Positions 1 through 64,000 of a stretch of DNA of 64,000 nucleotides are shown one piece after another. Source of the stretch: a virus. Each line of letters opens with the position of its first letter. Positions within the stretch are counted from its first letter, which is position 1. The position numbers and the translations under genes were made by a program. A model generated the notes under the pieces. It was not told where the DNA came from. It did not search any database and saw nothing but the letters and a program-made list of their open reading frames with translations. Location: IMG/VR virus record IMGVR_UViG_3300027905_000001, positions 15,362-79,361 of that record. One strand, written 5' to 3'.

Positions 1-284
1 CGTTGGAGGAATTCGAGCAAGTCATCTTTAGTTTCCTCCCCTTTCGCATCAGGTAACATCTTAAGTAGCTTATCCACTAAATTAGCATAAGCCCTAGTCC
101 CGGAGTAGTACATGGTCACGTCTTTAGCCTTTGCTGTGCCGCCGTTTATTTTGGCACTAAGCTTTTTGATGATAATGTTTATGTCTGCCATTTGAGCTAT
201 GAAGTCGCGGGCTATGTTGCGTTGTTCAGGTTGGATTAGGGATAGGAGATCGTCGAGGGGGTTGAGTTCGATTGTTGGTTCCAT
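1..284 (-). CDS. Hypothetical protein, 3' end beyond window start
   Basis: ATG at 282-284 preceded by GGAGG (spacer 7); frame open to position 1. Confidence 0.4.
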   Translation of the reverse strand, partial: MEPTIELNPLDDLLSLIQPEQRNIARDFIAQMADINIIIKKLSAKINGGTAKAKDVTMYYSGTRAYANLVDKLLKMLPDAKGEETKDDLLEFLQ

Positions 285-370
285 ATTTTAGCCTCCGTAT
301 AAAACCAAAAAAGGCGGCTACCAACACATTCCGTTATGGAGTGCATTGATAACCGCCTTTTGCAGGTAGG

Positions 371-622
371 TTATGTTATTAAATTAAATGTTGATTTGAA
401 TTTGCACCACGCAGGAGCCTTGGTCATTAACCCTAATTCGCTAATAACTCTGGCCTTACCGCTCTCTCCCACTTTGCCTATCATGGCATCACTGAAGCTT
501 TCATACGTGGTTGATGCCCATATAATCGTCCTGCCTCTTTTGCTTTCGAAAAAACACTTAGCGCGCCACGTTTTGCGATCGTCCTCTGAGATTGTGTTAT
601 ACTCACAACCAATACAACTCAA
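371..622 (-). CDS. Hypothetical small protein with N-terminal CxxC
   Basis: Track ORF; TTG start with weak RBS. Confidence 0.3.
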   Translation of the reverse strand: MSCIGCEYNTISEDDRKTWRAKCFFESKRGRTIIWASTTYESFSDAMIGKVGESGKARVISELGLMTKAPAWCKFKSTFNLIT

Positions 623-650
623 ATATCATCATCCTCTCGTTTTCGAGTCG

Positions 651-785
651 TTAAATCTTCTCCTTAACAGTCGTCTCTACCGTCTTAACTTTTCCGTCAT
701 GACAGACAATCTTGACTTCTCCATAGTCGGGGAGTGTGATCGTTTTATCCTTGCCGTCGTGGGATAGTGTGATTTTGTTTTGCAT
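651..785 (-). CDS. Hypothetical small protein (44 aa)
   Basis: ATG overlaps stop of upstream gene (TAATG); GGAGG 6 nt upstream; not in track (<60 aa). Confidence 0.4.
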   Translation of the reverse strand: MQNKITLSHDGKDKTITLPDYGEVKIVCHDGKVKTVETTVKEKI

Positions 786-1648
786 TAGTTACCTCCGTTG
801 GGTGATTTCCACAAGTCTCGTTCACGGCACAAAGGACATCTACTCAAGCCGTTATCTTCTTTGCTCTTGCAATTATAGCAGGTTATTGGTCGCCATCTGC
901 TGTATTTAAAGCACCTCAACCCATCGCAACTTTCGCCGATTGCTTCGGCACAATTCTGACATGACTTTTCTTTTACTTTTATTTCGATTGGCTCCCATTT
1001 ATTGAGATTGGTACATTTGTAATATTGTCGGCAACACCCCTCCTCAACATTTCTGCAAGTGGTACAGCCCTTCGCTTGTTTCTCTTCACTGGGCTCACTG
1101 CTTGCCCCCATTTTAATTAGTGCTTGTCCGAGTTCGAGGGCTTCTTGTGGGGTTAATTTTTGATTAAGCACGTAGTACGTGCCATGCATCTGAACACGAA
1201 CGCTGTCAATGCACCCACGGTCAACCTTCAGTGTCATATCATCTTTAGTTATCTCGACATTTTCTATCTCGCCATCCTCATCATTGGCATTGTAGATGGC
1301 GTTTATTTGTTCCATGCACTCATTAAAGGTAATAGCTCCACTATAAAGAAATGCCAGCCATTTAGACGCTTGTCCTTCTTTATCCACTGGCTTATATGTA
1401 ATTTTAACGTTGGACATTTTGGGTTCCTCCTCTAACTTCTTTATTGCTAACTTAAGTTCTTCGAGTACGATTTCAATTCCGTCAAGTGGGTGATGTTTAT
1501 CGAAAACATGATAACAACCGTCTGGAAGTCTTTTGTATCTATTTGCCTTTTTCCGCTTTTCGCTCAAGACTTTTATTAACTTCTCTATTCCGAAGCAAAT
1601 ACAGGTTAGAGACGTGATCGTTATTATGCAAAATGCCAAGGTTAGCAT
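785..1648 (-). CDS. Membrane-anchored Cys-rich protein
   Basis: Hydrophobic N-terminus, many Cys in C-terminal half; track ORF 785-1657, likely ATG at 1648 (GGAGGG 9 nt upstream, TAATG coupling). Confidence 0.5.
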   Translation of the reverse strand: MLTLAFCIITITSLTCICFGIEKLIKVLSEKRKKANRYKRLPDGCYHVFDKHHPLDGIEIVLEELKLAIKKLEEEPKMSNVKITYKPVDKEGQASKWLAFLYSGAITFNECMEQINAIYNANDEDGEIENVEITKDDMTLKVDRGCIDSVRVQMHGTYYVLNQKLTPQEALELGQALIKMGASSEPSEEKQAKGCTTCRNVEEGCCRQYYKCTNLNKWEPIEIKVKEKSCQNCAEAIGESCDGLRCFKYSRWRPITCYNCKSKEDNGLSRCPLCRERDLWKSPNGGN

Positions 1649-1980
1649 TAGTTGCAACCCTCCGATTCCTGCACTATCTCTACTCGCTTATCACAAATAG
1701 GACAGTGAATAGTCGGTCTGCCAACAAGCTTCCTGCTTATGTAAAGTTCAATCTTGCCACACCTTGGGCAGTCGCCGTATGTCATAATTCTAGGGTTTTT
1801 GACGCTTCCGTGGCCTACAGTTGGGATTAGTTGGCCTTCGTTTTTAGCTTTACACTTCTCCTTAGATCTATTTATGAAAATTATCATTGCCCACGAAAAG
1901 GCAACGCAAGATGCCATAAGAAGTATCCACGCAATCTCAAGAAAGAAGTTTGCTATCTGCTGGTTCATGCCGCACCTCAC
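1648..1980 (-). CDS. Small membrane protein with zinc-ribbon (CPRC...CPIC)
   Basis: Track ORF; TM segment then two CxxC pairs. Confidence 0.5.
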   Translation of the reverse strand: MRCGMNQQIANFFLEIAWILLMASCVAFSWAMIIFINRSKEKCKAKNEGQLIPTVGHGSVKNPRIMTYGDCPRCGKIELYISRKLVGRPTIHCPICDKRVEIVQESEGCN

Positions 1981-2498
1981 TTCGACTTCAATAACCTAAA
2001 CTTCTGTTTCGCATATTCAGGGATGAAATTATCTAAATCCTTTTGAAACAATAGGTAGAGATTGAGTGACAATCTATTCGACGAAAAGAAGTAGATCGGA
2101 TTGAAGTACCATTGAGTGATTACATCATCACCAATCTTTACCTCGATCTTAGCCATAATTCTTTTCTTAACCATCCTATTAAGGAATAAAACAGTATGTC
2201 TTTCGGTATCTCGGATTACGTTTGCCATTTGCGGTATGTCCATTGCCTTTATGCCACCATTGCCACGGTAGCCGATCATATTAGTTGTCGAGTAAACTTT
2301 CTTACTTAACAAAAACAGATTAGCTATATCAGACTTGGTTATTTCGTTTGGCAATTCTACATCCTGAAACGTTTTGACGAAACTGCTTTTATTCCAAAAG
2401 AGATAACCTTTTTCTTCGTCGAACATATCTTTGAAGTATGTCTTCTTTGTGCTCACAACGTTACCATGGTCATCTGTTATTTCGGTCGCCCTTATCAT
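1977..2498 (-). CDS. Hypothetical protein
   Basis: Track ORF, 173 aa, no recognisable motif. Confidence 0.45.
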   Translation of the reverse strand: MIRATEITDDHGNVVSTKKTYFKDMFDEEKGYLFWNKSSFVKTFQDVELPNEITKSDIANLFLLSKKVYSTTNMIGYRGNGGIKAMDIPQMANVIRDTERHTVLFLNRMVKKRIMAKIEVKIGDDVITQWYFNPIYFFSSNRLSLNLYLLFQKDLDNFIPEYAKQKFRLLKSK

Positions 2499-2659
2499 CG
2501 AATCACCTCTAAAATCGTGGGTACATTTAAGGCGTTCTATGTACCTGTAAAATTTGACTACCTAAAATGCTGAAACCCTTGGTATAAGCGACTTTAAGGG
2601 TTCTGGATTAAGTAAATCATGCAAACTCACATATATTATATACGTGTGAATCTGCATGA

Positions 2660-2968
2660 TTAGAGTTGTTTTGCGTCTACCTTCTCCACCCAAACTATAT
2701 CCCCATTAGCATCGAACTTCAGCTCATCATCATGCCTAGCTCTAGTTTGTTCGTGGCACTTCCTGCATAGGAGTTCGAGGTTATTCCAGCTATAGCACTT
2801 CTCAGGGTTGTTAACGGTGTCCCATGCTGTTATAGGGTCCTTGTGGTGGACTTCTTCGCCTTTGGATCCGCATTGCTCACAGAGACCGAACTTAGAGGCA
2901 AAGAAAGCTTTGCGGCATTTGATCCAGGCGCTTCGTCCGTAGAATAGTTTGAGTTGGCCTTGACTCAT
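2660..2968 (-). CDS. HNH endonuclease
   Basis: HNH motif EEVHHKDP...NLELLCRKCHEQ with CxxC zinc ligands. Confidence 0.8.
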   Translation of the reverse strand: MSQGQLKLFYGRSAWIKCRKAFFASKFGLCEQCGSKGEEVHHKDPITAWDTVNNPEKCYSWNNLELLCRKCHEQTRARHDDELKFDANGDIVWVEKVDAKQL

Positions 2969-3558
2969 TGGGTATCGTTTGCGATATCAACCGCATAGGG
3001 GAGTATCATTACCTTTAAGTTGGGGCATTGGGATTGTAGATCGTTGCGCAGCCTTTCTATATCGTCACAACGTAGTAATGCACCAAGTTTCAGGACTAAT
3101 GTATCGCTATTCATGATAGTAGCGGTGCTAATGATATAATTAGTCTGAAAACTCATCTTTTTGTTAATCTCTTCAAGCATCGATTTCACATCTCGCTCAG
3201 AGTATTCCTTTTCTCTACGCCATGTTACGGTTATTGCGTCGTTGCTTTCTTGTACTTGGACATTATAAGTTGGTGTAGATTCCGCAAGGCCAAGTAAGTC
3301 AAATCGGTTTGAGTAGCCCCTGTATATCATACTTCTAGTCATAAAGTCGTTCTCAACGGCTACGACAAGAACATCCCTAAGTACCTCAACTACTCCTTCT
3401 GGATTAGATTGCAAAAGGTCTTGGCTTATAGAGAATGTTCCTCTTCTGTCGAGCAGGACGCTTTCTTTGCGCTTGTTTTGGCAGAAAACGTTTTTACCTA
3501 AGTTACCCATTTTCCTCACTCCTTCTTGTTCGGTTAGGTCATCGTCTCTAGTGTTCAT
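2965..3558 (-). CDS. Hypothetical protein
   Basis: Track ORF; probable ATG at 3510 after GTGAGGAAA. Confidence 0.45.
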   Translation of the reverse strand: MNTRDDDLTEQEGVRKMGNLGKNVFCQNKRKESVLLDRRGTFSISQDLLQSNPEGVVEVLRDVLVVAVENDFMTRSMIYRGYSNRFDLLGLAESTPTYNVQVQESNDAITVTWRREKEYSERDVKSMLEEINKKMSFQTNYIISTATIMNSDTLVLKLGALLRCDDIERLRNDLQSQCPNLKVMILPYAVDIANDTQ

Positions 3559-3869
3559 GCAATTACCACCTTTTACCTATACTTACGAGAACATAAAATT
3601 ACTTACCAAGTTTTTGCCGAATTTCTGGGGTGAAATCAAAAAACACCACTCAGTATCACGAGCCTTTGGTACACGGCAGATGGTTTAACCCCCTGGTATA
3701 GGGGTTGGGGGGTGCCTTTATCCCCTCTTTTATACCAGTTTTCGACATAGTTGGGGCATCAATCCGGCATTTAACAACTTCCAGCGCTTGGTTAGCGCAT
3801 CCGGCTGGCTATTCACCGCCTAAGTTATTCTTAGCCTCACATCTCACCCCTGCCTCAGAAGTCTCCTGC
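3559..3869. other. GC-rich structured intergenic region downstream of terS (pac site, terminator or ncRNA candidate)
   Basis: ~310 bp without ORF; imperfect dyad ctggtatagggg...cccctcttttataccag; GC-rich versus flanks. Confidence 0.3.
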
Positions 3870-4769
3870 CTAGATACTATCCTCAGCAGCCTTGCGCCGG
3901 ATCTCTAAGTCAGCCTCATTAACTGCGGTCCTGCGCTCTGCAAGTTTAAGATTAGCGTCATCAACTTTGCGCCGATGCTGATCCGGAGTGAGGTCAAAGA
4001 AGTCCGCCAGCCGGTCAAGTGCCTTATGCTTGTCGTGGAACTTAATAGAGATACCATCCTTAGTCTGCCGAATCTCCTGCACCATCGAAGTGTCCACCTG
4101 GTCGCTGTTTTTGATCCTAACGAAGTTGACATCCTGCACCTGGTACTGACCGTCCGGGCCGACTACGCGCTGGCCGTCGAGATATACCCAATCCTGAGTG
4201 GTCCCGAACTCAAAGAAGTCTCCAGGATCGGACATTGCTATTTTTTCGTAGACCTCCAGTACATCGCGCTTGGTAAGAAAGATGTCCTGAGCTATATCAC
4301 CTTTCAGCCGCCGGATCTCTGCCGCAACCTTAACGTCTCTTAACATCCGGCTGCCCTGGACATGTGCGCCGGCCTTTGGACACCCTGCTTTTATTGCGGC
4401 CATCGTTGCGTTGTGATCCTTGACAAAGTGTAGCGCGAATAGCTGCTGCTTTTCTGTGAGCGGCGAACTCTCTACTATATAATGCGTCTCGCTCCCGGCT
4501 GCTTCTTCCGGCCGTTTCTTTCCCTGGTCCGTTGCCGCTTTCTTCCGGCCGGACTTCTTGTCCGTTGCAACGCTCTTCTTTTGCGTTGCATTGCGTTGCT
4601 TGCCTTGCGTTGCGTTCTGCGTTGCATCGTTGGCCGCTTCTGCTTTGGCCCAGTTCTCTCTGTTCTTCCGGCTGCGGATCGTGCCCGCGCTGATTCCGTG
4701 TTTTGCTGCAAGGTCCCGAAGCGTAATCTCTGTCGTCTCGTATTCTGCGCGTATTACTAGCCAATCCAT
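3870..4769 (-). CDS. terS: Phage terminase small subunit (Terminase_2-like) with N-terminal HTH
   Basis: HTH ITLRDLAAKHGISAGTIRSRK; LTEKQQLFALHFVKDHNATMAAIKAG...SRMLRDVKVAAEIRRL resembles TerS DNA-binding core. Confidence 0.65.
   Translation of the reverse strand: MDWLVIRAEYETTEITLRDLAAKHGISAGTIRSRKNRENWAKAEAANDATQNATQGKQRNATQKKSVATDKKSGRKKAATDQGKKRPEEAAGSETHYIVESSPLTEKQQLFALHFVKDHNATMAAIKAGCPKAGAHVQGSRMLRDVKVAAEIRRLKGDIAQDIFLTKRDVLEVYEKIAMSDPGDFFEFGTTQDWVYLDGQRVVGPDGQYQVQDVNFVRIKNSDQVDTSMVQEIRQTKDGISIKFHDKHKALDRLADFFDLTPDQHRRKVDDANLKLAERRTAVNEADLEIRRKAAEDSI
4582..4625. repeat. Tandem octamer TGCGTTGC (4 copies) inside terS, encoding an NATQ-rich linker
   Basis: Direct count in sequence. 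Confidence 0.7.
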
Positions 4770-4812
4770 TTACATTTTCACAACCCTCCCTACATGTTTG
4801 CTACTATATATC

Positions 4813-4841
4813 TTGCATATGTCTTGACACCATGATATAAT
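4813..4841 (+). promoter_or_regulatory. Sigma-A-type promoter (TTGCAT-17-TGaTATAAT)
   Basis: -35 at 4813-4818, extended -10 at 4833-4841; the motif TATAATAAGTTAAGATC is repeated at 54668-54684. Confidence 0.55.
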
Positions 4842-4875
4842 AAGTTAAGATCTAATTTTGAAGGAGGTAAACGGC

Positions 4876-5271
4876 ATGACAAAGCTCGAAATTGCTAAAA
4901 ACATTAATGCCATCAAGGATTTAGGCCGCATTATTGCAACGAATTGGGAGATGGACTTTGTTGAAGGAGGAATCTATGACAATAAGGGCAATGTCGAAAG
5001 CTGGACTGACCGTGATAATTCAAAAGTGGCCTTTAAGCCCGAAAGCACCGGCACGATAACTTATGTCCTTCAATGCAATAAAGTCCCCTGTCACGTAGTA
5101 GACTACACTAGCACTGATGAAACTCGCGCCCTTGGCGCTACTGGCTGTGAAGATGAAGCTGAATGCCTGGTATTACCTGAAACAAAAATGATAATTACCT
5201 ACGTTTCCACTGAAGATGATTTCAACGAAATGGGATATTACTTAGTGGAAATGGAGATTGTCAATGAGTAA
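4876..5271 (+). CDS. Hypothetical protein (131 aa)
   Basis: ATG after GGAGG; track ORF 4858-5271. Confidence 0.5.
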   Translation: MTKLEIAKNINAIKDLGRIIATNWEMDFVEGGIYDNKGNVESWTDRDNSKVAFKPESTGTITYVLQCNKVPCHVVDYTSTDETRALGATGCEDEAECLVLPETKMIITYVSTEDDFNEMGYYLVEMEIVNE

Positions 5272-5869
5272 TCGCCATGGACACCCCCTTACTTCTGAAC
5301 AAAAGGGAGCGAGGGAGATTGAATATCGGAAAATGGCATTGGAATTTCATAAAGAAACAGGACGTTCGCCCCGGATGGCAGACTTACCTTTTCCTTATAA
5401 AATCTTTAAGGTTCACGACACGTGGAATGCATTTCTTGAAGATTGCGGGCTAGAGGTTAACCGTTTAACCACGGACGTTGAGAAATATTCTTTAATATTC
5501 GATTACAAGGAATTAGCTAAAAACTTAGAACGGACTCCTTACGCATTAGAATTTTATAAAAAATTTGGTTGCCAATACGCAGTCCGCAAATTATTTGGAT
5601 CATGGAATGCATTTGTTAAAGCTTGTGATCTTAAATTAAATAGATTCACAGGAGCAGAAAAAGAAGAACTTGTGGAACGCGTCTTGAAATTAGCTAAGAA
5701 ATTAGGTAAAACACCTACAACTCGTGAATTTAATGCACACGCAAAGAAAAGTAATCTATGCACGACGATGGTTATATGTCGGTATTTCGGAACATGGACG
5801 GAATGCCTTGAGTTTTGCGGGTTAGAGCCTAACCAAAATAAAAATTTTAAGCGTAGAAAGAAGGATTAG
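5264..5869 (+). CDS. Repeat protein with three W-NAF...CGLE units
   Basis: Repeats TWNAFLEDCGLE / GSWNAFVKACDL / GTWTECLEFCGLE. Confidence 0.5.
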   Translation: MSNRHGHPLTSEQKGAREIEYRKMALEFHKETGRSPRMADLPFPYKIFKVHDTWNAFLEDCGLEVNRLTTDVEKYSLIFDYKELAKNLERTPYALEFYKKFGCQYAVRKLFGSWNAFVKACDLKLNRFTGAEKEELVERVLKLAKKLGKTPTTREFNAHAKKSNLCTTMVICRYFGTWTECLEFCGLEPNQNKNFKRRKKD

Positions 5870-5871
5870 CG

Positions 5872-6036
5872 ATGGCAGAAACAACAACCGACGACCGCGA
5901 ACGCATGACACTACGCATCCCCCAGGACATTTGGCGCATGATCAAAATGGACCTGATTGACAAAAAAGAAAAGTCGGCCAATGAGCTTATCACAAACTTA
6001 ATATATGAGCACTACAAAGTACCCCGGCCGCAATAG
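5872..6036 (+). CDS. Ribbon-helix-helix (CopG/Arc-like) small DNA-binding protein (54 aa)
   Basis: MTLRIPQDIWRMIKMDL... beta-strand plus two-helix pattern; not in track (<60 aa). Confidence 0.45.
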   Translation: MAETTTDDRERMTLRIPQDIWRMIKMDLIDKKEKSANELITNLIYEHYKVPRPQ

Positions 6037-6086
6037 CTGGGGGTTTTCTTTACCTAAAAATACTTAATATTTATTGTCTTAATGCC

Positions 6087-6115
6087 TTGACACCACGACA
6101 TAAAAGATGTATTAT
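6087..6115 (+). promoter_or_regulatory. Sigma-A-type promoter (TTGACA-17-TATTAT)
   Basis: Shares CTTGACACCAYGAYATAA with the 4823 region. Confidence 0.5.
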
Positions 6116-6287
6116 TAACACATGGAAAACAGCACTCCAGCCCAATCCAGTGCAACAAACGCTTCCCCCGGCCAATTGCGGTCCGGGTCCGCCAAGAAGC
6201 CGAGAGAGAAAAGTTGACCGTGTGTCAGGGAAGAAGATTAATCCCGACAGGCTACAAAGGGAGCCGGGGAAAAAGGAGTTTTAAATT

Positions 6288-6497
6288 ATGAAACAAACTT
6301 ATTACAGCGTTGGTTATTACTCAGGAAGATCGAACAGCACTAGCACGGCGTTTTTTGATACTAAAGAGGCGGCTGAAAAATTTGCAGATCATGATTACAG
6401 GGATAACGTGGTAGCGCATCACGTGAGCAAGCCTGAGACGATTGCGAAATACGATGAGCTAGTTGCTATGACGGCGTTTGAGCTTAGAGACCGTTAG
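6288..6497 (+). CDS. Hypothetical protein
   Basis: Track ORF; AGGAG upstream. Confidence 0.5.
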   Translation: MKQTYYSVGYYSGRSNSTSTAFFDTKEAAEKFADHDYRDNVVAHHVSKPETIAKYDELVAMTAFELRDR

Positions 6498-6610
6498 GAT
6501 TTGCAGATGGCACCGGCCAGCACCCGGTGTAATGCACTAGCAGGCGTCCAAAGTCGCCGCAAATGCATCCCGACAGCTCGCAAGGAACGGGGAAAAGGAG
6601 GTCAGGACAG

Positions 6611-7057
6611 ATGCTCTATCACAGATTTACTAACTCATCAAACGTAATGTCCAACTGGGGTCACGCAATGTTTGCGGCCAACAGGGACGCGGTCGAAAAT
6701 TACGGTAGTAAAGAGTTTATCTTTAAATCATCTAGGGACAATAGCAAAACGATCAAGTCGCTCAAATCACTGATTATCAAAACTTGGAAGTACGATCAAA
6801 AAAATGGCTTTACCGGGGACTTTGGCAACGGCTGCACAGATGATTACTACTACAACGTCAAGGATAATGCAGTGGACGCTATTAGTATTTACAACAGCTT
6901 TGACCCGTCTAGCGTTGTGGAGAGCGCCGATGCTTGGGACTCCGAGCTTTATCAATGGTTTTGGGAGCGTATCGCGGAGCCTAACGGCATTATGGCAGTT
7001 ACAACTCAAGATGGGGCAATAGTATTTGATGCAGACTTAATTAAGGAGGTATGTTAA
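6611..7057 (+). CDS. Hypothetical protein
   Basis: ATG 6611 after AAAGGAGG; track ORF 6563-7057. Confidence 0.5.
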   Translation: MLYHRFTNSSNVMSNWGHAMFAANRDAVENYGSKEFIFKSSRDNSKTIKSLKSLIIKTWKYDQKNGFTGDFGNGCTDDYYYNVKDNAVDAISIYNSFDPSSVVESADAWDSELYQWFWERIAEPNGIMAVTTQDGAIVFDADLIKEVC

Positions 7058-7318
7058 ATGTCTAATGAGGATGACGTTATGTTTTTCAAAATAGCAAAGG
7101 TTAAAGCCGCTATCAGCAGGGTCCTAGACGGGTGCGTAAACGAGTTGCCGGATATCCAGTTTGGATGGAGCGGATCAGTTATCGAGGTTTATTTATCCGG
7201 CGGTAATTATCAAGTCCGCAACCTTATCGAGTCCCATTTTGTAAATAGCAGGAGGTATAAAGGCGTTACAATTACAAACAACGACACCAAAAAGCGTATC
7301 AGCTTTATTTTAAATTAA
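7058..7318 (+). CDS. Hypothetical protein
   Basis: Track ORF. Confidence 0.45.
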   Translation: MSNEDDVMFFKIAKVKAAISRVLDGCVNELPDIQFGWSGSVIEVYLSGGNYQVRNLIESHFVNSRRYKGVTITNNDTKKRISFILN

Positions 7319-7339
7319 GAAATTGAAGGAGTGTTAAAA

Positions 7340-7558
7340 ATGAAACGATTAGACATTTTTAAAAGCGAAGGTGGATACAGATTAGCATTGGGAATCTACA
7401 ACGACAGCCCCGTAATTGACAAGTCTCCTTGGTTCGAAACCAAGGAAGAGGCCGAAAAAGCAAGGCGCGAAGTCATAGAAGAAGATGAGCGAGAAGCCAA
7501 AATTGAGCAGTATATCCAAGATGGCAATATCGAGGCCCTCGAAAACATGGATAAGTAA
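7340..7558 (+). CDS. Hypothetical protein
   Basis: ATG after GAAGGAG; acidic C-terminus. Confidence 0.45.
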   Translation: MKRLDIFKSEGGYRLALGIYNDSPVIDKSPWFETKEEAEKARREVIEEDEREAKIEQYIQDGNIEALENMDK

Positions 7559-7652
7559 TTGCAGAGGATTAGGAGCCTAAAAACTCCTAATAATGCGCTA
7601 GGCAAGCGGTTCCAAGCCCGCGCCAATCGCAATTTTGAAAGGTGGAGCAATC

Positions 7653-7889
7653 ATGAAATACACCATAGCTGAATACCACGGCATAGACCGGCACCAAATG
7701 CAAGCCCATACCGAGGAAATCATTACCAAGCTTGAATTTATTCGAACAACATGCACGGATGCCGAATCGCTCGAATACACTGACGCCCAACTCGAATTTT
7801 ACCGCGAAGAACTAGCCAGTAAATCCCTGCTTATGTCATCATGGTGGGAAGTTGAGAACTACATGCGGAAAGGTAGGAAAATAGCATGA
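7653..7889 (+). CDS. Hypothetical protein
   Basis: ATG after AAAGGTGGAG. Confidence 0.45.
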   Translation: MKYTIAEYHGIDRHQMQAHTEEIITKLEFIRTTCTDAESLEYTDAQLEFYREELASKSLLMSSWWEVENYMRKGRKIA

Positions 7890-8077
7890 CCATCTACATC
7901 CATGAGTTTTACAAGGACAAGGAAAAGGCGCTCGCATTGGCTGAACTACCGGACGAACTAGATTATCACCGATTTGTCCACGGCTGTGAGCCTAAAAAGG
8001 TGAACATAGTCCCTTATTGGGCAGATTGCGACAAGTACAAGGCGAATAAGTCCACCATGACACTGTTTATTAGCTAA
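7886..8077 (+). CDS. Hypothetical small protein
   Basis: Track ORF, 4-nt overlap with upstream gene. Confidence 0.4.
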   Translation: MTIYIHEFYKDKEKALALAELPDELDYHRFVHGCEPKKVNIVPYWADCDKYKANKSTMTLFIS

Positions 8078-8157
8078 CATCAAGGCTTTTAGCCTTGGCT
8101 CAGCCGCTTTTTGAGCGGTTCAGCGAGGACTAAAAACGAATGAAAGAGGTAATTTAC

Positions 8158-9078
8158 ATGAGCATGATCAACGAACAACTAGCCCAACGATCAAAGGAAA
8201 ACATGAGTTTTTCCGACTACAAACCCGGCAGCGCAACGGCTGAATTCAACCAGGAAATAGCCAACGTCACCACGTTAGTTGAATCGGCCAAGCTCAGGGT
8301 ATCCGACGAAGGGAAAGCCAAGCTAGATCGTTTCCTAGCCTCTTACACCTCTCGTTATGCCGCATGGACCAATAAGCGCAACGCAAATGGTGCAGGACAT
8401 GTTAGTGTTATGATCGCAGGCCCAGCTAACTACAACATGAGAGCGCACGAAAAGTACATGAGCCGTGAAGGTAATCTCTGGAAAGAATACGAGGAATTCC
8501 GAAACCCTGAGTATAAAATTTCCTCCATCGTCGCAGGTGACAGAGTTATAAAATCCAATGATGTCAACGCTATTGAAAAATTGCAGGAGAAAATAGACGG
8601 ACTTGAAAAAATGCAGGAATTAATGAAAGCTTGTAACGCCATCATCCGTAAAAAGAAGCTGACCGACGAAGAGAAGATTGCTGCAATGGTAGAAGCTGGA
8701 GCCAGCGAAAAAGCCGCAAAAGAAACCTTGACCCCTAATTTTATGGGCAGAATAGGTTTTGCCTCTTATTCGCTCAGTAATAACAACGCAACGATCCGAA
8801 ACGCCAAGCAACGAATATCCCAGCTTGAGAAGATCGCTGCACGCGGCACGCAAGAGACTGTCATAGAATCAGACGCGGAGGAAACAAACGGCATACGCAT
8901 AGTTGACAATGTTGAAGCGCATCGGCTGCAAATATTCTTTAATGGCAAGCCATCGGCAGAAGTTCGAACACAGTTAAAGAAAAATGGATTTAGGTGGACG
9001 CCTAGTATTTCCGCGTGGCAGTCGTATCGAAGTGAGAGCGCAAACCGGGCAGCGCGTGAAATAGTGGCAGCAATGTAA
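8158..9078 (+). CDS. Hypothetical protein, C-terminus resembles DUF3560-like domain
   Basis: C-terminal motif LQIFFNGKPSAEVRTQLKKNGFRWTPSISAWQ; assignment from memory. Confidence 0.4.
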   Translation: MSMINEQLAQRSKENMSFSDYKPGSATAEFNQEIANVTTLVESAKLRVSDEGKAKLDRFLASYTSRYAAWTNKRNANGAGHVSVMIAGPANYNMRAHEKYMSREGNLWKEYEEFRNPEYKISSIVAGDRVIKSNDVNAIEKLQEKIDGLEKMQELMKACNAIIRKKKLTDEEKIAAMVEAGASEKAAKETLTPNFMGRIGFASYSLSNNNATIRNAKQRISQLEKIAARGTQETVIESDAEETNGIRIVDNVEAHRLQIFFNGKPSAEVRTQLKKNGFRWTPSISAWQSYRSESANRAAREIVAAM

Positions 9079-9162
9079 TTATATCGCGGGACCATCTTTG
9101 GCCCTGCTCCAAATGTCCGATTATGGGCACTTGGAGGAGAATCAAAATTTAGAGGTGATCAA

Positions 9163-9351
9163 GTGGCGGAAACGTGGTTCTCTCGACTTAAAACAGAGAT
9201 AGAAGATTCGAGAGACTTGCAAGAAATTCTTGGTGTTAAAGTTATCGAGCATCTTTTGTGGAACAATATCTCTCGCGAACAATACGAAACTCTCTCTAGC
9301 CTGCGCGTAAAAAGAATCCTGGAAAATTGGCACGAAGAATTTTTGGCTTAA
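9163..9351 (+). CDS. Hypothetical small protein
   Basis: Track ORF (GTG start). Confidence 0.35.
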   Translation: MAETWFSRLKTEIEDSRDLQEILGVKVIEHLLWNNISREQYETLSSLRVKRILENWHEEFLA

Positions 9352-9406
9352 ATCCACGCCGGACTATTCCGGTTTTTTCCCAACTAAAATTAAGGAGGAA
9401 TAACTT

Positions 9407-10021
9407 ATGTTTCATGCGTTCACGCTCGAACAAGCGAACCTCAGAGAGGTCCAAGGTTGGAAGGTCGGCCAACATGTCCAAGTCAAAGAATGGCGTGGTA
9501 CTTACGAAATCGAAGGCTACCACCAATACGGAAGGCAAAACGAGTACACCACTGTATACCTTGCCAAGCTCAAGAAAGACGGTACTAAGAGCAAATACAG
9601 CGGCGATACACCTATCGCTAACCTCATGCCATTGGGAGCGGCACAACCAACAACAGACAGCGCAGGACGAACAGCACTGCAGGCGGCACAGGAGCTATTC
9701 GGTAGCGGCTTTGCTAAACACGGATGGTATAACACGGATCGCGAATCACTGGTAAAGGTTGAGACGATCAGTAAGACAGGACGCGTCAAGGTGCAAGATA
9801 TAAGCGTCAAGGCTGGAATTACGGCACGTTCAAAGACTGTAGATGGACATAAAGTTTACAGTCAAGAAGATCGCCTGGTAAACTTTGCGGATCTCGAATA
9901 CGGTCTAAGTGGAGATATAAAAACATTCACGCCGCGCCTTTTTTGGGGTGAATGGGGCTTTTGGCATGATGGGGAAATTATCAAGGCCCCAGATATGAAG
10001 CTTACGTGGTTGCTAGATTAA
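9407..10021 (+). CDS. Hypothetical protein
   Basis: Track ORF with AGGAGG upstream. Confidence 0.5.
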   Translation: MFHAFTLEQANLREVQGWKVGQHVQVKEWRGTYEIEGYHQYGRQNEYTTVYLAKLKKDGTKSKYSGDTPIANLMPLGAAQPTTDSAGRTALQAAQELFGSGFAKHGWYNTDRESLVKVETISKTGRVKVQDISVKAGITARSKTVDGHKVYSQEDRLVNFADLEYGLSGDIKTFTPRLFWGEWGFWHDGEIIKAPDMKLTWLLD

Positions 10022-10031
10022 CATAATTTAA

Positions 10032-10055
10032 AGCCGGACATCATCCGGCTTTTTG
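10032..10055 (+). terminator. Rho-independent terminator
   Basis: Stem agccgga/tccggct, loop catca, then TTTT. Confidence 0.7.
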
Positions 10056-10059
10056 GCGT

Positions 10060-10530
10060 TCCCGTTATTATCTTTCCGGCTCCATAGGCTTATACGCCAC
10101 CCTAGCCCATGCAAGCCCTAGAACGCCGTATAAGCCCCCATAATCTCCGTGTGGTCACTATGCAACCTATCGTTATCCAAGGCCCTTATATACCGTTCTG
10201 TGTCCTATCATATCGCAAGCCCTACAAGACGTTTTAAGCCCTCGAAATATCAAAGGCATAACTATGTCAATCCCTAACTATTCAACGCCATACAGGTGCC
10301 ATTCTGCGCCTGTGATAACGCTCTGCGCCTATGTGCCGATACCCTAACGACGGCGGCAAAACGTCCTCTAATTACCTCAATTTGTCGCCTATTGTCGAAG
10401 TTCGCCTGATTTCACCCTGATTTTATGACCATATTTCGACATTCCCAAAATTCTCTCGACATTCCCAAAATATCGGTTTCTTGTAATTTTTATAAAATCG
10501 CTCCACCGAAAAAATATCCCCAGCTTGTAA
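10060..10530. other. GC-rich non-coding region with short direct repeats (ori / pac / ncRNA candidate)
   Basis: No credible ORF; repeated aagccct, ctgcgcct; exact 16-nt direct repeat tcgacattcccaaaat at 10436 and 10456. Confidence 0.4.
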
Positions 10531-10532
10531 AA

Positions 10533-10896
10533 TTATTCGTCCTCGAATCGACAACCGCGGTTACTCTTCATCATCCGATCTCTTGCCATAAACGCCATAC
10601 TGTTCTCGAACTCTTCCCATTTTCGAGCTGTCTCGTATCGCTTGTATGCACTTAGGTATTCGTCGCAATATGAAGCAGGAACATTGGCGCAGCTAGAACA
10701 ACTAGAACTAGAGCGTCCTATATCGCGATATATTCGGGGTTTGTAGCATCTGCATCGAGGCGGTTCTCTCACTAGTTGCTCCCTCCTTAATCCATAGGCA
10801 ATGGTCAACGTCATACTTCCTGCATAAGGCGCAGTTGGTTCGTTCAAGGCTTTTGTCTATTGCGCTGAATTCTTTGCAGCTTCTGTTCTCTCCCAT
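10533..10896 (-). CDS. Cys-rich hypothetical protein(s); two overlapping frames, possible frameshift
   Basis: Track ORFs 10708-10896 and 10533-10847 overlap in different frames. Confidence 0.3.
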
Positions 10897-10933
10897 AAAT
10901 TAGCCCTCATTTTAGGATAATTTTCGAACAATA

Positions 10934-11068
10934 TTAAAGCATGCTTTTTTAGTTTGAATTAAAGCATGCTTTTTTGGTTTTTGTTTATGTAATTAAGGCA
11001 TGCTTTTTCTATGTCTGAAATTAAGGCGTGCTTTTATGTACCACCATCAAGATTAAGGCATGCTTTTT
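10934..11068. repeat. Five direct copies of ATTAARGCRTGCTTTT (palindromic core AAGCATGCTT)
   Basis: Copies starting 10934, 10959, 10993, 11021, 11053, spaced 25-34 bp, in a ~440-bp intergenic region. Confidence 0.75.
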
Positions 11069-11342
11069 GAGTAAAAAAGTGAACACCCTCAATTAAGAAG
11101 GTGTTCGAGTGAGAATAGAGAAGGAGGACAAAATTAAAAGCCCTTGCGAGCTTGTCAAATATTCAAAATAAAGCCGGTTCCAGATCGTAGAACCGGATTC
11201 TCCTTCTACACACGGTAGATGAGTTAAATAAACGAAGCACCGAACGACCACGATACGTAGGTCAATTCGATGCTTCTCAATGTTATAATCATAAACCTTT
11301 TACAGCTCAAATGTGGTAATAAATCGGTAATATTCTGGTAAT

Positions 11343-11915
11343 CTATACGTATTTACTAAAATAAAGGTATCTTTGAAATAATGGCCCTAATATCTCCCAC
11401 AATACTTCAAGCGCTTCTCTGTTAATCTTCCTTAACATTTCGTTTGTGATATAAACTCTACCAACAGAATGGCGCTCGTTAAACACAATCTCAATGTTCC
11501 TCCATGTCATGACTTCAAAGTATTTAGACCTAATAACGGTTTCCTGTTCCCTCGTTAATGCCTTCAGCGCTTCATCAATCTGCTCCATCTCAAGCGTCTT
11601 AAACCTCATCTTCGACCGATCCTCGTCAATCCAAGCCTCAACTAATTCCCTCGTAACCTCTCTGCGCCCTGCTATATGCTCGGTCGGCGAAGTTGTAGTT
11701 GTTGCGTGCGGCATACCGATAATTCTACTTACGCTGTTCTCGAATAACCATAGCTCTCCCGCGCTCAATGCTTGTTCCCATACCAGGATTCTCTGCATAG
11801 TTGTCACGACTTCTGCTTTATGTTTTTTATAGAGTTTCAAGCGTTCTTCGAGTATGTTTTGGGATTCTTTTATCATTGCTATGGTTATTACCTCCTCTCT
11901 ACCGTTTTGCGCCAT
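11343..11915 (-). CDS. Putative sigma-70 region-4-like transcription regulator
   Basis: C-terminal LTREQETVIRSKYFEVMTWRNIEIVFNE HTH pattern. Confidence 0.35.
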   Translation of the reverse strand: MAQNGREEVITIAMIKESQNILEERLKLYKKHKAEVVTTMQRILVWEQALSAGELWLFENSVSRIIGMPHATTTTSPTEHIAGRREVTRELVEAWIDEDRSKMRFKTLEMEQIDEALKALTREQETVIRSKYFEVMTWRNIEIVFNERHSVGRVYITNEMLRKINREALEVLWEILGPLFQRYLYFSKYV

Positions 11916-12258
11916 AACTTCCAGGCAAGCGGTTATTTAAAGCGTCGGAATTTGGATAAAGTTTATTTCTGTTTTTTTCCCAATCAGTGTGATCAACTTT
12001 TCCTGAGAGTTGGCGAGATAGTTCGCGCGTCTTTAAGATATCCTGCATTTTCCCGTTTTCAAATATTTCTATTTCTTCACTTTCAAACATCTCGAACCCT
12101 TCCTCAAAAACCTCGTTGATGAATTTCAACGTATACCCATTATGGTAATCGTGCTTTATCATATTTCCTAACATGTGAACCTTTTTCTCGATTTCCATCC
12201 ATCTGGCAATTCCGCTTCTTACATCATCTGCCTCAGAGCCAAACATTATCTTTTTCAT
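11899..12258 (-). CDS. Hypothetical protein
   Basis: Track ORF. Confidence 0.45.
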   Translation of the reverse strand: MKKIMFGSEADDVRSGIARWMEIEKKVHMLGNMIKHDYHNGYTLKFINEVFEEGFEMFESEEIEIFENGKMQDILKTRELSRQLSGKVDHTDWEKNRNKLYPNSDALNNRLPGSYGAKR

Positions 12259-12434
12259 TTCCTCAATTTCCCCCTATCCCCTAAATACCATCGTTACAAC
12301 AAAATAAAATATCGGAGCTTGCACAATCAAGAGGATGAATCTTTTTAGCGGTTTTTCATTTCCGAAAATGTTCATTAGTACTATTGCCGTGTTTATTCCG
12401 AGTGCGTAGTAGCCACATATTTGTAAGGGTAGGT

Positions 12435-12830
12435 TCATGATTGTTCCTCCCTATACTTTTCTTTCAACCTAAGATATTCTTCGCGCTCGTGCTTCTCATG
12501 GCGTTCCTTCTGCTTTCTATCAGATTCCTCTCTGGCTAACCTTCTAGCCTCGCGAAGTTTATCATAATCGTCTCCTCCGATAACACCGAGTTTCTTAAGC
12601 TCTTCAACTAGCCATTTTTGTCCATCTTTTTCAAAGAGATATTGTTGAACGGAATGTGATTTATAAATCCTTATTTCACTGCTATCTCCGTCATCATCTT
12701 GCTTAGCAACCATCAATCCACCGTCTGTAGTGGCTATGGTTATCGCTTCTGCGAACTGAGCACAATGAATGAATGCGATTGTTTTACCTATGAGATCTTC
12801 ACCTTTTTCGATAAAATACATTTTATTCAA
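12435..12830 (-). CDS. Hypothetical protein with charged coiled C-terminus
   Basis: Track ORF. Confidence 0.45.
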   Translation of the reverse strand: MNKMYFIEKGEDLIGKTIAFIHCAQFAEAITIATTDGGLMVAKQDDDGDSSEIRIYKSHSVQQYLFEKDGQKWLVEELKKLGVIGGDDYDKLREARRLAREESDRKQKERHEKHEREEYLRLKEKYREEQS

Positions 12831-13434
12831 CTTCCTCCGTTTCCCAATAACTCATTTCGGATTCCATTGCTTCGATAAGTTGTTCGATGGTTTCTATGGG
12901 TTCTTCATAACCAGTGAAGGCTTCGAATTCAGATTCGGTGGCCCTGGCTTCGTTGAAAATCTTGATTAACTTTGATAGTTTTATTAGATTTTCTTTCATT
13001 GCTTCATCCATTACCTCGGTTGGTCCGTCCCACTGCCCCAAACTCTTAATATCAAACACGATCCCCACACAGAAAAGCGCATCATCTTCCATAATCTTAA
13101 ACTCGGCATGATGAATATCCGTCTCATATGCCCAGGCCACTTCTCCTTCATTATGCCAAATAGCTTCTATCTGTTTACATTTCTGTTTCGCTAAAGCTGA
13201 ATGAACGCATTCGCAATCACATTCCTCGAAAATTCCGTGTTCATCGAGGTAAATTGTCTTTCCATCAAAACATCCAACTTCTTCGTTAATAGCTCCCCTA
13301 AATTCTGCGTTGTCATCCGAATATCCGAACACTACGACGAACCCGAGTTCCTTAGCCCTTATTGTATCCACTTTGCTTATCTCATTACCCATTTCATTAC
13401 CGTCCAACATCTCGGCAAACTCCTGTATATTCAT
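12823..13434 (-). CDS. Acidic hypothetical protein
   Basis: Track ORF. Confidence 0.45.
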   Translation of the reverse strand: MNIQEFAEMLDGNEMGNEISKVDTIRAKELGFVVVFGYSDDNAEFRGAINEEVGCFDGKTIYLDEHGIFEECDCECVHSALAKQKCKQIEAIWHNEGEVAWAYETDIHHAEFKIMEDDALFCVGIVFDIKSLGQWDGPTEVMDEAMKENLIKLSKLIKIFNEARATESEFEAFTGYEEPIETIEQLIEAMESEMSYWETEEVE

Positions 13435-13664
13435 TACTTTTCCTCCTTAGCCGAATTCAAGTTCCTAATCCTAAATCCCAAACCCCTCAACTTCTCCCTA
13501 ATCTCATTAATCGAAAAGCTGGACATATTCCTTATCTCTGGCAATCCGAGATACGACATCTTAGTCAAATCCTCAAGGGTATTGATTCCTGCATTTCTCA
13601 GGCAACGCAAAGTTCTTGCGGTTAATCCGAGCTCTTCGATTGTTTTATTGAGCGTGTCGTTCAT
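13434..13664 (-). CDS. RNA polymerase alpha-subunit C-terminal-domain-like (HhH) protein
   Basis: IEELGLTARTLRCLRNAGINTLEDL matches alpha-CTD helix-hairpin-helix signature. Confidence 0.5.
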   Translation of the reverse strand: MNDTLNKTIEELGLTARTLRCLRNAGINTLEDLTKMSYLGLPEIRNMSSFSINEIREKLRGLGFRIRNLNSAKEEK

Positions 13665-13674
13665 ACTTTTACTC

Positions 13675-13881
13675 CTATTCCATCTTTTGTTTCGGCTTCA
13701 ATTTGCCGCGCTTCTTATCCCGAACATACTGGATGAACTCCTTCTTGATATACAGTAAATCCAAAACCTTACCGAACATCCATAAATAAGCTTTTATCCC
13801 CAGCGCAACGATAATCATGGCCATAATGAGTAGTGATATCGTGACTATTATCCAAGCTGTCCAGTAGTTAATTGTTGTCAT
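13675..13881 (-). CDS. Small membrane protein
   Basis: Single TM segment. Confidence 0.4.
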   Translation of the reverse strand: MTTINYWTAWIIVTISLLIMAMIIVALGIKAYLWMFGKVLDLLYIKKEFIQYVRDKKRGKLKPKQKME

Positions 13882-14183
13882 TATCCCAGCTCCCTTGGCT
13901 TAATCAACTCAGCCATAACCCCCAACCATATTGCATCCGCTACATTCGATGTTATCCATGCCGTAATACTAGCTGCAACCAGCGTTGCGAATAAGATCAA
14001 CTTAAAATCATTTATCATCGTTGTCCTCTGCCTTCGCCTGGTTATTCACATCCGGCATTTTAAGATAATACAACCATAATATTCTTAGCATCCTGAGCAT
14101 CGTCTCATTAGTCATCGTTGATTACTCTCATTAGTCCGCAAACAATGCAACGCTTTGACTTTTGGTAATAGCTCCACTCGTGC

Positions 14184-14603
14184 TTACATCTTTTCTGTTG
14201 TTTTGTCATACGCTTTCTCCTTTCGATAGTTCAACTCAAGCGTGGCGTAACCAATTATGTCGCGTATGGTGTCTTCTATCGCCTCGTCCTTTACTTGTGC
14301 AGGATTATTATCCAATTGTTCGATGCGGTTCAGCTTGTCCGATATGCGGATATAGAATCCTACCGGGCCATATTTGTCACGAAGTTGATCATAGGAATTT
14401 CCGTAGTCAGTGTTTTTACGTTCGATCAGATCAGCTATTGGATTAAGGATTTCGGAGAATTTGTTTTCCTTCGGAACTTCGATTGGCATCCAACATTTAA
14501 GCCTTGGGATGCATTGATTACATACTATCTGGGCATTATCATACTTACAGGTTTTGCACGTTTTATTGATCATTTTGTTCCCCCTTAGCATCGAATATCT
14601 CAA
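14184..14603 (-). CDS. Hypothetical protein with N-terminal CxxC pairs
   Basis: Track ORF. Confidence 0.4.
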   Translation of the reverse strand: MRYSMLRGNKMINKTCKTCKYDNAQIVCNQCIPRLKCWMPIEVPKENKFSEILNPIADLIERKNTDYGNSYDQLRDKYGPVGFYIRISDKLNRIEQLDNNPAQVKDEAIEDTIRDIIGYATLELNYRKEKAYDKTTEKM

Positions 14604-14766
14604 GCCTCTTCAGCTCCATCTCGCCATTGACAACTCGACTAAATATGTCGCAAAGGATAGCGTTGAGGTCGTTTCGACTTTTGATAGGCGTTGCTTCTGA
14701 TCGCTTACCGCTGGCCGGAATATCTCCTGCGTAGTATTTGCCGTTGATGGCTAGGATTTTATTCAT
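14563..14766 (-). CDS. Hypothetical small protein
   Basis: ATG overlaps MazG-like stop (ATGA); track ORF 14563-14841. Confidence 0.35.
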   Translation of the reverse strand: MNKILAINGKYYAGDIPASGKRSEATPIKSRNDLNAILCDIFSRVVNGEMELKRLEIFDAKGEQNDQ

Positions 14767-15293
14767 ACTTCCACAAAATATCCTTTCGAAATCAATTTCT
14801 TTTCGTGCAATATCCGTTGATCTTCGACCGATATCCCCCACTTATCCGCAATAGTATAGATCATCGTGACCGCACTCTGCGCAACGTCGAATGCCTCTTC
14901 GATTAATCTTAAAGGATTTCCTTCGCCCGTCTTAAGTCTCGGTTTCTCTCCGCTCATTTGATTATTTTTACCGATTACTTGAAGTAATTCCCCTAGCTCC
15001 TCAATCAACTTGTAGGTGCATGATTCGATAGTTGGTAGGAGTCCATTGAGTCGGTCGAAGGATATAAATTCTATGGCATCATCTTCTCTGCCTTTCGCCT
15101 CAAACCACTCCCCATCCAGACAAGTTTTCCCATCGCAATCAGGGTATTTTTTGCAGTTGTTGCAATCCCACTTTTGTTTCCACCCTGTTAAATCATAGAC
15201 CGTACAGGCCATACTACATGCTAATGTTTCGTGCTTGGCACAATTCTCGCATGTCATTTCTCGTTCTTGTCTCATTTCACCGCATTCTTTCAT
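14763..15293 (-). CDS. MazG-like nucleotide pyrophosphohydrolase with Cys-rich N-terminal extension
   Basis: YKLIEELGELLQVIG...LIEEAFDVAQSAVTMIYTIA resembles MazG EExxE helices. Confidence 0.45.
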   Translation of the reverse strand: MKECGEMRQEREMTCENCAKHETLACSMACTVYDLTGWKQKWDCNNCKKYPDCDGKTCLDGEWFEAKGREDDAIEFISFDRLNGLLPTIESCTYKLIEELGELLQVIGKNNQMSGEKPRLKTGEGNPLRLIEEAFDVAQSAVTMIYTIADKWGISVEDQRILHEKKLISKGYFVEV

Positions 15294-15345
15294 TTTGTAC
15301 CTCCAATTTTTATTTAATTATTGCTATTTAGTTAAACTTTACTTA

Positions 15346-15858
15346 TTAAAAATCTCCATATAATTCAAGATAGTCTAAAACTACACCACCACACTGACAA
15401 ACAACATTAAATCCATCAAACTCGCTAATTGGTATACTCTTCCTTCCTCCTGAGAGTGCATCATTCCAAAACCGCATGAGCTCATCTAGTTCCAGCCTGT
15501 AGATTTTATACTTGGTTGTCATTTCGATGAGTAGGAAGGATGTTCCGCCTTGAGCCTGCCAATTCTTTAGAAATTCAATTTGATGTGGTTCGATGTTGGA
15601 TAAAGGGAATCGTTTTTGATCGTGGCATTGTTTGGCATCAAAGGCGACAGGTGCTCGTCCTTTTACTACTCCAATGTAATCTATTGTTGATTTTTCGCTT
15701 GGATAAGCTGACGTAACTTTTCCTTTTGACCAAATAACTTTCCAAGGAACCCAAACTTTTTGGATAAGAGCATCACCTTTGGCTTGGTATTGCTCGTTGG
15801 CATGTTCGATAAGTTGCTCTAGCCCCTTACCCCTATTAGCGTATAGCGTATTACTCAC
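15346..15858 (-). CDS. recU: Holliday-junction resolvase RecU
   Basis: ANRGKGLEQLIEHAN..., DYIGVVKG...FDAK, FPLSNIEPHQIEFL, GGRKSIP match RecU conserved blocks. Confidence 0.7.
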   Translation of the reverse strand: MSNTLYANRGKGLEQLIEHANEQYQAKGDALIQKVWVPWKVIWSKGKVTSAYPSEKSTIDYIGVVKGRAPVAFDAKQCHDQKRFPLSNIEPHQIEFLKNWQAQGGTSFLLIEMTTKYKIYRLELDELMRFWNDALSGGRKSIPISEFDGFNVVCQCGGVVLDYLELYGDF

Positions 15859-15976
15859 TACTTAATTCCCATCCTCCGATCCGTCTTATCCGCCGTTTTC
15901 ACCATCGCTATTGTCACAATGTAAATAATAATGGCAATTGTGGATATTGCGCCTGTCCAAAACCCTTGCCACCACA

Positions 15977-16417
15977 CTAGGAATCACCTCTTTCCATGTA
16001 CAATAAGACAGCCTTGCAAATGGCTCCTGACGCCGTATCGGCTACCACCCAATCATATTCAATAGTGGCTTTATATACAGTTTCGTCGCCGATACCTGAA
16101 TAATGTTGGAGATTAGTTGGATAGAAACGGTCAAATAGTTTCATGGCATCCTCAATACTTCTTGACCAATCTTTTAAGCCATGGACGATATGTTTCATTT
16201 CATCAATTTCGCTAGCCTCTATTTGCCTGTATCTTTCCTTCATGATTTCCGGATTCCTAAAGGCTCTCCACGGTTCCCTATCGTTGGGTTTTTGGAAAAT
16301 GACATAAAGGTAATCACCTCTTTTTTCTTCCCAAATTGTCCAACTTAAGACTTTTGTTGCTATTAATAGATTTAGTTTCGTGCCGGGTTTTAAGGTTAAA
16401 ATCTCATCTCTACTCAC
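15977..16417 (-). CDS. Hypothetical phage protein
   Basis: Track ORF. Confidence 0.35.
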   Translation of the reverse strand: MSRDEILTLKPGTKLNLLIATKVLSWTIWEEKRGDYLYVIFQKPNDREPWRAFRNPEIMKERYRQIEASEIDEMKHIVHGLKDWSRSIEDAMKLFDRFYPTNLQHYSGIGDETVYKATIEYDWVVADTASGAICKAVLLYMERGDS

Positions 16418-16623
16418 TCAACATTCCCCCTCTTCGCCTTTTTCTTCTTATTCAAAATCTTCTCACATACCCAGCTCATACACTCGCCACATGATCCATT
16501 GCACGCTTCTTTCAGCGTTTCACAAACTAAGCCAGCTCCATCTTCGCGAGGTGCAGATTCGGGGCATTGTAGGCACTTACACGGACTTCTTACGCGCAGC
16601 TTCGATTTAGCTATAGTGATCAA
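16414..16623 (-). CDS. Cys-rich small protein
   Basis: Track ORF. Confidence 0.35.
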   Translation of the reverse strand: MITIAKSKLRVRSPCKCLQCPESAPREDGAGLVCETLKEACNGSCGECMSWVCEKILNKKKKAKRGNVE

Positions 16624-16643
16624 TCCTTTCTGTTTGTCGAATT

Positions 16644-16847
16644 TTAGAAGGGTAGCTTAGGTAATTCCTCTAGTAATGGGTTTCTACCATAAACCCTTAC
16701 CTCGCATTCATCGCAGAAGACAGGGTTTATTGGCATCCCCCTGCATCCGCATTGTTCACCTTTACAGCAAAATTCTGGTTCGTATTCGTCGTAGACTTCT
16801 ATTTCTTTGTGGCATCCATCGCATTCGTAGATTTTCAACCGAATCAC
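16644..16847 (-). CDS. Cys-rich small protein (zinc-ribbon-like)
   Basis: CDGC...CCKGEQCGC...CDEC. Confidence 0.4.
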   Translation of the reverse strand: MIRLKIYECDGCHKEIEVYDEYEPEFCCKGEQCGCRGMPINPVFCDECEVRVYGRNPLLEELPKLPF

Positions 16848-16855
16848 TCCTTTTG

Positions 16856-17374
16856 TTAATTGATATAATTTGACATTAATTTTGCCCCGGCTTCTTGTAC
16901 GACCTTAACCGCTTGTTCAAGTTCTTTATATACTCCTAGCCCTATCTGTTTTCGATTAATCATTAAGTAGGCTCGCCATTTTTTGGATGATTTGCGCCAA
17001 CTAACGCCCCTAAATCCTGAATTAGTTTTGCATTCTGCTTTTCTATTTTGCATGTTTACTGAATGAGTTACATTTCTAAGATTCCCTTTTGTATTATTTA
17101 ATGTGTCATGGTCAACGTGATCTACCACTAAATCATCGGGGCAATTGGTTATTAATCGATGTAGGCGTTTTGGTTTCAATCCTTCGCTAATCGACACATT
17201 ACTTATGGCATAAAACGAACTTGTCCCTTCAGACCAAAGAGCATGCCACTTTGCACCACCTTTTTGGGCTATCTCTAAATCCTCCCTATCAATTAAAGTT
17301 TCCATCACAGATCCATCTTCTCTATCTAAAAATATTGCCACTTTATCCCCTCTAAATTCGAATCTGTTTTTCAT
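16856..17374 (-). CDS. HNH homing endonuclease with AP2 DNA-binding domain
   Basis: HNH block LVVDHVDHDTLNNTKGNLRNVTHSVN; AP2-like FRGVSWRKSSKKWRAYL. Confidence 0.7.
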   Translation of the reverse strand: MKNRFEFRGDKVAIFLDREDGSVMETLIDREDLEIAQKGGAKWHALWSEGTSSFYAISNVSISEGLKPKRLHRLITNCPDDLVVDHVDHDTLNNTKGNLRNVTHSVNMQNRKAECKTNSGFRGVSWRKSSKKWRAYLMINRKQIGLGVYKELEQAVKVVQEAGAKLMSNYIN

Positions 17375-17422
17375 ATTCTCACCTCCTTTTCTTATCTATA
17401 TTATACCATAAGCTTACCTAAG

Positions 17423-17451
17423 TTGCACTAAGGTTAAGCATGGTATATAAT
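17423..17451 (+). promoter_or_regulatory. Sigma-A-type promoter (TTGCAC-17-TATAAT)
   Basis: Consensus-like hexamers with 17-nt spacer. Confidence 0.6.
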
Positions 17452-17469
17452 ATAATTCGAGGTGAGGAA

Positions 17470-17631
17470 ATGGGAGATTTAAAAAACAGGCAAAGATATA
17501 CAACTTCCTTGGATAATGAGCTAGTGGAAAAGCTCAAAAAGTTATCAGAGAAGACGAAAATTGCCCAATCAAAGTTACTGGATGAAGCAATAGAATTAGT
17601 TCTTAAGAAATATGGGAAGCCTGATAAGTAA
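17470..17631 (+). CDS. Ribbon-helix-helix-like small regulator, paralog of 23632-23811
   Basis: RBS GAGGTGAGGAA; shares NRxR...D..L...L.KLS..T.I..SKL.DEA...LKKYG with its paralog; antisense to flanking operon. Confidence 0.5.
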   Translation: MGDLKNRQRYTTSLDNELVEKLKKLSEKTKIAQSKLLDEAIELVLKKYGKPDK

Positions 17632-17670
17632 GGGTTTCCCTTCCTTTCTGGTATTTAATTAGAATGATTA

Positions 17671-18085
17671 TCAAAAAGGAATGTCATCATCTAAGGAAAC
17701 TCCGTGACCAAATGAGCCTTTAGCCTCACTTGAGCTATTCGAGGATTCCGATAAGTTGCTATTCTTCGGGCTAAGGAATTCCACTTCGTCGGCAATCACG
17801 TCGTATGACCTTTTTTTTATTGCCATCCTTATCCGTGTAATCACTAATCTGTAGCGACCCTGTGACAAGGGCCTTATTTCCTTTTGCTAATGCGTTTGCA
17901 CATAGCTCTGCAAGCTGTTTAAAACATTTCACGTTAATAAAATCTGTCTCTTTCTCGCCTGCGGAATTCTTAAACCTTCGCCCGACCGCTAGTGTGAAGT
18001 TGGAAATAGCAACGCCCGAAGTTCCATAGCGTAACTCACAATCCCTCGTTAAATTCCCTGACAAAATAATCTTATTCATGCTCAC
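17671..18085 (-). pseudogene. ssb: Single-stranded DNA-binding protein, reading frame broken in an A8 run
   Basis: N-terminal OB-fold in one frame; SSB tail ...DDDIPF in the next; shift at T8 run 17811-18. Confidence 0.7.
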
Positions 18086-18254
18086 TTACCTCTTTCTGCT
18101 CAATCTCGAACTTAGCCCATAACCACACAATGATATTTAACAGATCATCCTTGGTTGTTCCGTTGTGAGTTACTAGGTCTAACTCGTTTTGCACAACTTT
18201 AATCTTTTGATATTCTTCTAGCTCATCCCAATTTGGATATTTCATTTTTGGCAC
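18072..18254 (-). CDS. Hypothetical small protein
   Basis: Track ORF. Confidence 0.35.
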   Translation of the reverse strand: MPKMKYPNWDELEEYQKIKVVQNELDLVTHNGTTKDDLLNIIVWLWAKFEIEQKEVSEHE

Positions 18255-18266
18255 ATCCTCATCCTT

Positions 18267-18671
18267 TTAGATCAAGTATCCTTTTCCCTTGCAACATTCG
18301 CACACCTTCCATTGAGTACACATACCCAAGTCGATAAACCAACCCTCAAGAACCTCGGTTACCTTTAGCCCCATGCCTTTGTCACCCACCTCTTTTGGCT
18401 GTTTCGAACAAGGACTTATATTGCTATCACACTCACATTCATCGCACTCTTCACAGGCAGTAACCATCGGCATCTTGTCCCACAATATGGATTCCGGCGT
18501 TGCTGTGCATTTTTGCTCACCAAGCATTTGCTTTATCGCTGGATTAAGATTAATTGACCAAAAAAGCATAGCCTTGTTATCCTCATCGTGCCTTAGTGGA
18601 TGCTTGCCTAAGTAAATGTGAGTCGGTCCACCTTCGAATTCGTTGATTATTCTTGGATTCATTTTAAACAC
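18267..18671 (-). CDS. Cys-rich hypothetical protein
   Basis: Track ORF; CEECDECECD and CECCKGKG clusters. Confidence 0.4.
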   Translation of the reverse strand: MFKMNPRIINEFEGGPTHIYLGKHPLRHDEDNKAMLFWSINLNPAIKQMLGEQKCTATPESILWDKMPMVTACEECDECECDSNISPCSKQPKEVGDKGMGLKVTEVLEGWFIDLGMCTQWKVCECCKGKGYLI

Positions 18672-18687
18672 ACATCCTCATTATTTT

Positions 18688-19383
18688 CTATTGTCCTATT
18701 GGTTCGCTTATTTTCTCGAATTCCAGTACATACACCCACGGATTTAAGCCCCATCCGTAGCCTCGTTTTTTGTTTAAATTATCCCAAAGTTCACTAAATG
18801 CATCCCTGGCCGTGAGATCAAATTCGGCAACATCGTCAAATTTTCCATCACCTATTTTGTCGTGAAAATCAATACAACCTTCGCTTCTTGCGTCTTCCTC
18901 AGTTATGATCTGCAACCTCTCGGCTCTAATATTTGTCACCTTCAGGAATAACCTAGCGGCTTTGCGTGGCATATAGATCGATGGCCGCCAGTAGTTAAAA
19001 TGCTCAGGGTTATCATCTGCCCTGTATACTATTGGGCAACCTTCAAAATCGTCGATATCAAGTTTTCCAGTTACTACCCGATAGTCCATATCAAGCTGTG
19101 ACCACGTTTCTCGAACCCAAAGGATATCTCCGACATCACGGGGTATTTTGCAATAATGACTTACCCGCCCATTATCCGACTCCCAGCACACGCACCCCTC
19201 GTTTTTGGAATTTGTCGAACTCGTGATTCTGCCAATAATATGATAATTTTCAGGCGGTTGATATTTAACTACTCGCCTTGTTTGAGTTTTCCTCCCTTCC
19301 AGAATCGCATTAATGGACTCACTAGAAAAAATTATCGGCTTTTCTTTAATCATTTTTTGCTCCTTTCTAGGCCCTCTATCCAT
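18688..19383 (-). CDS. ASCH/PUA-like domain protein (putative)
   Basis: IIFSSESINAILEGRKTQTRR ... GDILWVRETW; assignment from memory. Confidence 0.35.
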   Translation of the reverse strand: MDRGPRKEQKMIKEKPIIFSSESINAILEGRKTQTRRVVKYQPPENYHIIGRITSSTNSKNEGCVCWESDNGRVSHYCKIPRDVGDILWVRETWSQLDMDYRVVTGKLDIDDFEGCPIVYRADDNPEHFNYWRPSIYMPRKAARLFLKVTNIRAERLQIITEEDARSEGCIDFHDKIGDGKFDDVAEFDLTARDAFSELWDNLNKKRGYGWGLNPWVYVLEFEKISEPIGQ

Positions 19384-19469
19384 CTCGCCTTATAGTTTTG
19401 TACCTATTTTAATTTATCCAAGCCCTAGCACCACTCTATGGCCCTCTCATAGGATTATGCTCACTCCCA

Positions 19470-20129
19470 TCATGCGCGGATTACTCGCAATAACATCTCC
19501 TCAAATTCAATCTCCCTCAGCTCTCGAAGCGACCTTATGTTATCTCCCACGACAACCCATGCTTGCTTTATTTTTTCTTCAAGGCCAAAGTTCTCGTCAA
19601 TATTTGCCATGATTCTGTCCATGACTTCTTCCGTTTCCTCGACTTCTCGCGCGGTCCATGTTGGTTCTGGTTCGGCTAGGTCGCCAACATCATGATACAA
19701 ATATGATTCATCCTCAACTTTTTCGTCGAAACATTCTGCTTCATATGTCCCGTAACATTCTGAAACTTCGCTTTGTGATGTTTTAGGTTCGACTTTACCA
19801 ACTTCCGCACAATCATCCACCCCCTCACTCTCCAACGCCTCAGACACATCTTCTCGCTCTTCTACGGCAACCTCAGCCACTTCCTCCGCACTCTCTTTAA
19901 CTTGCTCGATGACCACCTTTCTTATCTTGATCTTCGCGTTAGCCTCCAACCCTTTTTTAAGCAAATAAGCTACACTTGTGCTAACGTCATACTTTCGCGC
20001 TACGTCGATGGTTAGCCCAATCGCGTTAAACTGTTCTATTGTTGTTATTTCTGCTCGCAATTTGTTTGCATTTTCAGATATTTTTGACATGTTCAGCCTC
20101 CTCATTCTTGTTATAGTTGCGTTTTCCAT
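19470..20129 (-). CDS. Acidic hypothetical protein with N-terminal HTH-like segment
   Basis: Track ORF. Confidence 0.4.
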   Translation of the reverse strand: MENATITRMRRLNMSKISENANKLRAEITTIEQFNAIGLTIDVARKYDVSTSVAYLLKKGLEANAKIKIRKVVIEQVKESAEEVAEVAVEEREDVSEALESEGVDDCAEVGKVEPKTSQSEVSECYGTYEAECFDEKVEDESYLYHDVGDLAEPEPTWTAREVEETEEVMDRIMANIDENFGLEEKIKQAWVVVGDNIRSLRELREIEFEEMLLRVIRA

Positions 20130-20340
20130 TGTCTGAGTATCCTAATTCGTCCCAATCGAAGATACCCACGTTCGAGCCCATGTCATGTTTGGCTCTAAAA
20201 TTGCAGATCCTTTTGGTGTTGCATCGTAATTCCTCCGCTATTTGCCTGTCTGTAAGTCCGTTTAGCCATAGTTGCTCGATAGCTTCAGCTTCCATAGGGC
20301 TTATTGATTGTGCCATTTTCATTTTGTACCTCCCTAACAA
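20074..20340 (-). CDS. Small HTH protein (sigma-70 region-4 / LuxR-like)
   Basis: LTDRQIAEELRCNTKRI. Confidence 0.4.
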   Translation of the reverse strand: MLGRYKMKMAQSISPMEAEAIEQLWLNGLTDRQIAEELRCNTKRICNFRAKHDMGSNVGIFDWDELGYSDNGKRNYNKNEEAEHVKNI

Positions 20341-20668
20341 GTTTTACTCCATAAAAATCCATCAACTTCGCACATGTAGGGCAAGGTATAGGATCAACCT
20401 CATCAGCGCATACTAGATACAACTCTGCACCTTCAAGGCTTTCCCTCGCATTAATGAGTGCCATTTGCTCTGCATGCACACTAGAACATTCGGCGTAATC
20501 TCCTACGTTATGCTCTATATCCAATCTGGAGCACGTAACGCATGTTGTAGGGCTTGTATTCCATCCCTTTGATATAATCTGACCATGCAGGACGATTACG
20601 CATGCGTAGCGACGCTTGAGGCAGTTCGAGCAGGGTAATAGTTTTCGTGCTTCGTCGAAGTAGTTCAA
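20285..20668 (-). CDS. Cytidine/dCMP deaminase-fold zinc enzyme
   Basis: VHAEQ (H-A-E) and PCPTC (PCxxC) about 28 residues apart; start overlaps radical-SAM stop by 4 nt. Confidence 0.6.
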   Translation of the reverse strand: MNYFDEARKLLPCSNCLKRRYACVIVLHGQIISKGWNTSPTTCVTCSRLDIEHNVGDYAECSSVHAEQMALINARESLEGAELYLVCADEVDPIPCPTCAKLMDFYGVKLVREVQNENGTINKPYGS

Positions 20669-21390
20669 ATGTTACCCTCCATAGCTTTTCTCAAATCATC
20701 CTTGATGTAATAATTGCACCCGTGCATCTTAAGTACCATTTCGACATTCTCGCCAGTCTGTTTCCAGTCAATCTGATTCGCTCTTGAATCGTAATTCCAG
20801 CGACCAACTTTCCAAAGGTCAACGTGTTTATGGAGAATATGGATAAAGTCAAGTGCATCGGCAGGAATGATGATAGGCTCAAGACTTACCCATGTTTTTA
20901 TTCCAAGCGTTCTTGCCGTTATGATGGCAGCTATTCGATCATCTACGGGTGCTGCGCCTTTTTCCCACCGTTCAGAGCATTTGCGGACAGTCAAGGTTGT
21001 CCCGAACGAATCACCCTTTTCGTACAAGCTAAAATCTCTACTCGCCCTCATGCCGCCTTTTGTTAGAACGGTGAAGTTTGCTCCTGCGTTTTTGATGGCT
21101 TCGATAATTTCTTTGGTTGGAGTTGTGTCAATATCGCAATAAGGATCTGTTGAAAAGCATAGAAGGATATTCTTGCCTTTGAACTTACCGCTTGATAATT
21201 GCTTTTTGGTCGCTTCAACTATTCCTTCGCGCGGTTTAACGTCAGCGAAATCTTCGTTTGGTTTCCATCTGTCGTGCATCTTTTTGGCAAAGCAATAAGT
21301 ACATAAATGTGAACATCCCTCGTAGATATTAAGAGCTAAGGGTGCATATTCAAGAGCTTTTCCGCTCGGCTTATAAATCGGATTGATCAT
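20665..21390 (-). CDS. Radical SAM enzyme (SplB/COG1533-like N-terminus)
   Basis: CxxxCxxC within LNIYEGCSHLCTYCFAKK. Confidence 0.65.
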   Translation of the reverse strand: MINPIYKPSGKALEYAPLALNIYEGCSHLCTYCFAKKMHDRWKPNEDFADVKPREGIVEATKKQLSSGKFKGKNILLCFSTDPYCDIDTTPTKEIIEAIKNAGANFTVLTKGGMRASRDFSLYEKGDSFGTTLTVRKCSERWEKGAAPVDDRIAAIITARTLGIKTWVSLEPIIIPADALDFIHILHKHVDLWKVGRWNYDSRANQIDWKQTGENVEMVLKMHGCNYYIKDDLRKAMEGNI

Positions 21391-21405
21391 ATTCTTCCTC
21401 CTCTA

Positions 21406-21588
21406 TTAGTCCCTATAGGCTTTTATACACTTCCCGATATCCATTTGCGTACCTGCACTTTTTGCAAGAACTGAACCCACTAACACGGAATCAAGGAATT
21501 CCCTAGCCTTCTTAGCTTCGTCGGGCGTTAGGTAATCTCTATATGTTTTTCGTGGCTTTTTGAATTGTCGGGCTGTTTTACCGAGCAT
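21406..21588 (-). CDS. Hypothetical small protein
   Basis: Track ORF. Confidence 0.3.
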   Translation of the reverse strand: MLGKTARQFKKPRKTYRDYLTPDEAKKAREFLDSVLVGSVLAKSAGTQMDIGKCIKAYRD

Positions 21589-21600
21589 GGCTTGCCCCTC

Positions 21601-22455
21601 CTAATCTTTTTTTGTCCTGTGGTCAAAATCTTTGGCAAATAATAAATGATCTACCGTCATGCCTAAAATCCTAGATACTGTAGCCTCGCCGTAATCTCCT
21701 AATCTTTCTTCAAGTGGTTTGGGGTAGTAGTTCGTCGTAAACCCCGTCAATAGATTGGCGCGATACCTTAGATCAATCAGCCGGTAATACATCGCTTGCA
21801 CCCATTCTGTGGGTTTTTCCTTGCCGACATCGTCCAAGATCAGAGCTTGAGCCTTGGCTAAAGTTTCAATCTTTGCCTCCATGCCACTTTCGTTTTTCCT
21901 GAACTGAGCATCCCTTAACTCTGCAAGTAAGTCGGCAGACGATACAAACACAACCTGCACCCCTTTATCAAGCATGTCCTTGGCGATAATGCTGGCTAAC
22001 ATCGTTTTCCCTACTCCTGGATTTCCGAGCAATAAAAACCCTTTGGCGTCCGATTCACTTTTGATTAATTCAGGCCATAGCTTTAAGTAATTAATTACAC
22101 CCTTGTGCATGTTTCGGTTTCCGTCGTTGACTTTATAATTAGCAAGGCTGTATCTGAGCTGTTGAGATGTTAGCCCGGATGATTTTAGTTTTCTGGCCGC
22201 GTTCTTCTTAATCTTACAAACACACTCCTTGTAAAGCGTTAGTCCGTATAAGTCTTTTTCATCAGTGGCAACTATCTCCCGATCTTCACAATCAGAGCAG
22301 TTATATTTCTTTTCGACAGGTTTTAAACTGTATCCAGATGTTCCAGTGTTGAAAAGGTTAAGTCTGTTCCTAACTTCTTCCTCTGAGGATTTCGGAGAGT
22401 ATGGGGTCCGTTTCCCAAGGTTTAGAATCTCCTTGATCGATTGAATTGCTTCCAG
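21601..22455 (-). CDS. DnaC/IstB-like AAA+ helicase loader; canonical start missing
   Basis: Walker A GNPGVGKT, Walker B LILDD; first ATG at 22110, but frame stays open upstream to 22477 with no ATG/GTG/TTG; AGGGAGG precedes CTG at 22455. Confidence 0.6.
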   Translation of the reverse strand: MEAIQSIKEILNLGKRTPYSPKSSEEEVRNRLNLFNTGTSGYSLKPVEKKYNCSDCEDREIVATDEKDLYGLTLYKECVCKIKKNAARKLKSSGLTSQQLRYSLANYKVNDGNRNMHKGVINYLKLWPELIKSESDAKGFLLLGNPGVGKTMLASIIAKDMLDKGVQVVFVSSADLLAELRDAQFRKNESGMEAKIETLAKAQALILDDVGKEKPTEWVQAMYYRLIDLRYRANLLTGFTTNYYPKPLEERLGDYGEATVSRILGMTVDHLLFAKDFDHRTKKD

Positions 22456-23290
22456 TTTTGTTACCTCCCTTGGCTTTTAAGTTCTTGCCCCATTTAACAC
22501 AATTTCCCAGCCACGTATTAATCTGTGATCTTGGTTTACTTTTTACATCAAGCGGCTTATCTAGTTTGTCGAAAGACCAGTCCTTAATCGCTCCCAAGAT
22601 ATCTATGGTTGGGTATCGTTCTTGAAGCTCTCGGTACATTTTCAATTCCTTCGCCCTGTCAATCGGATAATCCTTAACTTTTTCAAGTGTGCGAATTAGG
22701 TCTATTTCATCAGGCAGAAGAATGAGATCATTTTCTTTTCTTTCTTTTACTTCCTTTCCTTTACTATTCTCTTCTTTAGGGATTTCTGTAGGAAATAATC
22801 CATCTTCAAGAGGATTAATGTCTACATTAACTACAGATGGTAGGTTGTTACCGTCAACATAAACCATATTTACAGTAAAATTATCAGTTTGCTTAGGTGG
22901 AGAAATAAGTAGATATTCAGATATGAGCGTTATCTCTTTGCGTCTTTCTACAGATTTGAAGTATCTTTTTTGGATTCCTCCGCTAGTAAGTATTTCGTAT
23001 TTTAGATACAAGGATGAATTGAAAAATTCCCACTTAATGCAATCAGAAACTATCTCGGTGATAATATTAATGTCTACATTAACCTTACTGGAGAGTAGTA
23101 ATTGTTCGCGCTCTGTCCATTTATAGAAATATCCTTCCTTATATATTTTCATAAGAAGTTTGATTAAAACCGCAAATCCAGTGATCTTATGCTTTGCTTC
23201 AATAAGCAAAACTTTGTCGTCTTGGTCCATGTCAATATCGAGGGGAAAATAATCCAATCCCTCTTTTTGCGGTCTTGCCAAGTCATTCAC
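22370..23290 (-). CDS. Replication initiation / replisome-organiser protein (DnaD-like)
   Basis: N-terminal DYFPLDIDMDQDDKVLLIEAKHKITGFAVLIKLL typical of phage replisome organisers. Confidence 0.55.
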   Translation of the reverse strand: MNDLARPQKEGLDYFPLDIDMDQDDKVLLIEAKHKITGFAVLIKLLMKIYKEGYFYKWTEREQLLLSSKVNVDINIITEIVSDCIKWEFFNSSLYLKYEILTSGGIQKRYFKSVERRKEITLISEYLLISPPKQTDNFTVNMVYVDGNNLPSVVNVDINPLEDGLFPTEIPKEENSKGKEVKERKENDLILLPDEIDLIRTLEKVKDYPIDRAKELKMYRELQERYPTIDILGAIKDWSFDKLDKPLDVKSKPRSQINTWLGNCVKWGKNLKAKGGNKTGSNSIDQGDSKPWETDPILSEILRGRS

Positions 23291-23501
23291 CTTCCACTAA
23301 AGAAAAAATATCATCATATGGAATATCAAGCTCCTCAGCTATCTTCTTGGCTGTAGCAGGACTAGGGTTGAATCTGCCCTTTTCGATTGCATAAATACTT
23401 TCCTTGGACACTCCAACCTTCTTGGCTAAATCTGCAATTGACACGCCTTTTCTTATCCTTAACTCCGCTAATTTAGCTCGGTCGGTTTTAATTTTTAACA
23501 C
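23283..23501 (-). CDS. HTH XRE-family transcriptional regulator
   Basis: ELRIRKGVSIADLAKKVGVSKESIYAIEKG. Confidence 0.65.
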   Translation of the reverse strand: MLKIKTDRAKLAELRIRKGVSIADLAKKVGVSKESIYAIEKGRFNPSPATAKKIAEELDIPYDDIFSLVEGE

Positions 23502-23581
23502 TTACTTACCTCCGTTTCCTTAATCATCCTACTTATACATTATAACATATACTTGTACAAGTAACAATCAATAGGTATAAA

Positions 23582-23610
23582 TTGAAATAACTTTGTGTAG
23601 ACTGTATAAT
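23582..23610 (+). promoter_or_regulatory. Sigma-A-type promoter (TTGAAA-17-TGTATAAT)
   Basis: Extended -10 TGn at 23602-23604. Confidence 0.6.
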
Positions 23611-23631
23611 ACAAAGTTGGGAGGAGATATT

Positions 23632-23811
23632 ATGACTGGCGAATTAAGAAATAGAGAACGTTTTGGCGCTGCTTATGATAAAGATTTACTGGCCGGATTA
23701 CGCAAATTATCAAAAGATACACGAATTCCAGCCAGTAAGTTGATTGATGAGGCGTTAGAGGATTTATTGAAAAAATATGGAGTTGAGGTGAAGAGAGAAA
23801 GCCAGGAGTGA
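23632..23811 (+). CDS. Ribbon-helix-helix-like small regulator, paralog of 17470-17631
   Basis: RBS GGGAGGAG; antisense orientation. Confidence 0.5.
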   Translation: MTGELRNRERFGAAYDKDLLAGLRKLSKDTRIPASKLIDEALEDLLKKYGVEVKRESQE

Positions 23812-23829
23812 TTCCCTGGCTATTTTTTT
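23800..23829. terminator. Hairpin terminator between convergent genes
   Basis: agccagg/cctggct stem followed by TTTTTTT. Confidence 0.55.
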
Positions 23830-23852
23830 ACTCCCAATACATCTGACTTTTC

Positions 23853-25079
23853 TTACTCGACCCCTATTCTAGCCCTTGCAATACCCGCATAAGCTTTTTC
23901 TTTGTCAATTCCGATAAAATGGCAACCTACACCCTTTGCGGCCAATGCGGTTGTGCCTGATCCAATAAAGGGGTCTAGCACCGTACCGCCTTGAGGTGTG
24001 ACAAGTTTAATTAAGTACTTCATGAGATCAAGGGGCTTTACGGTAGGGTGATTATTACCTTCGCCCCGTTCCCTCTTGGAGGCCTTAGCACAATAAAAGA
24101 ATCTACTTGCCCCTCCCGAATCGCCATAACTAATCATTTCCGTTCCCTCTGGACGACTTTCTCTTGCGTAAGCATTAGCCTGATAACCTTTACTTGATAC
24201 TCCCTTTTTAGCTCCAGTTCCACTTTTCAGTATGCCTGTTTGCTCATCCAGAACTGCAGCTGCTACTTCATCAAAAATTATGTTTGCGGGAAATCTTCCC
24301 AATGGATTACTTTGGCTTTCTGTTAAGTTGGTTCCCTTTCCGTTTCCATATACTGTATTTGGTGTACGTGGTGGTCTACCTCTATCGTCATTGGTCCCTA
24401 TTCGGCTATCGTTGATATTGATCCCACCTGTTCCCCATTTAAGAACATTAGCCGCCACTGTCTTTTCGCTTAATGGTTTTCTGGCAACTACAATAGGTTC
24501 ATGCGCAGGTTTTAGAGCCGTACCCCAACCGTCCCATTGCTTTGCTTCATCAGTTTGAGCATCTAGATCGAATGTTCCACCCAACTCATACGATGCTGGC
24601 CTATCTCCCTGCTCTAAATGGATGTTATTGAAACCCATCCCTTGCTGCTGAAAATTAGTCTTTTCCAGCTTGCAGTAATCCTTTGTATTAGCTGACCCGT
24701 AAAGCAGTTTACCTTCAATACCCTTGGCAATGTTGTAAGACTTAGGGAATCCACTGCCATAAATCCACATGATCTGATCCCTGATCTCGAATCCAGCGTC
24801 TTCAATAGCACAAGCCATTCGGTGGTATGTTCTGCTCCCACCGAAGGATAGTAGATATCCCCCAGGCTTTAGTACACGTAAAAATTCTTTCCACATTGCA
24901 ACGTTGTAGGCAATTCCGGTATTGTCCCAAGACTTCCCCATGAATCCCAATTCATAAGGCGCATCCGTTACGCCAGAATCTATACTATTTGCGGGTATTC
25001 CCTTCATAACTTCCAGGCAGTCACCTAAAATAATTGAATCAAGCAAACTTTTACCCCTCCCTTTACTCAGCCTGTCCAC
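23853..25079 (-). CDS. DNA methyltransferase (N6-adenine / N4-cytosine beta-class)
   Basis: N-terminal TDAPY (DPPY-like) and C-terminal VLDPFIGSGTT (FxGxG), in beta-class order. Confidence 0.65.
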   Translation of the reverse strand: MDRLSKGRGKSLLDSIILGDCLEVMKGIPANSIDSGVTDAPYELGFMGKSWDNTGIAYNVAMWKEFLRVLKPGGYLLSFGGSRTYHRMACAIEDAGFEIRDQIMWIYGSGFPKSYNIAKGIEGKLLYGSANTKDYCKLEKTNFQQQGMGFNNIHLEQGDRPASYELGGTFDLDAQTDEAKQWDGWGTALKPAHEPIVVARKPLSEKTVAANVLKWGTGGININDSRIGTNDDRGRPPRTPNTVYGNGKGTNLTESQSNPLGRFPANIIFDEVAAAVLDEQTGILKSGTGAKKGVSSKGYQANAYARESRPEGTEMISYGDSGGASRFFYCAKASKRERGEGNNHPTVKPLDLMKYLIKLVTPQGGTVLDPFIGSGTTALAAKGVGCHFIGIDKEKAYAGIARARIGVE

Positions 25080-25162
25080 CCAGCATCAATAACCCATCCA
25101 ACTTATAGATAAAATAATCCTTCTGCTCCTTTTTGTTTTTATTCAAATGCCCAGCTTTGGCA

Positions 25163-25531
25163 TTATTCTATGAACCATTTACCGTACTTTAATTTTTGTC
25201 TAGTTACCGTCCATGTTCGCTCATTATCCTGCAAGCACTGATTGTCGGTATCCCTACCACGATAAGTACTTTTATCATTACCGCTCAATGTAACTATGAC
25301 AGTTTTACCTTCGATCCATGCCGAAAGAGCTTCTTGCCAAGTGACTTCTTGAGGCACCGGCTCCCAATCCTCATCAAATAGCAGCTGTGTAGGCTCGTCG
25401 GTTGATCCTTGTCTCTGGAGCCTCTTGAATGAATTAAAGAAATATATTTCCCCGTTCTTCATCCTTTTATAAGGAGTTATTGCTTCTGGATTATTTAAGG
25501 CAAGTGTATATAATTCTCCAGTTTTAAGCAT
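25163..25531 (-). CDS. Hypothetical protein
   Basis: Track ORF. Confidence 0.4.
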   Translation of the reverse strand: MLKTGELYTLALNNPEAITPYKRMKNGEIYFFNSFKRLQRQGSTDEPTQLLFDEDWEPVPQEVTWQEALSAWIEGKTVIVTLSGNDKSTYRGRDTDNQCLQDNERTWTVTRQKLKYGKWFIE

Positions 25532-25563
25532 TTAATCACACTCATTTCTCTCTATTATTATCT

Positions 25564-26210
25564 CTAAATGTAATCATTCACGTTTTTCCTAAACAATCCA
25601 CCCATACTCTTCTGCCATACTGACTTATTATTTTTGCCAATTTCCTGCTTGGTCATGACAGGTTTTGTCGCTGCTTCGAGTTCTGGCATGCCGGATTTTA
25701 TTCTGGCGTTGAAGCATTTCCTTGAGATGTTATTGGATTGTGCGAGTTGGATGTAGCTCGTGGTCATAAGGCGCATCTCTTGGAAAATCTAGTATCAATT
25801 GGAGTAGTGGCTGCTATTTCGGCGCTCCATCCCCTGCCCATTCTGGTAACAAAAGTACCCTTTGATATTCCGTTTCTCACAGCTATGTCCTCATATTCCT
25901 TGGGATATTTGCGCTTCTTTTCAGCCATGATCTTAATGATCGTATCTCGCTCAATAGAAGGTATCTCTGACGCTTCTTTAGGTGACATGCCCCCTCTCGT
26001 TACGCGAGAATAAAACAATGACCTGCTTATGCCGTTTCGTTCTGCTATGATTAGCCATTCACCCCATTTGTGGTAGTTGACAGGGGTTGTTATAGCTCGC
26101 TCAATACTCCACGCTAGGTCACGCACTCTTGCTGTGACTACTCTTTCGTTGATGCCATTTTGTGCCGCCATAGCATACTTGTCAGGATTGATATAGAAGG
26201 AGTAAGACAT
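25564..26210 (-). pseudogene. Protein with four HTH-like repeats (NGIS...GWS...TTP), split by a -1 frameshift
   Basis: Fourth repeat LAQSNNISRKCFNARIKSG continues in the second frame; shift maps to a T4 run near 25785. Confidence 0.45.
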
Positions 26211-26261
26211 ATTTACCTGCTTTGATTAATGGGGCGGCCTTTCAACCGCCCCTATATTTAA

Positions 26262-26501
26262 TTACTCAATCACTATGACCTTGCCTGATTCTAGCCACGT
26301 TTTTACACCTTCACATTCCGAACCTCCATTTATAGATTCATAGAGGTATCCTTCGCAAAAACCATCGCCATCGTCACAGTTTTTGCAACCAAAGCAGTAT
26401 TCTTCGGTTACTTCCCAGCACTCAGGATGGAGATGTACGCTAGATACTGTTCTGCCATCTGTTGATACCCACTCGACAGACTTGCTTCCTTTTTCAATCA
26501 T
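26262..26501 (-). CDS. Cys-rich small protein
   Basis: Track ORF. Confidence 0.35.
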   Translation of the reverse strand: MIEKGSKSVEWVSTDGRTVSSVHLHPECWEVTEEYCFGCKNCDDGDGFCEGYLYESINGGSECEGVKTWLESGKVIVIE

Positions 26502-26625
26502 CTCATTGCACGCGAAACATCGTCGGGTCTTTCTGGTCCTTAAAATAGGTGAGCTCCTTATAAATGTGGCTATTTTACTCCCTCCTCGAATGAGGCAAGT
26601 GTGAGTTGCCGTTGTGTTTGGTTAC

Positions 26626-27219
26626 TTAAAAAGGATAAAGTTCTAGTGGAATATTTCTTCCAGCCTCCGCGATTACAACAATTTTTCCTGTCAACTCTTC
26701 GATTTCTCTAACCATTCTTTCTGCGTTGGAATTGCTGTCTGATAAATGAAGTAGCACTATCTTCTTCACTTGCGACAAATCATTAGCTCGCAAAAACTCT
26801 TTGACATGCTCAAGTGAAAAATGGCTTTCGAGTAGTCGGTTTTTCATGCTTTGGGGGATGTAGCCAGCTTCAATGTTTGCGTCAAGGGTATCTTTGCAGT
26901 AGTTTGATTCTACAAGGATATAATTTAGTGAATTAAAACGATTGCGAATATAGTAGGTATCCGTACAAAAAATAAGTTTTTCGCTGGTTGGTTTGTATTG
27001 AATTAGGTAGCCGAAAGGCTGATCGCAATCATGTTGAGTGTCGAACGGTAAAACGATGAAATCTCCAACTTGAAACTGTACGCCAGCGTCAACCATTTGT
27101 GTTCTGTGGCTCTGAGATATGCCTATTTGCTTGGCTGTTCCGGAAGAGGTATAAATATCTACACCCGCCTTAATAACGTCCTTTGCGCTTCGTGAATGGT
27201 CAAAGATGTTCGTGGGTTA
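26626..27219 (-). pseudogene. MBL-fold (YycJ-like) metallo-hydrolase missing its N-terminus
   Basis: Frame open 37 codons upstream of first ATG (27096) with no RBS; starts ...NIFDHSRS where HxHxDH is expected; downstream blocks ESHFSLEH, LLHLSDSNSN. Confidence 0.5.
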
Positions 27220-27318
27220 TTAGGCACCCACGGATACGAGATAGATTAAAATCTAGGGATTGTTGTATTTTTTTAAAAGAAACTCCACATTCAATTAAAA
27301 GAGAACCGGTGTCGCTTT

Positions 27319-27939
27319 CTAAAACATAGCCATTTGCCCTTGATGACGAACTGATAACCTTGAGGTGCATTGTACTTTCCCCTTTCTCTCTTTAAATCTC
27401 CAAATGAATCCTCCAGCTTGTTTCCTAGTTAATCCTGGTTTGTATTCTGTCTCGCTTGCAACTTGAAGAATGTTCCTTCCGCATACTCCAGTTAACCTAA
27501 AGGCCTCTTGAGCGTTGGGATATTCGGCTAGTAGCTCGCCATTTAGGTTGTATTGTTGAATGGCATTAGGTCTTATGAATTTGTTGTATTTATTCATTCC
27601 TTTTAGCATGTTTGGATGAATAGATATTGCATGGATAACATTTTCGCTCCCAGATACCCACTCTAGGTTTTCAACCTTGTTGTTTTGCTTATTGCCATCC
27701 TTGTGATTTATCTGAGGCTTATTATTGACGTTGGCTATAAAAGCTTCAGCAACAAGTTTGTGAATTCTCGCATACCTTACACGTCCTTTATGAGTAAGGA
27801 CTACGGAAAGATAATCCTTTTTACTGTTTTTATTAGACAAGATAAACCCTTCCCTTAATTTCTTGAAGCTTTTCAACCTACCCTTGGTTGATATTTGATA
27901 TACACCCTCAAATCCCTCAATATCTTTCCATAGTTCCAA
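27319..27939 (-). CDS. HNH homing endonuclease (NUMOD4-like N-terminus)
   Basis: WKDIEGFEGVYQIS; HNH block INHKDGNKQNNKVENLEW; TTG start after GGGAGGTG. Confidence 0.7.
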   Translation of the reverse strand: MELWKDIEGFEGVYQISTKGRLKSFKKLREGFILSNKNSKKDYLSVVLTHKGRVRYARIHKLVAEAFIANVNNKPQINHKDGNKQNNKVENLEWVSGSENVIHAISIHPNMLKGMNKYNKFIRPNAIQQYNLNGELLAEYPNAQEAFRLTGVCGRNILQVASETEYKPGLTRKQAGGFIWRFKERKGKVQCTSRLSVRHQGQMAMF

Positions 27940-27996
27940 TTTTCACACCTCCCTAATTTACTTACTCCCTGAATTTATAACCTTTAAGTTCATAGC

Positions 27997-29019
27997 CTAA
28001 AACCCTGGGCCAGTGGTTTGATTATTCGCTTCCTCGGCCTTTTTATCCATCTCAACTATTTCAGCATCAGTAATCCCTTCTGGTTCCGTAACTGCTTCTC
28101 GGTCGCTTGAAACTTCCTCGCCTTGGATATCCACAACATCTCCCTTATTAGCGTTTTCGGCAATGACCTGCTCGACCTCGGCTTCTTTAAATTCGTGTTC
28201 GAGCTGATTTAGTCGCATGTAATCATCATCAATCTTTTGACTGTCAATGGTAATGTCTTTGTAGGCGGCAATAAAAACAGTTTTGAAGCACATTTTATCG
28301 AACCATCCCTCGACTTGCTCTTTACCGGCCGGCTTACCATTTTTCCAGATTGTCTTTTCTCCGCCCCAAAACTCGGCAGAAGCTTTATCCGGTTTCCTCT
28401 TCTCGATATCCTTACGCGGCATAACAACAAGTTTGTTTTTCTCAGGATGATCAAAATAGATATGATAATAGAAACCTCCTACAATATCACCACGCTCAAA
28501 GTCGTTGGTGATCTCAAACTCATAATGTTCAACTTTATTGGCGTGGGATTTTTTATGCGATTTGAATTTATCCGTCGAATAAACAAGTTCGACCACAACG
28601 TCATCTGGCACATCTAAGCCATATTTAACTGCCTTGAGCTGCCTACCTCTGTATCCCGGCATGAAGGTAATGCCATATTTATTGAGTGCCCCTTGCTTGA
28701 AGGGGATTAGGCTAACGTGGTTCTCTTGTGTCGGGTCCCAGCCAATCCTAGCTGCCGCCACAACGCTCTGAGCAAGTTCCTCCATATTGATATTCCCCCA
28801 GGTGTAGGATAGTTGTTCCTGGTAATCTCCGGTCTTCTTGAGGCGCTTTTCCTCTGCCTTCTTGAGCATGGAATCGGCAACAATAAAGTAGTTTTGCGCT
28901 AAACGCTTCTGAAAGTTAGTTAGTGCAATATCGCCAACGCTACCTTTAAATTCAGCTAATACCTTGTTCATAAATCGTTCCGACATTGGTTGCTCTTTTA
29001 CCGCTACTTCATTTGCCAT
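27997..29019 (-). CDS. recT: RecT-family single-strand annealing recombinase
   Basis: NKYGITFMPGYRG block; acidic C-terminus; adjacent to SbcC-like ATPase. Confidence 0.7.
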   Translation of the reverse strand: MANEVAVKEQPMSERFMNKVLAEFKGSVGDIALTNFQKRLAQNYFIVADSMLKKAEEKRLKKTGDYQEQLSYTWGNINMEELAQSVVAAARIGWDPTQENHVSLIPFKQGALNKYGITFMPGYRGRQLKAVKYGLDVPDDVVVELVYSTDKFKSHKKSHANKVEHYEFEITNDFERGDIVGGFYYHIYFDHPEKNKLVVMPRKDIEKRKPDKASAEFWGGEKTIWKNGKPAGKEQVEGWFDKMCFKTVFIAAYKDITIDSQKIDDDYMRLNQLEHEFKEAEVEQVIAENANKGDVVDIQGEEVSSDREAVTEPEGITDAEIVEMDKKAEEANNQTTGPGF

Positions 29020-31019
29020 TATTCTTGTACCTCCACTCTCAAAATAGGATCTTCCACACTGACGATCAACTTAATAACCTGCGAATTTACCCCCACAAAA
29101 CTGCTCAAGCTTTCCGCGTTATCGACAAAAATAGGGCAACTAACTCCATAAAACTCTGACAGCAAATTGATAATTTCTAATCCGGTATTAATTTTTCCAC
29201 CGTTATTAGCACCATCGAATTCAACGAGCACTCCGTTCGTATCTACCAGTGTCCGACAAACTTCTTTCTCCGTCCCATCGTTCAGGGTGTCAAACAACTT
29301 GAACTTGACTGTTTCGAACTTGCTATTAATCCTATCTTCCAGCATTTTCACTTTCGCACTTGTGAACTGTTTAATCAGGAAATCGTGTCGTTCGTATTCG
29401 CTGAGTTCTTGTGCAAGTTTGCTTTCCTCTGCCTTTAGCTCATTAATGCGAATATGGGCCTTTTCGACTACTTCCTTCTGATTCAAGGTTTTGTTCAGGG
29501 CTTCAATTGTGTCTGCAATTTCTTGCTTTCTGGCTAGGATTTCGGTTGTTGTATCTTCGACGGGCTTGTCCAGTTCGACGTTAATCCTGTCTAGAGTGGC
29601 TTTAAATACAGAATAAGTGCTGTCTGCATCATAATTAACGACTGTCGGTTGTTGCTGCTCTGTTATTGCGGTTTCTAATTCGGAAAGGCGAATATTGATT
29701 CTTTTCAAAGATTCTTCCAACGTGCTGAGACTCGCAGAATCTATTTCCTTTTCCTCGTTAAGAACTTCGGCCCTAGCCGCCTTATCTTTGCCCTTGGCGC
29801 GAATAGATGCCAATGCCTGAACTTTGTCCTTGTCGAAATTCTCTTTCAGCTTATCTATCTTTTCTTGAGTTTTTCCTTCGGGCAAAGGTTGTTCGCAAGT
29901 TGGACAATTAAAGCCTTCTGGAGCTACAAATTGCCTCGAATTTTCTTCGCTCCACTCTTTGCGAAGTTCGATAATTTTTCCAGCAATTGCATCAAGTTCC
30001 GCAATTCTTACAAGGGAATTAGAGCCTAACCTCGATACTTCCTTGGAAATGGAATACTTTTCACCTTCAAGATTTGCTTTTTCGTCAACCAACTTTTTGG
30101 ATTCAGCCCCAGCTTTTACTTCAAGTTCTAACTTCCGCCCATTAATCTGATTCTGTAATGCATACGCCTGTTGCTGTTTCTGACGATACAAACTAGCCCC
30201 TTGAGCGTTTGTAGCTAGCTCTAATTCAATGCCCTGTAAAGTGGCTTTCTGCTCCTGTAGCGAGGTTTCTATAGCTGTGTAGTCAACCTCATCTACGGAT
30301 ATCGACCGTTGCTGTTCACTGATTCTGGCAGGTATCCCATCAAGATCCTTTTTGGTGTTTTTGATCTTCTCGGCTATGACTAATTTGTGATTTTCGATTG
30401 TTCTGCCCGAATTGATTACGGTTAAAAGGTCCAACATGCTTTTATCGGATGCTGTTACGCATGAATCAATAACGCCTGAGTCTGATAAATTACCTGATAT
30501 TTCGAACAGAATCTTGCGCCGTTCTTGCCAAGTCCAGCCCTTGCCATCCGTATTGAAAAAGAGGGGATTCGTTAGGAGTTTGAAGATATTTTCTTTTATG
30601 AGAAGGTTAATTTCTAGGACATAATCCTTGGCTTTCACAGGGACGTCGTTTACCCAGTAGGACGTTTCATTTCCGTCAAAGATGGTTTCTTGCGAACCTC
30701 TTTTTTTAACCCATTTTTCTGAGAGTTGGCGCTTTAGTTTTAGAGACTTGCCGTTTACAAGAAAGATTCCCTCGACGCTTGATTCAAGATGATGGATTTC
30801 GTTGCCGTCTTTGTCTTGTGGTTTTATTTGGTAGTCTGATCTTCCGTCCGAATCCTTTCCAAATAAAAGCCACTGACTAGAGTTATAAATCGTGGATTTA
30901 TAAGTTGCATTTCTTCCGTAAACATCAGCATTTTTTCCGTTTAACTCAAGGGTAAAATCCTCTACGCCTTTGAAATTAATTAGGTGCAGTGATTGTAATT
31001 GAATAATAGTTTGATTCAT
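29019..31019 (-). CDS. SbcC/Rad50-like recombination ATPase
   Basis: N-terminal P-loop-like GRNATYKST; CPTC zinc-hook-like motif in coiled-coil; C-terminal IFVDNAESL. Confidence 0.65.
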   Translation of the reverse strand: MNQTIIQLQSLHLINFKGVEDFTLELNGKNADVYGRNATYKSTIYNSSQWLLFGKDSDGRSDYQIKPQDKDGNEIHHLESSVEGIFLVNGKSLKLKRQLSEKWVKKRGSQETIFDGNETSYWVNDVPVKAKDYVLEINLLIKENIFKLLTNPLFFNTDGKGWTWQERRKILFEISGNLSDSGVIDSCVTASDKSMLDLLTVINSGRTIENHKLVIAEKIKNTKKDLDGIPARISEQQRSISVDEVDYTAIETSLQEQKATLQGIELELATNAQGASLYRQKQQQAYALQNQINGRKLELEVKAGAESKKLVDEKANLEGEKYSISKEVSRLGSNSLVRIAELDAIAGKIIELRKEWSEENSRQFVAPEGFNCPTCEQPLPEGKTQEKIDKLKENFDKDKVQALASIRAKGKDKAARAEVLNEEKEIDSASLSTLEESLKRINIRLSELETAITEQQQPTVVNYDADSTYSVFKATLDRINVELDKPVEDTTTEILARKQEIADTIEALNKTLNQKEVVEKAHIRINELKAEESKLAQELSEYERHDFLIKQFTSAKVKMLEDRINSKFETVKFKLFDTLNDGTEKEVCRTLVDTNGVLVEFDGANNGGKINTGLEIINLLSEFYGVSCPIFVDNAESLSSFVGVNSQVIKLIVSVEDPILRVEVQE

Positions 31020-31415
31020 CTATTTCCCATCCTTTTCAGTTTTATTTTTCCACCACAACGGAAGATTTCTCCTAAACAAGGGCTTATCTCCATCCCAACC
31101 GTCGATATTATAAATCGGTATCATCTCCATTAACGCGACATTATGCTCCCTATTGCACCCTTCCGACTGCTCCCAAGCCCCGCATAAAAATATTGCATCG
31201 CAGCTACTTACAAGCTCCTCGCAAAAGGTCAGAGCTAATGCTCGTTGTTCTGGTACTTTGTCGCTGAGATAGGAAAAAGAGTGAACTGGCGAGATTGGGA
31301 TAACGCCGAACTTTGTTAATGCTTGGCAGATGTGCGTGATGGCTTGGAGGTTTTGCTTTTTGCCGTTGAAGGGGTGGCAGATATACACTTTTTTCATAAT
31401 TGTCCTCCTTCGCAT
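31020..31415 (-). CDS. Nucleoside 2-deoxyribosyltransferase-like fold protein (putative)
   Basis: KKVYICHPF ... AIFLCGAWEQSEGCNREH; weak similarity from memory. Confidence 0.3.
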   Translation of the reverse strand: MRRRTIMKKVYICHPFNGKKQNLQAITHICQALTKFGVIPISPVHSFSYLSDKVPEQRALALTFCEELVSSCDAIFLCGAWEQSEGCNREHNVALMEMIPIYNIDGWDGDKPLFRRNLPLWWKNKTEKDGK

Positions 31416-31822
31416 TCACACGGTCCGACCTGTTCTAAATCTCCCTCGCATGGTCTATAATAGGGTTGAGATATTTTTTCTTCGTCCGGGGTTCCCTCTG
31501 CAAAGGGAGCCTCTTCTTTTTGCATAACTAAGCTAATAAGCGTTTCTCCTTCGTAATCGATAAAGTACAACTCACATTCAGCACCATTCATGGGGTCAAC
31601 ATAAGTAGTAGATGGTCCATGATAACAAAGCTCGGGAAAAACAAAGTCTAACTCGCTGTTAATGATGGCATCTACTTTGTCCCAACTCACATTCGGCATA
31701 GAAACTACTCTGATCACTGATGTTCCGTCGTTAAGGAATTCAAGGCCAGATCTATGGATTAAGCTTGGATATTCGGCTAACCCTTGGACCGCTTGAAGTT
31801 GTTCGATTGTAAGTCTTTTCAT
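31394..31822 (-). CDS. Hypothetical protein
   Basis: Track ORF. Confidence 0.4.
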   Translation of the reverse strand: MKRLTIEQLQAVQGLAEYPSLIHRSGLEFLNDGTSVIRVVSMPNVSWDKVDAIINSELDFVFPELCYHGPSTTYVDPMNGAECELYFIDYEGETLISLVMQKEEAPFAEGTPDEEKISQPYYRPCEGDLEQVGPCECEGGQL

Positions 31823-32042
31823 TTACTCACTCCCCTTCATTCTTCATCATCCAGAAAACTCTCAAAAATCAACGTGTCTTCATACGTGTTGTCCGCCTTA
31901 CCGTATAACCACCAATCCATCATTACGTTATACTACCTCTTTTCTTTAAAGATGCTTTATCCTAGCAATTTAAAGAAAGAGATATAACACATAATATGCT
32001 CTAGGTGGTTCGAGCTTTAGTTAACTAAAGCGTTTAAGTGAA

Positions 32043-32990
32043 TCATGTTAGTTTTTTACCAATTTCCAAGATAACTTTGGTAGTGCAAGCGTCACCAGCT
32101 CCTCGATACATTTGTGTGTCGCTAATTCCTGCAAGCATGACCTTATCTATGATTAAGTCAGATATGCTCTGAAGCCTCCAAAACTCACGAGGAGTTAGCC
32201 TTCTTAATCTTCCTTCAATAAGTATCTTGGGTTGCCTATTCCCGCCTTCACAGGGGGTTATGCAAGGACTTAAGCCATCAATTCCATATACTCTGCGAAT
32301 ATTGTCTTGACCATGTATATCCAGCATCCCGATGACATTAATCATTGTCATACCGCTGTGATTTCCCCCGCTATGTCCCCCTGCCGTTAATGTTCTAGCA
32401 ACTGTGGTTTTTGTTGACTTGCCGATTGTAGAATATTCGTTAACTTCGTATTCGAGAGGAAATACTTTTCCAGTACCTCGTCCTCTAAGATGTCCGACAG
32501 TGAACACCCTCTCCCGATTTTGTGGGACTCCGAAGTTTTTGCTGTTGAGCAGTTCCCACTCCACGTCATACCCCAGTGCGTCCATTTGATAGAGTATTTC
32601 GAGGTAGTCAAATCCTTTATTGCTGGATAGCATTCCCTTAACGTTTTCATAGAGAATATACTTGGGTCGATATTCTTCTGGAGTCTCCCTGACGAGTCTA
32701 AATACTTCTGAAACAAGAGAACTTCTGTCTCCCTCAAGCCCTGCTCGCTTTCCTGCAATACTAAAGTCTTGGCAAGGTGCTCCGAAGCACCACATGTCTG
32801 CCCTTGGAATGTCTGTAGCATTAGTTGCTCTAATGTCTGCACCTTCTGGCTCCTTCCCAAAAATTATTTTGTATATTTGTCGTTTGTGCTTGTCCCATTC
32901 AACCGAGTAAACACATTTATGTCCAGCTTGCTCCATGCCCATTCGGATTGTGCCGATTCCACAGAAGAGATCGATGAAGGTTAAATTCAT
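32043..32990 (-). CDS. DNA (cytosine-5)-methyltransferase
   Basis: Motif I DLFCGIG, motif IV PCQDFS, ENV, QNRERVF. Confidence 0.85.
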   Translation of the reverse strand: MNLTFIDLFCGIGTIRMGMEQAGHKCVYSVEWDKHKRQIYKIIFGKEPEGADIRATNATDIPRADMWCFGAPCQDFSIAGKRAGLEGDRSSLVSEVFRLVRETPEEYRPKYILYENVKGMLSSNKGFDYLEILYQMDALGYDVEWELLNSKNFGVPQNRERVFTVGHLRGRGTGKVFPLEYEVNEYSTIGKSTKTTVARTLTAGGHSGGNHSGMTMINVIGMLDIHGQDNIRRVYGIDGLSPCITPCEGGNRQPKILIEGRLRRLTPREFWRLQSISDLIIDKVMLAGISDTQMYRGAGDACTTKVILEIGKKLT

Positions 32991-33406
32991 ACGATTAACC
33001 CCTCTTTTATCAACATATCTTCTAAACTACGTCCAGTTGGCGTATACTGTTGGTGTATCGTTTCCTTTATGTCTTGGCTGTCCGTTGGCGCGGATAGCCT
33101 TTCTTCGCGTCCGGGTGCCCTCTTCAAGAAAAAGGTAATACTCGCTCCACTTGGATCATCAATGCCATACGCCTCATTAAATGTTCCATCTTCATCAAGA
33201 AGCACACTTGGCTTTCTGTAAACCGCGTCAGGGAATATCTTGTCTATTTCTACATCACACTCGTTGTAGTCGGCATTTGGTTGAGAGATGAAGTTAACCG
33301 TCCGCGAAATTCCTATGCCGCTGATGCTTGAATAAATGAACAGTGATGGTACACGTTCACTGAGATTGACAATGGATAAAACTTGGTTATTGGTTAAGCC
33401 TCGCAT
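32987..33406 (-). CDS. Hypothetical protein
   Basis: Track ORF. Confidence 0.4.
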   Translation of the reverse strand: MRGLTNNQVLSIVNLSERVPSLFIYSSISGIGISRTVNFISQPNADYNECDVEIDKIFPDAVYRKPSVLLDEDGTFNEAYGIDDPSGASITFFLKRAPGREERLSAPTDSQDIKETIHQQYTPTGRSLEDMLIKEGLIV

Positions 33407-33566
33407 TTCCCTAACCCCCTCATATTCAGCGTTCTGACCTTTTCTGTGACACGATGCACTATCACCAAGCGGTCGGGGCAGTCAATTGAGATCAGCCACG
33501 CTTCGGGGTTAATGCCAAGCGCTTTGAGCTTTATCTTTTGTGAGCGAGTTGGACATTTTGCATTTT

Positions 33567-33824
33567 TCATCGTTCAATCCCCCACTGACAGCTATCCACA
33601 TAAAGCGGTACAACCTGCCTCTGCGCCATCATGCGCGTATCTACATAATCAACAACCTTATCCATCTCTGTATCCCTCATGCCCTGCATGATCAGTTGCC
33701 AGTCGTGATGATGCTCCTGCTTTTTAACCTTAGCTCGCTGACTGAGTTTTTCGCGCTTGTACGCTTCGATTTCGCGTCTGATGATGCTGCGCTTAAGGAT
33801 CCAGCGCAGTAGTTTTTCTAGCAT
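33567..33824 (-). CDS. Hypothetical small protein
   Basis: Track ORF. Confidence 0.3.
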   Translation of the reverse strand: MLEKLLRWILKRSIIRREIEAYKREKLSQRAKVKKQEHHHDWQLIMQGMRDTEMDKVVDYVDTRMMAQRQVVPLYVDSCQWGIER

Positions 33825-34018
33825 TTTGATGCTCTCCTTTTTCGTTTATTTCTCACCTTTGCCCCTTTAGTAGCAAATGGGATAACAAGTTGAGAAAACC
33901 ATACGCCGCCTTCATCCATCTCCCAAATTGTCCCGCATGGGCATGTAGTTTTTATCTGTCCATCGGGGAAATTCATCACTTTGCCGCAAGTGCAGATTTG
34001 GTCCTTTTGTTTGGTCAT
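33818..34018 (-). CDS. Zinc-ribbon small protein
   Basis: CTCG...CPCG. Confidence 0.4.
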   Translation of the reverse strand: MTKQKDQICTCGKVMNFPDGQIKTTCPCGTIWEMDEGGVWFSQLVIPFATKGAKVRNKRKRRASKC

Positions 34019-34031
34019 AAAGGATGCCTCC

Positions 34032-34322
34032 TTAAATCCTTATACTTTCACCAAGCTCCTTTTCAATGCGCTCAACTTCAGACATCAGTTCTCTAAACCC
34101 CGACGCTCTGCTTTCGCGAATCTGACGATGGAGCAAGAACTTATAGGCTTGATTGATCGTGCTCACTGAACCCTCAAATACTAACCTTTCATCCCCGGCC
34201 TTAGCTCCCTCGCGTGTCTCTGTACCCTTTTGATCGTTTTTGTGTGTGCTTTTGCTATACACCGTCCATTGGTAAGGGTCTGAGATGACGCAATACTTTT
34301 CGTTGACATCGATTCTTGCCAT
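34032..34322 (-). CDS. Hypothetical protein
   Basis: Track ORF. Confidence 0.4.
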   Translation of the reverse strand: MARIDVNEKYCVISDPYQWTVYSKSTHKNDQKGTETREGAKAGDERLVFEGSVSTINQAYKFLLHRQIRESRASGFRELMSEVERIEKELGESIRI

Positions 34323-34576
34323 TAGTAACTCCTTCCACCCAACAGATTCTTCATTTGCGATAAAAACCTCATTCTTGGATTTGTGCTACGAGCCATAGCA
34401 GAGTTCATAACATCTTGGGATTCGCGCTTTTGCTTGCGGGTTTCTTTCTTGGACCCCCACACAAAATGACGAACGCAATGATAGGTTTTCTCCATGTAAT
34501 CCCAATAGGATAGCCCTTGCTTTCTTGCAGCTTGACTGGCTTGGTTTGCCGTGTTATTGCTTTTCATTTTGTTCAA
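34322..34576 (-). CDS. Hypothetical small protein
   Basis: Track ORF. Confidence 0.35.
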   Translation of the reverse strand: MNKMKSNNTANQASQAARKQGLSYWDYMEKTYHCVRHFVWGSKKETRKQKRESQDVMNSAMARSTNPRMRFLSQMKNLLGGRSY

Positions 34577-34811
34577 CCTCTTTCTCGTCTTCGATGGCCT
34601 CGCTTAAATCAATCTGCCCCTTGGCTAATTCGATCAACTTGGCATTTTCAGCCTTGAGTTGGTCGAGTTCGTTTACTGGTTCATCTTTCCATCCAACTAA
34701 CGTTTCGCCAGTTCCGGCACATTCATAACAAACCGCGTTATATCCAGTTCCATAACCGAAAAATCCTCCACCATTACATTTTGAGCAAGGCGTTGTTATC
34801 GGTTTTTTCAT
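34554..34811 (-). CDS. Small protein with DnaJ-type zinc finger (two CxxCxGxG)
   Basis: CSKCNGGG and CYECAGTG. Confidence 0.45.
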   Translation of the reverse strand: MKKPITTPCSKCNGGGFFGYGTGYNAVCYECAGTGETLVGWKDEPVNELDQLKAENAKLIELAKGQIDLSEAIEDEKEVEQNEKQ

Positions 34812-34825
34812 GAACTATCTCCTTT

Positions 34826-35014
34826 CTACGCTACCTGATATCTCCTGATTAATCCGAGCGTAATCTCCGCCACTTGGACCGCATACGCCATGCTTGTCAT
34901 CTTTCCAAGGTTGACATTATTAGCTCGTATGTCATTAGTGGTTAACGCCATGACTTCGCGAAATTCTGCGTTAGTCATTGAGCCTAATTTGGCTTCTAGG
35001 GTTTTTCTGAGCAT
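34826..35014 (-). CDS. Hypothetical small protein
   Basis: Track ORF. Confidence 0.3.
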   Translation of the reverse strand: MLRKTLEAKLGSMTNAEFREVMALTTNDIRANNVNLGKMTSMAYAVQVAEITLGLIRRYQVA

Positions 35015-35235
35015 GTTTTCGCCTCGCTTTCCTCGTTCTTGCGGTTAGCGAATTGGCAATTACCTACGCCAACCATCCCACCACATTCCTTTTCGCAATA
35101 ATACTCAGTAGTCGGAGCTAAGACATGGCATTTGGGTAGATTGCCGCATACCGCACATTGGCACTCCTTGCATGCTGGACCGCGTTCAATCCTCATTAAT
35201 CTACTCCTTTCTACACAATCCTCAGCGGACACCAT
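34996..35235 (-). CDS. Cys-rich small protein
   Basis: CKECQCAVCG...CEKECGG. Confidence 0.35.
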   Translation of the reverse strand: MVSAEDCVERSRLMRIERGPACKECQCAVCGNLPKCHVLAPTTEYYCEKECGGMVGVGNCQFANRKNEESEAKTCSEKP

Positions 35236-35493
35236 TCCGGGCTTGTCCTGGTATTAATCGACGGTATGCGGGTTGCACACTTCTTCGTGGACTGTGGCGC
35301 TTTAGGGTGATTGCAAAGGCTCTTTCTGCCTGAGCGTATGAGCCATGGGCAGGTCTTGCATCTTGGTAGGATCATGGGGTTATCTCCTTTCGTCATCTAG
35401 TGATCCCATAAAAAACGAACGCCACCGCGAGGATAACAACTATTAGGCTTATCACTTTTGTTCTCACCTCCCTTCGTGCCAACGTTTTCACAA

Positions 35494-36333
35494 TCACTCA
35501 TTGGCTTTCACAAACCGTTCGCGCATATCGTCGATAAGTTTCAGATCGTTTTCGGTTAGTTGGGCATCATCAGGGACCTTCTCTGTCAACGCCTCCATAA
35601 CGCTCTCATTCCACCTAATCTGATAGCCGCTATGCCCATTCTTCACATAAGGGAATTCTTCGCCATAAGGTTTTCCAGCTTCCGTAATACGCCAATCCTT
35701 ATTGCCTTTGGCATCTACTTGTTGTTCCAGTAATCCTTTAGCGAGTAATGCCTTATTCGCATTGACCGCACTAATTCCAAGACGTTTACCAACTTCGGTA
35801 GGATTTAAGTATCCGGTTTCGTGTTCGGCAGCAGGGAGACATTTCGCAATATCCTGTAAATTTAGGCCGCTGTTTGTTTCTACTGCGCGAATACATGCGG
35901 CCTGGGCTATGCCGATACTTATACCTAGCTTTTCTTTGAGATATTCCGCTGTGTCAAATGCGTCTTTGATTGCTGGCCGGACGCGGGAAGATGTTCTCTT
36001 TTGCTTTGGCGCGGTTAACGTCTTCTCCATTTCCTCAAACTTGGTCACGTAAGTTGCTGTGAAGAGTACGCCCTTTTCGCCTGTCATTTTGTTGGCTACC
36101 ATGTCGCAGCCTTTGCGGGTTAGGAGGTAGCAGGGGCGGCTTTCGCCTTTGGCATCAATGTAAGTACTCGGGATGAAGAAATCTAACGAACGGAATTCTC
36201 CGTTGGTTAAGTGGGTTTCATACGTAGCGATCTTAGCGAGTAGGTCAGAATGCCTAACGTCTGTCATTTCGGCGGCATCCCGGCTGTCAATTACATAAAC
36301 CCCGTCTTGGTTGATAACTTGCAATTTGTTCAT
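35494..36333 (-). CDS. Phage antirepressor (Rha N-terminal domain plus Ant/KilAC-like C-terminus)
   Basis: VINQDGVYVIDSRDAAEMTDVRHSDLLAKI. Confidence 0.65.
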   Translation of the reverse strand: MNKLQVINQDGVYVIDSRDAAEMTDVRHSDLLAKIATYETHLTNGEFRSLDFFIPSTYIDAKGESRPCYLLTRKGCDMVANKMTGEKGVLFTATYVTKFEEMEKTLTAPKQKRTSSRVRPAIKDAFDTAEYLKEKLGISIGIAQAACIRAVETNSGLNLQDIAKCLPAAEHETGYLNPTEVGKRLGISAVNANKALLAKGLLEQQVDAKGNKDWRITEAGKPYGEEFPYVKNGHSGYQIRWNESVMEALTEKVPDDAQLTENDLKLIDDMRERFVKANE

Positions 36334-36336
36334 ATT

Positions 36337-37002
36337 TCACCCCCTCGCTAACCGCTTTTTGGCGATATTTGACTTTTTAATCAATAAGTCTCTAATTTGG
36401 TAGTAATCGAATCCAAGTTCATAAAGTACAGCAATCTTATGTGTTTGATTCTCAACAAGTTCCATTTCGCCAGAAGTCATAAAGTCGAGTGCGACAGCCT
36501 TTTTATCCGCTCCACGTTCCTTACGGATACTTGCGGCAATTTTACCAAGAGCCGCTTTGTAGGATAGGTCGATAAAAAGTTTGTAATCCCACTCGCTACG
36601 ATTTGGATTTTCCTTAATCCTATCTAGCAAAGGTTTGCGAGTTGGTTTGAGTGTCATTTTACCGATTTGGCGTTTTTGAAGTTCGGTTCGCATTTCGTAG
36701 AATTGGCGAACGAGTTCGGTTTTGAAATCAATTACAGTTTCGGTATTTCTCAGGAAGGTAACTAAGAGTGTTGCTTGCTCCTCGTTCAGGTGATAAACCT
36801 TTCTAATTTGCGTACCACCTTTTGTTTCAAAGGGTGTCATTTCAAATGATACCCTTCCGAACTTTTCGAGCCGTTGCTGATGCTTTTCAATCAATAGATA
36901 AACTGAACGGTTTGCAATTTTTGCATACTCAGCGATTACATCACTCGTTGTAAATGGTATAGCCTTGATAGAGTTCGGTTCAAGAAAAACTAAGTCACCC
37001 AT
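36337..37002 (-). CDS. Phage regulatory protein Rha family
   Basis: NSIKAIPFTTSDVIAEYAKIANRSVYLLIEKH. Confidence 0.65.
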   Translation of the reverse strand: MGDLVFLEPNSIKAIPFTTSDVIAEYAKIANRSVYLLIEKHQQRLEKFGRVSFEMTPFETKGGTQIRKVYHLNEEQATLLVTFLRNTETVIDFKTELVRQFYEMRTELQKRQIGKMTLKPTRKPLLDRIKENPNRSEWDYKLFIDLSYKAALGKIAASIRKERGADKKAVALDFMTSGEMELVENQTHKIAVLYELGFDYYQIRDLLIKKSNIAKKRLARG

Positions 37003-37192
37003 TAAAATCCTCTCCTTGATTTAGTTGGCCGCTTTTTGATTCGACTCTTGAGCTTGAACCAAATTGATAATCGCGATAACTCCTTCACGAATCTTCTTAG
37101 AGCTATAAATTGGAGGAAGATACGTGACTTTATTTTTTGATGCCAAATAATTTCTCTCCTTTTCGTTTTATGTGTATAATACTTTCGCAAAT

Positions 37193-37208
37193 AGTAAATA
37201 ATATTAAC
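37193..37208. promoter_or_regulatory. Operator-like motif GTAAnTnATATTAACG, copy 1
   Basis: Copies at 37193, 37293, 37583 around the cro/cI pair. Confidence 0.5.
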
Positions 37209-37292
37209 GTCGAGATCAAATAAAAAGGAATTGCTTAGAAAAAGCGTGGACAAGTATTGCGTAAATGTAAATACAATTTATAATGTAACGTG

Positions 37293-37308
37293 TAAGTAAT
37301 ATTAACGC
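37293..37308. promoter_or_regulatory. Operator-like motif, copy 2 (overlaps cro-like stop codon)
   Basis: gtaagtaatattaacg. Confidence 0.5.
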
Positions 37309-37544
37309 AATGCGTCCAACACCGCCTCGGATTGGGCTTCCATTTCTACGTCTGGGAACAACTCGTTAACTGGAGTATCAAACAAGAAAGATAGCTTCAG
37401 CATTAACTTGCCACTAGGCGTTGCGTTGCCGTTCTCAATATACCTTATCATGGTCCCAGTAACTCCGACGGCAGCGCCTACTTTATCCTGTGTGCCATAG
37501 GCTCTTCTTAGTTGTTTGAATCTTTCTCGTTTATGTCTTGTCAT
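37302..37544 (-). CDS. Cro-like HTH XRE-family regulator (first gene of leftward early operon)
   Basis: AYGTQDKVGAAVGVTGTMIRYIENG; divergent from CI-like gene. Confidence 0.6.
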   Translation of the reverse strand: MTRHKRERFKQLRRAYGTQDKVGAAVGVTGTMIRYIENGNATPSGKLMLKLSFLFDTPVNELFPDVEMEAQSEAVLDALR

Positions 37545-37582
37545 TCTGTATCACCACCTTTGTCCTTGATAGAATATTATCA

Positions 37583-37598
37583 CGTAAATCATATTAAC
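37583..37598. promoter_or_regulatory. Operator-like motif, copy 3, in divergent promoter region
   Basis: gtaaatcatattaacg; -10-like TATACT at 37612-37617. Confidence 0.5.
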
Positions 37599-37645
37599 GC
37601 AATATGTAAATTATACTTTCTTTTATGGAAATGAGGAAAATATTT

Positions 37646-37984
37646 ATGATTATCGGTATGGGCAGTAGAATTAGAGTTCTTCGACTTGAACGAGGGTTAA
37701 CACAGGACCAAATGGCATATAAACTGGACATGAATCGTGCGAATTTCTCACATTACGAAAGAGACACATCTTCCCCACCGTGCGAAGTTCTGGTCAAAAT
37801 AGCTGATATTTTAAATACAACTACAGATTTCCTTCTTGGACGCACAGATACTAATCCACCCGATGCTGCAACAATCAAACAACTACAAGGAATTAATGAA
37901 TTACCGCAAGACAAGAGAAGATTTGTAATAAATATAATAAATTCGATTATTTCAGAAATAATCGAAGAGGCTAAGGAGGAATAG
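37646..37984 (+). CDS. CI-like HTH XRE-family repressor, coupled to integrase
   Basis: RBS GAGGAAAA; VLRLERGLTQDQMAYKLDMNRANFSHYERD; stop 3 nt before integrase ATG. Confidence 0.6.
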   Translation: MIIGMGSRIRVLRLERGLTQDQMAYKLDMNRANFSHYERDTSSPPCEVLVKIADILNTTTDFLLGRTDTNPPDAATIKQLQGINELPQDKRRFVINIINSIISEIIEEAKEE

Positions 37985-37986
37985 GT

Positions 37987-39465
37987 ATGCATGGAATACT
38001 ATACCTGCGCAAAAGCAGAGAAGATGAGCAATATGAAAAAAATACTGGCGAAGATGTTCTGCAAACCCATCGCGAACGTTTGGTTATGCTCTGTAAGTCG
38101 CGGGAAATTACCTTCGACGAACGCGCAGAGGTACGAAGCGGTGATACGATCGCAGGTCGGCCTAAATTTCAGAATATACTAGATACGGATCTCCCCTCTG
38201 GTCAATACTCTTGTATCATTGTTACTGAAATTTCTCGACTTGGCAGAGGGGACATGGAGGATGCAGGAAGAATATACAAAACCATAATCCACAACGAGAT
38301 TAAGATTGTCACGCCGAATAAAATATATGATCCGTTAAACCCTTCCGATCTTCGCCAGCTAAGGTTCGAGCTATTCATGTCTCGGGAGGAATACGAAAGC
38401 ATTAAGGAAAGACTATGGAATAATAGAAATTACCGGGCAACACAAGGTTATGCCGGCAATTATATTGTCACGCTCGGTTTTCGCCAGTCCAGGGGGATAG
38501 TCGAGATAATCCCCGAAGAGGAAAAATTAGTGCTTGAAATATTTACGATGCGCTCTGAAAATTACTCCTATCAAGAAATAGCGGATTACTTTAATTCCAG
38601 AAATTTAAAGACAAAACGCGGAACAAAGTATCATGAATCTACAATATATAAGATATTAAAAAATCCCAGGTATATAGGAGTGGCTAAGTGGCAAGGCAAG
38701 GAATATATAGCTAAGCACCCTGCGATAGTCTCATTGGACCTATGGAACTCTGCGCAGGATATCAACGCTGAAAGACATCACAAGAGACGAGGGTCAAAAA
38801 ACGATAACCCTTATCTAGTAGAGCTATACTGTCGAGAATGCGGGCAAAGGATGTACGGGGAACGCTCTACCCCGCAAAGGGTAATAGATGGTGTTCGAAA
38901 GCTATATAAAAGCAGAGACATCTATATTTGTAGGGGCAGAAAAAGCATCCCTAAATGTTGGCACCACATAGGAGCCAGCGTTGTTCACTCGACCATCCTT
39001 GATGAGCTTGGGAAGATAATATCAGATCCGCAGATTTTTCTTGAGTTAGTCAACGAGAGAGAATCAAGACTTGGCGTCGATACTAATGGTTTATCAGATC
39101 AAGTGGATGAATTAAATAAGCAAGTCAAGGATAAAAACATCCTTTTGGTAAAAATAGAGAACGATTATGAAAAAGGCGACCTATCCGCTTTGCTATATAC
39201 TAAACACGTTGAAAAAATATCCAAAGAAATAGCATCTATTGAAGGTAGGATAAAAAAAATTAAGGCCGATTTATTAAAATCAGCCATTAAGATTAGTCCT
39301 CCTATGGAATTACAATCAATTTTGAAAACATTCCTAAATAACTGGAACGCCTATCCTAATAGTGACAAGAAGCTCATCATTAGATCATTTCTTCCCAGGG
39401 TTGAGGTGAACAAGCAGGGTGAATTCTTTATCGCTATTACTTTGCCTGATTCTATCGAAATTTAG
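37987..39465 (+). CDS. Large serine recombinase (phage integrase, serine type)
   Basis: N-terminal resolvase-type catalytic domain (YLRKSREDE), recombinase domain, Cys-rich zinc ribbon, C-terminal coiled coil; 492 aa. Confidence 0.8.
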   Translation: MHGILYLRKSREDEQYEKNTGEDVLQTHRERLVMLCKSREITFDERAEVRSGDTIAGRPKFQNILDTDLPSGQYSCIIVTEISRLGRGDMEDAGRIYKTIIHNEIKIVTPNKIYDPLNPSDLRQLRFELFMSREEYESIKERLWNNRNYRATQGYAGNYIVTLGFRQSRGIVEIIPEEEKLVLEIFTMRSENYSYQEIADYFNSRNLKTKRGTKYHESTIYKILKNPRYIGVAKWQGKEYIAKHPAIVSLDLWNSAQDINAERHHKRRGSKNDNPYLVELYCRECGQRMYGERSTPQRVIDGVRKLYKSRDIYICRGRKSIPKCWHHIGASVVHSTILDELGKIISDPQIFLELVNERESRLGVDTNGLSDQVDELNKQVKDKNILLVKIENDYEKGDLSALLYTKHVEKISKEIASIEGRIKKIKADLLKSAIKISPPMELQSILKTFLNNWNAYPNSDKKLIIRSFLPRVEVNKQGEFFIAITLPDSIEI

Positions 39466-39515
39466 CAAACGGGAAACCTTCCGACAATTTCAAAATAGGG
39501 AAGGTTTCCCGTTTG
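39466..39515 (+). terminator. 17-bp perfect inverted repeat after integrase stop (terminator or att-site candidate)
   Basis: caaacgggaaaccttcc / ggaaggtttcccgtttg around a 16-nt loop. Confidence 0.5.
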
Positions 39516-39520
39516 CGGTT

Positions 39521-39784
39521 TTATATCTTTCCTTCATATAATAAGGATTTCAAGAGTTCTATTCCGTCATTGAATCCCTGCTTATATGTATTTTCCAGAA
39601 GAGCATCCACTCTTGATGTTGATAATTCTTCATAGCGATCAAAAATATTTCTTTCCTTACCCAGTAATCTTATTATGTCAACGCTCAAGGAAATGGATTC
39701 TTTTATCCACTCACTGTAATCAGTTGTTTCTTTTGTTTTTTGATAAGCAACGCCAAAGATTCTTTCCGGCATCAGCTTGTCCAT
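39521..39784 (-). CDS. Hypothetical protein
   Basis: Track ORF. Confidence 0.3.
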   Translation of the reverse strand: MDKLMPERIFGVAYQKTKETTDYSEWIKESISLSVDIIRLLGKERNIFDRYEELSTSRVDALLENTYKQGFNDGIELLKSLLYEGKI

Positions 39785-40194
39785 GATAATATCAAGTATT
39801 TTTTCAGTCGGAATATTTTTTTCAATATCTATATCCTCATCTCCTGCCTGAATTTATGTTTTACCAGTCTCTATATACTAGAACGTGTGTTCTTAATTTT
39901 CAAGGGGTAATTTGTCGCAAAAGAAATAAATCGTTTCTCTTCCCCTTTCTCTCGCTACCCGTAGGAACAAAGTCCTACAATCAGTCCTAGATATAATTCA
40001 GAATATTTATTTAAGTTATTGACAGTATACGCTATAACGTTTGTCGAAATCGCGTGAAATAAAGGAGGCCAAATGTGAATATTTTGTGATTATAAATTAT
40101 ACTTAAGTCTACATATTATAATACCTGCTACATTTTTGTGTTAGCAGGATTAATCCTATCCTCTGTGGAAGTATTTTCCTATGGTGGTGAGGCG

Positions 40195-40416
40195 ATGGAT
40201 TTAGAAGATAAGTTAAAGGATAACAAAATACAATACATACTAGACAAGCGTGATATGTCGCAAAAAGACCTTGCCGCAACGCTCGGGTGGTGGCCGAGTG
40301 ACATAAGCGACATCGTTAACGGTAAGGTTAAGCGCCTTACGCTCATTCGCGCTTCGATGATATCCGTTGCTCTCGGGTATTCGGTTGAGTATATTTGGCC
40401 TACTTTATTCAAGTAG
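40195..40416 (+). CDS. HTH XRE-like regulator
   Basis: ATG after GGTGGTGAGG; MSQKDLAATLGWWPSDISDIVNGK. Confidence 0.5.
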   Translation: MDLEDKLKDNKIQYILDKRDMSQKDLAATLGWWPSDISDIVNGKVKRLTLIRASMISVALGYSVEYIWPTLFK

Positions 40417-40431
40417 GCCAAATATTTTTTT
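40396..40431 (+). terminator. Rho-independent terminator overlapping gene 3' end
   Basis: 9-bp stem tggcctact/agtaggcca then T-run. Confidence 0.65.
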
Positions 40432-40553
40432 ATATTTTTTTAGTCATAAAATTAGACTTTCGTCTATATACTTTATCACACCCAGTAAGCCACCGTCACA
40501 CCACGTCTTACACTATACTACGCCAGTCAGACAAAATTTTGAGAGGTGAGAAT

Positions 40554-40760
40554 GTGAAGAAAAGAAGAACTTTTTGGGACGGAGATGATCTTTGCTCAAA
40601 GCTAGACGCAATACCAGAAAATGAACTAAGTACCATAATCCGCATGGCACTACGAGCATGGTTTAAGATCGACAGCAAGCCCGAACTAACCGTTACCGAC
40701 GCAAGGCAGATAGCGCAGGAGCTGGTAAGGCAACGCAAAGTTGAAAGGAGCGAACGCTAA
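40554..40760 (+). CDS. Ribbon-helix-helix-like small protein
   Basis: GTG start after GAGAGGTGAG; RRTFWDGDDL...STIIRMALRAWF. Confidence 0.4.
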   Translation: MKKRRTFWDGDDLCSKLDAIPENELSTIIRMALRAWFKIDSKPELTVTDARQIAQELVRQRKVERSER

Positions 40761-40921
40761 TGTTCTGGAAGAAATCCATTAAAGCCTCCAAACTCTCAGG
40801 GCTTATCAAGGAAATAGCTAAGGCGGCATCATTAGTACCTTATGGGGATGGCGCGCTGGACTTAGGTTGGGAGGAACTAACCGTCAGTGATCTACTCGAA
40901 TGGATGGAGGAAAGTTTATAG
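40760..40921 (+). CDS. Hypothetical small protein (53 aa)
   Basis: TAATG coupling to upstream gene; not in track. Confidence 0.35.
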   Translation: MFWKKSIKASKLSGLIKEIAKAASLVPYGDGALDLGWEELTVSDLLEWMEESL

Positions 40922-40938
40922 GAAGTGAGGTTGAAATA

Positions 40939-41166
40939 ATGGACATAACTAAAATCCAAAAAATCGTTCGCAAGGCTATCAAGGACTACGCCATTACCGC
41001 AAAGTACGATGAGGAAATTCTAGTATCATTTCTCAGCGTGGATATTTTCCGGGAGATCAACGAGGATTCCCCGGCACCTCTCTCGGATCCCAAGGCTCCC
41101 CCTCGCCGCAATACTAACCAGAATGCATTAGGTCTGGTAAATCACGAAGCAGGTGAAACGCCATGA
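40939..41166 (+). CDS. Hypothetical small protein
   Basis: ATG after GTGAGG. Confidence 0.4.
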   Translation: MDITKIQKIVRKAIKDYAITAKYDEEILVSFLSVDIFREINEDSPAPLSDPKAPPRRNTNQNALGLVNHEAGETP

Positions 41167-42491
41167 GTGAAAAATCATCGTCCGTAAAGCCCGACCTGAT
41201 CGGCTTGACATCCTCTACTCTGGTCAAACTTGGACGCTTTGCCCTACGTCATATCGGCAGTCCCAACAACTCCTATGCGAACAAGATAATGCTGAACTGG
41301 AAACGCAATGACATATGCACCGAAACCAAAGAGCGAGGCAAGGATTACACAGAGAAGAAATACCCTACGCTAGTGGAAAAGACAATGAAGGGTCATAATC
41401 GAGTACTTAGATACAAGATACCCACCGGTCTAAATCCGCAGAAAGTCATGAAATCCCTCTACGACATCGAGTTCGATCTCAAGTCAGAAGTCCTATTCAA
41501 GCGACTTGAGAACGATCCCAAAGCGCACTTCTCACTCACTATCTTATCCGGCAAACTGTTAGACATTATCAACTACTCCAACGAGGCCAGTATTACTCCA
41601 GATGGCAAGGAGTTAAGCAAAGGTCTATGGATACCTCTAGGGTGGTCAAGAAGGGGCTTGGAACAACTTAATTTAGCCTCTAGCAACAGCCCTCATCTTA
41701 TGATCGGAGGGGCTACAGGAGGCGGCAAGAGCATCCTTGGCAGGCTTATCCTTGCTACCCTCCATATCCGCTATAACCGTGATGAATGCCGACTATGGCT
41801 CTGTGACCTTAAACATGGCAACGGCACAGCAAGGCTAGGGAAAAACCCTCTCCTTGTAGATAGGACTATTTCTGATCCGGGCGAAGCAGAACAAATGATG
41901 GACGATCTCTCTGTGATTATTGGCGAGCGATATAATTTATTTAAGGAGTATGAGTGCGACGATTTACAGGCGTTTAACGAGGAATATCCAAGATTGAGAT
42001 TGCCGCGCATTGTGGTTTATGTGGATGAATTAACCAAACTTGAGGGCAAGGAGTTCTCCAGGGCTCGTGAAAAGATGACTAAAGTCACGGGGGAATCCAG
42101 GGGTGCAGGAGTGCATGTTATTATCTCTTGTCACAGGCCCACAGCTAACCTTGTGTCCGGCACGATGAAGAACAATATCTCTGCCGTTGTCGCGTTTAAT
42201 TGCAACGCTGTATCGGCTCGTGTGTTGCTTGGAGAAGATCCGGAGGATTACAAGGCAGCCAGCATGATTGATCCAGATATCGAAGGTCGAGCATTGTTTA
42301 AATTTAAAGATGAGGTATTGCTGCAGGTCCCCTACATCGACAACCATGCAATCAAGTCCCTTATGGCCAACTATCAAAAAGCGATAATTAAAGGTAAGGT
42401 CGAGCCAGTGATACAGGCTGTTATTTCCACTAGGGTGGTTGAGCACTCAGTCGGGCACTCACTCGGTCATACTATTGAGCACCCCCAGTGA
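41163..42491 (+). CDS. FtsK/SpoIIIE-family DNA translocase-like ATPase
   Basis: Walker A GGATGGGKS, Walker B VVYVDE. Confidence 0.75.
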   Translation: MSEKSSSVKPDLIGLTSSTLVKLGRFALRHIGSPNNSYANKIMLNWKRNDICTETKERGKDYTEKKYPTLVEKTMKGHNRVLRYKIPTGLNPQKVMKSLYDIEFDLKSEVLFKRLENDPKAHFSLTILSGKLLDIINYSNEASITPDGKELSKGLWIPLGWSRRGLEQLNLASSNSPHLMIGGATGGGKSILGRLILATLHIRYNRDECRLWLCDLKHGNGTARLGKNPLLVDRTISDPGEAEQMMDDLSVIIGERYNLFKEYECDDLQAFNEEYPRLRLPRIVVYVDELTKLEGKEFSRAREKMTKVTGESRGAGVHVIISCHRPTANLVSGTMKNNISAVVAFNCNAVSARVLLGEDPEDYKAASMIDPDIEGRALFKFKDEVLLQVPYIDNHAIKSLMANYQKAIIKGKVEPVIQAVISTRVVEHSVGHSLGHTIEHPQ

Positions 42492-42614
42492 TTGTACTCA
42501 ACGATTCAATGCGCTTTATAGGCTCCTTTGGTCATGCCGTGCGGTCCGTAAAGTGCTTTATTATCCTTACTTTTTTATTTTGTATTTATTTTATATTTTT
42601 GCGAGGTGAAAATT

Positions 42615-43244
42615 GTGAACTTAGTGGCATATGGCAAGCAACGAGACGAACGAATTATGGGGCTAGTAGGGCTTGGGACAGCCTTTACGCGAAGCCAAAT
42701 AGAGCGAGTTATATTTAAGGGAAGTAAGCGTAAGGCTCAGACTAGACTGCAGGTGCTATCCGATTCAGGGCGACTAAAAAAGATTATCCGCAGTCCCCAC
42801 GAACCAGCCATCTATTGCCTCAAAAAACCCCGAAATATCGATCATTATTTACTTATCAATGAAATCTATTGTGCCGTAATGTCTCAGAAAAAGTCTTGGC
42901 ATATCGTCAAGTGGCAATGGTCATATCCAATTATGGAAGGTAAGATTTGGGCAGACGCAATGGTTGATATTTACGACCAACTCAATAAGCGTAGGCATGT
43001 TATATTTGTTGAGGTTGAGCGTTACGCAGACCGTAAGTTCGAGAAGGATAAAAAGTATTCAGCCATTACCAGCGCGAACTGGACGAAAGAAGAGTGGGCG
43101 ATTAAGGAGCCTACAAGGATATTGTTCCCGGCAATCCTAGTTGTCACCGAATGCAAATTAGAGGTCAAAAGCGAGTTGGATTTCTTTGTTGCCACGATGG
43201 ACCAAGTCAAAAAAGACATTTACTCTATTATCTTAAGGAGGTAA
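42615..43244 (+). CDS. Replication-relaxation family protein (putative)
   Basis: GTG after GAGGTGA; N-terminal winged-helix-like segment; assignment from memory. Confidence 0.4.
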   Translation: MNLVAYGKQRDERIMGLVGLGTAFTRSQIERVIFKGSKRKAQTRLQVLSDSGRLKKIIRSPHEPAIYCLKKPRNIDHYLLINEIYCAVMSQKKSWHIVKWQWSYPIMEGKIWADAMVDIYDQLNKRRHVIFVEVERYADRKFEKDKKYSAITSANWTKEEWAIKEPTRILFPAILVVTECKLEVKSELDFFVATMDQVKKDIYSIILRR

Positions 43245-43248
43245 CACC

Positions 43249-43467
43249 ATGGGTAAACTAGGAAAAGTGACCACAAAGGCCACCTATGGAATCCTGAATC
43301 TGGCGATGAAACCTATTTACGATCAGATGAAAAAAGAGAGAAAAGAAGAAGTTAAAAGATGGAACAAATCGCTAGATATAGCTTCTCAGGATGCAATGGC
43401 CGAGGCTAGATATTTTGAAGTAAGGCAGCCGTTTGATTCGATTATCCACAAGCACCCATTGTGGTAG
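43249..43467 (+). CDS. Hypothetical small protein
   Basis: Track ORF. Confidence 0.4.
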   Translation: MGKLGKVTTKATYGILNLAMKPIYDQMKKERKEEVKRWNKSLDIASQDAMAEARYFEVRQPFDSIIHKHPLW

Positions 43468-43490
43468 TAATGACAATAGTAATGACTTTT

Positions 43491-43570
43491 AGCCCCTTCG
43501 TAAACCGAGGGGCTATTTTAATGCCCTGACATAACGAAACCCCAGCATTTGCCGGGGGTTAGTTTTTATT
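43491..43570 (+). terminator. Two tandem hairpin terminators
   Basis: agccccttcg...cgaggggct + ATTTTAAT; aaccccagc...gccgggggtt + AGTTTTTATT. Confidence 0.55.
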
Positions 43571-43645
43571 CTCTATTATTTATGGCTATTCGGATTATAT
43601 GGTGGAAAATGAGTTTGGAATTTCCAGTTTTATAATAAATAATTA

Positions 43646-43700
43646 CTACTATTATAGCGTTATCGCTTGACAAATTATAGCGATAACGCTATAATAGTAG
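43646..43700. promoter_or_regulatory. Perfect 22-bp inverted repeat enclosing a consensus promoter (TTGACA-17-TATAAT)
   Basis: ctactattatagcgttatcgct (43646-43667) is the exact reverse complement of 43679-43700; -35 at 43667-43672, -10 at 43690-43695. Confidence 0.75.
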
Positions 43701-43763
43701 TAACAGCTAAAGATTACATGAACCCGACAGCCCATAAGGGGCGGGGCGAGAGGAGAATATAAA

Positions 43764-44624
43764 ATGGCAAATGAAGTCGTCAAGGAATACTACAAATGGG
43801 ATGAAACAGGTGAAGCTTTTGGCATAAGTATAAGCTACGATGCCGGAGATGACTGTGGTCCAGTTGCTGGGCTTAAACTAAGTGGTGGACAACCAAAAGA
43901 AGTCAACGGTCAAAATGTCGTTTGGTTCGAAAAAACAACCAAAGGTCAGCCCGTCGCCATAAAGTATAACAGCCGTCCCGATTTAGCAGCCCTTGTGAAC
44001 GAGTATAAAAAGTTTCAGGCTGAGCAACAAACAAGGCATAATACCCGGGCTGCTGCACATCAAGCCGAGCGGGAAGCCATAGACAACCCTCTACTTGAGG
44101 ACATGGAAGCAGAAGCTGTTGAATTGCGGAAAAAGATTCCGACCGGGCATATCGAGGTTGATGTCGAGGATAATGGCAATCTTGACGGCTATCCTAATTT
44201 AAAATACTCAGTAAACGGCGTTGAATTGCCTTGGGATAAGGTCAACCATATTGGCACTGCGAGTGCGATTCGCCCAGGCGCATTAGGTTCTTTTGCTCAA
44301 ATTTATGTCGTATCTATCGCCAAGGATCAAATCGAACAAATCAAAAAAGAGCAGGAAGAGAAATCGGCAATCAACCAAGCTAAAAAAGAGGCTTACCAAA
44401 GAGAATTAACTGGGACTATAATCCCTCCGGCGGCCTTAGAGGCTTACAACTATTACCACGGTGACGCAGAACTAGCATGGGAAAAAGAAGATGAATCCTC
44501 TTGGGCTCTTATTGAACGATGGACCACTTATATCGAGGCACAACATGGGATTGCCCCTCGTAAATTACAGCACATGGTTTCGGAATCCGCGCGCGAAGAG
44601 AATTATGGGATCAATGAGGGTTAG
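43764..44624 (+). CDS. Hypothetical protein (286 aa) under the palindromic operator
   Basis: RBS GAGAGGAG; track ORF. Confidence 0.5.
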   Translation: MANEVVKEYYKWDETGEAFGISISYDAGDDCGPVAGLKLSGGQPKEVNGQNVVWFEKTTKGQPVAIKYNSRPDLAALVNEYKKFQAEQQTRHNTRAAAHQAEREAIDNPLLEDMEAEAVELRKKIPTGHIEVDVEDNGNLDGYPNLKYSVNGVELPWDKVNHIGTASAIRPGALGSFAQIYVVSIAKDQIEQIKKEQEEKSAINQAKKEAYQRELTGTIIPPAALEAYNYYHGDAELAWEKEDESSWALIERWTTYIEAQHGIAPRKLQHMVSESAREENYGINEG

Positions 44625-44645
44625 TGGAGAGAGTGTTTGAAAAAA

Positions 44646-44680
44646 GAAAGAGCCGTAATCAATCGGCTCTTTCTGGATAA
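44646..44680 (+). terminator. Rho-independent terminator
   Basis: gaaagagccg / cggctctttc stem then T-rich. Confidence 0.6.
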
Positions 44681-44784
44681 CTTTTTATTTCAATCCACGC
44701 CTTACGGCGACAATCCTTGATGGGATTTATTACCCATAATATAATCCAAATAGCAGTATATGTCAAGACTAAGGAGGGCATTTC

Positions 44785-45492
44785 GTGAAAAAGAAACATC
44801 GGTCTATTTCGCAGATACTTGATAGATCGAAATCTGCCGAATCAAGAAGAGCTATCACTATAAATTGGTCAAAGTCATGGGAAAATGAGACCATGGAACT
44901 CATACGTAACCTTGAACAGGCTGTAAGGGCCATGGATTACGATCAGCTATGCATTAATACCAGGCAGCTTAAGGCGGTTACTCAAAAACGTTTTGGAGCC
45001 CTGCCAAATATATTTATGCACCTCACTAAGGCTGGTGCCGCAGAGAAAAACCCGGAAAAAGAACCCGAACCATTAGCCAATGCAGCTGTACAAGATATAC
45101 ACAAAAAGCAGGATGTCCCAAAAGAACCAGATGAGCCGAGCCATGCGGAGGAGCAGCATGTGCCCGGAATCTGCATAGACTGTGGTGTCAGTTTTAATGC
45201 TAAAACCAGCCGCCAAAAGCGGTGCCCCGAGTGCCAAGTTGAACACAACAAGGCGTTACGGTTAGCCGCGGCCAAGGCAACTCAAGATGTCAAAAGAGAT
45301 AGGCCTCTTTTGGATATCATGGAGGGATACATTACGGTAAAAGAATGGGCGAGCAAGCACGGTAAGAGTCCGTCCAGCGCTCAGAATATATTGTCCAATT
45401 CCCCTACTCTTGTACCAGCTGCCAGAAAGGTGCGCAATCCTCGCGGCGGCGTGGATATCTGGGTCGTACCAAAAGAGACAATATGGCCTTAA
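44785..45492 (+). CDS. Hypothetical protein with C-terminal zinc ribbon
   Basis: GTG start after AAGGAGGG; CIDCG...CPEC. Confidence 0.45.
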   Translation: MKKKHRSISQILDRSKSAESRRAITINWSKSWENETMELIRNLEQAVRAMDYDQLCINTRQLKAVTQKRFGALPNIFMHLTKAGAAEKNPEKEPEPLANAAVQDIHKKQDVPKEPDEPSHAEEQHVPGICIDCGVSFNAKTSRQKRCPECQVEHNKALRLAAAKATQDVKRDRPLLDIMEGYITVKEWASKHGKSPSSAQNILSNSPTLVPAARKVRNPRGGVDIWVVPKETIWP

Positions 45493-45513
45493 TAAAATAA
45501 AGGAATGATAGCG

Positions 45514-45693
45514 ATGGAACTTAAAGACGTACTAACAGGTCCCGAAGCTGCGCAACTTTGGAGCATTGGAGAGTCAACAGTCCGCAATGCAGCTGCGGCG
45601 GGTAAATTCAACGAAGACGAAGCTCGAAGGGCAGGGAAAAACTGGCTAATCACCAGAGAAGGCATGAAAAGAGTATTTGGTGATCCTAACTAA
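45514..45693 (+). CDS. Small HTH DNA-binding protein (excisionase-like)
   Basis: LTGPEAAQLWSIGESTVRNAAAAGKF...WLITREGMKRVFG. Confidence 0.45.
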   Translation: MELKDVLTGPEAAQLWSIGESTVRNAAAAGKFNEDEARRAGKNWLITREGMKRVFGDPN

Positions 45694-45800
45694 ATGGTCC
45701 ATACCATTTAGTTACAATTATGGAAACAGGGTTTTGATCATTCCACCATAAAATCCGCAGAGCCTATATTTCTTGGCTTTTAGGATATCTTCTGTATTTT

Positions 45801-46055
45801 TCACGCCTTATTCCTCCCATACTTCTTTTCGTACATTGGCTTAAGAATTGCATAAAAGTCGCAATCCTCCAATTTATTCCCATACTTATCCCTGAATTCA
45901 GCTTGCAGTTTTTGTCTAGGAATGTGGCAACTCCCTTTGTAAGGGCATTCGCAAGGCCCCTTGACCATCGTGTCGCCATAGCATTCTTTTTCTTTACAAT
46001 CGTGATGTCCTTGGCAGATAGGATATTCCATGTAATGGCCCGAGCATTCTTTCAT
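45801..46055 (-). CDS. Cys-rich small protein
   Basis: Track ORF. Confidence 0.4.
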   Translation of the reverse strand: MKECSGHYMEYPICQGHHDCKEKECYGDTMVKGPCECPYKGSCHIPRQKLQAEFRDKYGNKLEDCDFYAILKPMYEKKYGRNKA

Positions 46056-46420
46056 TATTTCATCTCTCTCCTAAAAATCTCATTAATCCTACCGACCATC
46101 TCCACCGGCAACGCAACCCGACACATCTCATAATTACTATAATCCGAAGGAGATATACCAAGTGACTTAGCCATCTTTGAGATAGTTATCTGTAACTCTT
46201 TTCTCTTAGCCCTAATCGATATCATTTGTACTTCATTCCTACTATTTGCCTTGACCACTTCTCTTATTTCTTCTTCTCGGTATTCCCTGATCGATTCCTT
46301 GGTCTGCTTTGTTAAGCAACTGAGGTTACGGCAATCGTATGTCCCGCCATGAGTTCCGTTCGGACCATCCCATAAGGCGAAAACGTATTTAGTCGGGTCG
46401 TTGCAGGTTTGACAGTTCAT
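46055..46420 (-). CDS. Zinc-finger plus HTH-like protein
   Basis: N-terminal CQTC...C..C; C-terminal ISKMAKSLGISPSDYSNYE. Confidence 0.4.
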   Translation of the reverse strand: MNCQTCNDPTKYVFALWDGPNGTHGGTYDCRNLSCLTKQTKESIREYREEEIREVVKANSRNEVQMISIRAKRKELQITISKMAKSLGISPSDYSNYEMCRVALPVEMVGRINEIFRREMK

Positions 46421-46606
46421 CTACTCATCCTCCTTCGTGCATCTTTTACCATTCCAGAACGCGCAATCAGCATAGCAACTCCAATTGTCTACACTAAATC
46501 CCATATAGCAATTCAATCGCTTCTGTTTATCTTGGGAAGATTCCAATATTGGTTCTCTATCTTCCACCGACCCATTTATCGCATGCCAATTTTCCTTCAT
46601 GTTCAT
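46421..46606 (-). CDS. Cys-rich small protein
   Basis: Track ORF. Confidence 0.35.
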   Translation of the reverse strand: MNMKENWHAINGSVEDREPILESSQDKQKRLNCYMGFSVDNWSCYADCAFWNGKRCTKEDE

Positions 46607-46805
46607 TTATTTAACCTCCCTACATGTTCGCAAGTATTGCACATCCACCCTTGAAAGTAAGAATTCCAATACGATAAGCAACCACATTTTGGACAGAGTT
46701 TCATTTATTTCCCCTCTTTCTTCTTCTTTTTGAGTTCTCTAATGCAATCCTGCCTCAAATATCAGATTGGCCATTATTCCGTTGCGAAGTGGTTGGGGGT
46801 ATTCT

Positions 46806-47060
46806 CTAAAATACACACTCGCACGGAAGTTCATCAAAAAAGCTCAATTGCTTACCATGCGTCTTGGCTAACTTCCAAAACTGAGCCGATGCAATATGCT
46901 CTGTCGCGGGAACATCATTACGCTTCATTTCTTCAAACATTGGTTCCATTTCATCGAGATACATATCCGACTTTATGGAGTGACCTATTTCATTTTCTGC
47001 CTCTTTTGCCTTTAACCATATGTCGGGTCGCGTCATATAAACGATGTACCAATGTTGCAT
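46806..47060 (-). CDS. Hypothetical protein
   Basis: Track ORF. Confidence 0.35.
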   Translation of the reverse strand: MQHWYIVYMTRPDIWLKAKEAENEIGHSIKSDMYLDEMEPMFEEMKRNDVPATEHIASAQFWKLAKTHGKQLSFFDELPCECVF

Positions 47061-47085
47061 CCCCGCCTTTAAACACCCAATGCAA

Positions 47086-47630
47086 TTAGCGTGTTTGAAT
47101 GTGCCGTAGGTCCCAGGGGGGAGTTATTCCTATTTCTTTTGTGCTTTTTATTGTGTGATCCCAAAGAATAAGAGGGTAGTCCGTCTTGTATCCCCTTATG
47201 CCTAATATTGACGAACGTCTTTGCGCTCTGCCTTTTTCCTTCTCCGACTTGTCGAATCCGTAGTATATGGTAACTTCTTCGCAAATTCCGTCTTTGACAG
47301 GGAAATTTTCCTTGAGGTATTTATCGAAGGGAACCGTTTTTATTCTGTTTGTGCAAAGTATTTGTCCTGCTCCAAACTTGAACCCTCCTACTTCTCGGCA
47401 TACATCGAATTGGTCTTTTACTTCCCATCCGTCCATATTTGCGTAGGTAATCGGAACGCCTATATAATTTGCTACATCACCCTTGAACCGTTTTATATCC
47501 GCATCCTCTACCCTTTTATTAATATCGTGATTAAGGAGGATTAAATCTTTAGTTCCGTATTTCCTAGCTACTTCTATTGCTGTTTTTGCCGAACTATGTC
47601 CTCCAGAGTAACAAATCAAGCGTTTTATAA
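47086..47630 (-). CDS. PP-loop ATP-pyrophosphatase-like protein (PAPS-reductase/QueC-like superfamily, putative)
   Basis: SGGHSS P-loop-like motif in LICYSGGHSSAKTA; start uncertain (track 47697 overlaps upstream HTH ORF). Confidence 0.35.
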
Positions 47631-47635
47631 TTATT

Positions 47636-47815
47636 TTACCTCCCCTTCTCGATCCATTCAAGGACCGAATTTCTCTCAATTCTCCAATCTCTGGCAATCT
47701 TAAACGCCCTTAGTCCTCCACTTTTAATTGCCCTCTTGACCGTTTGTTCGCTCACTTTTAAAAATGTTGCAAGTTCTTTAGGGGTTGTGATTTCTGGTAA
47801 ATTATCAAGTACCAA
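47636..47815 (-). CDS. Excisionase-family HTH DNA-binding protein (59 aa)
   Basis: TTG after GGAGG; TPKELATFLKVSEQTVKRAIKSGGLRAFKIARDWRIERNSVLEWI; not in track. Confidence 0.45.
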   Translation of the reverse strand: MVLDNLPEITTPKELATFLKVSEQTVKRAIKSGGLRAFKIARDWRIERNSVLEWIEKGR

Positions 47816-48051
47816 CTATATCTAACCTCCATTCTATTATATCTAAGTATATCACAAAATAGCATAGTTGTACATGTTAGCAAGGTAAAAAATGGTCAAT
47901 ATTTCTAGATACTTAGCCATTGTTGATAGTGACTTGCTTCGTCGTTCTTGCTTCGTTTATGGTTCGCGTATAGTTGTGATTTAGTAGCTCAACTTCGTCG
48001 TTCCCTTATAATCCGGTAAGAGGGAACGGAAACGTTTAGATAGTTACCCCC

Positions 48052-48597
48052 TTACGCCACGCCTTGTACTCTTAACACTTTCATAATCTCATCCTCAAGG
48101 TTTTCTAGTTTTCCAAATTTGTAATTTATCCTATAGAGCCTTATGTTATTGTCCCTACAATACCTGTTCTTTAGGACATCATGAGCTACCGTATTCCCTC
48201 CCCACTCATCACCCTCTTTATGCTGCGCCCCGTCAATTTCGATTAAAAAGGGCCTTAATTCTCCTTGGATATAGAAATCGAACCTCAATAATTTACCGTT
48301 TAAGCCCTTTAACCCTTTAAATGTTTTTTCTTTCTGGAATATAGCATTATACCTTGTTAATATTTCTATAGCCTTTTCTTCGCCGAATGATTTTCCCGTC
48401 ATGCAATTTCGACAAATAGGGTTTTTGATTAATAGCTTTCTTTTAACAAGCATGGTGTTGTTGCATTTAGGACATAGGCATTCGATCTTGCCATATTTCT
48501 TACCTAGATTTATAAGTCCACTAACTTTTAACTTCTCTTGATTTCGTTCAAAGTTAATTTGATTAGTTATGGCTTTCTGTGCCTTAGATTTACTCAA
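48052..48597 (-). CDS. DUF559/Vsr-like PD-(D/E)xK endonuclease with N-terminal zinc ribbon
   Basis: CLCPKC...CRNC; LRFDFYIQGELRPFLIEIDGAQH; probable TTG 48597 after AAGGAG (track ORF extends to 48765). Confidence 0.5.
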   Translation of the reverse strand: MSKSKAQKAITNQINFERNQEKLKVSGLINLGKKYGKIECLCPKCNNTMLVKRKLLIKNPICRNCMTGKSFGEEKAIEILTRYNAIFQKEKTFKGLKGLNGKLLRFDFYIQGELRPFLIEIDGAQHKEGDEWGGNTVAHDVLKNRYCRDNNIRLYRINYKFGKLENLEDEIMKVLRVQGVA

Positions 48598-49074
48598 CCA
48601 CAAACACTCCTTATATACGTTCTTAAAGAAGATCCGGTAGAGGGGCCGGAGGAAGGACAAAGTTATGCCCCTCATTCGAAGAAAATGGACTGTTTTAGTC
48701 CAAAATCCAAGAATGAGAGAAGCATATTTTAATTTATCCGTGTGTCGGTTCCTCGGATATCTCAAACCTAGTTGATATGTTGCTCTCGCAAATATACGCT
48801 ACTCTACTAACGCGCCCATAGAGTGGAATGTGCGTACACCCCGTCAACACGTCACATGCTGACCGCTATTTTAACCTCCTGTATGCCGTTTAAGGGCCGC
48901 CATCGCCCAACGCAAGGTCATAGACAAAACTAGGAATTATCTCGCTTGCGCCACCAGTTTGGTTATAAGCAGCCGGTAACTGCATATAGTTTATAGTGTG
49001 TTTATACTTCCACTAGACAAACACAAAGCGACAAACCCTTGACGGCCTGTCGCTGAAAATTCCTTAATTTACAC

Positions 49075-49103
49075 TTGTCCTAAGTTGCCTTAGAATGTAT
49101 AAT
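49075..49103 (+). promoter_or_regulatory. Sigma-A-type promoter (TTGTCC-17-TGTATAAT)
   Basis: Extended -10; no downstream ORF. Confidence 0.45.
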
Positions 49104-49183
49104 AGTATTAAGTGTTTTTCCTGCTGATTCAGGTAAACGCCAGAAGTCCTCAACTTGTCCAAGAGTTGGGGGCTTTGTTTATG
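49104..49183 (+). ncRNA. Candidate small RNA (promoter to terminator, ~80 nt, no ORF with RBS)
   Basis: Promoter at 49075-49103; terminator hairpin cctcaact/agttgggg (49148-49171) plus U-tract. Confidence 0.3.
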
Positions 49184-49251
49184 TAATTACCTATAGTATA
49201 TCAGGTAATTTATGGCTTGTACAGAGTTTCTTTCATATAAGAGTAAATAAA

Positions 49252-49292
49252 AAAGCCGCCCTCTCCAATTAAGGAAAGAACGGGCTTTTATT
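49252..49292 (-). terminator. Terminator-like hairpin after holin gene
   Basis: aaaagccc...gggcggctttttt then T-run on minus strand. Confidence 0.4.
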
Positions 49293-49299
49293 ATGTCAA

Positions 49300-49812
49300 T
49301 TATGCAGTTTGTTCTTCCTTCTCTTCGACAACAGGAGTAACCACAACAGGCTTAACAACAGGAGCCCATTGTATCTTACTCAACTCCTGCTGTACAACAC
49401 TAACAATACCGAGTGCATCAGGAGCAATCTTCTGTACTGCAGCCGTAATCATGGCGTTAATTTTTTCCTCAGTATAAGGTGTAGCGGTCCCAACTAACTG
49501 TGCAAGTTCATCTTTAGCTTTTTTGTACGCACTCTCGATAAGTGTTTCCCATTGCGAATCTGTAAGGCTAATTCCTGCTTTTTTAGCAAGTTCCTTGACC
49601 GATGCAAGTGCAGCAACATATTTTCCTGAGCCCAGTGTTACACCGTGCTTTTCTGCGTATTGAGCGGCGAAGTTGACCGCTTCTGTTGCGAGTTCTCCTG
49701 CTGTGGCGAGTTGTTTGGATGAGATGTGTAGCTTGCCGATGATGGCGACGATTACGGCTACGGCGAGACTTGCGGCGATGTTTACACCTTGAGTTATTGT
49801 TGTCATATCCAT
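49300..49812 (-). CDS. Holin, LL-H-like family
   Basis: N-terminal TM (NIAASLAVAVIVAIIG), then amphipathic region resembling LL-H-type holins; ATG 49812 after AAGGGGGA. Confidence 0.55.
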   Translation of the reverse strand: MDMTTITQGVNIAASLAVAVIVAIIGKLHISSKQLATAGELATEAVNFAAQYAEKHGVTLGSGKYVAALASVKELAKKAGISLTDSQWETLIESAYKKAKDELAQLVGTATPYTEEKINAMITAAVQKIAPDALGIVSVVQQELSKIQWAPVVKPVVVTPVVEEKEEQTA

Positions 49813-49897
49813 ATTAAAGATATCCCCCTTTTGTTTTAATAAGAGTTGGTGTGATGGGTTGTTATTAAAGCGACTAGGTATTATGCACAAAGGCTAT

Positions 49898-50107
49898 TTA
49901 TTCGCGCCGAGCTATGCTCGCATTTCCCCACATAACTGCTTCTTCAATAGCGGTTATGGCTAAGGATTGTTCTCTTGAGGGTGGGCATAACGTTAAAATT
50001 ATCTCAGCAAATGCTTTGCCCATGCCCCTAATTTCCTCGAACCTTTGTGCTTGCCCATCTTTCGGGTCATGATAAGTAAAACGGTTTTCCAATTCATTCT
50101 CATCCAT
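49898..50107 (-). CDS. Conserved small phage protein, unknown function
   Basis: RFTYHDP...SREQSLAITAIEEAVMWGNASIA; family not identified. Confidence 0.45.
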   Translation of the reverse strand: MDENELENRFTYHDPKDGQAQRFEEIRGMGKAFAEIILTLCPPSREQSLAITAIEEAVMWGNASIARRE

Positions 50108-50209
50108 GATAATTCCTCCTTAAATTTAATTTCGGCAAATATAAAAGCAGGCCATTACGACCTGCTTTGTTTTTATAAATCCCAATATGCCGGGATTGGG
50201 AAAGGTTGC

Positions 50210-50680
50210 TTATTCGATTATGGTCCAGTCTTCGACGAGCATATCGGTTTGTGACGCTAACCAGCCCATAAGAATTTTATTATCTGCCGTTTTCATGATG
50301 ATGTATGGCAAAACGTCCGCGCTCCCGCCATTTTCCTCAGCGAATTTCCGACTGTGTTTATTCCAGAATCCTTCAGCTTTCAAGCTGTTGGCTTCGGGGT
50401 GAGAAATTGCAATCCACATTGCTTTACCGTTCCAACCCTGACGAGCAACCTTAAAACCCTTTTTCATGGCTTCAATCGCCAATCCAAACGTCATACCATC
50501 AGTTTGGCGGTAGGCCGCCTCGAACACATCTTTAGGCGACCAACTTACATAATCATCCTCGCAAATAACCTTGTAGCCGTCTTGGCATTCTCCAGAATAA
50601 ACCAGGGGTCTTACTTGCTCGTTATACTCCGCAACAGTCATTGGTTCGGCATGAATAATTTTTACTCCAATATATTGCAT
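50210..50680 (-). CDS. DUF2829-like protein (Tad2-like candidate)
   Basis: MTFGLAIEAMKKGFKVARQGWNGKAMWI ... WLASQTDMLVEDWTII; internal ATG would give ~94 aa. Confidence 0.45.
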   Translation of the reverse strand: MQYIGVKIIHAEPMTVAEYNEQVRPLVYSGECQDGYKVICEDDYVSWSPKDVFEAAYRQTDGMTFGLAIEAMKKGFKVARQGWNGKAMWIAISHPEANSLKAEGFWNKHSRKFAEENGGSADVLPYIIMKTADNKILMGWLASQTDMLVEDWTIIE

Positions 50681-50867
50681 TTGCTTTTCCTTCTTTCAGT
50701 TTTTCATTTCGACAAATGCATACCTAATTATAGCCCCATCGACCATTTCACTAATCTAAAAATCCCATAGCAGGTTGCCCCGCCCCCAATCATCCCAAGA
50801 GCAATAACAACCTTGATGAGAGTATCAATTATTTTGGCATCTTTATCGGTTATCCCCCACATACTCA

Positions 50868-51671
50868 TTACCCCACCACTCCCAACACAGCTTTCATCGT
50901 TGCCCACCGATCAGCACCAGCCAGCAACGCAACCCCACTGGGTGCACTAGAACCCCCAACCTGATACTTAGTTGTCGCCATAGCTAACAATGCAGGAGTC
51001 GCAAAACTAGCCTGTACAATCGGGCAATTAAGCTTCAATGCCAAGTCTGCCGCAATCGGTAAATCTGCGTCTCCATAATAAAGCACTAAGTAATTCATAC
51101 TTCCTCCAATCTCCGGCCAACAGCCAGAACCGTAATTAATTTCGTTTAGGTCAACACTGATACCCGCTATTTGAGTATCGTTTTGATACTGATAAATGTC
51201 ATTGCCCTCGTGTATCTCACCGCCTGACCACGCATATGTCTGCCAATAGCGGTCAACGTCAAGGGCTTGCATGACCGCGTAAGAGCCGTAAACTCCTAAG
51301 AGGTATTTGCTCCCTAATCCATCGCCCACGCCCTGGAAATAGTCCACTATGGCTCCCATATCAGTAGATTGTGCGTCGAAGTCAACCGTGAAATATATCG
51401 CTATGCCGTTTGGTGCTCTGAGGTTGACGGCAGCTGTTATGGCTTGTGCTGCGTCTGATATGCCTTGATTGTAGGTGAAATAGGATGCGGTTGTGGGATT
51501 TGTTTCAAAGATGAGGAATACGGATAAGCTTGCATTGTGGATGGCTGTGAGTTCGGTTGGAGTTAATGCGTAATCGCCAGTGAGGTAGCGGCCTACGGCC
51601 ACTACTCCATCAGCTTTTAGGACTGTTACTATTGCCGCGGTTAAAGTTGCTGCACAATCTATCGCTTCCAT
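50868..51671 (-). CDS. Endolysin candidate: glycoside-hydrolase-like (DUF1906-type) domain plus cell-wall-binding-like C-terminus
   Basis: GVVAVGRYL, YFTVDFDAQ blocks; C-terminal LLAGADRWATMKAV resembles CWB2 repeats. Confidence 0.5.
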   Translation of the reverse strand: MEAIDCAATLTAAIVTVLKADGVVAVGRYLTGDYALTPTELTAIHNASLSVFLIFETNPTTASYFTYNQGISDAAQAITAAVNLRAPNGIAIYFTVDFDAQSTDMGAIVDYFQGVGDGLGSKYLLGVYGSYAVMQALDVDRYWQTYAWSGGEIHEGNDIYQYQNDTQIAGISVDLNEINYGSGCWPEIGGSMNYLVLYYGDADLPIAADLALKLNCPIVQASFATPALLAMATTKYQVGGSSAPSGVALLAGADRWATMKAVLGVVG

Positions 51672-52648
51672 TACTTTTGCCCCGTCTCGACCTTATAACC
51701 TTCGTTTTCAAGATTAGTTACCACAAAATCAGCTTGATCCTTCGTGATCCCGTTCACTTCGACGTAAAATGTAACCCCAGTTGCTTCCTCGGGCCCTTCC
51801 TCCACTCCCATTGTCGCCAATCCAGCCGCAACGCTGTCTGCTTGTGCTTTTGTTAAGCCTGTTACACGGACAAAGTAATCCACTAGTGCGGGTGCAGGAG
51901 TTACACTTGTCAGCGCTGCGAGATCAGCCTGCAGTTGTGTGAGATTAAAACCTTCGAGCGACAGGCCCTGACCGTTCAGCATTTCCGTCGAAAGTTGAGC
52001 CCAAGCCTCATCGCAATAAGTCTCGAAAAACTCCTTGGACATTTTTTGTACTGCACCCCACGTTATAACGCTTATCCAAGTTCCATCCCAGCCGTCAAAC
52101 TCTACGTCATGACCGCCTTCGATCGTCGCACCCGGAACGACTGTCCATGGTTGTCCAGCGCTAAACTGGTCCTGCGCTGTGGATGGCACTTGTATGCCCA
52201 GTTTTACATCTGACAGCAAGAAAGCCGCTTCGAGAATTTCATTGAAATTAGTTTGGTCTAAGGCGAGATAAGCGCCGATCTTATGGCGTATGCCGTTCGC
52301 GTCGATCATACCCGTTGTCCGCATGTATTCGAGCGCTGTCCTAATATCGGTGCCCTGGTCAGAGTTTGGATCATTCGGGTTATATCCCGTGATGGCCGAA
52401 TAGTCAGCAATTGCGTTGGCATCGGTAAATTGTGCTTGCTTACTTCCTTCTGCTGTCCAAAGCTCTACGGCATGGTCGCTACCTGCGATAACACAATCTC
52501 CAAGGGTGTCATTCGCCAACATGCCGTAATTACTTACGAGTGCTTGATGTCCGAATGTTGCAGGGATAGGTGGTAAGGCAGTACCTCTGTAATTTTTATA
52601 GAGCAGGTCTTTGTGACTTGGTTTAAATGGTTTTTTACCTAGTTTCAT
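51671..52648 (-). CDS. Lysis-cassette protein with possible Cys/His peptidase motif and two C-terminal repeats
   Basis: GDCVIAGSDHAVE; repeats VTGLTKAQADSVAAGL / VNGITKDQADFVVTNL. Confidence 0.35.
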   Translation of the reverse strand: MKLGKKPFKPSHKDLLYKNYRGTALPPIPATFGHQALVSNYGMLANDTLGDCVIAGSDHAVELWTAEGSKQAQFTDANAIADYSAITGYNPNDPNSDQGTDIRTALEYMRTTGMIDANGIRHKIGAYLALDQTNFNEILEAAFLLSDVKLGIQVPSTAQDQFSAGQPWTVVPGATIEGGHDVEFDGWDGTWISVITWGAVQKMSKEFFETYCDEAWAQLSTEMLNGQGLSLEGFNLTQLQADLAALTSVTPAPALVDYFVRVTGLTKAQADSVAAGLATMGVEEGPEEATGVTFYVEVNGITKDQADFVVTNLENEGYKVETGQK

Positions 52649-53031
52649 TTTGATACACCATCCTTTAAACTTTTAAGCATCTCCGTTTGCAGGTCTAATG
52701 TATGGGCAATATGCGTCAACGCTTTATGGTCCACATCTGCCTTAGCATCCTGACGGGCCTGAGCTTTGTTCTGGCTTCTCTGTAATGCTGGAAGCGCCCA
52801 CCACTGTATCCAGTTTGACGAGATTACAGCGAGCAGTACCTTCGTCCAGTCGGGCAGGGGCAGGACCATCAACGGCAGGATAAATGCTAAGTTAAACATT
52901 ATCCGACTAGCCAAGATGTGATCTGTAAGCCAGTCGATTAGATGGTCATTCAAGCGAGCGATCTTCTTTTCGCATTGCTTGGCTTCATTGATTAATTCAT
53001 TGGGGTGTGTCACCGCATGGTGCTGATTCAA
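52645..53031 (-). CDS. Membrane protein (holin-like candidate)
   Basis: Hydrophobic core IMFNLAFILPLMVLPLPDWTKVLLAVI. Confidence 0.35.
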   Translation of the reverse strand: MNQHHAVTHPNELINEAKQCEKKIARLNDHLIDWLTDHILASRIMFNLAFILPLMVLPLPDWTKVLLAVISSNWIQWWALPALQRSQNKAQARQDAKADVDHKALTHIAHTLDLQTEMLKSLKDGVSK

Positions 53032-53527
53032 TATCTTTTAACACCTTCTCTGCTGTTTCTCCACATTCTGGTACTGGATTTTCGTTATCCTTTGCCAATT
53101 TCTGCATAATCCAAGACGGAAACGTCATGTCATGGATGCCTGTTCCACTACCACCATCCTCATGATCTACGCCAGTGTGATGGCTCTGGCAGAGACAAAC
53201 GAGGCACCTAACATCATCCACGGTGGTTAGTGGTTGATTCTTCAGGAGCCTCCCGTAGCCATAAATGTCCCACTCTTCGACGAATGTTTTCAGCTTGTCA
53301 AAATTTATAATGCTGGAAAACATCCATTCTGCCTGATGATGAGACTGAAGATCCTCGGTTGTGCCGCAAATATAGCAAAAGTAATGCCCATCCTCTTTCA
53401 GACGGGCTTTTGACTTGCGAAATTCTGCGCTCTCAGTGCGTTCGATTGTGTTGGGGTCAATGATAACCTCGTGTAGCGTTCGTTTCATTTCGTGTGCAAT
53501 CATTGCCCATTCCCCTTCTCGTTGCAC
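52997..53527 (-). CDS. Zinc-binding HNH-like protein (putative)
   Basis: CYICG...SHH and CLVCLCQSHHTGVDHEDGG. Confidence 0.3.
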   Translation of the reverse strand: MQREGEWAMIAHEMKRTLHEVIIDPNTIERTESAEFRKSKARLKEDGHYFCYICGTTEDLQSHHQAEWMFSSIINFDKLKTFVEEWDIYGYGRLLKNQPLTTVDDVRCLVCLCQSHHTGVDHEDGGSGTGIHDMTFPSWIMQKLAKDNENPVPECGETAEKVLKDIESAPCGDTPQ

Positions 53528-53823
53528 AACTGATTCAGCCGCAAATGAGCCGACTTGGTAGATTCATCGATTCGCGCAATTGCTACGGCATGATCAGAGA
53601 GTTGGGTGGAATGACCTTCCAGCTTGCGGTTTGTGTCCCGCTGTTCGAGGAGTATGTCGTCTGTGCGTTGCTTGATGTAAGTAATATCAGCCTGTTGCTC
53701 CCCGGTCTTAGCCCCTGCTGAGTATGTGTCTTTTTTTGCGCCCCGAGAATATCCCCAATAGGCAGATATGATGCCACAAATCGACCCTGCGGCTACAATG
53801 TACGAGACGGTTGTTTGATCCAC
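53500..53823 (-). CDS. Membrane-anchored coiled-coil protein
   Basis: N-terminal TM then charged region. Confidence 0.35.
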   Translation of the reverse strand: MDQTTVSYIVAAGSICGIISAYWGYSRGAKKDTYSAGAKTGEQQADITYIKQRTDDILLEQRDTNRKLEGHSTQLSDHAVAIARIDESTKSAHLRLNQLCNEKGNGQ

Positions 53824-53861
53824 TTGATCATCCCCTTTTCACCTCTTTTACTTGCTACCTG

Positions 53862-54341
53862 TTAGAATGATCCGATATAAGTTAAGAGTTTTGACCCCGA
53901 GACATCCTTTGGCGTTGGGTACTTGATCCCCGGGCAGAGATCAATGTCAGTATCGCTGTAGATACCGGCCCATAAGTTCGAGCAAATCCTCAAGTTCGGC
54001 GGTTCGCGATACGGCACAATCACGCCAAACGTGTATCTCATAAACTCGATAAAATCTAACCACCAGTCATATCTCTCGCCGACGCTGTATGTGGCTAATT
54101 CGAGTATTCTCCATCGTTGCTCGCGGGTTAGGTTGTTGTAACGAAACACGTCCGCACAGCCCTTGTACTTGCTCACGCGGGCATAACCCGTACGCCTAAG
54201 ACCTTCGGCTTCTATAAGCTCGCCGTGTCCTACATAGCCCGCCACGTGGCTATAACAGGAGTTTTCGACGCGTTCTATTGCTTCGCTGATTATACCCTTG
54301 CCGCGAACAAGGACGAGATCGCCTATGTGTAAATCTAACAT
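53862..54341 (-). CDS. Permuted papain-fold (NlpC/P60 superfamily, YiiX/C92-like) putative cell-wall peptidase
   Basis: GDLVLV...SCYSHVAGYVG and C-terminal RICSNLWAGIY; ATG 54341 after GGGAGGGAAG. Confidence 0.5.
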   Translation of the reverse strand: MLDLHIGDLVLVRGKGIISEAIERVENSCYSHVAGYVGHGELIEAEGLRRTGYARVSKYKGCADVFRYNNLTREQRWRILELATYSVGERYDWWLDFIEFMRYTFGVIVPYREPPNLRICSNLWAGIYSDTDIDLCPGIKYPTPKDVSGSKLLTYIGSF

Positions 54342-54360
54342 CTTCTTCCCTCCCTTCAGA

Positions 54361-54388
54361 CAATAAAAATAACCCCGTGTTGGGGTTA
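54361..54388 (-). terminator. Rho-independent terminator (minus strand)
   Basis: taacccc/ggggtta stem with U-run. Confidence 0.6.
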
Positions 54389-54412
54389 AGGTGTAAACGA
54401 CCAACGCCAGGG

Positions 54413-54580
54413 TTAATTCCCGGCGTTCTTTTCTTTTTCAATCAAAATATTAACAATCACGCTCACTGTGCGCCTTTGCTTCTCAGCTTTTTCCTGTAAC
54501 CAAGCCAATATTTCTGGTTCAAAGTAAATTGCCTCACGAATTTTCTTATCTGACTTAATTGGCCTCCCTCTCTCAGCCAT
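54413..54580 (-). CDS. Ribbon-helix-helix (CopG-like) small regulator (55 aa)
   Basis: ATG after AAGGAGTG; KKIREAIYFEPEILAWLQEKAEKQRRTVSVIVNILIE; not in track. Confidence 0.45.
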   Translation of the reverse strand: MAERGRPIKSDKKIREAIYFEPEILAWLQEKAEKQRRTVSVIVNILIEKEKNAGN

Positions 54581-54644
54581 ATCGATCACTCCTTAAAGTA
54601 ATTATACAGCATTAAAAATATTTTGCAATACCTTAAATTATCTA

Positions 54645-54673
54645 TTGTAAAGCATTTTGAGGCATGTTATAAT
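54645..54673 (+). promoter_or_regulatory. Sigma-A-type promoter (TTGTAA-17-TGTTATAAT)
   Basis: Downstream motif TATAATAAGTTAAGATC identical to 4836-4852. Confidence 0.55.
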
Positions 54674-54706
54674 AAGTTAAGATCAAAAACAGAGGAGGAA
54701 GCAAAG

Positions 54707-54910
54707 ATGGTAAAGAGCGACAAGGAATTCCATGACCTAATGATTCAGTTTGAGAAAAATGCAAAAGACATAACCTACGGACACATTGTAGAAAGGGACA
54801 ACTCAGGAATAAAGGGCGTTTGGTATACCGATGGGTACATAAACACTTTATTTGACGCATATATGCACGGATACGAATACGCAAAATGCTTGGTTAACCA
54901 ACTCGACTAA
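54707..54910 (+). CDS. Hypothetical small protein (moron module)
   Basis: ATG after GAGGAGGAAG. Confidence 0.45.
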   Translation: MVKSDKEFHDLMIQFEKNAKDITYGHIVERDNSGIKGVWYTDGYINTLFDAYMHGYEYAKCLVNQLD

Positions 54911-54951
54911 AAAGGCCAGCTGGACAAATACCGGCGCAAGGAGTAAACCTC

Positions 54952-55107
54952 ATGAAACAACTAACCTGCACCTGTAGTCATACACCAAAGCAACCCAAGT
55001 GTAATCAAAACTGCACCTGCAATAAATGTGGCAAAGAGTACTACTACTCTAAGCCGCTCGATAAATGGATGTTTGCCCACAGAACGCACAGTGCGAAGGA
55101 GGAATAA
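54952..55107 (+). CDS. Cys-rich small protein (51 aa)
   Basis: CTCSH...CNQNCTCNKCG; not in track. Confidence 0.35.
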   Translation: MKQLTCTCSHTPKQPKCNQNCTCNKCGKEYYYSKPLDKWMFAHRTHSAKEE

Positions 55108-55109
55108 TT

Positions 55110-55298
55110 ATGGATTACGAAAAATTATGGAGCGAACTCAGGGAGCGTTTATTTACTGACGCAGAGAAGGATATCAGCAATGACTTAAAGGTCCATATCT
55201 GTATACACGTTACCGAGATGATGGGCGAAATGGAGCAAGATAAAAAGCACGAATCGTACCGTAGCGAGTTGAACGCACAGGAAAGCACCCGTCCTTAG
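55110..55298 (+). CDS. Hypothetical small protein
   Basis: ATG after GAAGGAGG. Confidence 0.4.
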   Translation: MDYEKLWSELRERLFTDAEKDISNDLKVHICIHVTEMMGEMEQDKKHESYRSELNAQESTRP

Positions 55299-55418
55299 CC
55301 TGGCAGCCGAACGAGTGCTTAAGATAACACCGGAGTGTCGCGGTTATTATACCATGGCGCTCTGGTTTTTGCGTTGTTAATACAGGACTTTACTTATATC
55401 GTGTCTTTAGCGAACCAC

Positions 55419-55871
55419 TTATTGAACCATAACAGCTACCGTAGCAACAAAATTACCGTCAACGGTTGCAATCATCACATCGACCGTACCTATCGCTACA
55501 GCAGATATTAACCCTGAACTCGACACAGTTGCAATAGCTGTATTTGTACTGATATAAATTAACCCTTGATTGGTTGCATTGGTAGGCGTAACAACAGGTG
55601 TAAGTTGTTGTGTCGTGCCATCTGCGATTGTAAATGTTGGAGGGGAAACGCTTACGCCCGTTACTGGCACTGTCGCTACTTCTGCATAATTACCGCTTTG
55701 GTAATCTACGCCTATTTTAAAAACGTCTAAAGCAGTAGGCAGGGTTACGAACACTCCCGAACATTGTAGGTGTATAGTTCCTGTTGGGTCAACGATAGAC
55801 GGTGTAAATGAGATTGAAGTTGTACCATTTTCGTTTGTTACTTTTTGAGTTACGTGTAAATTTACAATCAT
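55419..55871 (-). CDS. Tail-associated protein with bacterial Ig-like (Big_2) domain
   Basis: VTGVSVSPPTFTIADGTTQQLTPVVTPTNATNQ...TVSSSGLISAVAIGTV. Confidence 0.55.
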   Translation of the reverse strand: MIVNLHVTQKVTNENGTTSISFTPSIVDPTGTIHLQCSGVFVTLPTALDVFKIGVDYQSGNYAEVATVPVTGVSVSPPTFTIADGTTQQLTPVVTPTNATNQGLIYISTNTAIATVSSSGLISAVAIGTVDVMIATVDGNFVATVAVMVQ

Positions 55872-55890
55872 TTTTAGTTGCCTCCTAAAT

Positions 55891-56649
55891 TTATTTTGAA
55901 GCGTTATAGTTTTTAAGCACTTCTGATGCGCTTAATGCCCTGTTATACAGACGGTTCATATAAATATTTCCGTACCAAAAATTAGCAGGCCTATCGGCTG
56001 CGTAACCCAAACAATAATTATTAGTTGGAGTAAGAAATGTCCCTGTAGCTAATGCAGACGATATCAATATGCCATTACTATAAATACTCAATGTATTGCC
56101 ATCATAAGTTACAACGATATGTGTCTTGACCCCTGTAATTAAGTTAGCGCCGGATATATTAGTCGCTACACCGTTAGTAAACACTCTTACGGTAGGTACT
56201 AACCCTGATTGTGCCATATAAAGTACAAAACCATTATTGTAATCATAACCTCCGATTGTATCAAAAGCTGCCCCTGATGTTCTCTTCGTGGATAACATAA
56301 TTTCAAATGTAAAAGTTTGAGGCATAGCCGTATTAACAAGAGATGGTATCGGGATGTTGTCGTCTACTCCGTCAAACGCTACACCATTGCCCCCATCTGA
56401 ACCACTTGTCGATGTGTAACCGAAGTTAGCAGGGATGCCGTTGTGGTTATTACCACTGTTATCCACCCATGTAGTAGTTGGTGGGGAGTTTGAAAACGAA
56501 TGACCATCCAACCACAACACCAAACCGTTTGTGACAATAGGTGGTTTTTGGTTTTCTCCAATCAGTCCAAAAAACATATCATCACCCGCCTTACATCGCG
56601 CCAAAGGCGATATTAGCAGTCGTAACAACACCTGTACCGCCAGCATCAA
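55891..56649 (-). CDS. Tail-associated protein with LamG/ConA-like lectin domain
   Basis: VAFDGVDDNIPIP...FTFEIM...HIVVTYDGNTLSIYSNG; likely start ATG 56577. Confidence 0.5.
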   Translation of the reverse strand: MMLAVQVLLRLLISPLARCKAGDDMFFGLIGENQKPPIVTNGLVLWLDGHSFSNSPPTTTWVDNSGNNHNGIPANFGYTSTSGSDGGNGVAFDGVDDNIPIPSLVNTAMPQTFTFEIMLSTKRTSGAAFDTIGGYDYNNGFVLYMAQSGLVPTVRVFTNGVATNISGANLITGVKTHIVVTYDGNTLSIYSNGILISSALATGTFLTPTNNYCLGYAADRPANFWYGNIYMNRLYNRALSASEVLKNYNASK

Positions 56650-57145
56650 TGACGAGAGTTAAGCTATCACCAATAGCGGTCATTTTTACAGGTATTGCAG
56701 ATTCCCACCCACACCTAGTGCCACTACTTGCACCACTGCCGATAACTTCTTTCCAGTTTATAGCCGATCCATCTTTGATTAATGCTTTTATGTCATTTCC
56801 TGCGCTACCTCCTGAGATTACTACCTCAATAGCTGTTACGTAGATGCTTTTACCTGTTACGCTTGCGATTGTAAGAGTTTGCGGAGAGTTTGATGAGCTA
56901 TCTTGAGTTACGCAAGAGACGTTCGTTAAACTCCCAGTAATGGTCATTTGCTGAGGAACAGGCGGTTGCCATGCTGTTCCATCGAAATTCCATGTGCCGC
57001 CTACGCCGTCTAGTACCTTACAGGTTGATCCTGCTTGCAACGGATGCCCATTCGCATCGACAAGAGGCTTAGTGTCTGCCGTATAGCATTCGTAATCACG
57101 CGGATAGAGCACGCCTCCACTACGAACTACTTCAATCACTGCCAT
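56591..57145 (-). CDS. Tail fibre-associated protein
   Basis: Track ORF, context. Confidence 0.4.
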   Translation of the reverse strand: MAVIEVVRSGGVLYPRDYECYTADTKPLVDANGHPLQAGSTCKVLDGVGGTWNFDGTAWQPPVPQQMTITGSLTNVSCVTQDSSSNSPQTLTIASVTGKSIYVTAIEVVISGGSAGNDIKALIKDGSAINWKEVIGSGASSGTRCGWESAIPVKMTAIGDSLTLVIDAGGTGVVTTANIAFGAM

Positions 57146-57191
57146 ATAATCATCTCCTTTTTATCTAGCGTTCGGCACCATCCAAGGTGTT

Positions 57192-58127
57192 CTACCACGT
57201 CACTATAATTGCACCGTTGCCGCCAGCTACCCCATTTGTTCCTACATTGTTATTTTGACCACTCCCACCTTGCCCACCTTCCCCATAAGTATATGCTCCA
57301 TTAGCGGCATTGCCACCTAGGCCGCCTGGTGGAGTGGATACCTGATTGCCTGTTTGTCCTTGCGTAATGAGTGGGGCACCCAAACCTAGTCCGCCCACAC
57401 CTGCCGTGGATGCCGCGCCTGCCCCTGGAAGTGATTGATTTCCCCCATACGCAGTGAAGGTCAAGAAAGTTGTGCTCCCTCCAACTCCCCCAGCTGCCCC
57501 GATCCCTGTCGAGCTACCATTTCCTGCCGTTCCTCCCGCTCCAATGACACCAGTTATTACCTGTAGTGGCGTTACATGTAGCCATCCAGCCACGTAGCCC
57601 CCAGCGCCTGCTCCAGCTGCGCCCTGTGCGTATATTCCGCCTGTTGCTCCTGCCCCGCCACCTCCGCCACCGATGAGTTCAACATAAATGCAAACAATCC
57701 CGAGAGGCACGATAAATATTCCAGTAGAAGTAATTATTTGATACCCTGTATTCCCTGGCTTCGCCCATGTTCCGGGTGTTCCTGCCGTGACGCATATCCA
57801 AATAAATCCGGATTGATCGATCGCCCAGTCCCCAACTAAGAATGTTCCCGTTGTCGGCGCTCCGCTTGTAGTAGCTCCAACATATCGGCTTGTTGCCGTT
57901 GCGCCTGCTATCCCAACTGTGGAAATAGGACCGGTTATATTCCCTTCGTCAAGTGCCGCTATCCCTGATTCGATATTGTTCATATGCGCCGCTGTAAATT
58001 GCGTCCCTGCCTGTGTCGGGCTGTCATTCAGAGATAGAATTACATTGCCAGGTACACTTCCAGTTGCCGTAAATTGTCCAGGATTTGCTGATATTCTATC
58101 GAGCCAATTGGTAGGGTTATAACTCAT
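57192..58127 (-). CDS. Glycine-rich tail fibre protein
   Basis: Long GGxGxxG tracts. Confidence 0.55.
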   Translation of the reverse strand: MSYNPTNWLDRISANPGQFTATGSVPGNVILSLNDSPTQAGTQFTAAHMNNIESGIAALDEGNITGPISTVGIAGATATSRYVGATTSGAPTTGTFLVGDWAIDQSGFIWICVTAGTPGTWAKPGNTGYQIITSTGIFIVPLGIVCIYVELIGGGGGGAGATGGIYAQGAAGAGAGGYVAGWLHVTPLQVITGVIGAGGTAGNGSSTGIGAAGGVGGSTTFLTFTAYGGNQSLPGAGAASTAGVGGLGLGAPLITQGQTGNQVSTPPGGLGGNAANGAYTYGEGGQGGSGQNNNVGTNGVAGGNGAIIVTW

Positions 58128-58139
58128 ATCTTCTCCTTT

Positions 58140-58622
58140 CTAGTTGTGCCAACCCAAACCGCATATAGCTAAGTTCTGACCGCAGAATAGGGATTCCACC
58201 ATTGCGCCGGTCACTAAGTTATAAAGGGCCAACTCGTTTCCTTCAATTCGATTTGTGTCTACGTAAGAAAAGGGTTGATTAAACGTCCAAGTTGTTTTAG
58301 GTGTAATCCATCCAGGAGGAGCAATTCCATAGCAGTTAAAAAGCGCCAAGATATTACCCTCGATTCGGTTTAGGGAATCGTAGAAGTCGAGAGTGCTTCC
58401 GTCTGTGCGATTGGTTATCGTTGTTAGATTTAAAGTGTAGCCTCGTTTTTGCAGGAGTGCCGCGATAGAGACAATATTACTTTCTATATAATTCCAGTCG
58501 GAGTAGTTGAAATAATCTTGAGCCGTCCAAGGAGTGCCGGGAACGTGTCCTCCTCCTCCTACTGATAGTACTGCATCTAATTGAGTTGTGTTTAATTGAG
58601 ATGTGTTTAGCACTTGTCCCAC
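58140..58622 (-). CDS. Tail fibre-associated protein
   Basis: Track ORF, context. Confidence 0.4.
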   Translation of the reverse strand: MGQVLNTSQLNTTQLDAVLSVGGGGHVPGTPWTAQDYFNYSDWNYIESNIVSIAALLQKRGYTLNLTTITNRTDGSTLDFYDSLNRIEGNILALFNCYGIAPPGWITPKTTWTFNQPFSYVDTNRIEGNELALYNLVTGAMVESLFCGQNLAICGLGWHN

Positions 58623-58634
58623 CTCGCACGAACG

Positions 58635-59969
58635 CTAATAAGTAGTAACCCCGTTGTTACCGCAATTACCTATTACCTCATAGTTGGTAACAGAACCACT
58701 GGCCATTGCGACTGGAGTAGCGCCTGTATATCCATTAAAACTGTTGCCTATAATAGTTACTCCAACTACATTTGTAAGATTAACCGCGTATCGGACATCG
58801 TTACTCGAATTGTCCTTATACATTTGATTGCCCGAAATAACTATTTCAGTGGAAGTATCCGTGAGCGATGCCGCCGCAATGTAAATCAAGTCATAAACCG
58901 CTCCAGACGTTCCACAATTCCTGATTATGTTATTTACAAATGATATTTTATGATTAGTGGCACCTGCCCAAGCGCCGATAGGTAAGTATATTGAATGTTG
59001 CTGTGCATTTTCAAAAATATTATTGGCAAATAGTAGGCAAGTAGCCCCATTTTGGATTAACAAATTATTGACTGGATTGCCATCGAAATGATTTCCAATA
59101 AACCTGCACGACCCGCCTTGGATACTAAGATTTGCGCCTGAAGATCCTATATTATTGTAGCAAAACCAAGAATCAGTAGTTCTGTATCCCCACAAAACCC
59201 CTTCGAGCGTACTAGCCTCGAAATTACAATATTGGATTCTGTTTAAATAACCGAGGTTGTTTGACGCGGTAGCATCCCAATTTAGCAACAGACTATGAAC
59301 CGTACCTTGAGTAGTAACGTTGTTAACAGTAGATTGAGACATTGTTAGGTATAGAGCAACGCCGCCATTAACAAAGGTATTGACACCGTTATTCATGTTA
59401 ATTACAAAGTTAAGCATTGCCGCATTAATCATCATAGCCGTATTCTGAAATGCGTTTATGTCTCCTACGGCTAAAAATACAGTTGCCGTTCCTGAACCCT
59501 CAAGGACTATATTTGACATCATATTAATGGGAGCGTGCAAGTTAATTGTTCCATCTAGAAAAAATAACTTACCGCCATTAGTAAGCGAACTAATAATGCC
59601 ATTAATCACAGCGGTGTCAGTTGTACCATCTAAAATGTAGTTAGCCCTACTCTTCTGCAAAGAATTAGAAGGAGCGATAAGTATCGCCCCTCCGTTCTGT
59701 AATTCTAAAATATGGCCTGATGTTAATAATAATTGAACCTTCGTTCCACTGGCAAACGTTTGCGCCGCGGTGCCCTGTTGCGCACGATTAATCCCCGTTG
59801 CTGTTACCTCGACTATCTCACAGGCGCTAGGGCTGTTAAGCGGGTCTACCCCAATGGTTAGATAGTAGGGATACGCTAAGGAAGGGCTTGTTGTCAGCGT
59901 CAAGGTCGTCTGTGATGAAGTCATAGCGGAGGATAGAGTTGTTGAAAAGTTGTTGGCTACTGAATGCAC
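58635..59969 (-). CDS. Tailspike-like protein with right-handed beta-helix (pectate-lyase fold) pattern
   Basis: Periodic N/G/I-rich repeats (NNIIRNCGTSG, IGNSFNGYTG). Confidence 0.6.
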   Translation of the reverse strand: MHSVANNFSTTLSSAMTSSQTTLTLTTSPSLAYPYYLTIGVDPLNSPSACEIVEVTATGINRAQQGTAAQTFASGTKVQLLLTSGHILELQNGGAILIAPSNSLQKSRANYILDGTTDTAVINGIISSLTNGGKLFFLDGTINLHAPINMMSNIVLEGSGTATVFLAVGDINAFQNTAMMINAAMLNFVINMNNGVNTFVNGGVALYLTMSQSTVNNVTTQGTVHSLLLNWDATASNNLGYLNRIQYCNFEASTLEGVLWGYRTTDSWFCYNNIGSSGANLSIQGGSCRFIGNHFDGNPVNNLLIQNGATCLLFANNIFENAQQHSIYLPIGAWAGATNHKISFVNNIIRNCGTSGAVYDLIYIAAASLTDTSTEIVISGNQMYKDNSSNDVRYAVNLTNVVGVTIIGNSFNGYTGATPVAMASGSVTNYEVIGNCGNNGVTTY

Positions 59970-59987
59970 TTCGTCACCTCATCCTGA

Positions 59988-60440
59988 TTAAGTTAGCGTT
60001 ACGGTAAGTTGACCAGCGTTGAAGGTTAGAGTTTCGCCTGTTGTTATGGTTGTTGAAGACAGGGTAGAGTTCACTTGGCCAAAAGCAATCAACGTACCCG
60101 TACTAAATATTCCCCAATACGTAACAGGAGCATTCCAGTTCGAAGTGGCAACAGGGAAACTGATAGCGTTTTTGTTTGATACACTAGCGGGACTTACCGG
60201 ATTACCGCCAGTCCAATTTGGGTTCCAATTTGCTTGAGTGCCTGGGCAAGATACTCTGGCATAACCGCCCGTAGTTGGTTCGTTGAAATTCCAAGCTTCG
60301 TAAGTCGGTACTGGTGTTGTGGTTGATAGTGCTATACATAGAGTGGGTGGTGTTAAGGTAAACTCTTCAGCGTATATAACATTATCACTATTAAAAAATG
60401 ACCCCAAAAACATAACATCCAAGGTGGCTGCAAAGCCCAT
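59988..60440 (-). CDS. Tail fibre-like protein
   Basis: ATG after AAGAAGGGGTG. Confidence 0.45.
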   Translation of the reverse strand: MGFAATLDVMFLGSFFNSDNVIYAEEFTLTPPTLCIALSTTTPVPTYEAWNFNEPTTGGYARVSCPGTQANWNPNWTGGNPVSPASVSNKNAISFPVATSNWNAPVTYWGIFSTGTLIAFGQVNSTLSSTTITTGETLTFNAGQLTVTLT

Positions 60441-60659
60441 TTAATTTCACCCCTTCTTAATTAAATCGTTGATCCTGAATTCGTTAGGCTACTCACGGAA
60501 TTAATTGACCCCGATCCGTAGACGGTTGAATATACCACAGGCGCGGTAACCGTAACTAAACAAGCACCTGCGTAACCACCATCAAAAGTATGAACGCCAA
60601 CTGATACGACCCCGGCACTAACCGCTGCAAAATGGCATTTATATACATCCTTTCTTGGA
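60441..60659 (-). other. Non-initiated coding relic: extra Big_2 C-terminus plus YGSGSINSVSSLTNSGS repeat in +1 frame
   Basis: Translates to ...HTFDGGYAGACLVTVTAPVVYSTVYGSGSINSVSSLTNSGSTI, matching internal repeats of the 1041-aa protein. Confidence 0.5.
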
Positions 60660-63600
60660 CTAAATTACTGTAACGGTAGTTCCCGCGGAGGGACTTCCTC
60701 CATAGGCTAGTACGTATACAAAACAATAAGCTCCGCTAGTTCCAACAGCGGTTATCAATCCCGTACTCGACACCGTTGCTATGGATGTATTCGAGCTTAA
60801 ATAGGTTACATTTTGATTAGTGGCATAGGTAGGGGCTATGGCATAGGTCATTTGACTTGTACTTCCATAGGAGAGGCTAATATTTGAAGATGAGGTAAGG
60901 GTTATCCCTGTTACTTGAGCACCTACATTTGCCGAACTAGAAGCAGTATATCCTCCGTCTGAGGTTCTAACCGTTATTGAAGGAATACCTGTCTTACCTC
61001 CTACTGCTGTCACGAATCCTGTGCTTGATACTGTTGCCACAGTAGTATCTGTACTCGACCACGTCACGCTTTGATTTGTAGCGTTCGACGGGGATACTGT
61101 AGCTGTATACTGCCCTGTGTTCGGACTACCGTTACACACTAGATTGATATTGGAAGGACTTATGGTTACTCCCGTTACTGAAATAGTAGCCGCACTGACC
61201 GTAACATAGCAATTGCTATTAAATCCACCATCATATGATCTTACATATACATTTACGGAGCCGGGGCTTACAGCCGTTATTAATCCTGAGCTGGATACAG
61301 AAGCTATGGCTGAATTATCAGTAGTGTAATAAACCGAAGGATTGGTTGCGTTAGAGGGTGTTAAGGTGTAATAAAGCTGCTGTGTTCCCCCGACAGTTAG
61401 ATTCGCAGATCCCGGGGTTACGCTTACCCATGTTACTGGAATGTTTATACTAGAGCCTGAATTTGATAGAGAACCAAAGGAAGATATTGAACCCGAACCG
61501 TAAACAGGTACTACAGCCGCGCTCACAGTAACATAACAATTACAATTAAATCCGCCATCATTAGCCCTCGCATACACATTTACCGAACCAGTTCCAACAG
61601 CGGTTATCAATCCCGTACTCGATACCGTTGCTATAGCTGAATTATCGGTTGTATAGTATATAGTTGGGTTAGTTGCATTAGATGGAGTAACCGTAGTTGT
61701 TAGTTGCTGAGTGCCCCCTACTGTAAGATTTGAAGTAGCTGGAGTTACCGTAACACCTGTAACATGGATATTGGTCGATATGCTAGAACCGCTGTTAGTT
61801 AAACTACCCACGGAACTAATGGAGCCAGAACCATATACCGTACTACTGGCGCCGTTATCAACTAAACTACTCACGGCGCTAATTGATCCTGATCCATATA
61901 CCACGTTACCCGCTCCGTTATCAACCAAACTGCTAGTTGAGCTTATTGAACCTGATCCATTAATAGTCCTAGCTCCCCATCCCTTACCGTTTAGCGTCCC
62001 TGACAGAGTTCCGTTAAACCTAAATTCCTGCCGAATAATCTTCGCTTGCTTCTGAGCTGTTGCATATTGCGAATCCCAAAACATTACGTCTCCGCACTCA
62101 AGGGATGGGTCCATCCAGCTTTCAACTTCGTACAGATAAACATTACTACATTCGGCGGCATACCAATTTAGTATATTTGTCGCCATGGTTGCATCTGTGA
62201 CAAGAGGGTTATCGAGATCAACTTCATTACTGGGTTGGCTTCCCGAATTATTGACAATTTGCTGAATGGATGTACCCGTGATCGTAAGTCCTGAAATGGA
62301 TATACCGACTGAACCGGACCCGGTTATAGTTAACTGGGCTGCATTGGCGTAATACGTGGCGCCTACAAGCGTTCCGCCCGTTATCGTACAGTTGCCAGGC
62401 TCCGCACATGACGCAGGAGTAGCAGGAGTGGTATAAGTTACCCATGTTGTGATAGTGCTGTTAACTGTCACGTTGCCCGTATAAACATTACTTACTGCAC
62501 TATCCACAGTGTTCGAGTAGATATTCAGCGTAAAGTAATTGTAAGGGTCCTGAATTGCAATCTTGGGATAGGTTTCTTGCATAGACAACGTTAGTTCTTC
62601 TGTGTAAGGCATCGTATTTAATGGCATCTGACTTGCCGATTGTCTAATATGCAGGACATTGTACCTATCCACATAAACAACCGCCATGCCCGCCTGAGCA
62701 ATATACATTAAGGCGTCATGGTGAGACATAGCCGATAGCACTCCGCTCGTACTGATACCTTGTAGTGCCGTGTCGATCTGATAGGCTATTTTCATGCCCG
62801 CCTGAGACTGAAAATCCGTAATTACTGCCACGGCTAATGCATAAAGCGTTATGGGGCTGCCTGTGTATCCAAAGGCATAATAGGTTGTTCCATCGGCAAT
62901 GTCGAGCAGGTCCCTTGCGTAGAGGGTCGATGATAGATAGTTGGCATCGTTTAACCAGTTATATAGATAGAAAGTACCCAATGGCACTGTCTCTGTTGCT
63001 CCATTGGCGTATATGAGGTTAAGCGATGGTTTAAGAGGCTGTTTCTTCTGCAAATTACCAAGATAGAGATTGAAATTATTTAAGTTGTTGGCAATGCTCG
63101 CATGAGCCTCTTTAGGCGGAGCGCTGTTGCCTAATGGGTCAAGTTCTTCTAACACATCAAGATCAAAGAGGTTGTTGCCTGTCCAGAGAAATTGTTCTCC
63201 GAATAATACCTCGGATAAATGTACACGGCGCAAGGGAGCGTTCGTGCTGTTAAAAGTAATAACTACTTGAACGATGTTATTAAGTTGTTGCGAGAAGAAG
63301 TAGTTCGCCGATGTTGGATTGACGTTATAGGTGACTTGATTAGAGCTACTATCGGTAGTCACAATCTGAATTGAATTGCAATAATCCCCAGTGAGTGGGG
63401 AAAACACGAAGGTTAGCCCAAGGCTTGTAAACGGCGCTGATTGCGTCAAGGTAAGCACTGGAGGTGTGGCGAAGTTACCGTTTGCATCCGAGAGGACCGC
63501 GCTCCACCATCCGACCGAATCCGATGTATCAACATCTGTCGGCTTTGGGGGCGTAAAAAAACTACCGTCCAAAAGGAGGTAGTTGTTCTCTTCACTCATA

Positions 63601-63785
63601 TATTTACGGATTTGAGATAGGCCATCTGTGACTTCTGCAACGCCTCCTACGCCCGCTATTGATGTGGCTGTTGGTGTGCAGTTATTTTGTGCTGCCACAT
63701 CCACCATGTCGAATTCAACGAGCGCCGACATTGTGCGTGGGAAAGCAGAAATAGAGTTGTTGAAGTTTTGAGATACGTTTAGCAC
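60660..63785 (-). CDS. Large tail protein (receptor-binding / host-specificity candidate) with four Big_2 domains
   Basis: 1041 aa; four Big_2-like units (TVGGTQQL...TPSNATNP...DNSAIATVSS.GLITAV); tandem YGSGSISS repeats. Confidence 0.65.
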   Translation of the reverse strand: MLNVSQNFNNSISAFPRTMSALVEFDMVDVAAQNNCTPTATSIAGVGGVAEVTDGLSQIRKYMSEENNYLLLDGSFFTPPKPTDVDTSDSVGWWSAVLSDANGNFATPPVLTLTQSAPFTSLGLTFVFSPLTGDYCNSIQIVTTDSSSNQVTYNVNPTSANYFFSQQLNNIVQVVITFNSTNAPLRRVHLSEVLFGEQFLWTGNNLFDLDVLEELDPLGNSAPPKEAHASIANNLNNFNLYLGNLQKKQPLKPSLNLIYANGATETVPLGTFYLYNWLNDANYLSSTLYARDLLDIADGTTYYAFGYTGSPITLYALAVAVITDFQSQAGMKIAYQIDTALQGISTSGVLSAMSHHDALMYIAQAGMAVVYVDRYNVLHIRQSASQMPLNTMPYTEELTLSMQETYPKIAIQDPYNYFTLNIYSNTVDSAVSNVYTGNVTVNSTITTWVTYTTPATPASCAEPGNCTITGGTLVGATYYANAAQLTITGSGSVGISISGLTITGTSIQQIVNNSGSQPSNEVDLDNPLVTDATMATNILNWYAAECSNVYLYEVESWMDPSLECGDVMFWDSQYATAQKQAKIIRQEFRFNGTLSGTLNGKGWGARTINGSGSISSTSSLVDNGAGNVVYGSGSISAVSSLVDNGASSTVYGSGSISSVGSLTNSGSSISTNIHVTGVTVTPATSNLTVGGTQQLTTTVTPSNATNPTIYYTTDNSAIATVSSTGLITAVGTGSVNVYARANDGGFNCNCYVTVSAAVVPVYGSGSISSFGSLSNSGSSINIPVTWVSVTPGSANLTVGGTQQLYYTLTPSNATNPSVYYTTDNSAIASVSSSGLITAVSPGSVNVYVRSYDGGFNSNCYVTVSAATISVTGVTISPSNINLVCNGSPNTGQYTATVSPSNATNQSVTWSSTDTTVATVSSTGFVTAVGGKTGIPSITVRTSDGGYTASSSANVGAQVTGITLTSSSNISLSYGSTSQMTYAIAPTYATNQNVTYLSSNTSIATVSSTGLITAVGTSGAYCFVYVLAYGGSPSAGTTVTVI

Positions 63786-63814
63786 CTATTCACCTTCTCT
63801 CACCACCTCCTATT

Positions 63815-64000
63815 TTATATCTCAATCAGATCACATTTTATCTGCTGGAAAGTGACTACTTGATAAGCGTCGATTTTAACGTCCTCATAAGTTATATCTC
63901 CAGCATAGAATTGTCCTGTGTAACTTCCTCCACTTACACCTGGGTCAAGGATCGTTGCGGTGAATTGGGGAGTGCTGGATTTTACGAGCGCGATCATGGA
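63815..64000 (-). CDS. Structural-module ORF, possibly 5'-truncated by window edge
   Basis: Track ORF 63815-63997; frame open to window end. Confidence 0.3.
   Translation of the reverse strand, partial: SMIALVKSSTPQFTATILDPGVSGGSYTGQFYAGDITYEDVKIDAYQVVTFQQIKCDLIEI

Follow-up and report, generated by a model that had tools for sequence, protein, structure and literature searches.

Several temperate siphophages of Bacillota carry an operon that joins an FtsK/SpoIIIE-type ATPase gene to a 'replication-relaxation' gene, as in BtCS33 (gp21–23), reportedly in gamma-like phages, phiCM3, and B. subtilis 268TH007, and also in the phage-like record pBac41 of Mangrovibacillus. On its function in phages the literature offers guesses alone (PMC4113786, PMC11526630). 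An FtsK-related ATPase gene placed directly 5' of one for a relaxase-family protein, with an integration module and regulators alongside, is also found in the mobilisation modules of integrative mobilisable elements (IMEs) and of Tn916/ICESt3-type ICEs (PMC5357655). The protein family PF13814 equals the MOBC family of relaxases (PMC12857230, PMC5357655). Its members pAD1 TraX and CloDF13 MobC bear a winged helix at the N-terminus and, besides, a restriction-endonuclease-like domain that has conserved acidic residues and in TraX holds the active site (PMC12857230). Relatives with a functionally tested role comprise relaxases and proteins of replication (PMC12857230, PMC3424549). More generally, a ring ATPase gene of the HerA/FtsK superfamily adjoins a nuclease gene in NurA–HerA, in HerA–nuclease defence pairs, and in the TdtA operon of Thermus ICETh1—an element whose DNA donation is driven jointly by the FtsK-like ATPase and nucleases (PMC5365140).

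The stretch analyzed here, hereafter the window, comprises 64 kb of a 123.5-kb contig from the metagenome-assembled genome of Candidatus Desulfosporosinus infrequens. A phage-type gene order spans it: tail, lysis, island, int, cI, and then cro, early genes, and TerS. The lysis/tail side bears tail genes, endolysin, and holin, the early side cro, Rha, Ant, methylases, RecT/SbcC, and a replisome organiser. The 64 kb contain neither tRNA genes nor secretion-system genes, and a scan of the larger ORFs returned no matches outside phage-type families. We are rather confident that the window represents a single temperate siphophage genome with Ca. D. infrequens as host, and that the block discussed below is part of this phage and no separate element. 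An earlier sequence-only reading had described 39466–45693 as a plus-strand island with an HTH protein, small ORFs, an ATPase of 442 aa, a replication-relaxation-like protein, two unknowns, and an excisionase-like HTH. This gene content and its coordinates are borne out, with Pfam matches above gathering score, and every gene called between 40195 and 45693 indeed lies on the plus strand; upstream of 40195, the interval holds a minus-strand gene that had gone unlisted. The features are as follows.

37302–37544, minus strand: cro, divergent from cI
37625–37984, plus strand: cI-type phage repressor (HTH_31/HTH_3 and PHROG 8/3/4 repressor families)
37987–39465, plus strand: large serine recombinase, the phage integrase (Resolvase and Recombinase above gathering score, Zn_ribbon_recom weak)
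39465–39516, unstranded: bidirectional terminator between int and the convergent gene (perfect inverted repeat, 18-nt arms, 16-nt loop)
39521–39784, minus strand: 87-aa protein, convergent with int (called as a gene in locus L003)
39785–40137, unstranded: A+T-rich spacer (GC 0.35 over that kilobase)
40195–40416 (alternative start 40138), plus strand: Xre-type HTH regulator, own transcription unit (HTH_3, E 3.6e-7)
40466–40540, plus strand: C/A-rich, G-poor leader ahead of the cassette operon
40554–40760, plus strand: 68-aa basic protein, gene 1 of the cassette operon
40760–40921, plus strand: 53-aa protein (called gene, no family match)
40939–41166, plus strand: 75-aa protein, gene overlapping the FtsK start
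41163–42491, plus strand: FtsK/SpoIIIE-type ATPase, 442 aa (FtsK_SpoIIIE PF01580, E 7.8e-13, above gathering score)
42615–43244 (alternative start 42606), plus strand: Replic_Relax protein, hereafter RepRelax (PF13814, MOBC-type), 209 aa (29.8 bits against a cut-off of 25.3)
43249–43467, plus strand: 72-aa protein, third member of the core trio
43490–43515, plus strand: intrinsic terminator closing the cassette operon
43643–43703, unstranded: operator-controlled cargo promoter (perfect 25-nt inverted repeat around a sigma-70 promoter)
43764–44624, plus strand: 286-aa acidic protein, cargo (no family match in Pfam, PHROG, and further profile searches)
44785–45492, plus strand: 235-aa protein with a CxxC...CxxC zinc ribbon, cargo (weak zinc-ribbon matches)
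45514–45693 (alternative start 45505), plus strand: HTH_59 protein, MerR/excisionase-like (PF20038, E 6e-20; PHROG 2655 'excisionase', 7.5e-16)

The island occupies the canonical lysis–attP–int arm of a phage genome. It contains at least three transcription units with terminators between them and is not a single operon; we read it, with more confidence than doubt, as a four-module mosaic in the arm that runs from integrase/attP to the lysis genes. The first would be the phage lysogeny module of cI, serine integrase, and small convergent gene, and the second the stand-alone HTH regulator. The third would be a conserved accessory operon in which the gene of the small basic protein and two further small ORFs precede those of a soluble FtsK/TcpA-like ATPase, the MOBC-type nuclease with its winged helix, and the 72-aa protein, whereas an exchangeable cargo unit with a palindrome-controlled promoter and the HTH_59 gene in last place would make up the fourth.

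Within the lysogeny module, an operator-like 16-nt repeat occurs three times near cI and cro (37194, 37292, 37584), and the integrase gene starts 2 nt past the cI stop codon. The integrase matches PHROG 95 (E 5e-81), and a 70% identical homologue closes a 56-kb prophage record as its final gene. Homologues of the 87-aa protein (61% and 53% identical) lie directly 3' of 73% and 70% identical integrases in loci L137 and L138. Because the serine recombinase is coupled to cI and travels with this small convergent gene, it is the integrase of the phage; the 87-aa protein itself is a candidate recombination directionality factor. An attachment site had previously been suspected around 39466–39515. 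The inverted repeat at this position bears a G+C-rich stem followed by a T run and reads rather as a terminator; attP is the less likely assignment here. The A+T-rich spacer is the most likely attP position: DNA similarity to the related int module of L137 ends near 39798, and in Desulfosporosinus paludis, the prophage end falls on the spacer side of the cassette. An imperfect inverted repeat lies at 40113–40159.

A terminator with a 15-bp stem (40391–40425) closes the unit of the HTH regulator, whose homologues precede the cassette in L004, L006, L019, L020, and L021. The leader that follows contains 7 G per 70 nt, beyond the 99th percentile for this locus. Its composition, but not its sequence, recurs in several related loci and is the sole conserved noncoding feature; an oriT-like site was not identified. 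The 68-aa protein has homologues of 50–53% identity at the equivalent position in L005, L015, and L020. Its earlier label of 'ribbon-helix-helix-like' stays unverified, as neither a family nor an RHH model matched in Pfam and further family searches. The 75-aa protein is kept in part of the family, with 73–76% identical homologues directly 5' of FtsK in L010–L013.

The ATPase bears the anticipated Walker A (GGATGGGKS) and Walker B (VVYVDE) motifs and matches PHROG 1358 (E 2.6e-50). Against solved structures, its profile finds EssC (4nh0, 1e-46), TcpA of pCW3 (6o1w, 4e-46), and FtsK (4e-39). Judged by these profile comparisons, it groups with transfer/translocation ATPases rather than packaging ATPases, the nearest solved relatives being TcpA, EssC, and FtsK. 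It has no transmembrane segment (maximum 19-residue hydropathy of 1.47) and hence lacks the N-terminal membrane anchor found in TcpA and VirD4 coupling proteins. Since this anchor is missing and the window encodes no secretion system, direct docking to a conjugation pore is doubtful. Relatives of the ATPase occur in 338 phage records—224 of them Bacillus phages—and the hosts are mostly spore formers. For RepRelax, the predicted fold was confirmed, with a winged helix at the N-terminus and a PD-(D/E)XK (restriction-endonuclease) nuclease domain at the C-terminus; conserved acidic residues are present as in MOBC relaxases, and the nearest folds include restriction enzymes and the CRISPR ancillary nucleases Can1, Can2, and Cdn1. 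The 72-aa protein lies 3' of RepRelax in all 17 related loci (48–85% identity).

The trio of FtsK-like ATPase, RepRelax, and 72-aa protein is the conserved unit in these 17 loci, which differ in flanks and cargo and carry serine or tyrosine integrases. The complete genome of D. paludis (SB140 chromosome) has the trio at one end of a prophage: tRNA-Leu and host genes adjoin it on the one flank, HNH, holin, and amidase genes on the other, and no integrase lies within 10 kb on either side. A homologous FtsK–RepRelax pair between lysis genes and int is found in Bacillus phages such as BtCS33 and in the plasmid record pBac41. The cassette resembles this BtCS33-type operon in its seat and in its order of small ORF, soluble ATPase, PF13814 protein, and small ORF. 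The ATPases are about 27% identical, and the RepRelax protein aligns with its BtCS33 and pBac41 counterparts at 95% hhalign probability in both cases (approximately 170 columns), although similarity at the DNA level was not found and tblastn does not detect RepRelax. By this measure of sequence and gene order, the cassette is one that recurs in many Bacillus-type phages, and the Desulfosporosinus version belongs to that known type. The suggestion of a novel phage accessory system was near the truth, except that the kind is already known. New is the host clade (Peptococcaceae, Desulfosporosinus), and further differences are the orientation—here with cI and int, in BtCS33 with the lytic genes—as well as the additional small ORFs, the conserved 72-aa partner, and the downstream cargo slot ending in HTH_59.

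As overall explanation, we lean toward a relaxosome-like DNA-processing module recruited by phages, an accessory cassette in a temperate Desulfosporosinus phage. How it works can be proposed tentatively, at somewhat less than even chances: The winged helix of RepRelax would bind a specific site on the phage DNA, which the nuclease domain would then nick or cut. A hexamer of the FtsK-like ATPase would load onto this DNA and translocate it, assisted by the small proteins. The operon might hence form a cytoplasmic, capsid-independent machine. Its likeliest output, similar to that of ICEs and IMEs, would be that the excised phage circle is handed over or undergoes relaxase-primed replication. Compared with MOBC relaxases, RepRelax is small, its nicking is predicted, oriT, direct-repeat binding site, and nic site were not identified, and conjugation genes are absent nearby.

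A defence system would account equally well for an ATPase paired with a PD-(D/E)XK nuclease, for the patchy distribution, and for the seat of the cassette in a moron hotspot. As an anti-phage or superinfection-exclusion moron of the prophage, the nuclease would cut incoming DNA while the translocase senses or feeds the substrate, analogous to HerA–nuclease pairs. The Can1, Can2, and Cdn1 folds, the location in the arm between lysis genes and att, a regulator and terminators specific to the cassette, and the matches of the ATPase domain to the PADLOC models SspH and mad8 fit such a role. So does its scatter: of 80 phage loci whose lysogeny module is related, one carries the cassette, and two B. 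subtilis phages of 96% identity differ by exactly this type of block (PMC9476937), 268TH007 and 268TH004 being a natural pair with and without it. However, PADLOC has no model for RepRelax or the 72-aa protein and no complete known system matched; at sequence level, membership in the HerA/FtsK–nuclease pairs was not found. RepRelax differs from their nucleases as a relaxase-family protein with a sequence-specific-looking winged helix. In the Bacillus phage Fah, the ATPase gene is a delayed transcript of lytic growth, unusual for a prophage defence gene (PMC4113786), and the tested PF13814 relatives cited above have other functions. We regard defence as unlikely. An auxiliary replication or segregation module, with RepRelax as initiator of a second origin and the FtsK-like ATPase as a pump that resolves or partitions phage DNA, might serve a plasmid-like or pseudolysogenic state or the carriage of phage DNA into host spores. 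PHROG 2190 labels RepRelax relatives 'replication initiation protein', the name of PF13814 derives partly from the pUA140 plasmid replication protein (PMC3424549), and the RBClin15 operon has a repA-like gene downstream and parABS genes next to it (PMC11526630). Many plasmids of Priestia and Bacillus bear a trio of hypothetical protein, FtsK, and RepRelax-like protein, among them a 5.3-kb record without annotated rep gene—which is linear, however, and may be incomplete—and the spore-forming hosts accord with this idea as well. Yet the phage is equipped with an integrase and a replisome organiser, and since it has replication genes of its own, the cassette is not the main replicon; the island lacks partition genes, and a soluble ATPase has no SpoIIIE-like seat in the septum. 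We consider this role improbable, whereby its first step of site-specific nicking overlaps with the relaxosome-like module.

The sequence-only reading had proposed an independent mobilisable element—serine integrase, coupling protein, relaxase, and excisionase—nested in or next to the prophage. The likeness to IME mobilisation modules is real, because the ATPase is of transfer type and its partner is a relaxase-like protein of PF13814/MOBC type. The coupling protein lies 5' of the relaxase as in IME backbones, serine integrases accompany MOBC relaxases in streptococcal IMEs (PMC5357655), block and int share their orientation, and an excisionase-like HTH stands at the far end. The integrase, on the contrary, belongs to the phage. 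Phage genes follow in normal order on both flanks of the block within a genome of more than 64 kb, no att-like direct repeats or other element boundaries were found around it, and terminator, opposite-strand gene, and spacer separate int from the cassette. Elsewhere, the core is accompanied by unrelated integrases or, at the D. paludis prophage end, by none within 10 kb. Moreover, MOBC relaxases of streptococcal IMEs pair with VirD4-type and never with TcpA-type coupling proteins (PMC5357655), and here the relaxase type is MOBC and the ATPase has no anchor. The comparative data have largely refuted an independent element, which we deem highly improbable. Uniform conservation in phages and a packaging-type ATPase had been named as grounds against it; the cassette does recur inside phage genomes, but its conservation is not uniform and the ATPase is not of packaging type.

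Downstream of the cassette terminator, the cargo unit starts with a sigma-70 promoter (43667–43695) of 12/12 consensus, embedded in the 25-nt inverted repeat, whose half-site occurs only once in the window. As anticipated, neither of the two larger proteins behind it could be assigned to a family. The 286-aa protein has 38 homologues, none with a name, and an 80% identical one is encoded in an unrelated phage-like contig without an FtsK_SpoIIIE or Replic_Relax gene within 10 kb; it is cargo, independent of the cassette. The 235-aa protein is absent from the related loci compared. HTH_59, the excisionase-like protein, is encoded by the final plus-strand gene ahead of the lysis arm, and in L006 and L020 its homologues likewise stand last in the variable cargo.

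The block at 39466-45693 is a mosaic lying within a phage genome, and at its conserved core stands an accessory operon of three proteins—an FtsK-like ATPase, a replication-relaxation protein (RepRelax) and a 72-aa protein—homologous to the 'FtsK + replication-relaxation' pair of Bacillus phages. The sequence-only reading had offered an integrative element beside the prophage or, alternatively, a novel phage accessory system. The second option is the one that stood, as the block is a mosaic inside the phage and the trio recurs in phage-like loci. ORF listing and family scans also confirmed the gene list of that reading, the GGATGGGKS and VVYVDE motifs and the plus-strand orientation, except that one minus-strand gene, o87, had been overlooked. 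The features of the block and its surroundings are as follows.

3870-4769: small terminase subunit, farther left of the block
22370-23290, minus: replisome organiser, left of the block
37302-37544, minus: cro, left of the block
37625-37984, plus: cI-type HTH gene (ORF listing, family scans)
37987-39465, plus: large serine recombinase (int); Resolvase and Recombinase above gathering threshold, Zn_ribbon_recom weak; PHROG 95 'integrase', E 5e-81
39465-39516: perfect hairpin with 18-nt arms, directly after int
39521-39784, minus: o87, 87 aa, convergent with int
40195-40416, plus: Xre-type HTH gene (family scans)
40391-40425: terminator with 15-bp stem, closing the Xre-type HTH gene
40554-40760, plus: 68-aa basic protein, first gene of the cassette operon
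between the 68-aa gene and the ATPase gene, plus: 53-aa ORF, then 75-aa ORF, same operon
41163-42491, plus: FtsK/SpoIIIE ATPase, 442 aa; PF01580; PHROG 1358 at 2.6e-50; GGATGGGKS and VVYVDE
from GTG at 42615, plus: RepRelax, 209 aa, PF13814 Replic_Relax; GAGGTGA ribosome-binding site
43249-43467, plus: 72-aa protein
43490-43515: terminator after the 72-aa gene
43643-43703: perfect 25-nt palindrome around a 12/12 consensus sigma-70 promoter (TTGACA-17-TATAAT), preceding the 286-aa gene
5' of the HTH_59 gene, plus: 286-aa and 235-aa proteins, second unit
45514-45693, plus: HTH_59 protein; PHROG 2655 'excisionase'
49300-49890, minus: holin, right of the block
50868-51671, minus: endolysin, right of the block

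With terminators and a separate promoter inside, the block forms several transcription units and not a single operon, and the cassette operon is modular and transcriptionally autonomous. The small ORFs and the 286-aa and 235-aa proteins matched no family, ribbon-helix-helix included, in Pfam at a permissive E-value, which leaves the earlier 'ribbon-helix-helix' label on the 68-aa protein unsupported. An Rfam scan of 37-47 kb gave no match. The half-site of the palindrome at 43643-43703 occurs only once in the 64-kb window, and the promoter wrapped by it looks, from its sequence, tightly repressed. Upstream, a C/A-rich, G-poor tract of 70-80 nt abuts the first gene of the cassette operon (40466-40540 in the window, 7 G in 70 nt). 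Comparable tracts are present in the related loci L015 (~9705-9780), L005 (~2614-2690, 2 G), L020 (~9711-9780), L004 (~7270-7330) and L021 (~9270-9300); composition and CACAC/CCAC-type words are common to several related loci, while the sequence differs. Such a tract could be a Rho-loading (rut-like) site, an unstructured leader or an array of RepRelax binding sites.

The surroundings of the block are those of a phage on both sides, and the sequence stems from a contig of the Candidatus Desulfosporosinus infrequens SBF1 MAG. On the right, the minus strand encodes tail proteins, endolysin, holin, an HNH endonuclease and a PAPS-reductase-like protein; on the left it carries, in addition to cro and the replisome organiser, the Rha and Ant regulators, two DNA methylases and SbcC-like and RecT-like proteins. 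The resulting order—tail, lysis, island, int, cI/cro, early, replication, terminase—is how a temperate siphophage genome is normally laid out when opened at the packaging site. Hence, the island is the usual lysogeny/accessory arm of the phage genome, and not a site beside a prophage. The larger ORFs scanned across the 64-kb window matched no families other than phage-type ones, and a search for tRNA genes in the window found none.

The integrase itself is tied to the phage. Its start lies 2 nt past the stop codon of cI, which is divergent from cro, and a 16-nt repeat is present in three copies around cro. In two metagenome contigs, relatives of int (70-73% identity) are followed by homologues of o87 (53-61% identity), and an integrase 70% identical to int is the final gene of a 56-kb prophage record. 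From the coupling to cI, the linkage to o87 and this prophage homologue, it follows that int and o87 form the integration module of the phage. The 87-aa protein may serve integrases of this clade as recombination directionality factor, and the A+T-rich spacer at 39785-40137 is the most likely site of attP. DNA similarity between the window and the related contig L137 ends near window position 39798. A protein-based metagenome scan with int returned only three short relatives, which are informative on the int–o87 linkage and not on the position of attP, and an exact 26-mer of the int 3' end had no match in the metagenome contigs. The hairpin at 39465-39516, an att candidate of the sequence-only reading, was dropped as attP; because of its perfect G+C-rich arms and its T run, it looks like a bidirectional terminator. 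One might also place a junction of tandem prophages between int and the cassette. This is conceivable for the source contig but unnecessary, since an integrase gene adjoins the cassette in several independent viral contigs (L005, L006, L015, L016 and L020).

The distribution of the trio separates what is constant from what is variable. Searches with the ATPase retrieved 13 viral contigs and three genome loci with proteins 64-83% identical, as well as ~60 metagenomic proteins at >40% identity. ATPase, RepRelax and 72-aa protein follow in the same order in all 17 examinable loci—some with one additional gene before the 72-aa gene—and the loci with enough flank (n = 17) are phage-like throughout. 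In the presence/absence comparison, proposed in the earlier note for the block as a whole, the trio is constant across these loci, and the flanking integrase and the cargo vary. Near the cassette, L005, L015 and L016 carry a serine recombinase only ~22% identical to int, and L006 and L020 a tyrosine integrase. The 286-aa and 235-aa proteins have no counterpart in related cassette loci; the corresponding stretch of L006 and L020 encodes, among others, an SNF2 helicase and a PAPS-reductase/DUF3440 protein, and here too it ends with an HTH_59 gene. A homologue of the 286-aa protein (80% identical) is found in a phage-like contig that is unrelated and has neither an FtsK_SpoIIIE nor a Replic_Relax gene in the 10 kb around it. 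The SNF2-family helicase and the PAPS-reductase/DUF3440 protein following it (L006 14521-17991, L020 16791-19495, between cassette and HTH_59 gene) may act together in DNA modification or anti-defence; a shorter PAPS-reductase-like gene is present in the window at 47086-47697 on the opposite strand.

Desulfosporosinus paludis SB140, whose chromosome is complete, has host genes and a tRNA-Leu directly followed by the cassette and then by HNH, holin and amidase genes, and the 10 kb on each side of the cassette bear no integrase. These flanks make the cassette the terminal part of an integrated prophage, the arrangement expected with attP between int and cassette. The distribution of the cassette is patchy: only one of the 80 phage loci with a related anti-repressor and lysogeny region has an FtsK-like gene. 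A genome scan, which used a single peptide pattern and checked RepRelax neighbours solely by tblastn with the window protein, yielded beside three Desulfosporosinus-type loci mostly distant FtsK-like genes of Acidobacteria; by that measure no RepRelax neighbour was seen. No phage record was matched by 37.6-46.1 kb in megablast.

At the protein level, the cassette connects to phages of Bacillus. The ATPase matched 338 phage records in tblastn, 224 of them Bacillus phages, with 27% identity to the counterparts there (E ~1e-19 to 1e-24). RepRelax is too divergent for tblastn, which found no match among phages and plasmids, and hence required hhalign. This comparison showed homology to gp23 of phage BtCS33 and to the partner protein of Mangrovibacillus pBac41 (~170 columns, 95% probability each), a match to a 231-aa protein beside FtsK on Priestia plasmids (85% probability) and a weak match to phage PK2. 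In BtCS33, the lysis side consists of holin, endolysin, and a hypothetical and an HTH regulator gene on the opposite strand; a hypothetical gene, the FtsK-like gene and a 'replication initiation protein' gene come next, and then an HTH DNA-binding gene and the integrase, again on the opposite strand. In pBac41, holin, amidase and three more genes, including an opposite-strand HTH regulator, precede a hypothetical gene, FtsK, the replication-relaxation gene and another hypothetical gene, followed by integrase, ImmA and cI, all three encoded on the other strand, and by cro. The window thus shares with the BtCS33/gamma-like cassette a soluble FtsK-like gene directly followed by a PF13814 gene, with small ORFs around, and both of its proteins are homologous to the Bacillus phage pair. 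Also shared is the place between lysis and integrase/att of a temperate siphophage, seen in the window, BtCS33, pBac41 and L006, and at the prophage end in D. paludis. Two B. subtilis phages with 96% identity differ by a 2.5-kb block of exactly these genes (PMC9476937). A review of B. cereus-group phages offers suggestions only, namely 'DNA translocation during infection' or an influence on spore formation, and notes that phage Fah expresses the ATPase gene in the delayed class of its lytic growth (PMC4113786). In 2024, an operon of FtsK, replication-relaxation and caspase genes was described in a plasmid-like prophage (PMC11526630). We found no functional test of the FtsK/SpoIIIE and 'replication-relaxation' pair in the literature. 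A hypothetical protein, an FtsK-like and a RepRelax-like gene also form a trio on the 5296-bp Priestia megaterium plasmid pBP01R2f, which is typed non-mobilisable and in whose record no replication gene is annotated; provided that the record is complete, the plasmid might replicate by means of the trio.

Profile comparisons relate the ATPase to EssC (1e-46), to TcpA, the coupling protein of pCW3 (4e-46; chains 6o1w, 6o1x and 6o1z ~4e-46), and to FtsK (4e-39); in NCBIfam, the matches to EssC, plasmid TraB and FtsK are all sub-threshold. Its TcpA-related FtsK_SpoIIIE domain resembles that of a type IV coupling protein. However, such proteins bear an N-terminal transmembrane anchor and are linked to a type IV secretion system, whereas the window ATPase has no hydrophobic segment (maximum 19-residue Kyte-Doolittle hydropathy 1.47, with none within the N-terminal 170 residues), as is likewise the case for the Bacillus phage versions. 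A clear N-terminal membrane helix (hydropathy 2.8-3.2 at residues ~37-70) is found in the distant homologues P0063, P0067 and P0073. No secretion-system component was seen among the larger ORFs scanned in the window; a helper encoded elsewhere in the host is conceivable. RepRelax scores 29.8 bits against PF13814 (cut-off 25.3, E 8e-7), a match precomputed for many of its homologues, and combines an N-terminal winged helix with a PD-(D/E)XK catalytic domain whose acidic residues are conserved. PF13814 comprises the MOBC relaxases, whose tested member, TraX of pAD1, pairs a winged helix at its N-terminus with an active site resembling that of restriction endonucleases and binds direct repeats away from nic, a covalent intermediate not being detected (PMC12857230, PMC5357655, PMC3424549). 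At the locus, neither an array resembling the five TraX binding repeats nor an oriT was recognised. The resemblance to a mobilisation backbone, drawn from sequence alone, holds in the protein families—a TcpA-related ATPase and a PF13814/MOBC protein; the membrane anchor is lacking.

The reading of the block as an independent integrative mobilisable element (IME) is the one that fares worst, and we consider it very improbable. An IME has its own integrase/excision module bounded by att repeats, whereas no direct repeats flank the block in 37-47 kb and int, coupled to cI, is owned by the phage. An IME also is a phage-independent unit, and the cassette, phage-like in its flanks at all 17 loci and accompanied by different integrases or, at a prophage end, by none, is not. 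Of relaxase and oriT, only a relaxase-family protein was recognised.

From the protein families we infer that the cassette might rather be a relaxosome-like machine. RepRelax, as a winged-helix nuclease, would recognise and nick a site on the phage DNA, and the soluble ring ATPase would then translocate the nicked DNA. The output could be that the excised phage circle is replicated or handed over independently of capsids. This is a tentative proposal, favoured because the closest analogy is the coupling protein and relaxase of integrative elements (ICE/IME), where the relaxase primes rolling-circle replication; it has against it the ATPase without a membrane anchor, the absence of secretion genes from the window and the lack of a recognised oriT. 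The hotspot position and patchy distribution would also suit a defence or exclusion system made from ATPase and nuclease. This appears unlikely, and no known system matches: PADLOC finds no complete system, and only the ATPase domain is hit (SspH, mad8), with RepRelax, the 72-aa protein and the small ORFs unmatched. Plasmid occurrences of the genes speak for an auxiliary replicon or segregation device, which we regard as rather improbable. Similarly doubtful is a proposal by analogy that pump and MOBC-type nickase constitute a second, capsid-independent route, replicating or exporting the excised genome as in ICE/IME, or else a new type of defence built from relaxosome parts. If that route were real, such phages would be hybrids of phage and mobilisable element.

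This kind of cassette is already known and widely annotated, the FtsK/SpoIIIE gene adjoining a 'replication-relaxation' gene in hundreds of sequenced Bacillus-type temperate phages, and the window copy is a divergent member whose phage infects a host group new for the cassette. Its range now includes the anaerobic, sulfate-reducing Peptococcaceae. The window adds to the description that the ATPase is soluble, that the nuclease fold is confirmed, that a third protein is conserved and that there is a slot for cargo, and the description is sharpened to a swappable module in the att-proximal arm with RepRelax as a MOBC-family winged-helix restriction-fold nuclease. In place of a vague annotation there are now hypotheses open to testing, in which the cassette processes phage DNA like a relaxosome, provides defence or is an auxiliary replicon. 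For annotation, the combination of FtsK, a relaxase-family gene and a recombinase is insufficient to call an IME.

Further genes of the phage may bear on its conflict with the host. Beside the holin, a 69-aa gene (~49898-50107, minus; 18736-18945 in the Logan contig L003) has a precomputed match to Acb2_Tad1_hairpin (PF24729), which suggests a candidate anti-CBASS/anti-Thoeris nucleotide sponge in the lysis arm. The two methyltransferases of the early region (minus), a C5-cytosine methylase (PF00145, 32043-32990) and a PHROG 67 'DNA methyltransferase' (23853-25079), presumably counter host restriction. Near-identical RepRelax proteins (P0085, P0086) stem from two long contigs of 123.5 kb and 79.3 kb, the latter named Ca. 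D. infrequens, and several genes of L003 show single-residue differences from the window; the sample thus seems to contain close variants of this phage side by side.

Follow-up and report, generated by a model that had tools for sequence, protein, structure and literature searches.

A putative paired operator over a consensus promoter, with a small HTH_59 protein as its candidate repressor, in a prophage-like element of Ca. Desulfosporosinus infrequens

Anatomy of the locus

The window analysed here is a stretch of viral DNA of 64,000 nucleotides, in which a long inverted repeat lies immediately downstream of FtsK/SpoIIIE and Replic_Relax genes and ahead of a 286-aa open reading frame (Table 1). 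The original prediction had described this repeat as a perfect palindrome of 22 bp. Its perfect complementarity and its 11-nt centre were recovered by repeat search, but the arms are longer, with 25 nt of 100 % complementarity (43643-43667, TTACTACTATTATAGCGTTATCGCT, and 43679-43703, AGCGATAACGCTATAATAGTAGTAA) on either side of the asymmetric TGACAAATTAT. Such arms far exceed chance expectation, the longest perfect inverted repeats (loop of at most 20) ranging from 8 to 13 nt in 20 first-order Markov resamples of the window. Folded as single-stranded DNA, the palindrome reaches -25.2 kcal/mol (z = -9.6). The two hexamers and the 17-nt spacer of the embedded promoter were confirmed as first given, and so was the 286-aa reading frame downstream; TTGACA-17-TATAAT is the sole 12/12 consensus among 27 promoter-like sites in the 36-48 kb region. 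From the usual distance between -10 and +1, transcription is predicted to start near 43702, at the end of the right arm, and the palindrome would thus be left untranscribed from its own promoter.

A substructure had been missed initially, since each arm holds a dyad of its own, AGCG-N4-CGCT. These two are the exact sites returned by a pattern search of the 64-kb window, with no others. The left dyad (O1) shares its last core base with the first base of the -35 hexamer, and the right dyad (O2), which extends to a perfect 7-4-7 arrangement, occupies the spacer and overlaps the first four nucleotides of the -10 hexamer. The distance between the two centres is 23 bp.

Table 1. Features of the cassette and its surroundings (positions in the window).
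Feature	Position	Strand	Basis
Intrinsic terminator, stem-loop and T-run	43490..43515	+	terminator scan
Second terminator-like hairpin	43540..43557	-	terminator scan
Full palindrome, 25-nt perfect arms and 11-nt asymmetric centre	43643..43703	.	repeat search, folding, resampling
Operator O1 (putative), TATAGCG-TTAT-CGCTTGA, core AGCG-N4-CGCT 43656-43667	43653..43670	.	sequence, relatives
-35 hexamer TTGACA	43667..43672	+	promoter scan, sequence
Operator O2 (putative), perfect 7-4-7 dyad TATAGCG-ATAA-CGCTATA, core 43679-43690	43676..43693	.	sequence, repeat search, relatives
-10 hexamer TATAAT	43690..43695	+	promoter scan, sequence
Conserved 5'-leader hairpin, AACCCGACAGCC-N7-GGCGGGG	43721..43746	+	comparison of relatives
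Cargo gene, 286 aa, orphan family (ATG at 43764)	43764..44624	+	ORF; homolog search
Hairpin after the cargo gene, 11-bp stem	44645..44674	.	terminator score on minus strand, weak on plus
Secondary promoter-like site before the 235-aa gene, TTGATG-17-TATAAT	44717..44745	+	promoter scan
235-aa protein, weak Cys4 zinc-ribbon signal	44785..45492	+	ORF, family search
HTH_59 (PF20038) small winged-helix protein, proposed cognate repressor (Aca-like)	45505..45693	+	Pfam, AF2, Foldseek, co-occurrence

The upstream intrinsic terminator is predicted to insulate the cassette from upstream transcription, and an equivalent GC-rich hairpin with its T-run lies directly 5' of the cassette in three related loci (L012, L033, L052). 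Between the promoter and the cargo gene, the leader hairpin precedes a Shine-Dalgarno GAGGAG (43750-43755). It is found in the window, L023, L012, L003 and L001 and is absent from L030, L033, L029 and L052; its stems are invariant and its loop is variable, and with stems that do not vary, covariation speaks neither for an RNA structure nor against it. An Rfam search of 43400-44900 gave no family for it. In metagenomes, the leader pattern returned 10 matches, of which nine are chance matches in GC-rich coding sequence and one (L018) is the same contig as L001.

The original prediction had left the function of the 286-aa protein unassigned. This is in line with the present searches, in which no Pfam, PHROG or NCBIfam match was obtained, and its confident AF2 model found no structural relative. 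The protein has 38 homologs among 5.8 billion proteins, and a genome-collection scan with it gave a single distant Luteolibacter match, which is uninformative. The 235-aa protein encoded downstream accompanies this cargo (L001, L003) and not the operator. A second Xis-like winged helix suspected by eye at its C-terminus was discarded (hhalign probability 1 %, no Pfam support).

Several other readings of the palindrome were tried and rejected. An intrinsic terminator or RNA hairpin does not fit a stem without T-run, with the predicted transcription start at its 3' end; a T-run is absent after 43703, the terminator scan makes no call on the palindrome, and Rfam in E-value mode gave for 43400-44900 only sub-threshold miRNA-precursor matches (22-30 bits, against gathering scores of 57-100). 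A telomere-resolution (tel) site is dismissed on the non-palindromic centre and the absence of a protelomerase, and an integron attC or serine-recombinase attP site on the fixed register to promoter and leader before different genes. The TAGCG of both arms resembles the CS-6 motif (TAGCGT/A) of ssoA-type single-strand origins, a reading set aside for lack of hairpin conservation and because the -35 hexamer would fall in the loop.

Related loci and the HTH_59 protein

The cassette was compared across about ten independent loci, which represent a small number of lineages. As judged from this comparison, what is conserved is a pair of 12-18-bp dyads of the TATAGCG-N4-CGCTATA type, 21-23 bp apart, rather than the long palindrome, with one dyad abutting or overlapping the -35 hexamer and the other filling the spacer and reaching into the -10 hexamer. 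The same register to both hexamers is kept in L023, L012/L028, L030/L031, L003, L033, L052 and L029, and is degenerate in L001; the position of O1 relative to the -35 hexamer is kept in the window, L023, L012, L030, L003, L033 and L052. The -35 hexamer reads TTGACA in eight of the nine AGCG-type cassettes and TTTACA in L030. The length of the perfect arms varies from 14 to 25 nt. In L003, the inner four nucleotides of both dyads are altered in a compensatory manner (TTAT/ATAA to CATA/TATG) and mirror symmetry is retained. The dyads of L033 and L052 are not mirror images, which makes a hairpin of more than 4 bp impossible there, and the long perfect palindrome is absent from both, with promoter and position kept. 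Symmetry over 25 nt is peculiar to the window, where the outer left flank is a mirror image of the conserved stretch between -10 and +1 in the right arm. This extension probably reflects secondary homogenisation or extra symmetric contacts rather than the core functional unit.

The small protein encoded at the end of the cassette scores 71.4 bits against Pfam HTH_59 (PF20038; cutoff 27, E = 6e-20), with an additional weak HTH_17 match. Its true start is likely the ATG at 45514, giving 59 aa, and its homologs are proteins of 59-62 aa with 47-71 bits to the same family. The AF2 model (pLDDT 85.8) is a single domain without effector or coiled-coil domain. BldC comes first in Foldseek, followed by Pukovnik Xis and Tn916 Xis (probabilities 0.99-1.0), and the matches include Pukovnik Xis 4j2n (probability 1.00, TM 0.63-0.71), Tn916 Xis 1y6u, lambda Xis 1rh6 and RdfS 8dgl, with E-values that stay weak (about 0.05), as is usual for so small a domain. 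An Xis/BldC/MerR-like winged helix is therefore the predicted fold class. A sequence search of the PDB gave no match between this protein and the solved Aca structures.

HTH_59 is encoded in all cassette loci except the degenerate L001, where O2 has a 1-nt deletion, the -10 hexamer is ruined and no HTH_59 gene is found in the 16.8 kb available. This exclusive co-occurrence holds while the cargo changes: between operator and HTH_59 gene lies a cargo of 286, 69, 79 or 112 aa, or, in L052, a 79-aa gene, an AcrIC5 homolog and a 153-aa gene, and L029 has no cargo at all. The AcrIC5-family (PF22147) anti-CRISPR homolog of L052 scores 51.1 bits against a Pfam cutoff of 27. An AcrVA2-like annotation near L003 and L025, taken from precomputed matches, was not reproduced by a Pfam scan. 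In L023, L012, L030, L033, L052 and L029, the HTH_59 gene clearly follows the cargo within one operon, with the strand shared. In the window the strand is shared as well, but the HTH_59 gene lies 1.8 kb downstream, past the hairpin and the promoter-like site that follow the cargo gene. Co-transcription with the cargo is not assured in this case and HTH_59 may have its own promoter, regulation in trans being still conceivable.

The association was also found in the reverse direction. At loci retrieved through the HTH_59 protein alone, the operator lies upstream of the HTH_59 operon in four of five close homologs (L029, L030, L033, L052), and the absence of a comparable operator at the fifth, L032, counts against the association. 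Two of the three distant homologs examined have one. Clostridium botulinum pCBH (L055) carries a mirrored CACG-N4-CGTG dyad pair, perfect over 17 nt, with TTTACA as -35 hexamer between the dyads and TATAAT abutting the right one. A Bacillus plasmid (L056, -35 TTGCAA) has a 7-4-7 dyad over the -35 hexamer immediately 5' of a stand-alone HTH_59 gene. A comparable operator was not found at the HTH_59 locus of Geobacillus virus E2 (L054), a further point against. The operator sequence covaries with residues of the HTH_59 recognition helix and wing. No match to 43000-45500 was obtained by megablast among 50,697 phage records, and the strict operator pattern had 0 matches in JGI metagenomes. The bare double-dyad pattern had 19 in IMG/VR, 18 of them unrelated (iterons or GC-rich sequence) and lacking a nearby HTH_59 gene.

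A candidate autorepressed accessory operon

From these sequence comparisons, the palindrome probably represents paired repressor sites placed over the very strong promoter of a portable unit of cargo and small winged-helix regulator, which would be insulated, autorepressed and similar to acr-aca operons. The protein binding O1 and O2 would most likely be HTH_59. The original prediction had proposed a repressed promoter bound by a dimeric regulator. The comparison of about ten loci supports a genuine promoter, whose symmetry elements appear placed to exclude RNA polymerase, but it speaks against a single dimer sitting on a 22-bp palindrome, the conserved unit being two separate dyads. The composite operator would thus cover a consensus sigma-70/sigma-A promoter, from which a terminator-insulated, moron-like unit of the prophage-like Ca. 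Desulfosporosinus infrequens element would start. By analogy with acr-aca operons, entry of the element DNA into a regulator-free cell would let this promoter fire strongly, and the 286-aa cargo would be made at once. HTH_59 would then build up and occupy O1 and O2 cooperatively. Their centres lie about two helical turns apart, which suggests two subunits per dyad and probably four in all. The -35 hexamer, spacer and -10 hexamer would then be occluded and the unit shut down. The dyad spacings seen among the loci (21, 22, 23 and 31 bp) are close to two or three helical turns, a point in favour of this reading.

Aca autorepression of an anti-CRISPR operon was reportedly described by Stanley in 2019. 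Anti-CRISPR operons autorepressed by Aca1-Aca14 are now documented (PMC6765145, PMC9410906, PMC13551039), their promoters being of consensus type, carrying one or two inverted repeats within the core, and repressed by the co-encoded Aca (PMC9410906, PMC13551039). The window has the same arrangement, a constitutive-type TTGACA-17-TATAAT promoter with both dyads inside its core. The cassettes likewise place a small, variable and mostly orphan cargo before a same-strand gene for a small DNA-binding protein, in an accessory location of prophages or mobile elements, and the sibling operon L052 includes an AcrIC5-family gene. The 5'-UTR hairpin found in part of the family recalls the RNA motifs of Aca2 and Aca1. 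Other traits differ from acr-aca operons. The window has no validated Acr, its 286-aa cargo is larger than most Acrs, and HTH_59 is possibly under its own promoter; that this cargo resembles no known anti-defence protein counts against an anti-defence role. The regulator, an Xis/BldC/MerR-like winged helix by its predicted fold, also lies outside the described Aca families (Aca1-14), of which Aca14 is a ribbon-helix-helix protein (PMC13551039). In Table S2 of AcaFinder, the Pfam matches of aca3-aca12 are HTH_3, KORA, YdaS_antitoxin, HTH_29, HTH_31 and HTH_26, to which its text adds HTH_24 and DUF1870, neither HTH_17 nor HTH_59 being among these entries (PMC9765179). Among the candidate Acas in the bulk predictions of the same work are two HTH_59 (PF20038) proteins, from Staphylococcus epidermidis and Bacillus thuringiensis, together with many HTH_17 proteins (PMC9765179). 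In that list they are unvalidated items without operator, promoter or family analysis, and the Desulfosporosinus/Clostridia clade and the operator are absent from it.

Precedents for the proposed role come from small winged-helix proteins of the same general shape. Coliphage 186 Apl is one such Xis-like regulator. Streptomyces BldC (PMC5859096), gp1 of tectivirus GIL01 (PMC11511902) and Gp36 of mycobacteriophage D29 (PMC12266134) are known repressors or autoregulators with an Xis/BldC/MerR-like winged helix. HTH_59 shares with these four a small single-domain winged helix (58-68 aa in those) without effector domain. They bind cooperatively at repeated sites over promoters and repress or autoregulate phage genes, as is proposed here for HTH_59. 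A point against the parallel is that they usually bind head-to-tail direct repeats and can spread into filaments, whereas the sites described here are 7-4-7 dyads, mostly in mirror pairs. A PDB sequence search detected no similarity between HTH_59 and these regulators.

The genome context is more than a CI-type lysogeny switch, and the unit looks like an insulated, moron-like accessory operon. Its upstream terminator, its own strong promoter and the hairpin after its cargo are those of phage morons, as are its location between lysogeny and lysis modules and its content, which differs between syntenic phages (the window and L028). The cassette lies between these modules in L028 and beside tail genes in L030. 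A dedicated autorepressor that travels with its operator is no part of the definition of a classical moron.

As an acr-aca-type regulator, HTH_59 would be a family not characterised before. If it is an Aca-like autorepressor, HTH_59 together with its operator (two N4-spaced dyads on a consensus promoter) would make an easily recognised search handle. Anti-defence genes of anaerobic Firmicutes (Desulfosporosinus, Clostridium, the Bacillus cereus group, Geobacillus phages) could then be traced by guilt-by-association. To our knowledge, these lineages have yielded few Acrs and no Aca family of their own. The Xis/MerR-like winged helix would become a third structural class of Aca, beside HTH and ribbon-helix-helix proteins, and the 286-aa protein would be nominated as a candidate counter-defence factor. 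Should the unit be merely an ordinary autoregulated accessory operon, it would still provide a clean, well-delimited triplet of operator, promoter and regulator for an uncharacterised Pfam domain.

Competing readings

It seems unlikely that the promoter is repressed by another regulator of the element (CI-like, 37625-37984; HTH_3, 40138-40416; HTH_3, 37302-37544; small ORF, 40554-40760) or by a host factor, with HTH_59 unrelated to it. Several HTH genes do lie within 6 kb, and homologs of the CI-like gene and of the HTH_3 gene at 40138 are present on the phage contig L028, which itself bears the cassette. However, L028 is the only other cassette-bearing contig with homologs of the HTH (40195-40416) and CI-like (37646-37984) candidates put forward in the original prediction. 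Elsewhere in the cassette loci, several of which are on short contigs, none of the alternative regulators has a homolog, against HTH_59 in all but L001. The third early candidate, described as a ribbon-helix-helix protein (40554-40760), has no homolog in any other cassette contig and no significant family match. The CI/Cro-type pair owns a distinct repeated motif, ATATTAACGCAAT, at 37299 and 37591, and a host factor would leave the covariation of operator and HTH_59 unexplained. A main role of HTH_59 as excisionase or recombination directionality factor for the element's integrase, with the dyads as architectural sites, or a dual role as in Apl or RdfS, in place of an Aca-like anti-defence circuit, appears equally improbable. 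The winged-helix Xis fold is present, with several Xis proteins and RdfS among the best structural matches; the weak HTH_17 match, the location of the gene within an integrase-containing module and the label "excisionase" given by NCBI to the Geobacillus E2 homolog point the same way. The sites, however, are exactly on a consensus promoter, not beside an att core, and 4.2 kb from the integrase gene. A specific integrase partnership was not found either: with HTH_59 and operator unchanged, syntenic relatives differ in integrase type, the window having a serine enzyme, L028 a tyrosine one and L030 three tyrosine recombinases. Plasmids and the short acr-like operon L052 encode HTH_59 too, no integrase being seen in the DNA available there.

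The palindrome might otherwise act as a DNA structure, either as a single-stranded hairpin (single-strand promoter or origin, or oriT of the FtsK/Replic_Relax module) or as a supercoil-driven cruciform switching the promoter off, which is judged quite unlikely. The length and perfection of the arms, their folding energy, the FtsK/SpoIIIE and Replic_Relax genes immediately upstream, the compensated mirror symmetry of L003 and the perfect 17-nt arms met again in C. botulinum pCBH would all suit such a role. Frpo-type single-strand promoters have both promoter hexamers within the hairpin stem, and an oriT is linked to a relaxase and a nic site. In contrast, the hairpin would here put the -35 hexamer in its loop, it is lost in L033 and L052 (at most 4 bp) where promoter and position are conserved, arm length is not constant, and the cassette also occurs in loci without relaxase or FtsK and without nearby transfer or replication genes, such as L028 and L030. 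A MerR-style activator, which would bind the spacer and remodel the promoter, is scarcely probable. The fold of HTH_59 is related to MerR N-terminal domains, and one dyad lies in the -35/-10 spacer like MerR operators. MerR-type promoters, however, have over-long spacers of 19-20 bp and require activation, whereas both hexamers are consensus here (12/12) with the optimal 17-bp spacer, the second dyad lies over the -35 edge, and the single-domain protein of 59-62 aa has no effector or coiled-coil domain.

With HTH_59 retained as the preferred repressor, two independent dimers on O1 and O2 leave unexplained the mirrored N4 centres of most loci, including the compensatory L003, as well as the arms that are perfect over 17-25 nt in three lineages. 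A bolder version, held only tentatively, makes HTH_59 (PF20038) a new anti-defence-associated regulator family of Clostridia and Bacilli phages, plasmids and integrative elements, which would guard new anti-defence proteins (286, 69, 79 and 112 aa) and which, like Aca2 and Aca1, would also act on RNA, with the 5'-UTR hairpin as this second target. In this version the mirrored 7-4-7 dyads would be bound by a symmetric tetramer of HTH_59, and this would account for the compensatory upkeep of palindromes of 14-25 nt.

Paired dyads on a consensus promoter

The window reads ttactactattatAGCGTTATCGCTtgacaaattatAGCGATAACGCTataatagtagtaa at 43640-43705. A repeat search recovered here two inverted-repeat arms, 100 % complementary and 11 nt apart; the perfect palindrome of the original prediction does exist, but its 22 bp fell short, each side being 3 bases longer (25-nt arms). 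A chance origin is excluded, since the longest perfect inverted repeats in 20 first-order Markov resamples of the window reach only 8-13 nt. The TTGACA and TATAAT hexamers with their 17-nt spacer, as well as the start of the 286-aa ORF, were confirmed, and this site is the only 12/12 consensus promoter among 27 promoter-like sites in 36-48 kb. Transcription is predicted to start on the palindrome's 3' edge (near 43702), which would leave the palindrome itself outside the mRNA. Each arm also contains its own dyad, AGCG-N4-CGCT, overlooked initially; these two sites (O1 and O2) are its only exact copies in the 64-kb window. On the right, the symmetry widens to a perfect 7-4-7 dyad, TATAGCG-ATAA-CGCTATA.

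Independent related loci were gathered through the DNA around homologs of the 286-aa protein, through DNA pattern searches and through homologs of a 62-aa protein encoded downstream. In full cassettes, the last base of site 1 is the first base of the -35 box and the end of site 2 falls within the -10 box or directly ahead of it, the exception being L029, with a 2-nt gap between site 1 and -35. It follows from this comparison that the dyad element is under selection as one unit with the promoter. The extra symmetry of the window lies on the left, where the outer flank 43643-43652 mirrors the right-hand -10 to +1 region (ATAATAGTATTAACAGC). This right-hand region is kept in all relatives while their left flanks are mutually unrelated, from which we infer that the 25-nt perfection is a lineage-specific extension.

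Operators and cargo genes at the compared loci
Locus	Dyads (left / right)	Start-to-start spacing	Perfect arms	Cargo	Remarks
Window	AGCGTTATCGCT / AGCGATAACGCT	23	25 nt	286-aa family	
L023	window's dyads	23	20 nt	286-aa family	
L012	window's dyads	23	15 nt	69-aa gene	
L030/L031	window's dyads	23	15 nt	79-aa gene (L030)	-35 is TTTACA
L003	AGCGCATACGCT / AGCGTATGCGCT	23	14 nt	286-aa family	compensatory change, inner four bases of both dyads
L033	AGCGATAACGCT / AGCGATATCGCT	23	4 nt	112-aa gene	unmirrored dyads
L052	AGCGATAACGCT / GGCGATAACGCT	22	none	79 aa + AcrIC5-family protein + 153 aa	direct-orientation dyads
L029	AGCGTTACAGCT / AGCGGAAACGCT	21	none	none	operator-promoter directly before regulator gene
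L001	AGCGTTATCGCT / degenerate	not applicable	1 nt		right site has 1-nt deletion; -10 lost

The same double-dyad geometry is seen at 421-455 of a 70 % GC IMG/VR contig, L048 (AGCGCGTGCGCT-tgacagtgtct-AGCGCCGGCGCT-atggt), with TTGACA straddling the end of its first dyad. In this contig tblastn gave no HTH_59 homolog, and the likeness may be coincidence or convergent design.

The HTH_59 protein as constant partner

An all-against-all ORF comparison across the cassette loci, together with tblastn of every island protein against all of them, yielded a single constant partner of the operator, the 62-aa protein. Its true start is probably 45514, in agreement with the NCBI model, and the protein would then have 59 aa. 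The homologous genes share the strand of the cassette and lie downstream of it. L001 is unique among cassettes in having no HTH_59 gene within 16.8 kb, and unique in having a damaged operator and -10. The regulators put forward in the original prediction do not show such constancy: by tblastn, two of them (HTH, 40195-40416, and CI-like, 37646-37984) have their only homologs in the syntenic IMG/VR phage contig L028, and for the third, a supposed ribbon-helix-helix ORF at 40554-40760, no cassette locus has a homolog; this ORF also matches no family significantly.

The partner is an HTH_59 domain protein (PF20038, 71.4 bits for a cutoff of 27) that also matches HTH_17, more weakly. No sequence relatives were found in the PDB, and essentially nothing on HTH_59 in the literature. 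Its AF2 model (pLDDT 85.8) displays a beta-helix-helix-hairpin wing-helix topology, best matched by BldC, mycobacteriophage Pukovnik Xis, Tn916 Xis, TraN and MerR N-terminal domains (probability 0.99-1.0, TM 0.6-0.7). BldC (PMC5859096), GIL01 gp1 (PMC11511902) and D29 Gp36 (PMC12266134) are small single-domain MerR/Xis-like winged helices of the cooperative promoter-covering repressor/autoregulator class. Known Xis/BldC-type proteins favour direct repeats, whereas the window sites are dyads.

Searching annotated phages and plasmids by tblastn gave distant HTH_59 relatives, 30-51 % identical, in phages of Geobacillus, Parageobacillus, Aeribacillus and Lactobacillus and on plasmids of Bacillus and Clostridium. 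In L055, from C. botulinum pCBH, the last protein of an operon carries a C-terminal HTH_59 domain, and upstream of this operon lie ATCACGATAACGTGAAA, 13 nt including TTTACA, TTTCACGTTATCGTGAT and then ATAAT. Here two CACG-N4-CGTG dyads at a distance of 31 bp, which have the same CGATAACG core, mirror each other perfectly over 17 nt. In L056, a Bacillus tropicus plasmid, the 7-4-7 dyad TGTCTTG-CAAA-CAAGACA covers part of a -35 box that has a TATAAT 17 nt downstream, and a stand-alone HTH_59 gene follows directly. No comparable site was found at the HTH_59 loci of Geobacillus virus E2 and L032. When the protein alignment is set beside the operators, AGCG...CGCT dyads accompany every protein with ESTVRNAAAAGKF...RRAGKNWLITR, and an altered recognition helix or wing (L003, L055, L056, L032) goes with altered or absent dyads. 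The dyad spacings of 21, 22, 23 and 31 bp approximate two or three turns of the helix, which would fit cooperative binding on one DNA face.

Proposed regulation and its alternatives

In anti-CRISPR (acr-aca) operons, a consensus constitutive-type promoter whose core contains one or two inverted repeats precedes small variable cargo and a terminal small DNA-binding autorepressor (PMC9410906; PMC13551039); the window unit resembles them in anatomy, with HTH_59 as the candidate autorepressor. The best explanation, in which we place reasonable though far from full confidence, is that the promoter would fire at full strength when the element enters a naive cell, so that cargo is made; HTH_59 would then build up and occupy O1 and O2, blocking sigma contacts with -35 and -10. 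Activation in the style of MerR, whose N-terminal domains the model resembles, is unlikely because the 17-bp spacer is optimal and both hexamers are consensus. The N4 centres of paired dyads mirror each other in most lineages, compensatory L003 included, and the arms are perfect over 14-25 nt in several. It is most improbable that the palindrome acts as a DNA structure (cruciform or single-stranded); these features could stem from a symmetric dimer-of-dimers or from gene conversion between the arms. The conserved unit is the dyad pair in fixed register and not a hairpin: hairpin formation is impossible in L033 and L052, which keep all else.

The regulatory logic of such autorepression is already known. 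HTH_59 is not among Aca1-14 in the portions of the literature consulted, and the AcaFinder bulk output includes two HTH_59 proteins as candidate, unvalidated Acas (PMC9765179). The comparison points to operator, promoter and regulator as a clearly bounded triplet that belongs to an uncharacterised Pfam domain and probably guards anti-defence cargo. This triplet is useful as a discovery handle, and HTH_59 may represent a third structural class among Aca proteins. The finding is no new category, and the whole case is built on comparative inference.

Cargo genes and genomic setting

The genes between operator and regulator, the cargo, differ by locus; the sibling operon L052 includes an AcrIC5-family Pfam member (51.1 bits for a cutoff of 27). 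The window comes from Candidatus Desulfosporosinus infrequens, its cargo protein being 100 % identical to SBF1_50105. This 286-aa protein has only 38 homologs among ~5.8 billion clusters, and family searches give no assignment. According to tblastn of island proteins against the cassette loci, the 235-aa protein goes with the 286-aa cargo, not with the operator. An impression of a wHTH at its C-terminus was rejected as unsupported by profile comparison.

A conserved leader hairpin (AACCCGACAGCC-N7-GGCGGGG) sits ahead of the Shine-Dalgarno sequence, downstream of the predicted start site. With L023, L012, L003 and L001, it occurs at five loci and precedes two different cargo genes. Its stems are invariant, so covariation is uninformative in both directions, and Rfam has no matching family. 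One may speculate that it is an RNA-level target, as for Aca2 and Aca1.

Features of the window
Feature	Position	Strand	Remarks
Two tandem Rha-family phage regulatory genes (279 + 221 aa)	35494-37002	-	directly left of plus-strand block
13-nt exact repeat ATATTAACGCAAT	37299-37311, 37591-37603		
HTH_3 protein	37302-37544	-	in block ~37.3-45.7 kb
CI-like HTH protein	37625-37984	+	
Large serine recombinase		+	between CI-like and second HTH_3 genes
18-nt perfect inverted repeat	39465-39516		GCAAACGGGAAACCTTCC / GGAAGGTTTCCCGTTTGC, 16-nt centre
Second HTH_3 protein	40138-40416	+	
15-nt perfect inverted repeat, then T-run	40391-40425		overlaps end of second HTH_3 gene
FtsK/SpoIIIE-like ATPase (442 aa) + Replic_Relax (212 aa)	41163-43244		in plus-strand block
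Terminator-like hairpin	43490-43515	+	
Terminator-like hairpin	43540-43557	-	
Palindrome arms	43643-43667, 43679-43703		
O1, O2	43653-43670, 43676-43693		
TTGACA, TATAAT	43667-43672, 43690-43695	+	
Leader hairpin	43721-43746		
286-aa ORF	43764-44624	+	
Terminator	44674-44645	-	strong
TTGATG-17-TATAAT	44717-44745	+	
TTGACA-17-TATATT (11/12)	44766-44738	-	-10 overlaps that of plus-strand site
62-aa HTH_59 protein	45505-45693	+	

After the two terminator-like hairpins come the palindrome-promoter, the 286-aa gene, a hairpin, the 235-aa gene and the 62-aa gene; holin, endolysin and tail genes follow on the minus strand. L028, which includes L012, carries Rha, CI-like, tyrosine integrase, Cro-like HTH, terminator, the same cassette, the 69-aa gene and HTH_59, facing convergent endolysin and holin. 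This neighbourhood and the syntenic order place the cassette between the lysogeny and lysis modules of a temperate-phage-like element, in its accessory ("moron") slot. The cassette is distinct from the CI/Cro switch, whose operators are probably the ATATTAACGCAAT pair, flanking the divergent HTH genes and unrelated to the palindrome; only this exact pair stands out, counts with 2 mismatches being at chance level. L028 lacks the FtsK/SpoIIIE-like and Replic_Relax genes, which in the window belong to the lysogeny/accessory block, and has a tyrosine integrase where the window has a serine recombinase. In a prophage-like element with lysis and tail genes, this suggests either an insert of plasmid-like or mobilisable origin or a phage-plasmid lifestyle.

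The 18-nt inverted repeat begins exactly at the serine recombinase stop codon, GGTTTTAT coming next, and could be an integrase terminator or an attP-like site. The 15-nt repeat is a strong intrinsic terminator. Between the cargo and 235-aa genes, the minus-strand promoter-like site and terminator would yield an RNA of ~60-90 nt, and the window HTH_59 gene may be transcribed from the plus-strand site there, not from the palindrome promoter. Distant homologs of the 286-aa gene in L025 and L027 have no palindrome; upstream of them (regions ~400-520 of L025 and ~430-540 of L027) another leader is conserved, GTCCCGAGGTTGCC...GGTAAAATTCCG...CTCAACGCTTATAGACTTTAT, which may be a structured RNA.

Follow-up and report, generated by a model that had tools for sequence, protein, structure and literature searches.

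The locus analysed here lies on the minus strand of a 64,000-nt stretch of viral DNA (the window), and we think that it is best explained as three functionally independent genes, namely a disabled phage sulfurtransferase, an HTH regulator and a homing endonuclease; as a whole, we consider this explanation reasonably probable. Given its match to the SspD profile, a solved relative bound to IscS, the lack of a partner gene and the presence of Tad2- and Acb2-like neighbours, the family of the first gene, recognizable by an SGGHSS loop, would consist of sulfurtransferases that depend on host IscS and probably act against restriction. Genes annotated as 'PAPS reductase' abound in phages and are frequently interpreted as auxiliary genes of sulfur metabolism. 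The re-reading of this family as sulfurtransferases bears on the annotation of viromes and on the biology of phosphorothioate-based defence. The copy in the window adds little by itself, being broken and accompanied by two ordinary genes that have no relation to it.

Organization of the locus

The phage is temperate, with Candidatus Desulfosporosinus infrequens as its host, and megablast found no close phage relatives for this region. On one side of the three genes lie those for lysis, on the other the lysogeny module. The three minus-strand ORFs are present where the initial annotation of this DNA had put them. The features discussed below are the following.

47697..47086, minus: SGGHSS ORF as listed, 203 aa; contains LICYSGGHSSAKTA
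46806..47631, minus: PptA/SspD-like PP-loop sulfurtransferase gene (putative function), disrupted; repaired product of 274 aa with C-terminus LPCECVF
47116..47121, minus: C6 homopolymer (G6 on the plus strand) with +1 frameshift, from alignment with three intact relatives
47626..47645, minus: translation start region of the enzyme gene, from sequence reading and DNA alignment with relatives
47636..47815, minus: HTH_17 (excisionase/MerR-type) DNA-binding protein, 59 aa, from Pfam and NCBIfam matches
47846..47874, minus: candidate promoter (TGTACA-17-TATACT with TG) 30 nt ahead of the HTH gene, from a consensus scan
48052..48597, minus: gene for a putative free-standing homing endonuclease of 181 aa, with a TTG start 9 nt past AAGGAG
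49283-49256 and 49054-49027, minus: two terminator-like hairpins with 11-bp stems, just after the holin gene

The hairpins at 49027..49283 separate the late/lysis operon from the block formed by the endonuclease, the HTH protein and the enzyme; eight terminator-like sites were counted, compared with 2.6 ± 1.7 in shuffles. The site at 47846..47874 is, by its consensus match, a candidate promoter of an HTH-enzyme operon, promoter-like sites being no more frequent in the region than in shuffled sequence.

A disrupted enzyme gene

The 203-aa ORF exists as an open frame, but it is not the whole gene for which it had been taken: both of its ends are artefactual, a frameshift that had gone unnoticed lies within the gene, and the ORF represents the first two thirds of a gene of ~274 aa (47631..46806, minus). 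Its first 24 residues start at a TTG within the coding region of the HTH gene and are absent from the homologues, which begin MKHxVCYSGGHSS. At the other end it stops early because of the +1 frameshift in the C6 run, where DNA alignment with three intact relatives reveals one surplus C (47116-47121) with respect to the expected unshifted reading ATA ACT CCC CCT GGG (I T P P G). Up to codon 182 (47631..47086) the gene keeps to a single frame, and the C-terminal part lies in the -1 frame, as an 84-aa ORF at 47060..46806 with its stop at 46806. When one C is removed, three-frame translations and DNA alignment give an end-to-end match with the homologues of ~270 aa. The NCBI product label for the 203-aa ORF is 'Gp66, putative (fragment)'.

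The start of the gene is affected as well. A Shine-Dalgarno sequence (GGGGAGG, 47645-47639) is followed by ATT at 47631-47629, 7 nt past GGAGG, and by ATA at 47628-47626, where the relatives have ATG or GTG. According to the sequence and to the alignment with relatives, there is no ATG, GTG or TTG at the homologous start, and the next TTG (47619-47617) is located 19 nt from the Shine-Dalgarno sequence. The SGGHSS gene of the window is therefore disabled or severely crippled by the +1 frameshift together with the loss of the canonical start codon. An artefact of the assembler was considered as the origin of the frameshift and rejected, as the Logan assembly of SRR6195974, made independently, contains the C6 run unchanged and is likewise divided into ORFs of 203 and 84 aa. 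The repaired protein retains 99 of the 105 columns that are conserved at ≥90%, and its deviations are within the family's own range (0-8). Since the conserved residues have stayed intact, both lesions are recent. Of the 165 other loci, just 3 have split copies. Some expression of the enzyme, at a low level, is still conceivable if translation starts at the ATT and ribosomes slip on the C run.

The SGGHSS family

There are 987 close homologues of the enzyme, mostly of ~270 aa, and clustering at 50% identity gives 956 representatives of the family. Most of them belong to phages and prophages of many phyla, the prophage members being 46-58% identical, and cultured phages such as Epa43, Huey and Vibrio phages also carry the gene; the database names of the remote members are uninformative. 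The assignment of the ORF to the PP-loop superfamily is confirmed by the fold, which is PP-loop/PAPS-reductase-like, of the adenine-nucleotide alpha-hydrolase superfamily, with a Rossmann-like alpha/beta/alpha arrangement and the nucleotide-binding loop after strand 1. Across 20 family members S8, G9, G10 and S13 of the loop are invariant and the Asp of the canonical SGGxDS motif is absent from all, hence ATP pyrophosphatase activity is not assured.

About 60 residues are invariant in the family, among these N33, H34, E41, D44, K46, R47, K49, K84, K97, R132, R135, R136, H177, N179 and K185. Three cysteines are also conserved, C92 and the pair C180-x-x-C183, and their pattern suggests a candidate Fe-S site. 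DIKRFK and HANCxGCLK are further conserved motifs, and the C-terminal tail ends in a nearly invariant P-C-E-C-x-F, within a final stretch of 20 residues that is flexible and of low pLDDT (<65).

Nearest characterized relatives

The more precise identity proposed at first, QueC or a PAPS reductase, did not survive the HMM searches. Pfam PAPS_reduct (PF01507) matches none of the 20 members at E ≤ 1, nor the window ORF, and Pfam QueC matches one of the 20, at E 0.16. NCBIfam has no family for the close relative P0002 at E ≤ 0.01 or for the window ORF at E ≤ 1. In contrast, the PADLOC model of SspD (PDLC02782), from a library without curated cut-off, matches the 20 members (best 3.3e-15) and the repaired window protein (7.9e-10, over 2-220 of 277). 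DndC gave no NCBIfam match, and PADLOC returned SspD and no Dnd model, both libraries presumably holding a model of DndC.

A search of the PDB with the family profile had a single match, PptA (21fy_C), at 9.6e-18 over 231 positions (4-234 of 273), in which the LCT and NCxGC motifs are aligned; the pairwise identity is ~24% (E 7e-13). PptA is 100% identical to a protein of a Vibrio phage, VH-5 (vB_VhaP_VH-5), and it is matched by the same SspD model (1.5e-11). The entry 21fy also comprises a chain of the E. coli cysteine desulfurase IscS, that is, PptA and IscS were deposited together; a literature search found no paper describing PptA. Judged by these profiles, the nearest characterized relatives of the enzyme are SspD, responsible for sulfur insertion in Ssp DNA phosphorothioation, and PptA.

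PptA resembles the SGGHSS family in being a stand-alone phage protein of similar size (250 aa vs ~270), homologous over ~230 residues, encoded without sulfur-relay partners and provided with the LCT cysteine, the NCxGC motif, a subsequent GHS-type motif and a Cys-containing C-terminal tail (ECSLVC in PptA, PCEC in the family). However, its PP-loop is SCGAPS instead of SGGHSS, and the Cys ahead of the loop is at another position. Moreover, it comes from a lytic T7-like phage, whereas the window phage is temperate and its copy frameshifted, and the complex with IscS is known for PptA alone, from the sequences in 21fy. With SspD and DndC the family shares the PAPS-reductase-like PP-loop fold, cysteines that would suit an Fe-S cluster and a persulfide relay, and a cysteine desulfurase as the presumed sulfur donor. 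SspD and DndC are nevertheless encoded in operons with SspA/B/C or DndA/B/D/E, while the SGGHSS family is solitary in 166 loci, lacks the Asp of SGGxDS and is found on phages rather than in defence islands.

The comparison with CysH-type PAPS/APS reductases (PF01507) deserves some attention, because the enzyme might be a true reductase of this kind, encoded by an auxiliary metabolic gene and supplying the sulfur metabolism of the host with sulfite. The PP-loop is degenerate in both cases, both have a flexible, Cys-bearing C-terminal tail, P-C-E-C-x-F being analogous to the ECGLH tail though a different motif, and the cysteines of the family recall the Cys-bound [4Fe-4S] cluster of APS reductases; in addition, the host is a sulfate reducer and the broad phrog_424, labelled 'PAPS reductase', matches the window ORF at 1.6e-14. 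Nonetheless, the family has motifs of its own, and neither PAPS_reduct nor NCBIfam recognizes it. The family occurs in replication modules or in anti-defence context, in phages whose hosts differ widely in sulfur metabolism, and its solved relative is bound to IscS, for which we know of no role in PAPS reduction. A reductase is thus very improbable in our opinion.

The complex in 21fy also admits a non-catalytic reading, in which the phage protein would bind and inhibit desulfurases of the IscS/DndA type and so starve host phosphorothioation or other sulfur-dependent defences. The absence of the canonical SGGxDS loop from PptA and from the SGGHSS family would agree with an inhibitory binder. 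Yet the invariant residues include a basic and polar set typical of an active site, besides the conserved cysteines, and blocked modification would leave unmodified phage DNA exposed to restriction of the DndFGH or SspE type, so we consider this reading quite improbable.

Genomic neighbourhood of the enzyme

Conserved partners of the enzyme were sought by clustering of ORFs in two rounds, with 85 and then 166 loci. None was found, no neighbour being common to more than 18 of the 166 loci. The most frequent neighbour clusters, named by eye from their sequences, look like replication proteins and not like Ssp partners, and a replication or early module is the usual context of the family. DNA methyltransferases adjoin the enzyme in its three closest relatives, and NAD-salvage genes lie behind it in one phage lineage. 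In one phage lineage the enzyme is preceded by a gene resembling polynucleotide kinase/HD proteins, an assignment made by eye from sequence.

In the window, a Pfam sweep of the 54 other ORFs gave 20 families, which is the complete list for those ORFs, with no Dnd/Ssp partner or cysteine desulfurase among them. Genes for a Tad2-like protein (1.7e-23) and for a protein with the Acb2/Tad1 hairpin (1.8e-20) are located 2-3 kb upstream of the enzyme locus, which is consistent with an anti-defence neighbourhood. Taken with the SspD-model match and the co-structure of PptA and IscS, they make a DNA-modification or anti-defence role plausible for the enzyme, as had been suggested from the start.

The joint set of genes that had been proposed along with this role finds no such backing. 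Neither the HTH gene nor the endonuclease recurs beside the enzyme among the 166 related loci, and the 85-locus neighbour set contains no ORF corresponding to the endonuclease or to the two small ORFs downstream. Nor does the radical-SAM gene at 20665, supposed to belong to the same set, find support as a member of it. Pairing of this gene with a QueC-like enzyme in 7-deazaguanine DNA modification could be imagined, since the window has other genes of nucleotide-modification type (dCMP deaminase, DUF1599 and DUF4406). However, the families matched by the radical-SAM protein are Rv2578c, PA0069 and 'mobile pair', not QueE, its gene is 26 kb from that of the enzyme in a different module, and Pfam scans of the window ORFs revealed no QueC, QueD, QueE, FolE or transglycosylase (DpdA/TGT) family. 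With the marginal QueC score given above, this pairing is hardly credible.

Proposed function

For the SGGHSS subfamily we infer a stand-alone phage sulfurtransferase, fed by a sulfur relay from host IscS, with a nucleic-acid substrate, phosphorothioation as its reaction and an anti-defence role, probably that of an anti-restriction function acting on nucleic acid. The enzyme would dock on IscS of the host, from which persulfide sulfur would pass to the cysteines of the phage protein. Sulfur would then go on to the nucleic acid, most likely the backbone of the phage's own DNA, and restriction that depends on phosphorothioates (Dnd/Ssp/BREX-4 type) would thereby be evaded with no need for a phage-encoded partner. 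Known phosphorothioation requires further proteins (DndD/E or SspB/C), which the phages with the SGGHSS enzyme lack. RNA is another conceivable substrate: the enzyme could thiolate, for instance, a tRNA base as TtuA, NcsA, TtcA or ThiI do. Such a modification, made with sulfur from IscS, would protect tRNAs or adjust their function in the infected cell. In the cellular pathways of tRNA thiolation sulfur is donated by IscS, the C...CxxC triad is reminiscent of the three-Cys cluster site in enzymes of this type, and the kinase/HD-like gene in one lineage would be in line with an RNA target. On the other hand, the profiles point to SspD instead of TtcA or TtuA, with no match to a tRNA thiolase in Pfam or NCBIfam. 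The enzyme has no THUMP, zinc-finger or other RNA-binding extension, and the gene is situated among DNA replication genes and DNA methyltransferases. RNA thiolation is therefore unlikely, and we prefer phage DNA as the substrate. A block of phage genes including a PAPS-domain gene has been reported to give resistance to Dnd (bioRxiv 10.1101/2021.05.05.442762).

The HTH protein

The reading of the 59-aa ORF as an HTH protein of excisionase type was correct, as it scores above the cut-offs of Pfam HTH_17 (PF12728; 55.7 bits, cut-off 27, 6e-15) and TIGR01764 'excise' (41.6 bits, cut-off 28.8, 1.2e-10). The HTH of MADS MAD1 (NF047737) gave 39.8 bits, under its cut-off of 80, and PADLOC mad1 2.4e-5. 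An excisionase role receives no support, because no integrase is next to the gene; the one recombinase identified, a large serine recombinase at 37987-39465, is encoded on the opposite strand at a distance of 8 kb. A second HTH_59/HTH_17 gene (45505-45693) lies nearer the module of the serine recombinase. The 59-aa gene begins at a TTG located 10 nt past GGAGG and has its stop 4 nt ahead of the ATT of the enzyme gene. Its product would be a local transcription regulator of the two-gene operon.

A search of 88 related loci revealed no such HTH gene ahead of the enzyme, so that, within this set, the HTH-enzyme pairing is peculiar to the window phage. In this respect the protein differs from regulators of the Aca type, to which it is similar in being a small HTH protein encoded directly upstream of a candidate anti-defence gene and probably co-transcribed with it. 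Phage PAPS reductases regulated by Aca proteins have been proposed as anti-defence genes (PMC13551039).

A more far-reaching version of the proposal can be formulated, which we judge distinctly unlikely. The SGGHSS/NCxGC/PCEC family would perform DNA thiolation in phages as a single protein by means of host IscS, with the HTH protein as an Aca-like regulator. In the window phage it would then belong to an anti-defence cluster with the Tad2-like and Acb2/Tad1-like genes, and the C6 run, instead of being the mark of a dead gene, could serve as an on/off switch by slippage. To our knowledge, all Dnd, Ssp and BREX-4 systems need nickase and ATPase partners, and single-protein thiolation, if true, would mean a phosphorothioate or other sulfur mark made without them. 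Direct use of the universally conserved IscS of the host would, in turn, account for the 46-58% conservation across phyla.

The upstream endonuclease

The third gene is free-standing and probably encodes a homing endonuclease, a selfish element whose nuclease domain is of the Vsr/EDxHD type and which is functionally unrelated to its neighbours. The initial annotation had tentatively tied it to these neighbours, while naming beforehand a homing endonuclease unrelated to them as a refuting outcome; what was found is a free-standing gene whose relatives occupy unrelated phage contexts. Concerning its type, the Vsr-like reading was right, the nuclease fold being of the PD-(D/E)xK type. Pfam DUF559 has no match at E ≤ 1 and DUF5889 gives 24.9 bits, under its cut-off of 27.1, although 'DUF559 domain-containing' is the UniRef name. 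Solved relatives searched by sequence amounted to zinc-finger noise.

The protein is formed by an N-terminal helix, a CxxC...CxxC zinc ribbon (CPKC...CRNC) and the Vsr-like nuclease domain, which includes LRFDFYIQGE...LIEIDGAQH; E73, D107, E120, D122, H126, D140 and K143 are among the residues invariant in the alignment. The order of acidic and His residues (E...D...ExD..H...D..K) is that of I-Bth0305I (EDxHD) and of Vsr/DUF559 enzymes, and like I-Bth0305I it is phage-borne. It differs from I-Bth0305I in its N-terminal DNA-binding part, made of the helix plus the zinc ribbon, and in being free-standing, with no group I or II intron model matched nearby. An Rfam gathering scan of the window detected no intron family near the endonuclease and returned only two twister ribozymes, and no split gene was found flanking it. 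A short motif resembling CCCTCT(T)ACCGGAT is present on both sides of the endonuclease ORF, an occurrence that we judge compatible with chance.

Disruption of the PP-loop gene

The three minus-strand ORFs named in the initial annotation were all found at the locus:

47697..47086, minus strand, PP-loop ORF as called mechanically, carrying LICYSGGHSSAKTA
47815..47636, minus strand, gene of a 59-aa HTH protein, Pfam HTH_17 (55.7 bits, cut-off 27)
48597..48052, minus strand, 181-aa endonuclease with a CPKC...CRNC zinc ribbon and an LRFDFYIQGE...LIEIDGAQH block

The observation was confirmed, and its interpretation as a possible modification or anti-defence set was right in part: the locus is a broken member of a known, poorly understood phage family with two ordinary, unrelated neighbours. 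We think that the enzyme family is worth experiments; the window copy itself adds little.

A search of 5.8 billion proteins with the PP-loop ORF returned 987 homologues. One is an exact match, 'Gp66, putative (fragment)', on a 79-kb contig of Candidatus Desulfosporosinus infrequens, and the others are almost all of 265–290 aa, spanning just 84% of the query. Homologues begin with MKHxVCYSGGHSS and, beyond the stop of the window ORF, run on as ...PPGTYGTFKHANCIGCLKAG...LPCECxF. Three-frame translation located this missing continuation in another frame, as an 84-aa ORF at 47060..46806, and aligning the DNA with that of three intact relatives placed one surplus base in a C6 run (47116–47121). Judging from these comparisons, the window ORF is a fragment of a longer gene. 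At the start, alignment gives ATA where relatives have ATG or GTG. One codon 5' of it there is an ATT, 7 nt past a GGAGG in good position, whereas the next TTG lies 19 nt from that GGAGG; the TTG of the mechanical ORF, at 47697, falls within the HTH gene and brings 24 extra residues without family counterpart. Run SRR6195974, assembled independently by Logan, shows the identical C6 run and again a split into 203 + 84 aa, so an assembler artefact as the origin of the frameshift was ruled out. Removal of one C gives a 274-aa product that retains 99 of the 105 columns of at least 90% conservation, at which intact members depart from the consensus in 0–8 positions, and split copies occur in just 3 of the 165 other loci of related enzyme genes. 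We conclude that the window gene has probably been recently inactivated or severely crippled.

Family assignment and proposed function

None of 20 full-length family members matched Pfam PAPS_reduct, Pfam giving only marginal noise of NAD_synthase, DUF7411 and QueC type, and NCBIfam scans of the window ORF and of a close relative gave no match. PHROGs matched phrog_424, labelled PAPS reductase (1.6e-14), and the PADLOC model of SspD, the sulfur-inserting enzyme of Ssp DNA phosphorothioation, matched all 20 members (best 3.3e-15) and the repaired window protein (7.9e-10). A true PAPS/APS reductase is a rival reading, to be weighed between the PHROGs label and the empty PAPS_reduct search. In the SGGHSS loop S8, G9, G10 and S13 are invariant, H11 and S12 are almost so, and there is no Asp. 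Also conserved are DIKRFK, C92, HANCxGCLK (C180, C183) and numerous basic residues; the C-terminal tail, predicted to be flexible, ends in P-C-E-C.

Comparison of the family profile with all PDB sequences gave a single relative, 'PptA' (21fy chain C, E 9.6e-18, 231 positions), which is like the family in its LCT and NCxGC cysteines, these motifs lining up with the profile, and in its Cys-bearing tail. PptA has the same sequence (100% identity) as a hypothetical protein from the T7-like Vibrio phage vB_VhaP_VH-5, in which its gene stands alone, flanked by RNA polymerase and portal genes. On the guess that its crystal partner is a cysteine desulfurase, the PDB was searched with E. coli IscS, and entry 21fy proved to contain the 1p3w IscS sequence besides PptA, each protein as two chains. 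The PptA structure is thus that of a complex with IscS; a literature search found no paper on PptA. Such a complex would also suit an IscS blocker, a rival against which the conserved cysteines have to be set. According to PMC10853773, the PP-loop enzyme DndC has a 4Fe-4S site formed by three Cys and relays sulfur through a Cys dyad; its counterpart in Ssp systems is SspD, and IscS can stand in for DndA.

The reading that we favour is that the family may be a stand-alone phage sulfurtransferase, which would take persulfide sulfur from host IscS and deliver it to nucleic acid, most likely the phage DNA backbone, and that the modified phage DNA would evade phosphorothioate-dependent restriction. 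The data show that the family is homologous to SspD and PptA and has the PP-loop fold and the cysteines noted above, that PptA was deposited together with IscS, and that phage-encoded partners are absent; use of IscS by the SGGHSS subfamily, its substrate and chemistry, and what the phage gains are inferred. An RNA thiolase is a further rival, with the cysteine pattern on its side and the match to a DNA phosphorothioation model on the other. The PP-loop without Asp calls for caution, as does the fact that known phosphorothioation systems have nickase and ATPase partners, whereas this family is without them. A phage PAPS-domain::Dam gene and a neighbouring gene overcame Dnd in a genetic demonstration (preprint 10.1101/2021.05.05.442762), and an anti-defence role has been proposed for Aca-regulated phage PAPS reductases (PMC13551039).

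Distribution and gene context

Clustering at 50% leaves 956 representatives of the family. Cultured phages carry it (Pseudomonas Epa43, Escherichia Huey, several Vibrio phages), as do prophages across Bacillota, Proteobacteria, Bacteroidota, Nitrospira, Chloroflexi and cyanobacteria (46–58% identity), and it is seldom on plasmids; mycobacteriophage 'PAPS reductase-like' proteins are remoter relatives. In Huey the gene lies in the nin region, with NinB and NinG either side. When ORFs were called in 166 loci and all neighbours within 3 kb clustered, no cluster appeared in more than 18 loci, the commonest real ones being helicase, DNA polymerase and SSB (read by eye from the representative sequences). 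The window HTH has no counterpart beside the enzyme among 88 related loci searched, and neither the endonuclease nor the two small downstream ORFs have one in the neighbour set drawn from 85 loci. An N6/N4 DNA methyltransferase gene precedes the enzyme, by one or two genes, in its three closest relatives, and the closest (L092) has a DUF4406/DUF7768 gene directly downstream.

In about ten related loci (L079–L088, L105–L114), some in Oscillospiraceae genomes, four genes downstream of the enzyme read by eye as PRPP-synthetase-like, NAMPT-like, NAD-synthetase-like (SGGKDS) and nicotinamidase-like; such a set would serve NAD+ reconstitution and would fit an anti-defence island. Just upstream of the window locus, between endolysin (50868–51671) and holin (49300–49890), lie two genes above Pfam cut-offs:

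49898-50107, minus strand, Acb2/Tad1-hairpin-domain protein (E 1.8e-20)
50210-50680, minus strand, Tad2-like-domain protein (E 1.7e-23)

Both are candidate anti-CBASS/anti-Thoeris sponges in a Desulfosporosinus phage.

The HTH gene and the endonuclease

The HTH protein also matches TIGR01764 'excise' (41.6 bits, cut-off 28.8). No integrase adjoins it, and a serine recombinase lies on the opposite strand. Its stop codon is 4 nt ahead of the enzyme's ATT, and we read it as the local regulator of a two-gene HTH–enzyme operon. Signals around it are:

49283-49256 and 49054-49027, strong terminator-like hairpins after the holin
47874-47846, promoter-like site upstream of the HTH gene

A plus-strand block (37625-45693) within the otherwise minus-strand phage could represent the lysogeny module or else a small integrative element inserted into the prophage:

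within 37625-45693, plus strand, XRE-type HTH
37987-39465, plus strand, large serine recombinase
41163-42491, plus strand, FtsK/SpoIIIE-like ATPase
42606-43244, plus strand, replication-initiator-like protein
45505-45693, plus strand, HTH_59 protein

The endonuclease starts at TTG 48597, 9 nt after AAGGAG, and the 181-aa product is also the NCBI annotation; the mechanical ORF extends to 48765. Its homologues are only eight, with three zinc-ribbon Cys and E73, D107, E120, D122, H126, D140 and K143 invariant. The Pfam DUF559 model gave no match, and DUF5889 stayed below its cut-off. Its relatives occupy unrelated phage contexts, and an Rfam scan of the whole window matched no intron family. It is probably a free-standing homing-endonuclease-type gene, and one of many, since the window has several further HNH, NUMOD4 and AP2 endonuclease genes, among them:

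16856-17374, minus strand, HNH_3 + AP2 gene

NUMOD4, HNH_repeat and HNH were also matched among swept window ORFs. Alike short sequences, each inside a small hairpin, flank the endonuclease: CCCTCTACCGGAT (48633-48650, minus strand) just upstream of its start and CCCTCTTACCGGAT (~48005-48030, minus strand) just downstream of its stop. The pair is compatible with chance and could mark the edges of a mobile cassette.

Nucleotide-modification genes

The suggested pairing with the radical-SAM gene in a 7-deazaguanine pathway found no support: that protein is not QueE-type, and a Pfam sweep of 54 further window ORFs, which returned 20 families, included no QueC/D/E, FolE or transglycosylase. Nor was any Dnd/Ssp partner or cysteine desulfurase among them. 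The radical-SAM gene and others of the window are:

20665-21390, minus strand, Radical_SAM; NCBIfam Rv2578c, PA0069 and 'mobile pair' families, not QueE
20285-20668, minus strand, dCMP-deaminase-like, adjoining the radical-SAM gene
14184-14603, minus strand, DUF1599 'nucleotide modification associated domain 1' protein
23853-25079, minus strand, N6/N4 DNA methyltransferase

A DUF4406/DUF7768 protein is also encoded among the swept ORFs, and with the first three of these genes it is a possible nucleotide-modification set of the early region. The Pfam match of the methyltransferase covers residues 36–401 over a 221-position model, which points to a large insertion between its conserved motifs. 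The swept ORFs also include a C-5 cytosine methylase (E 1.1e-62).

Two matches to the type-P5 twister ribozyme, both over the Rfam gathering score (37.6), lie either side of ORF 6563-7057, in a plus-strand block:

6502-6558, plus strand, 39.7 bits
7560-7621, plus strand, 44.1 bits
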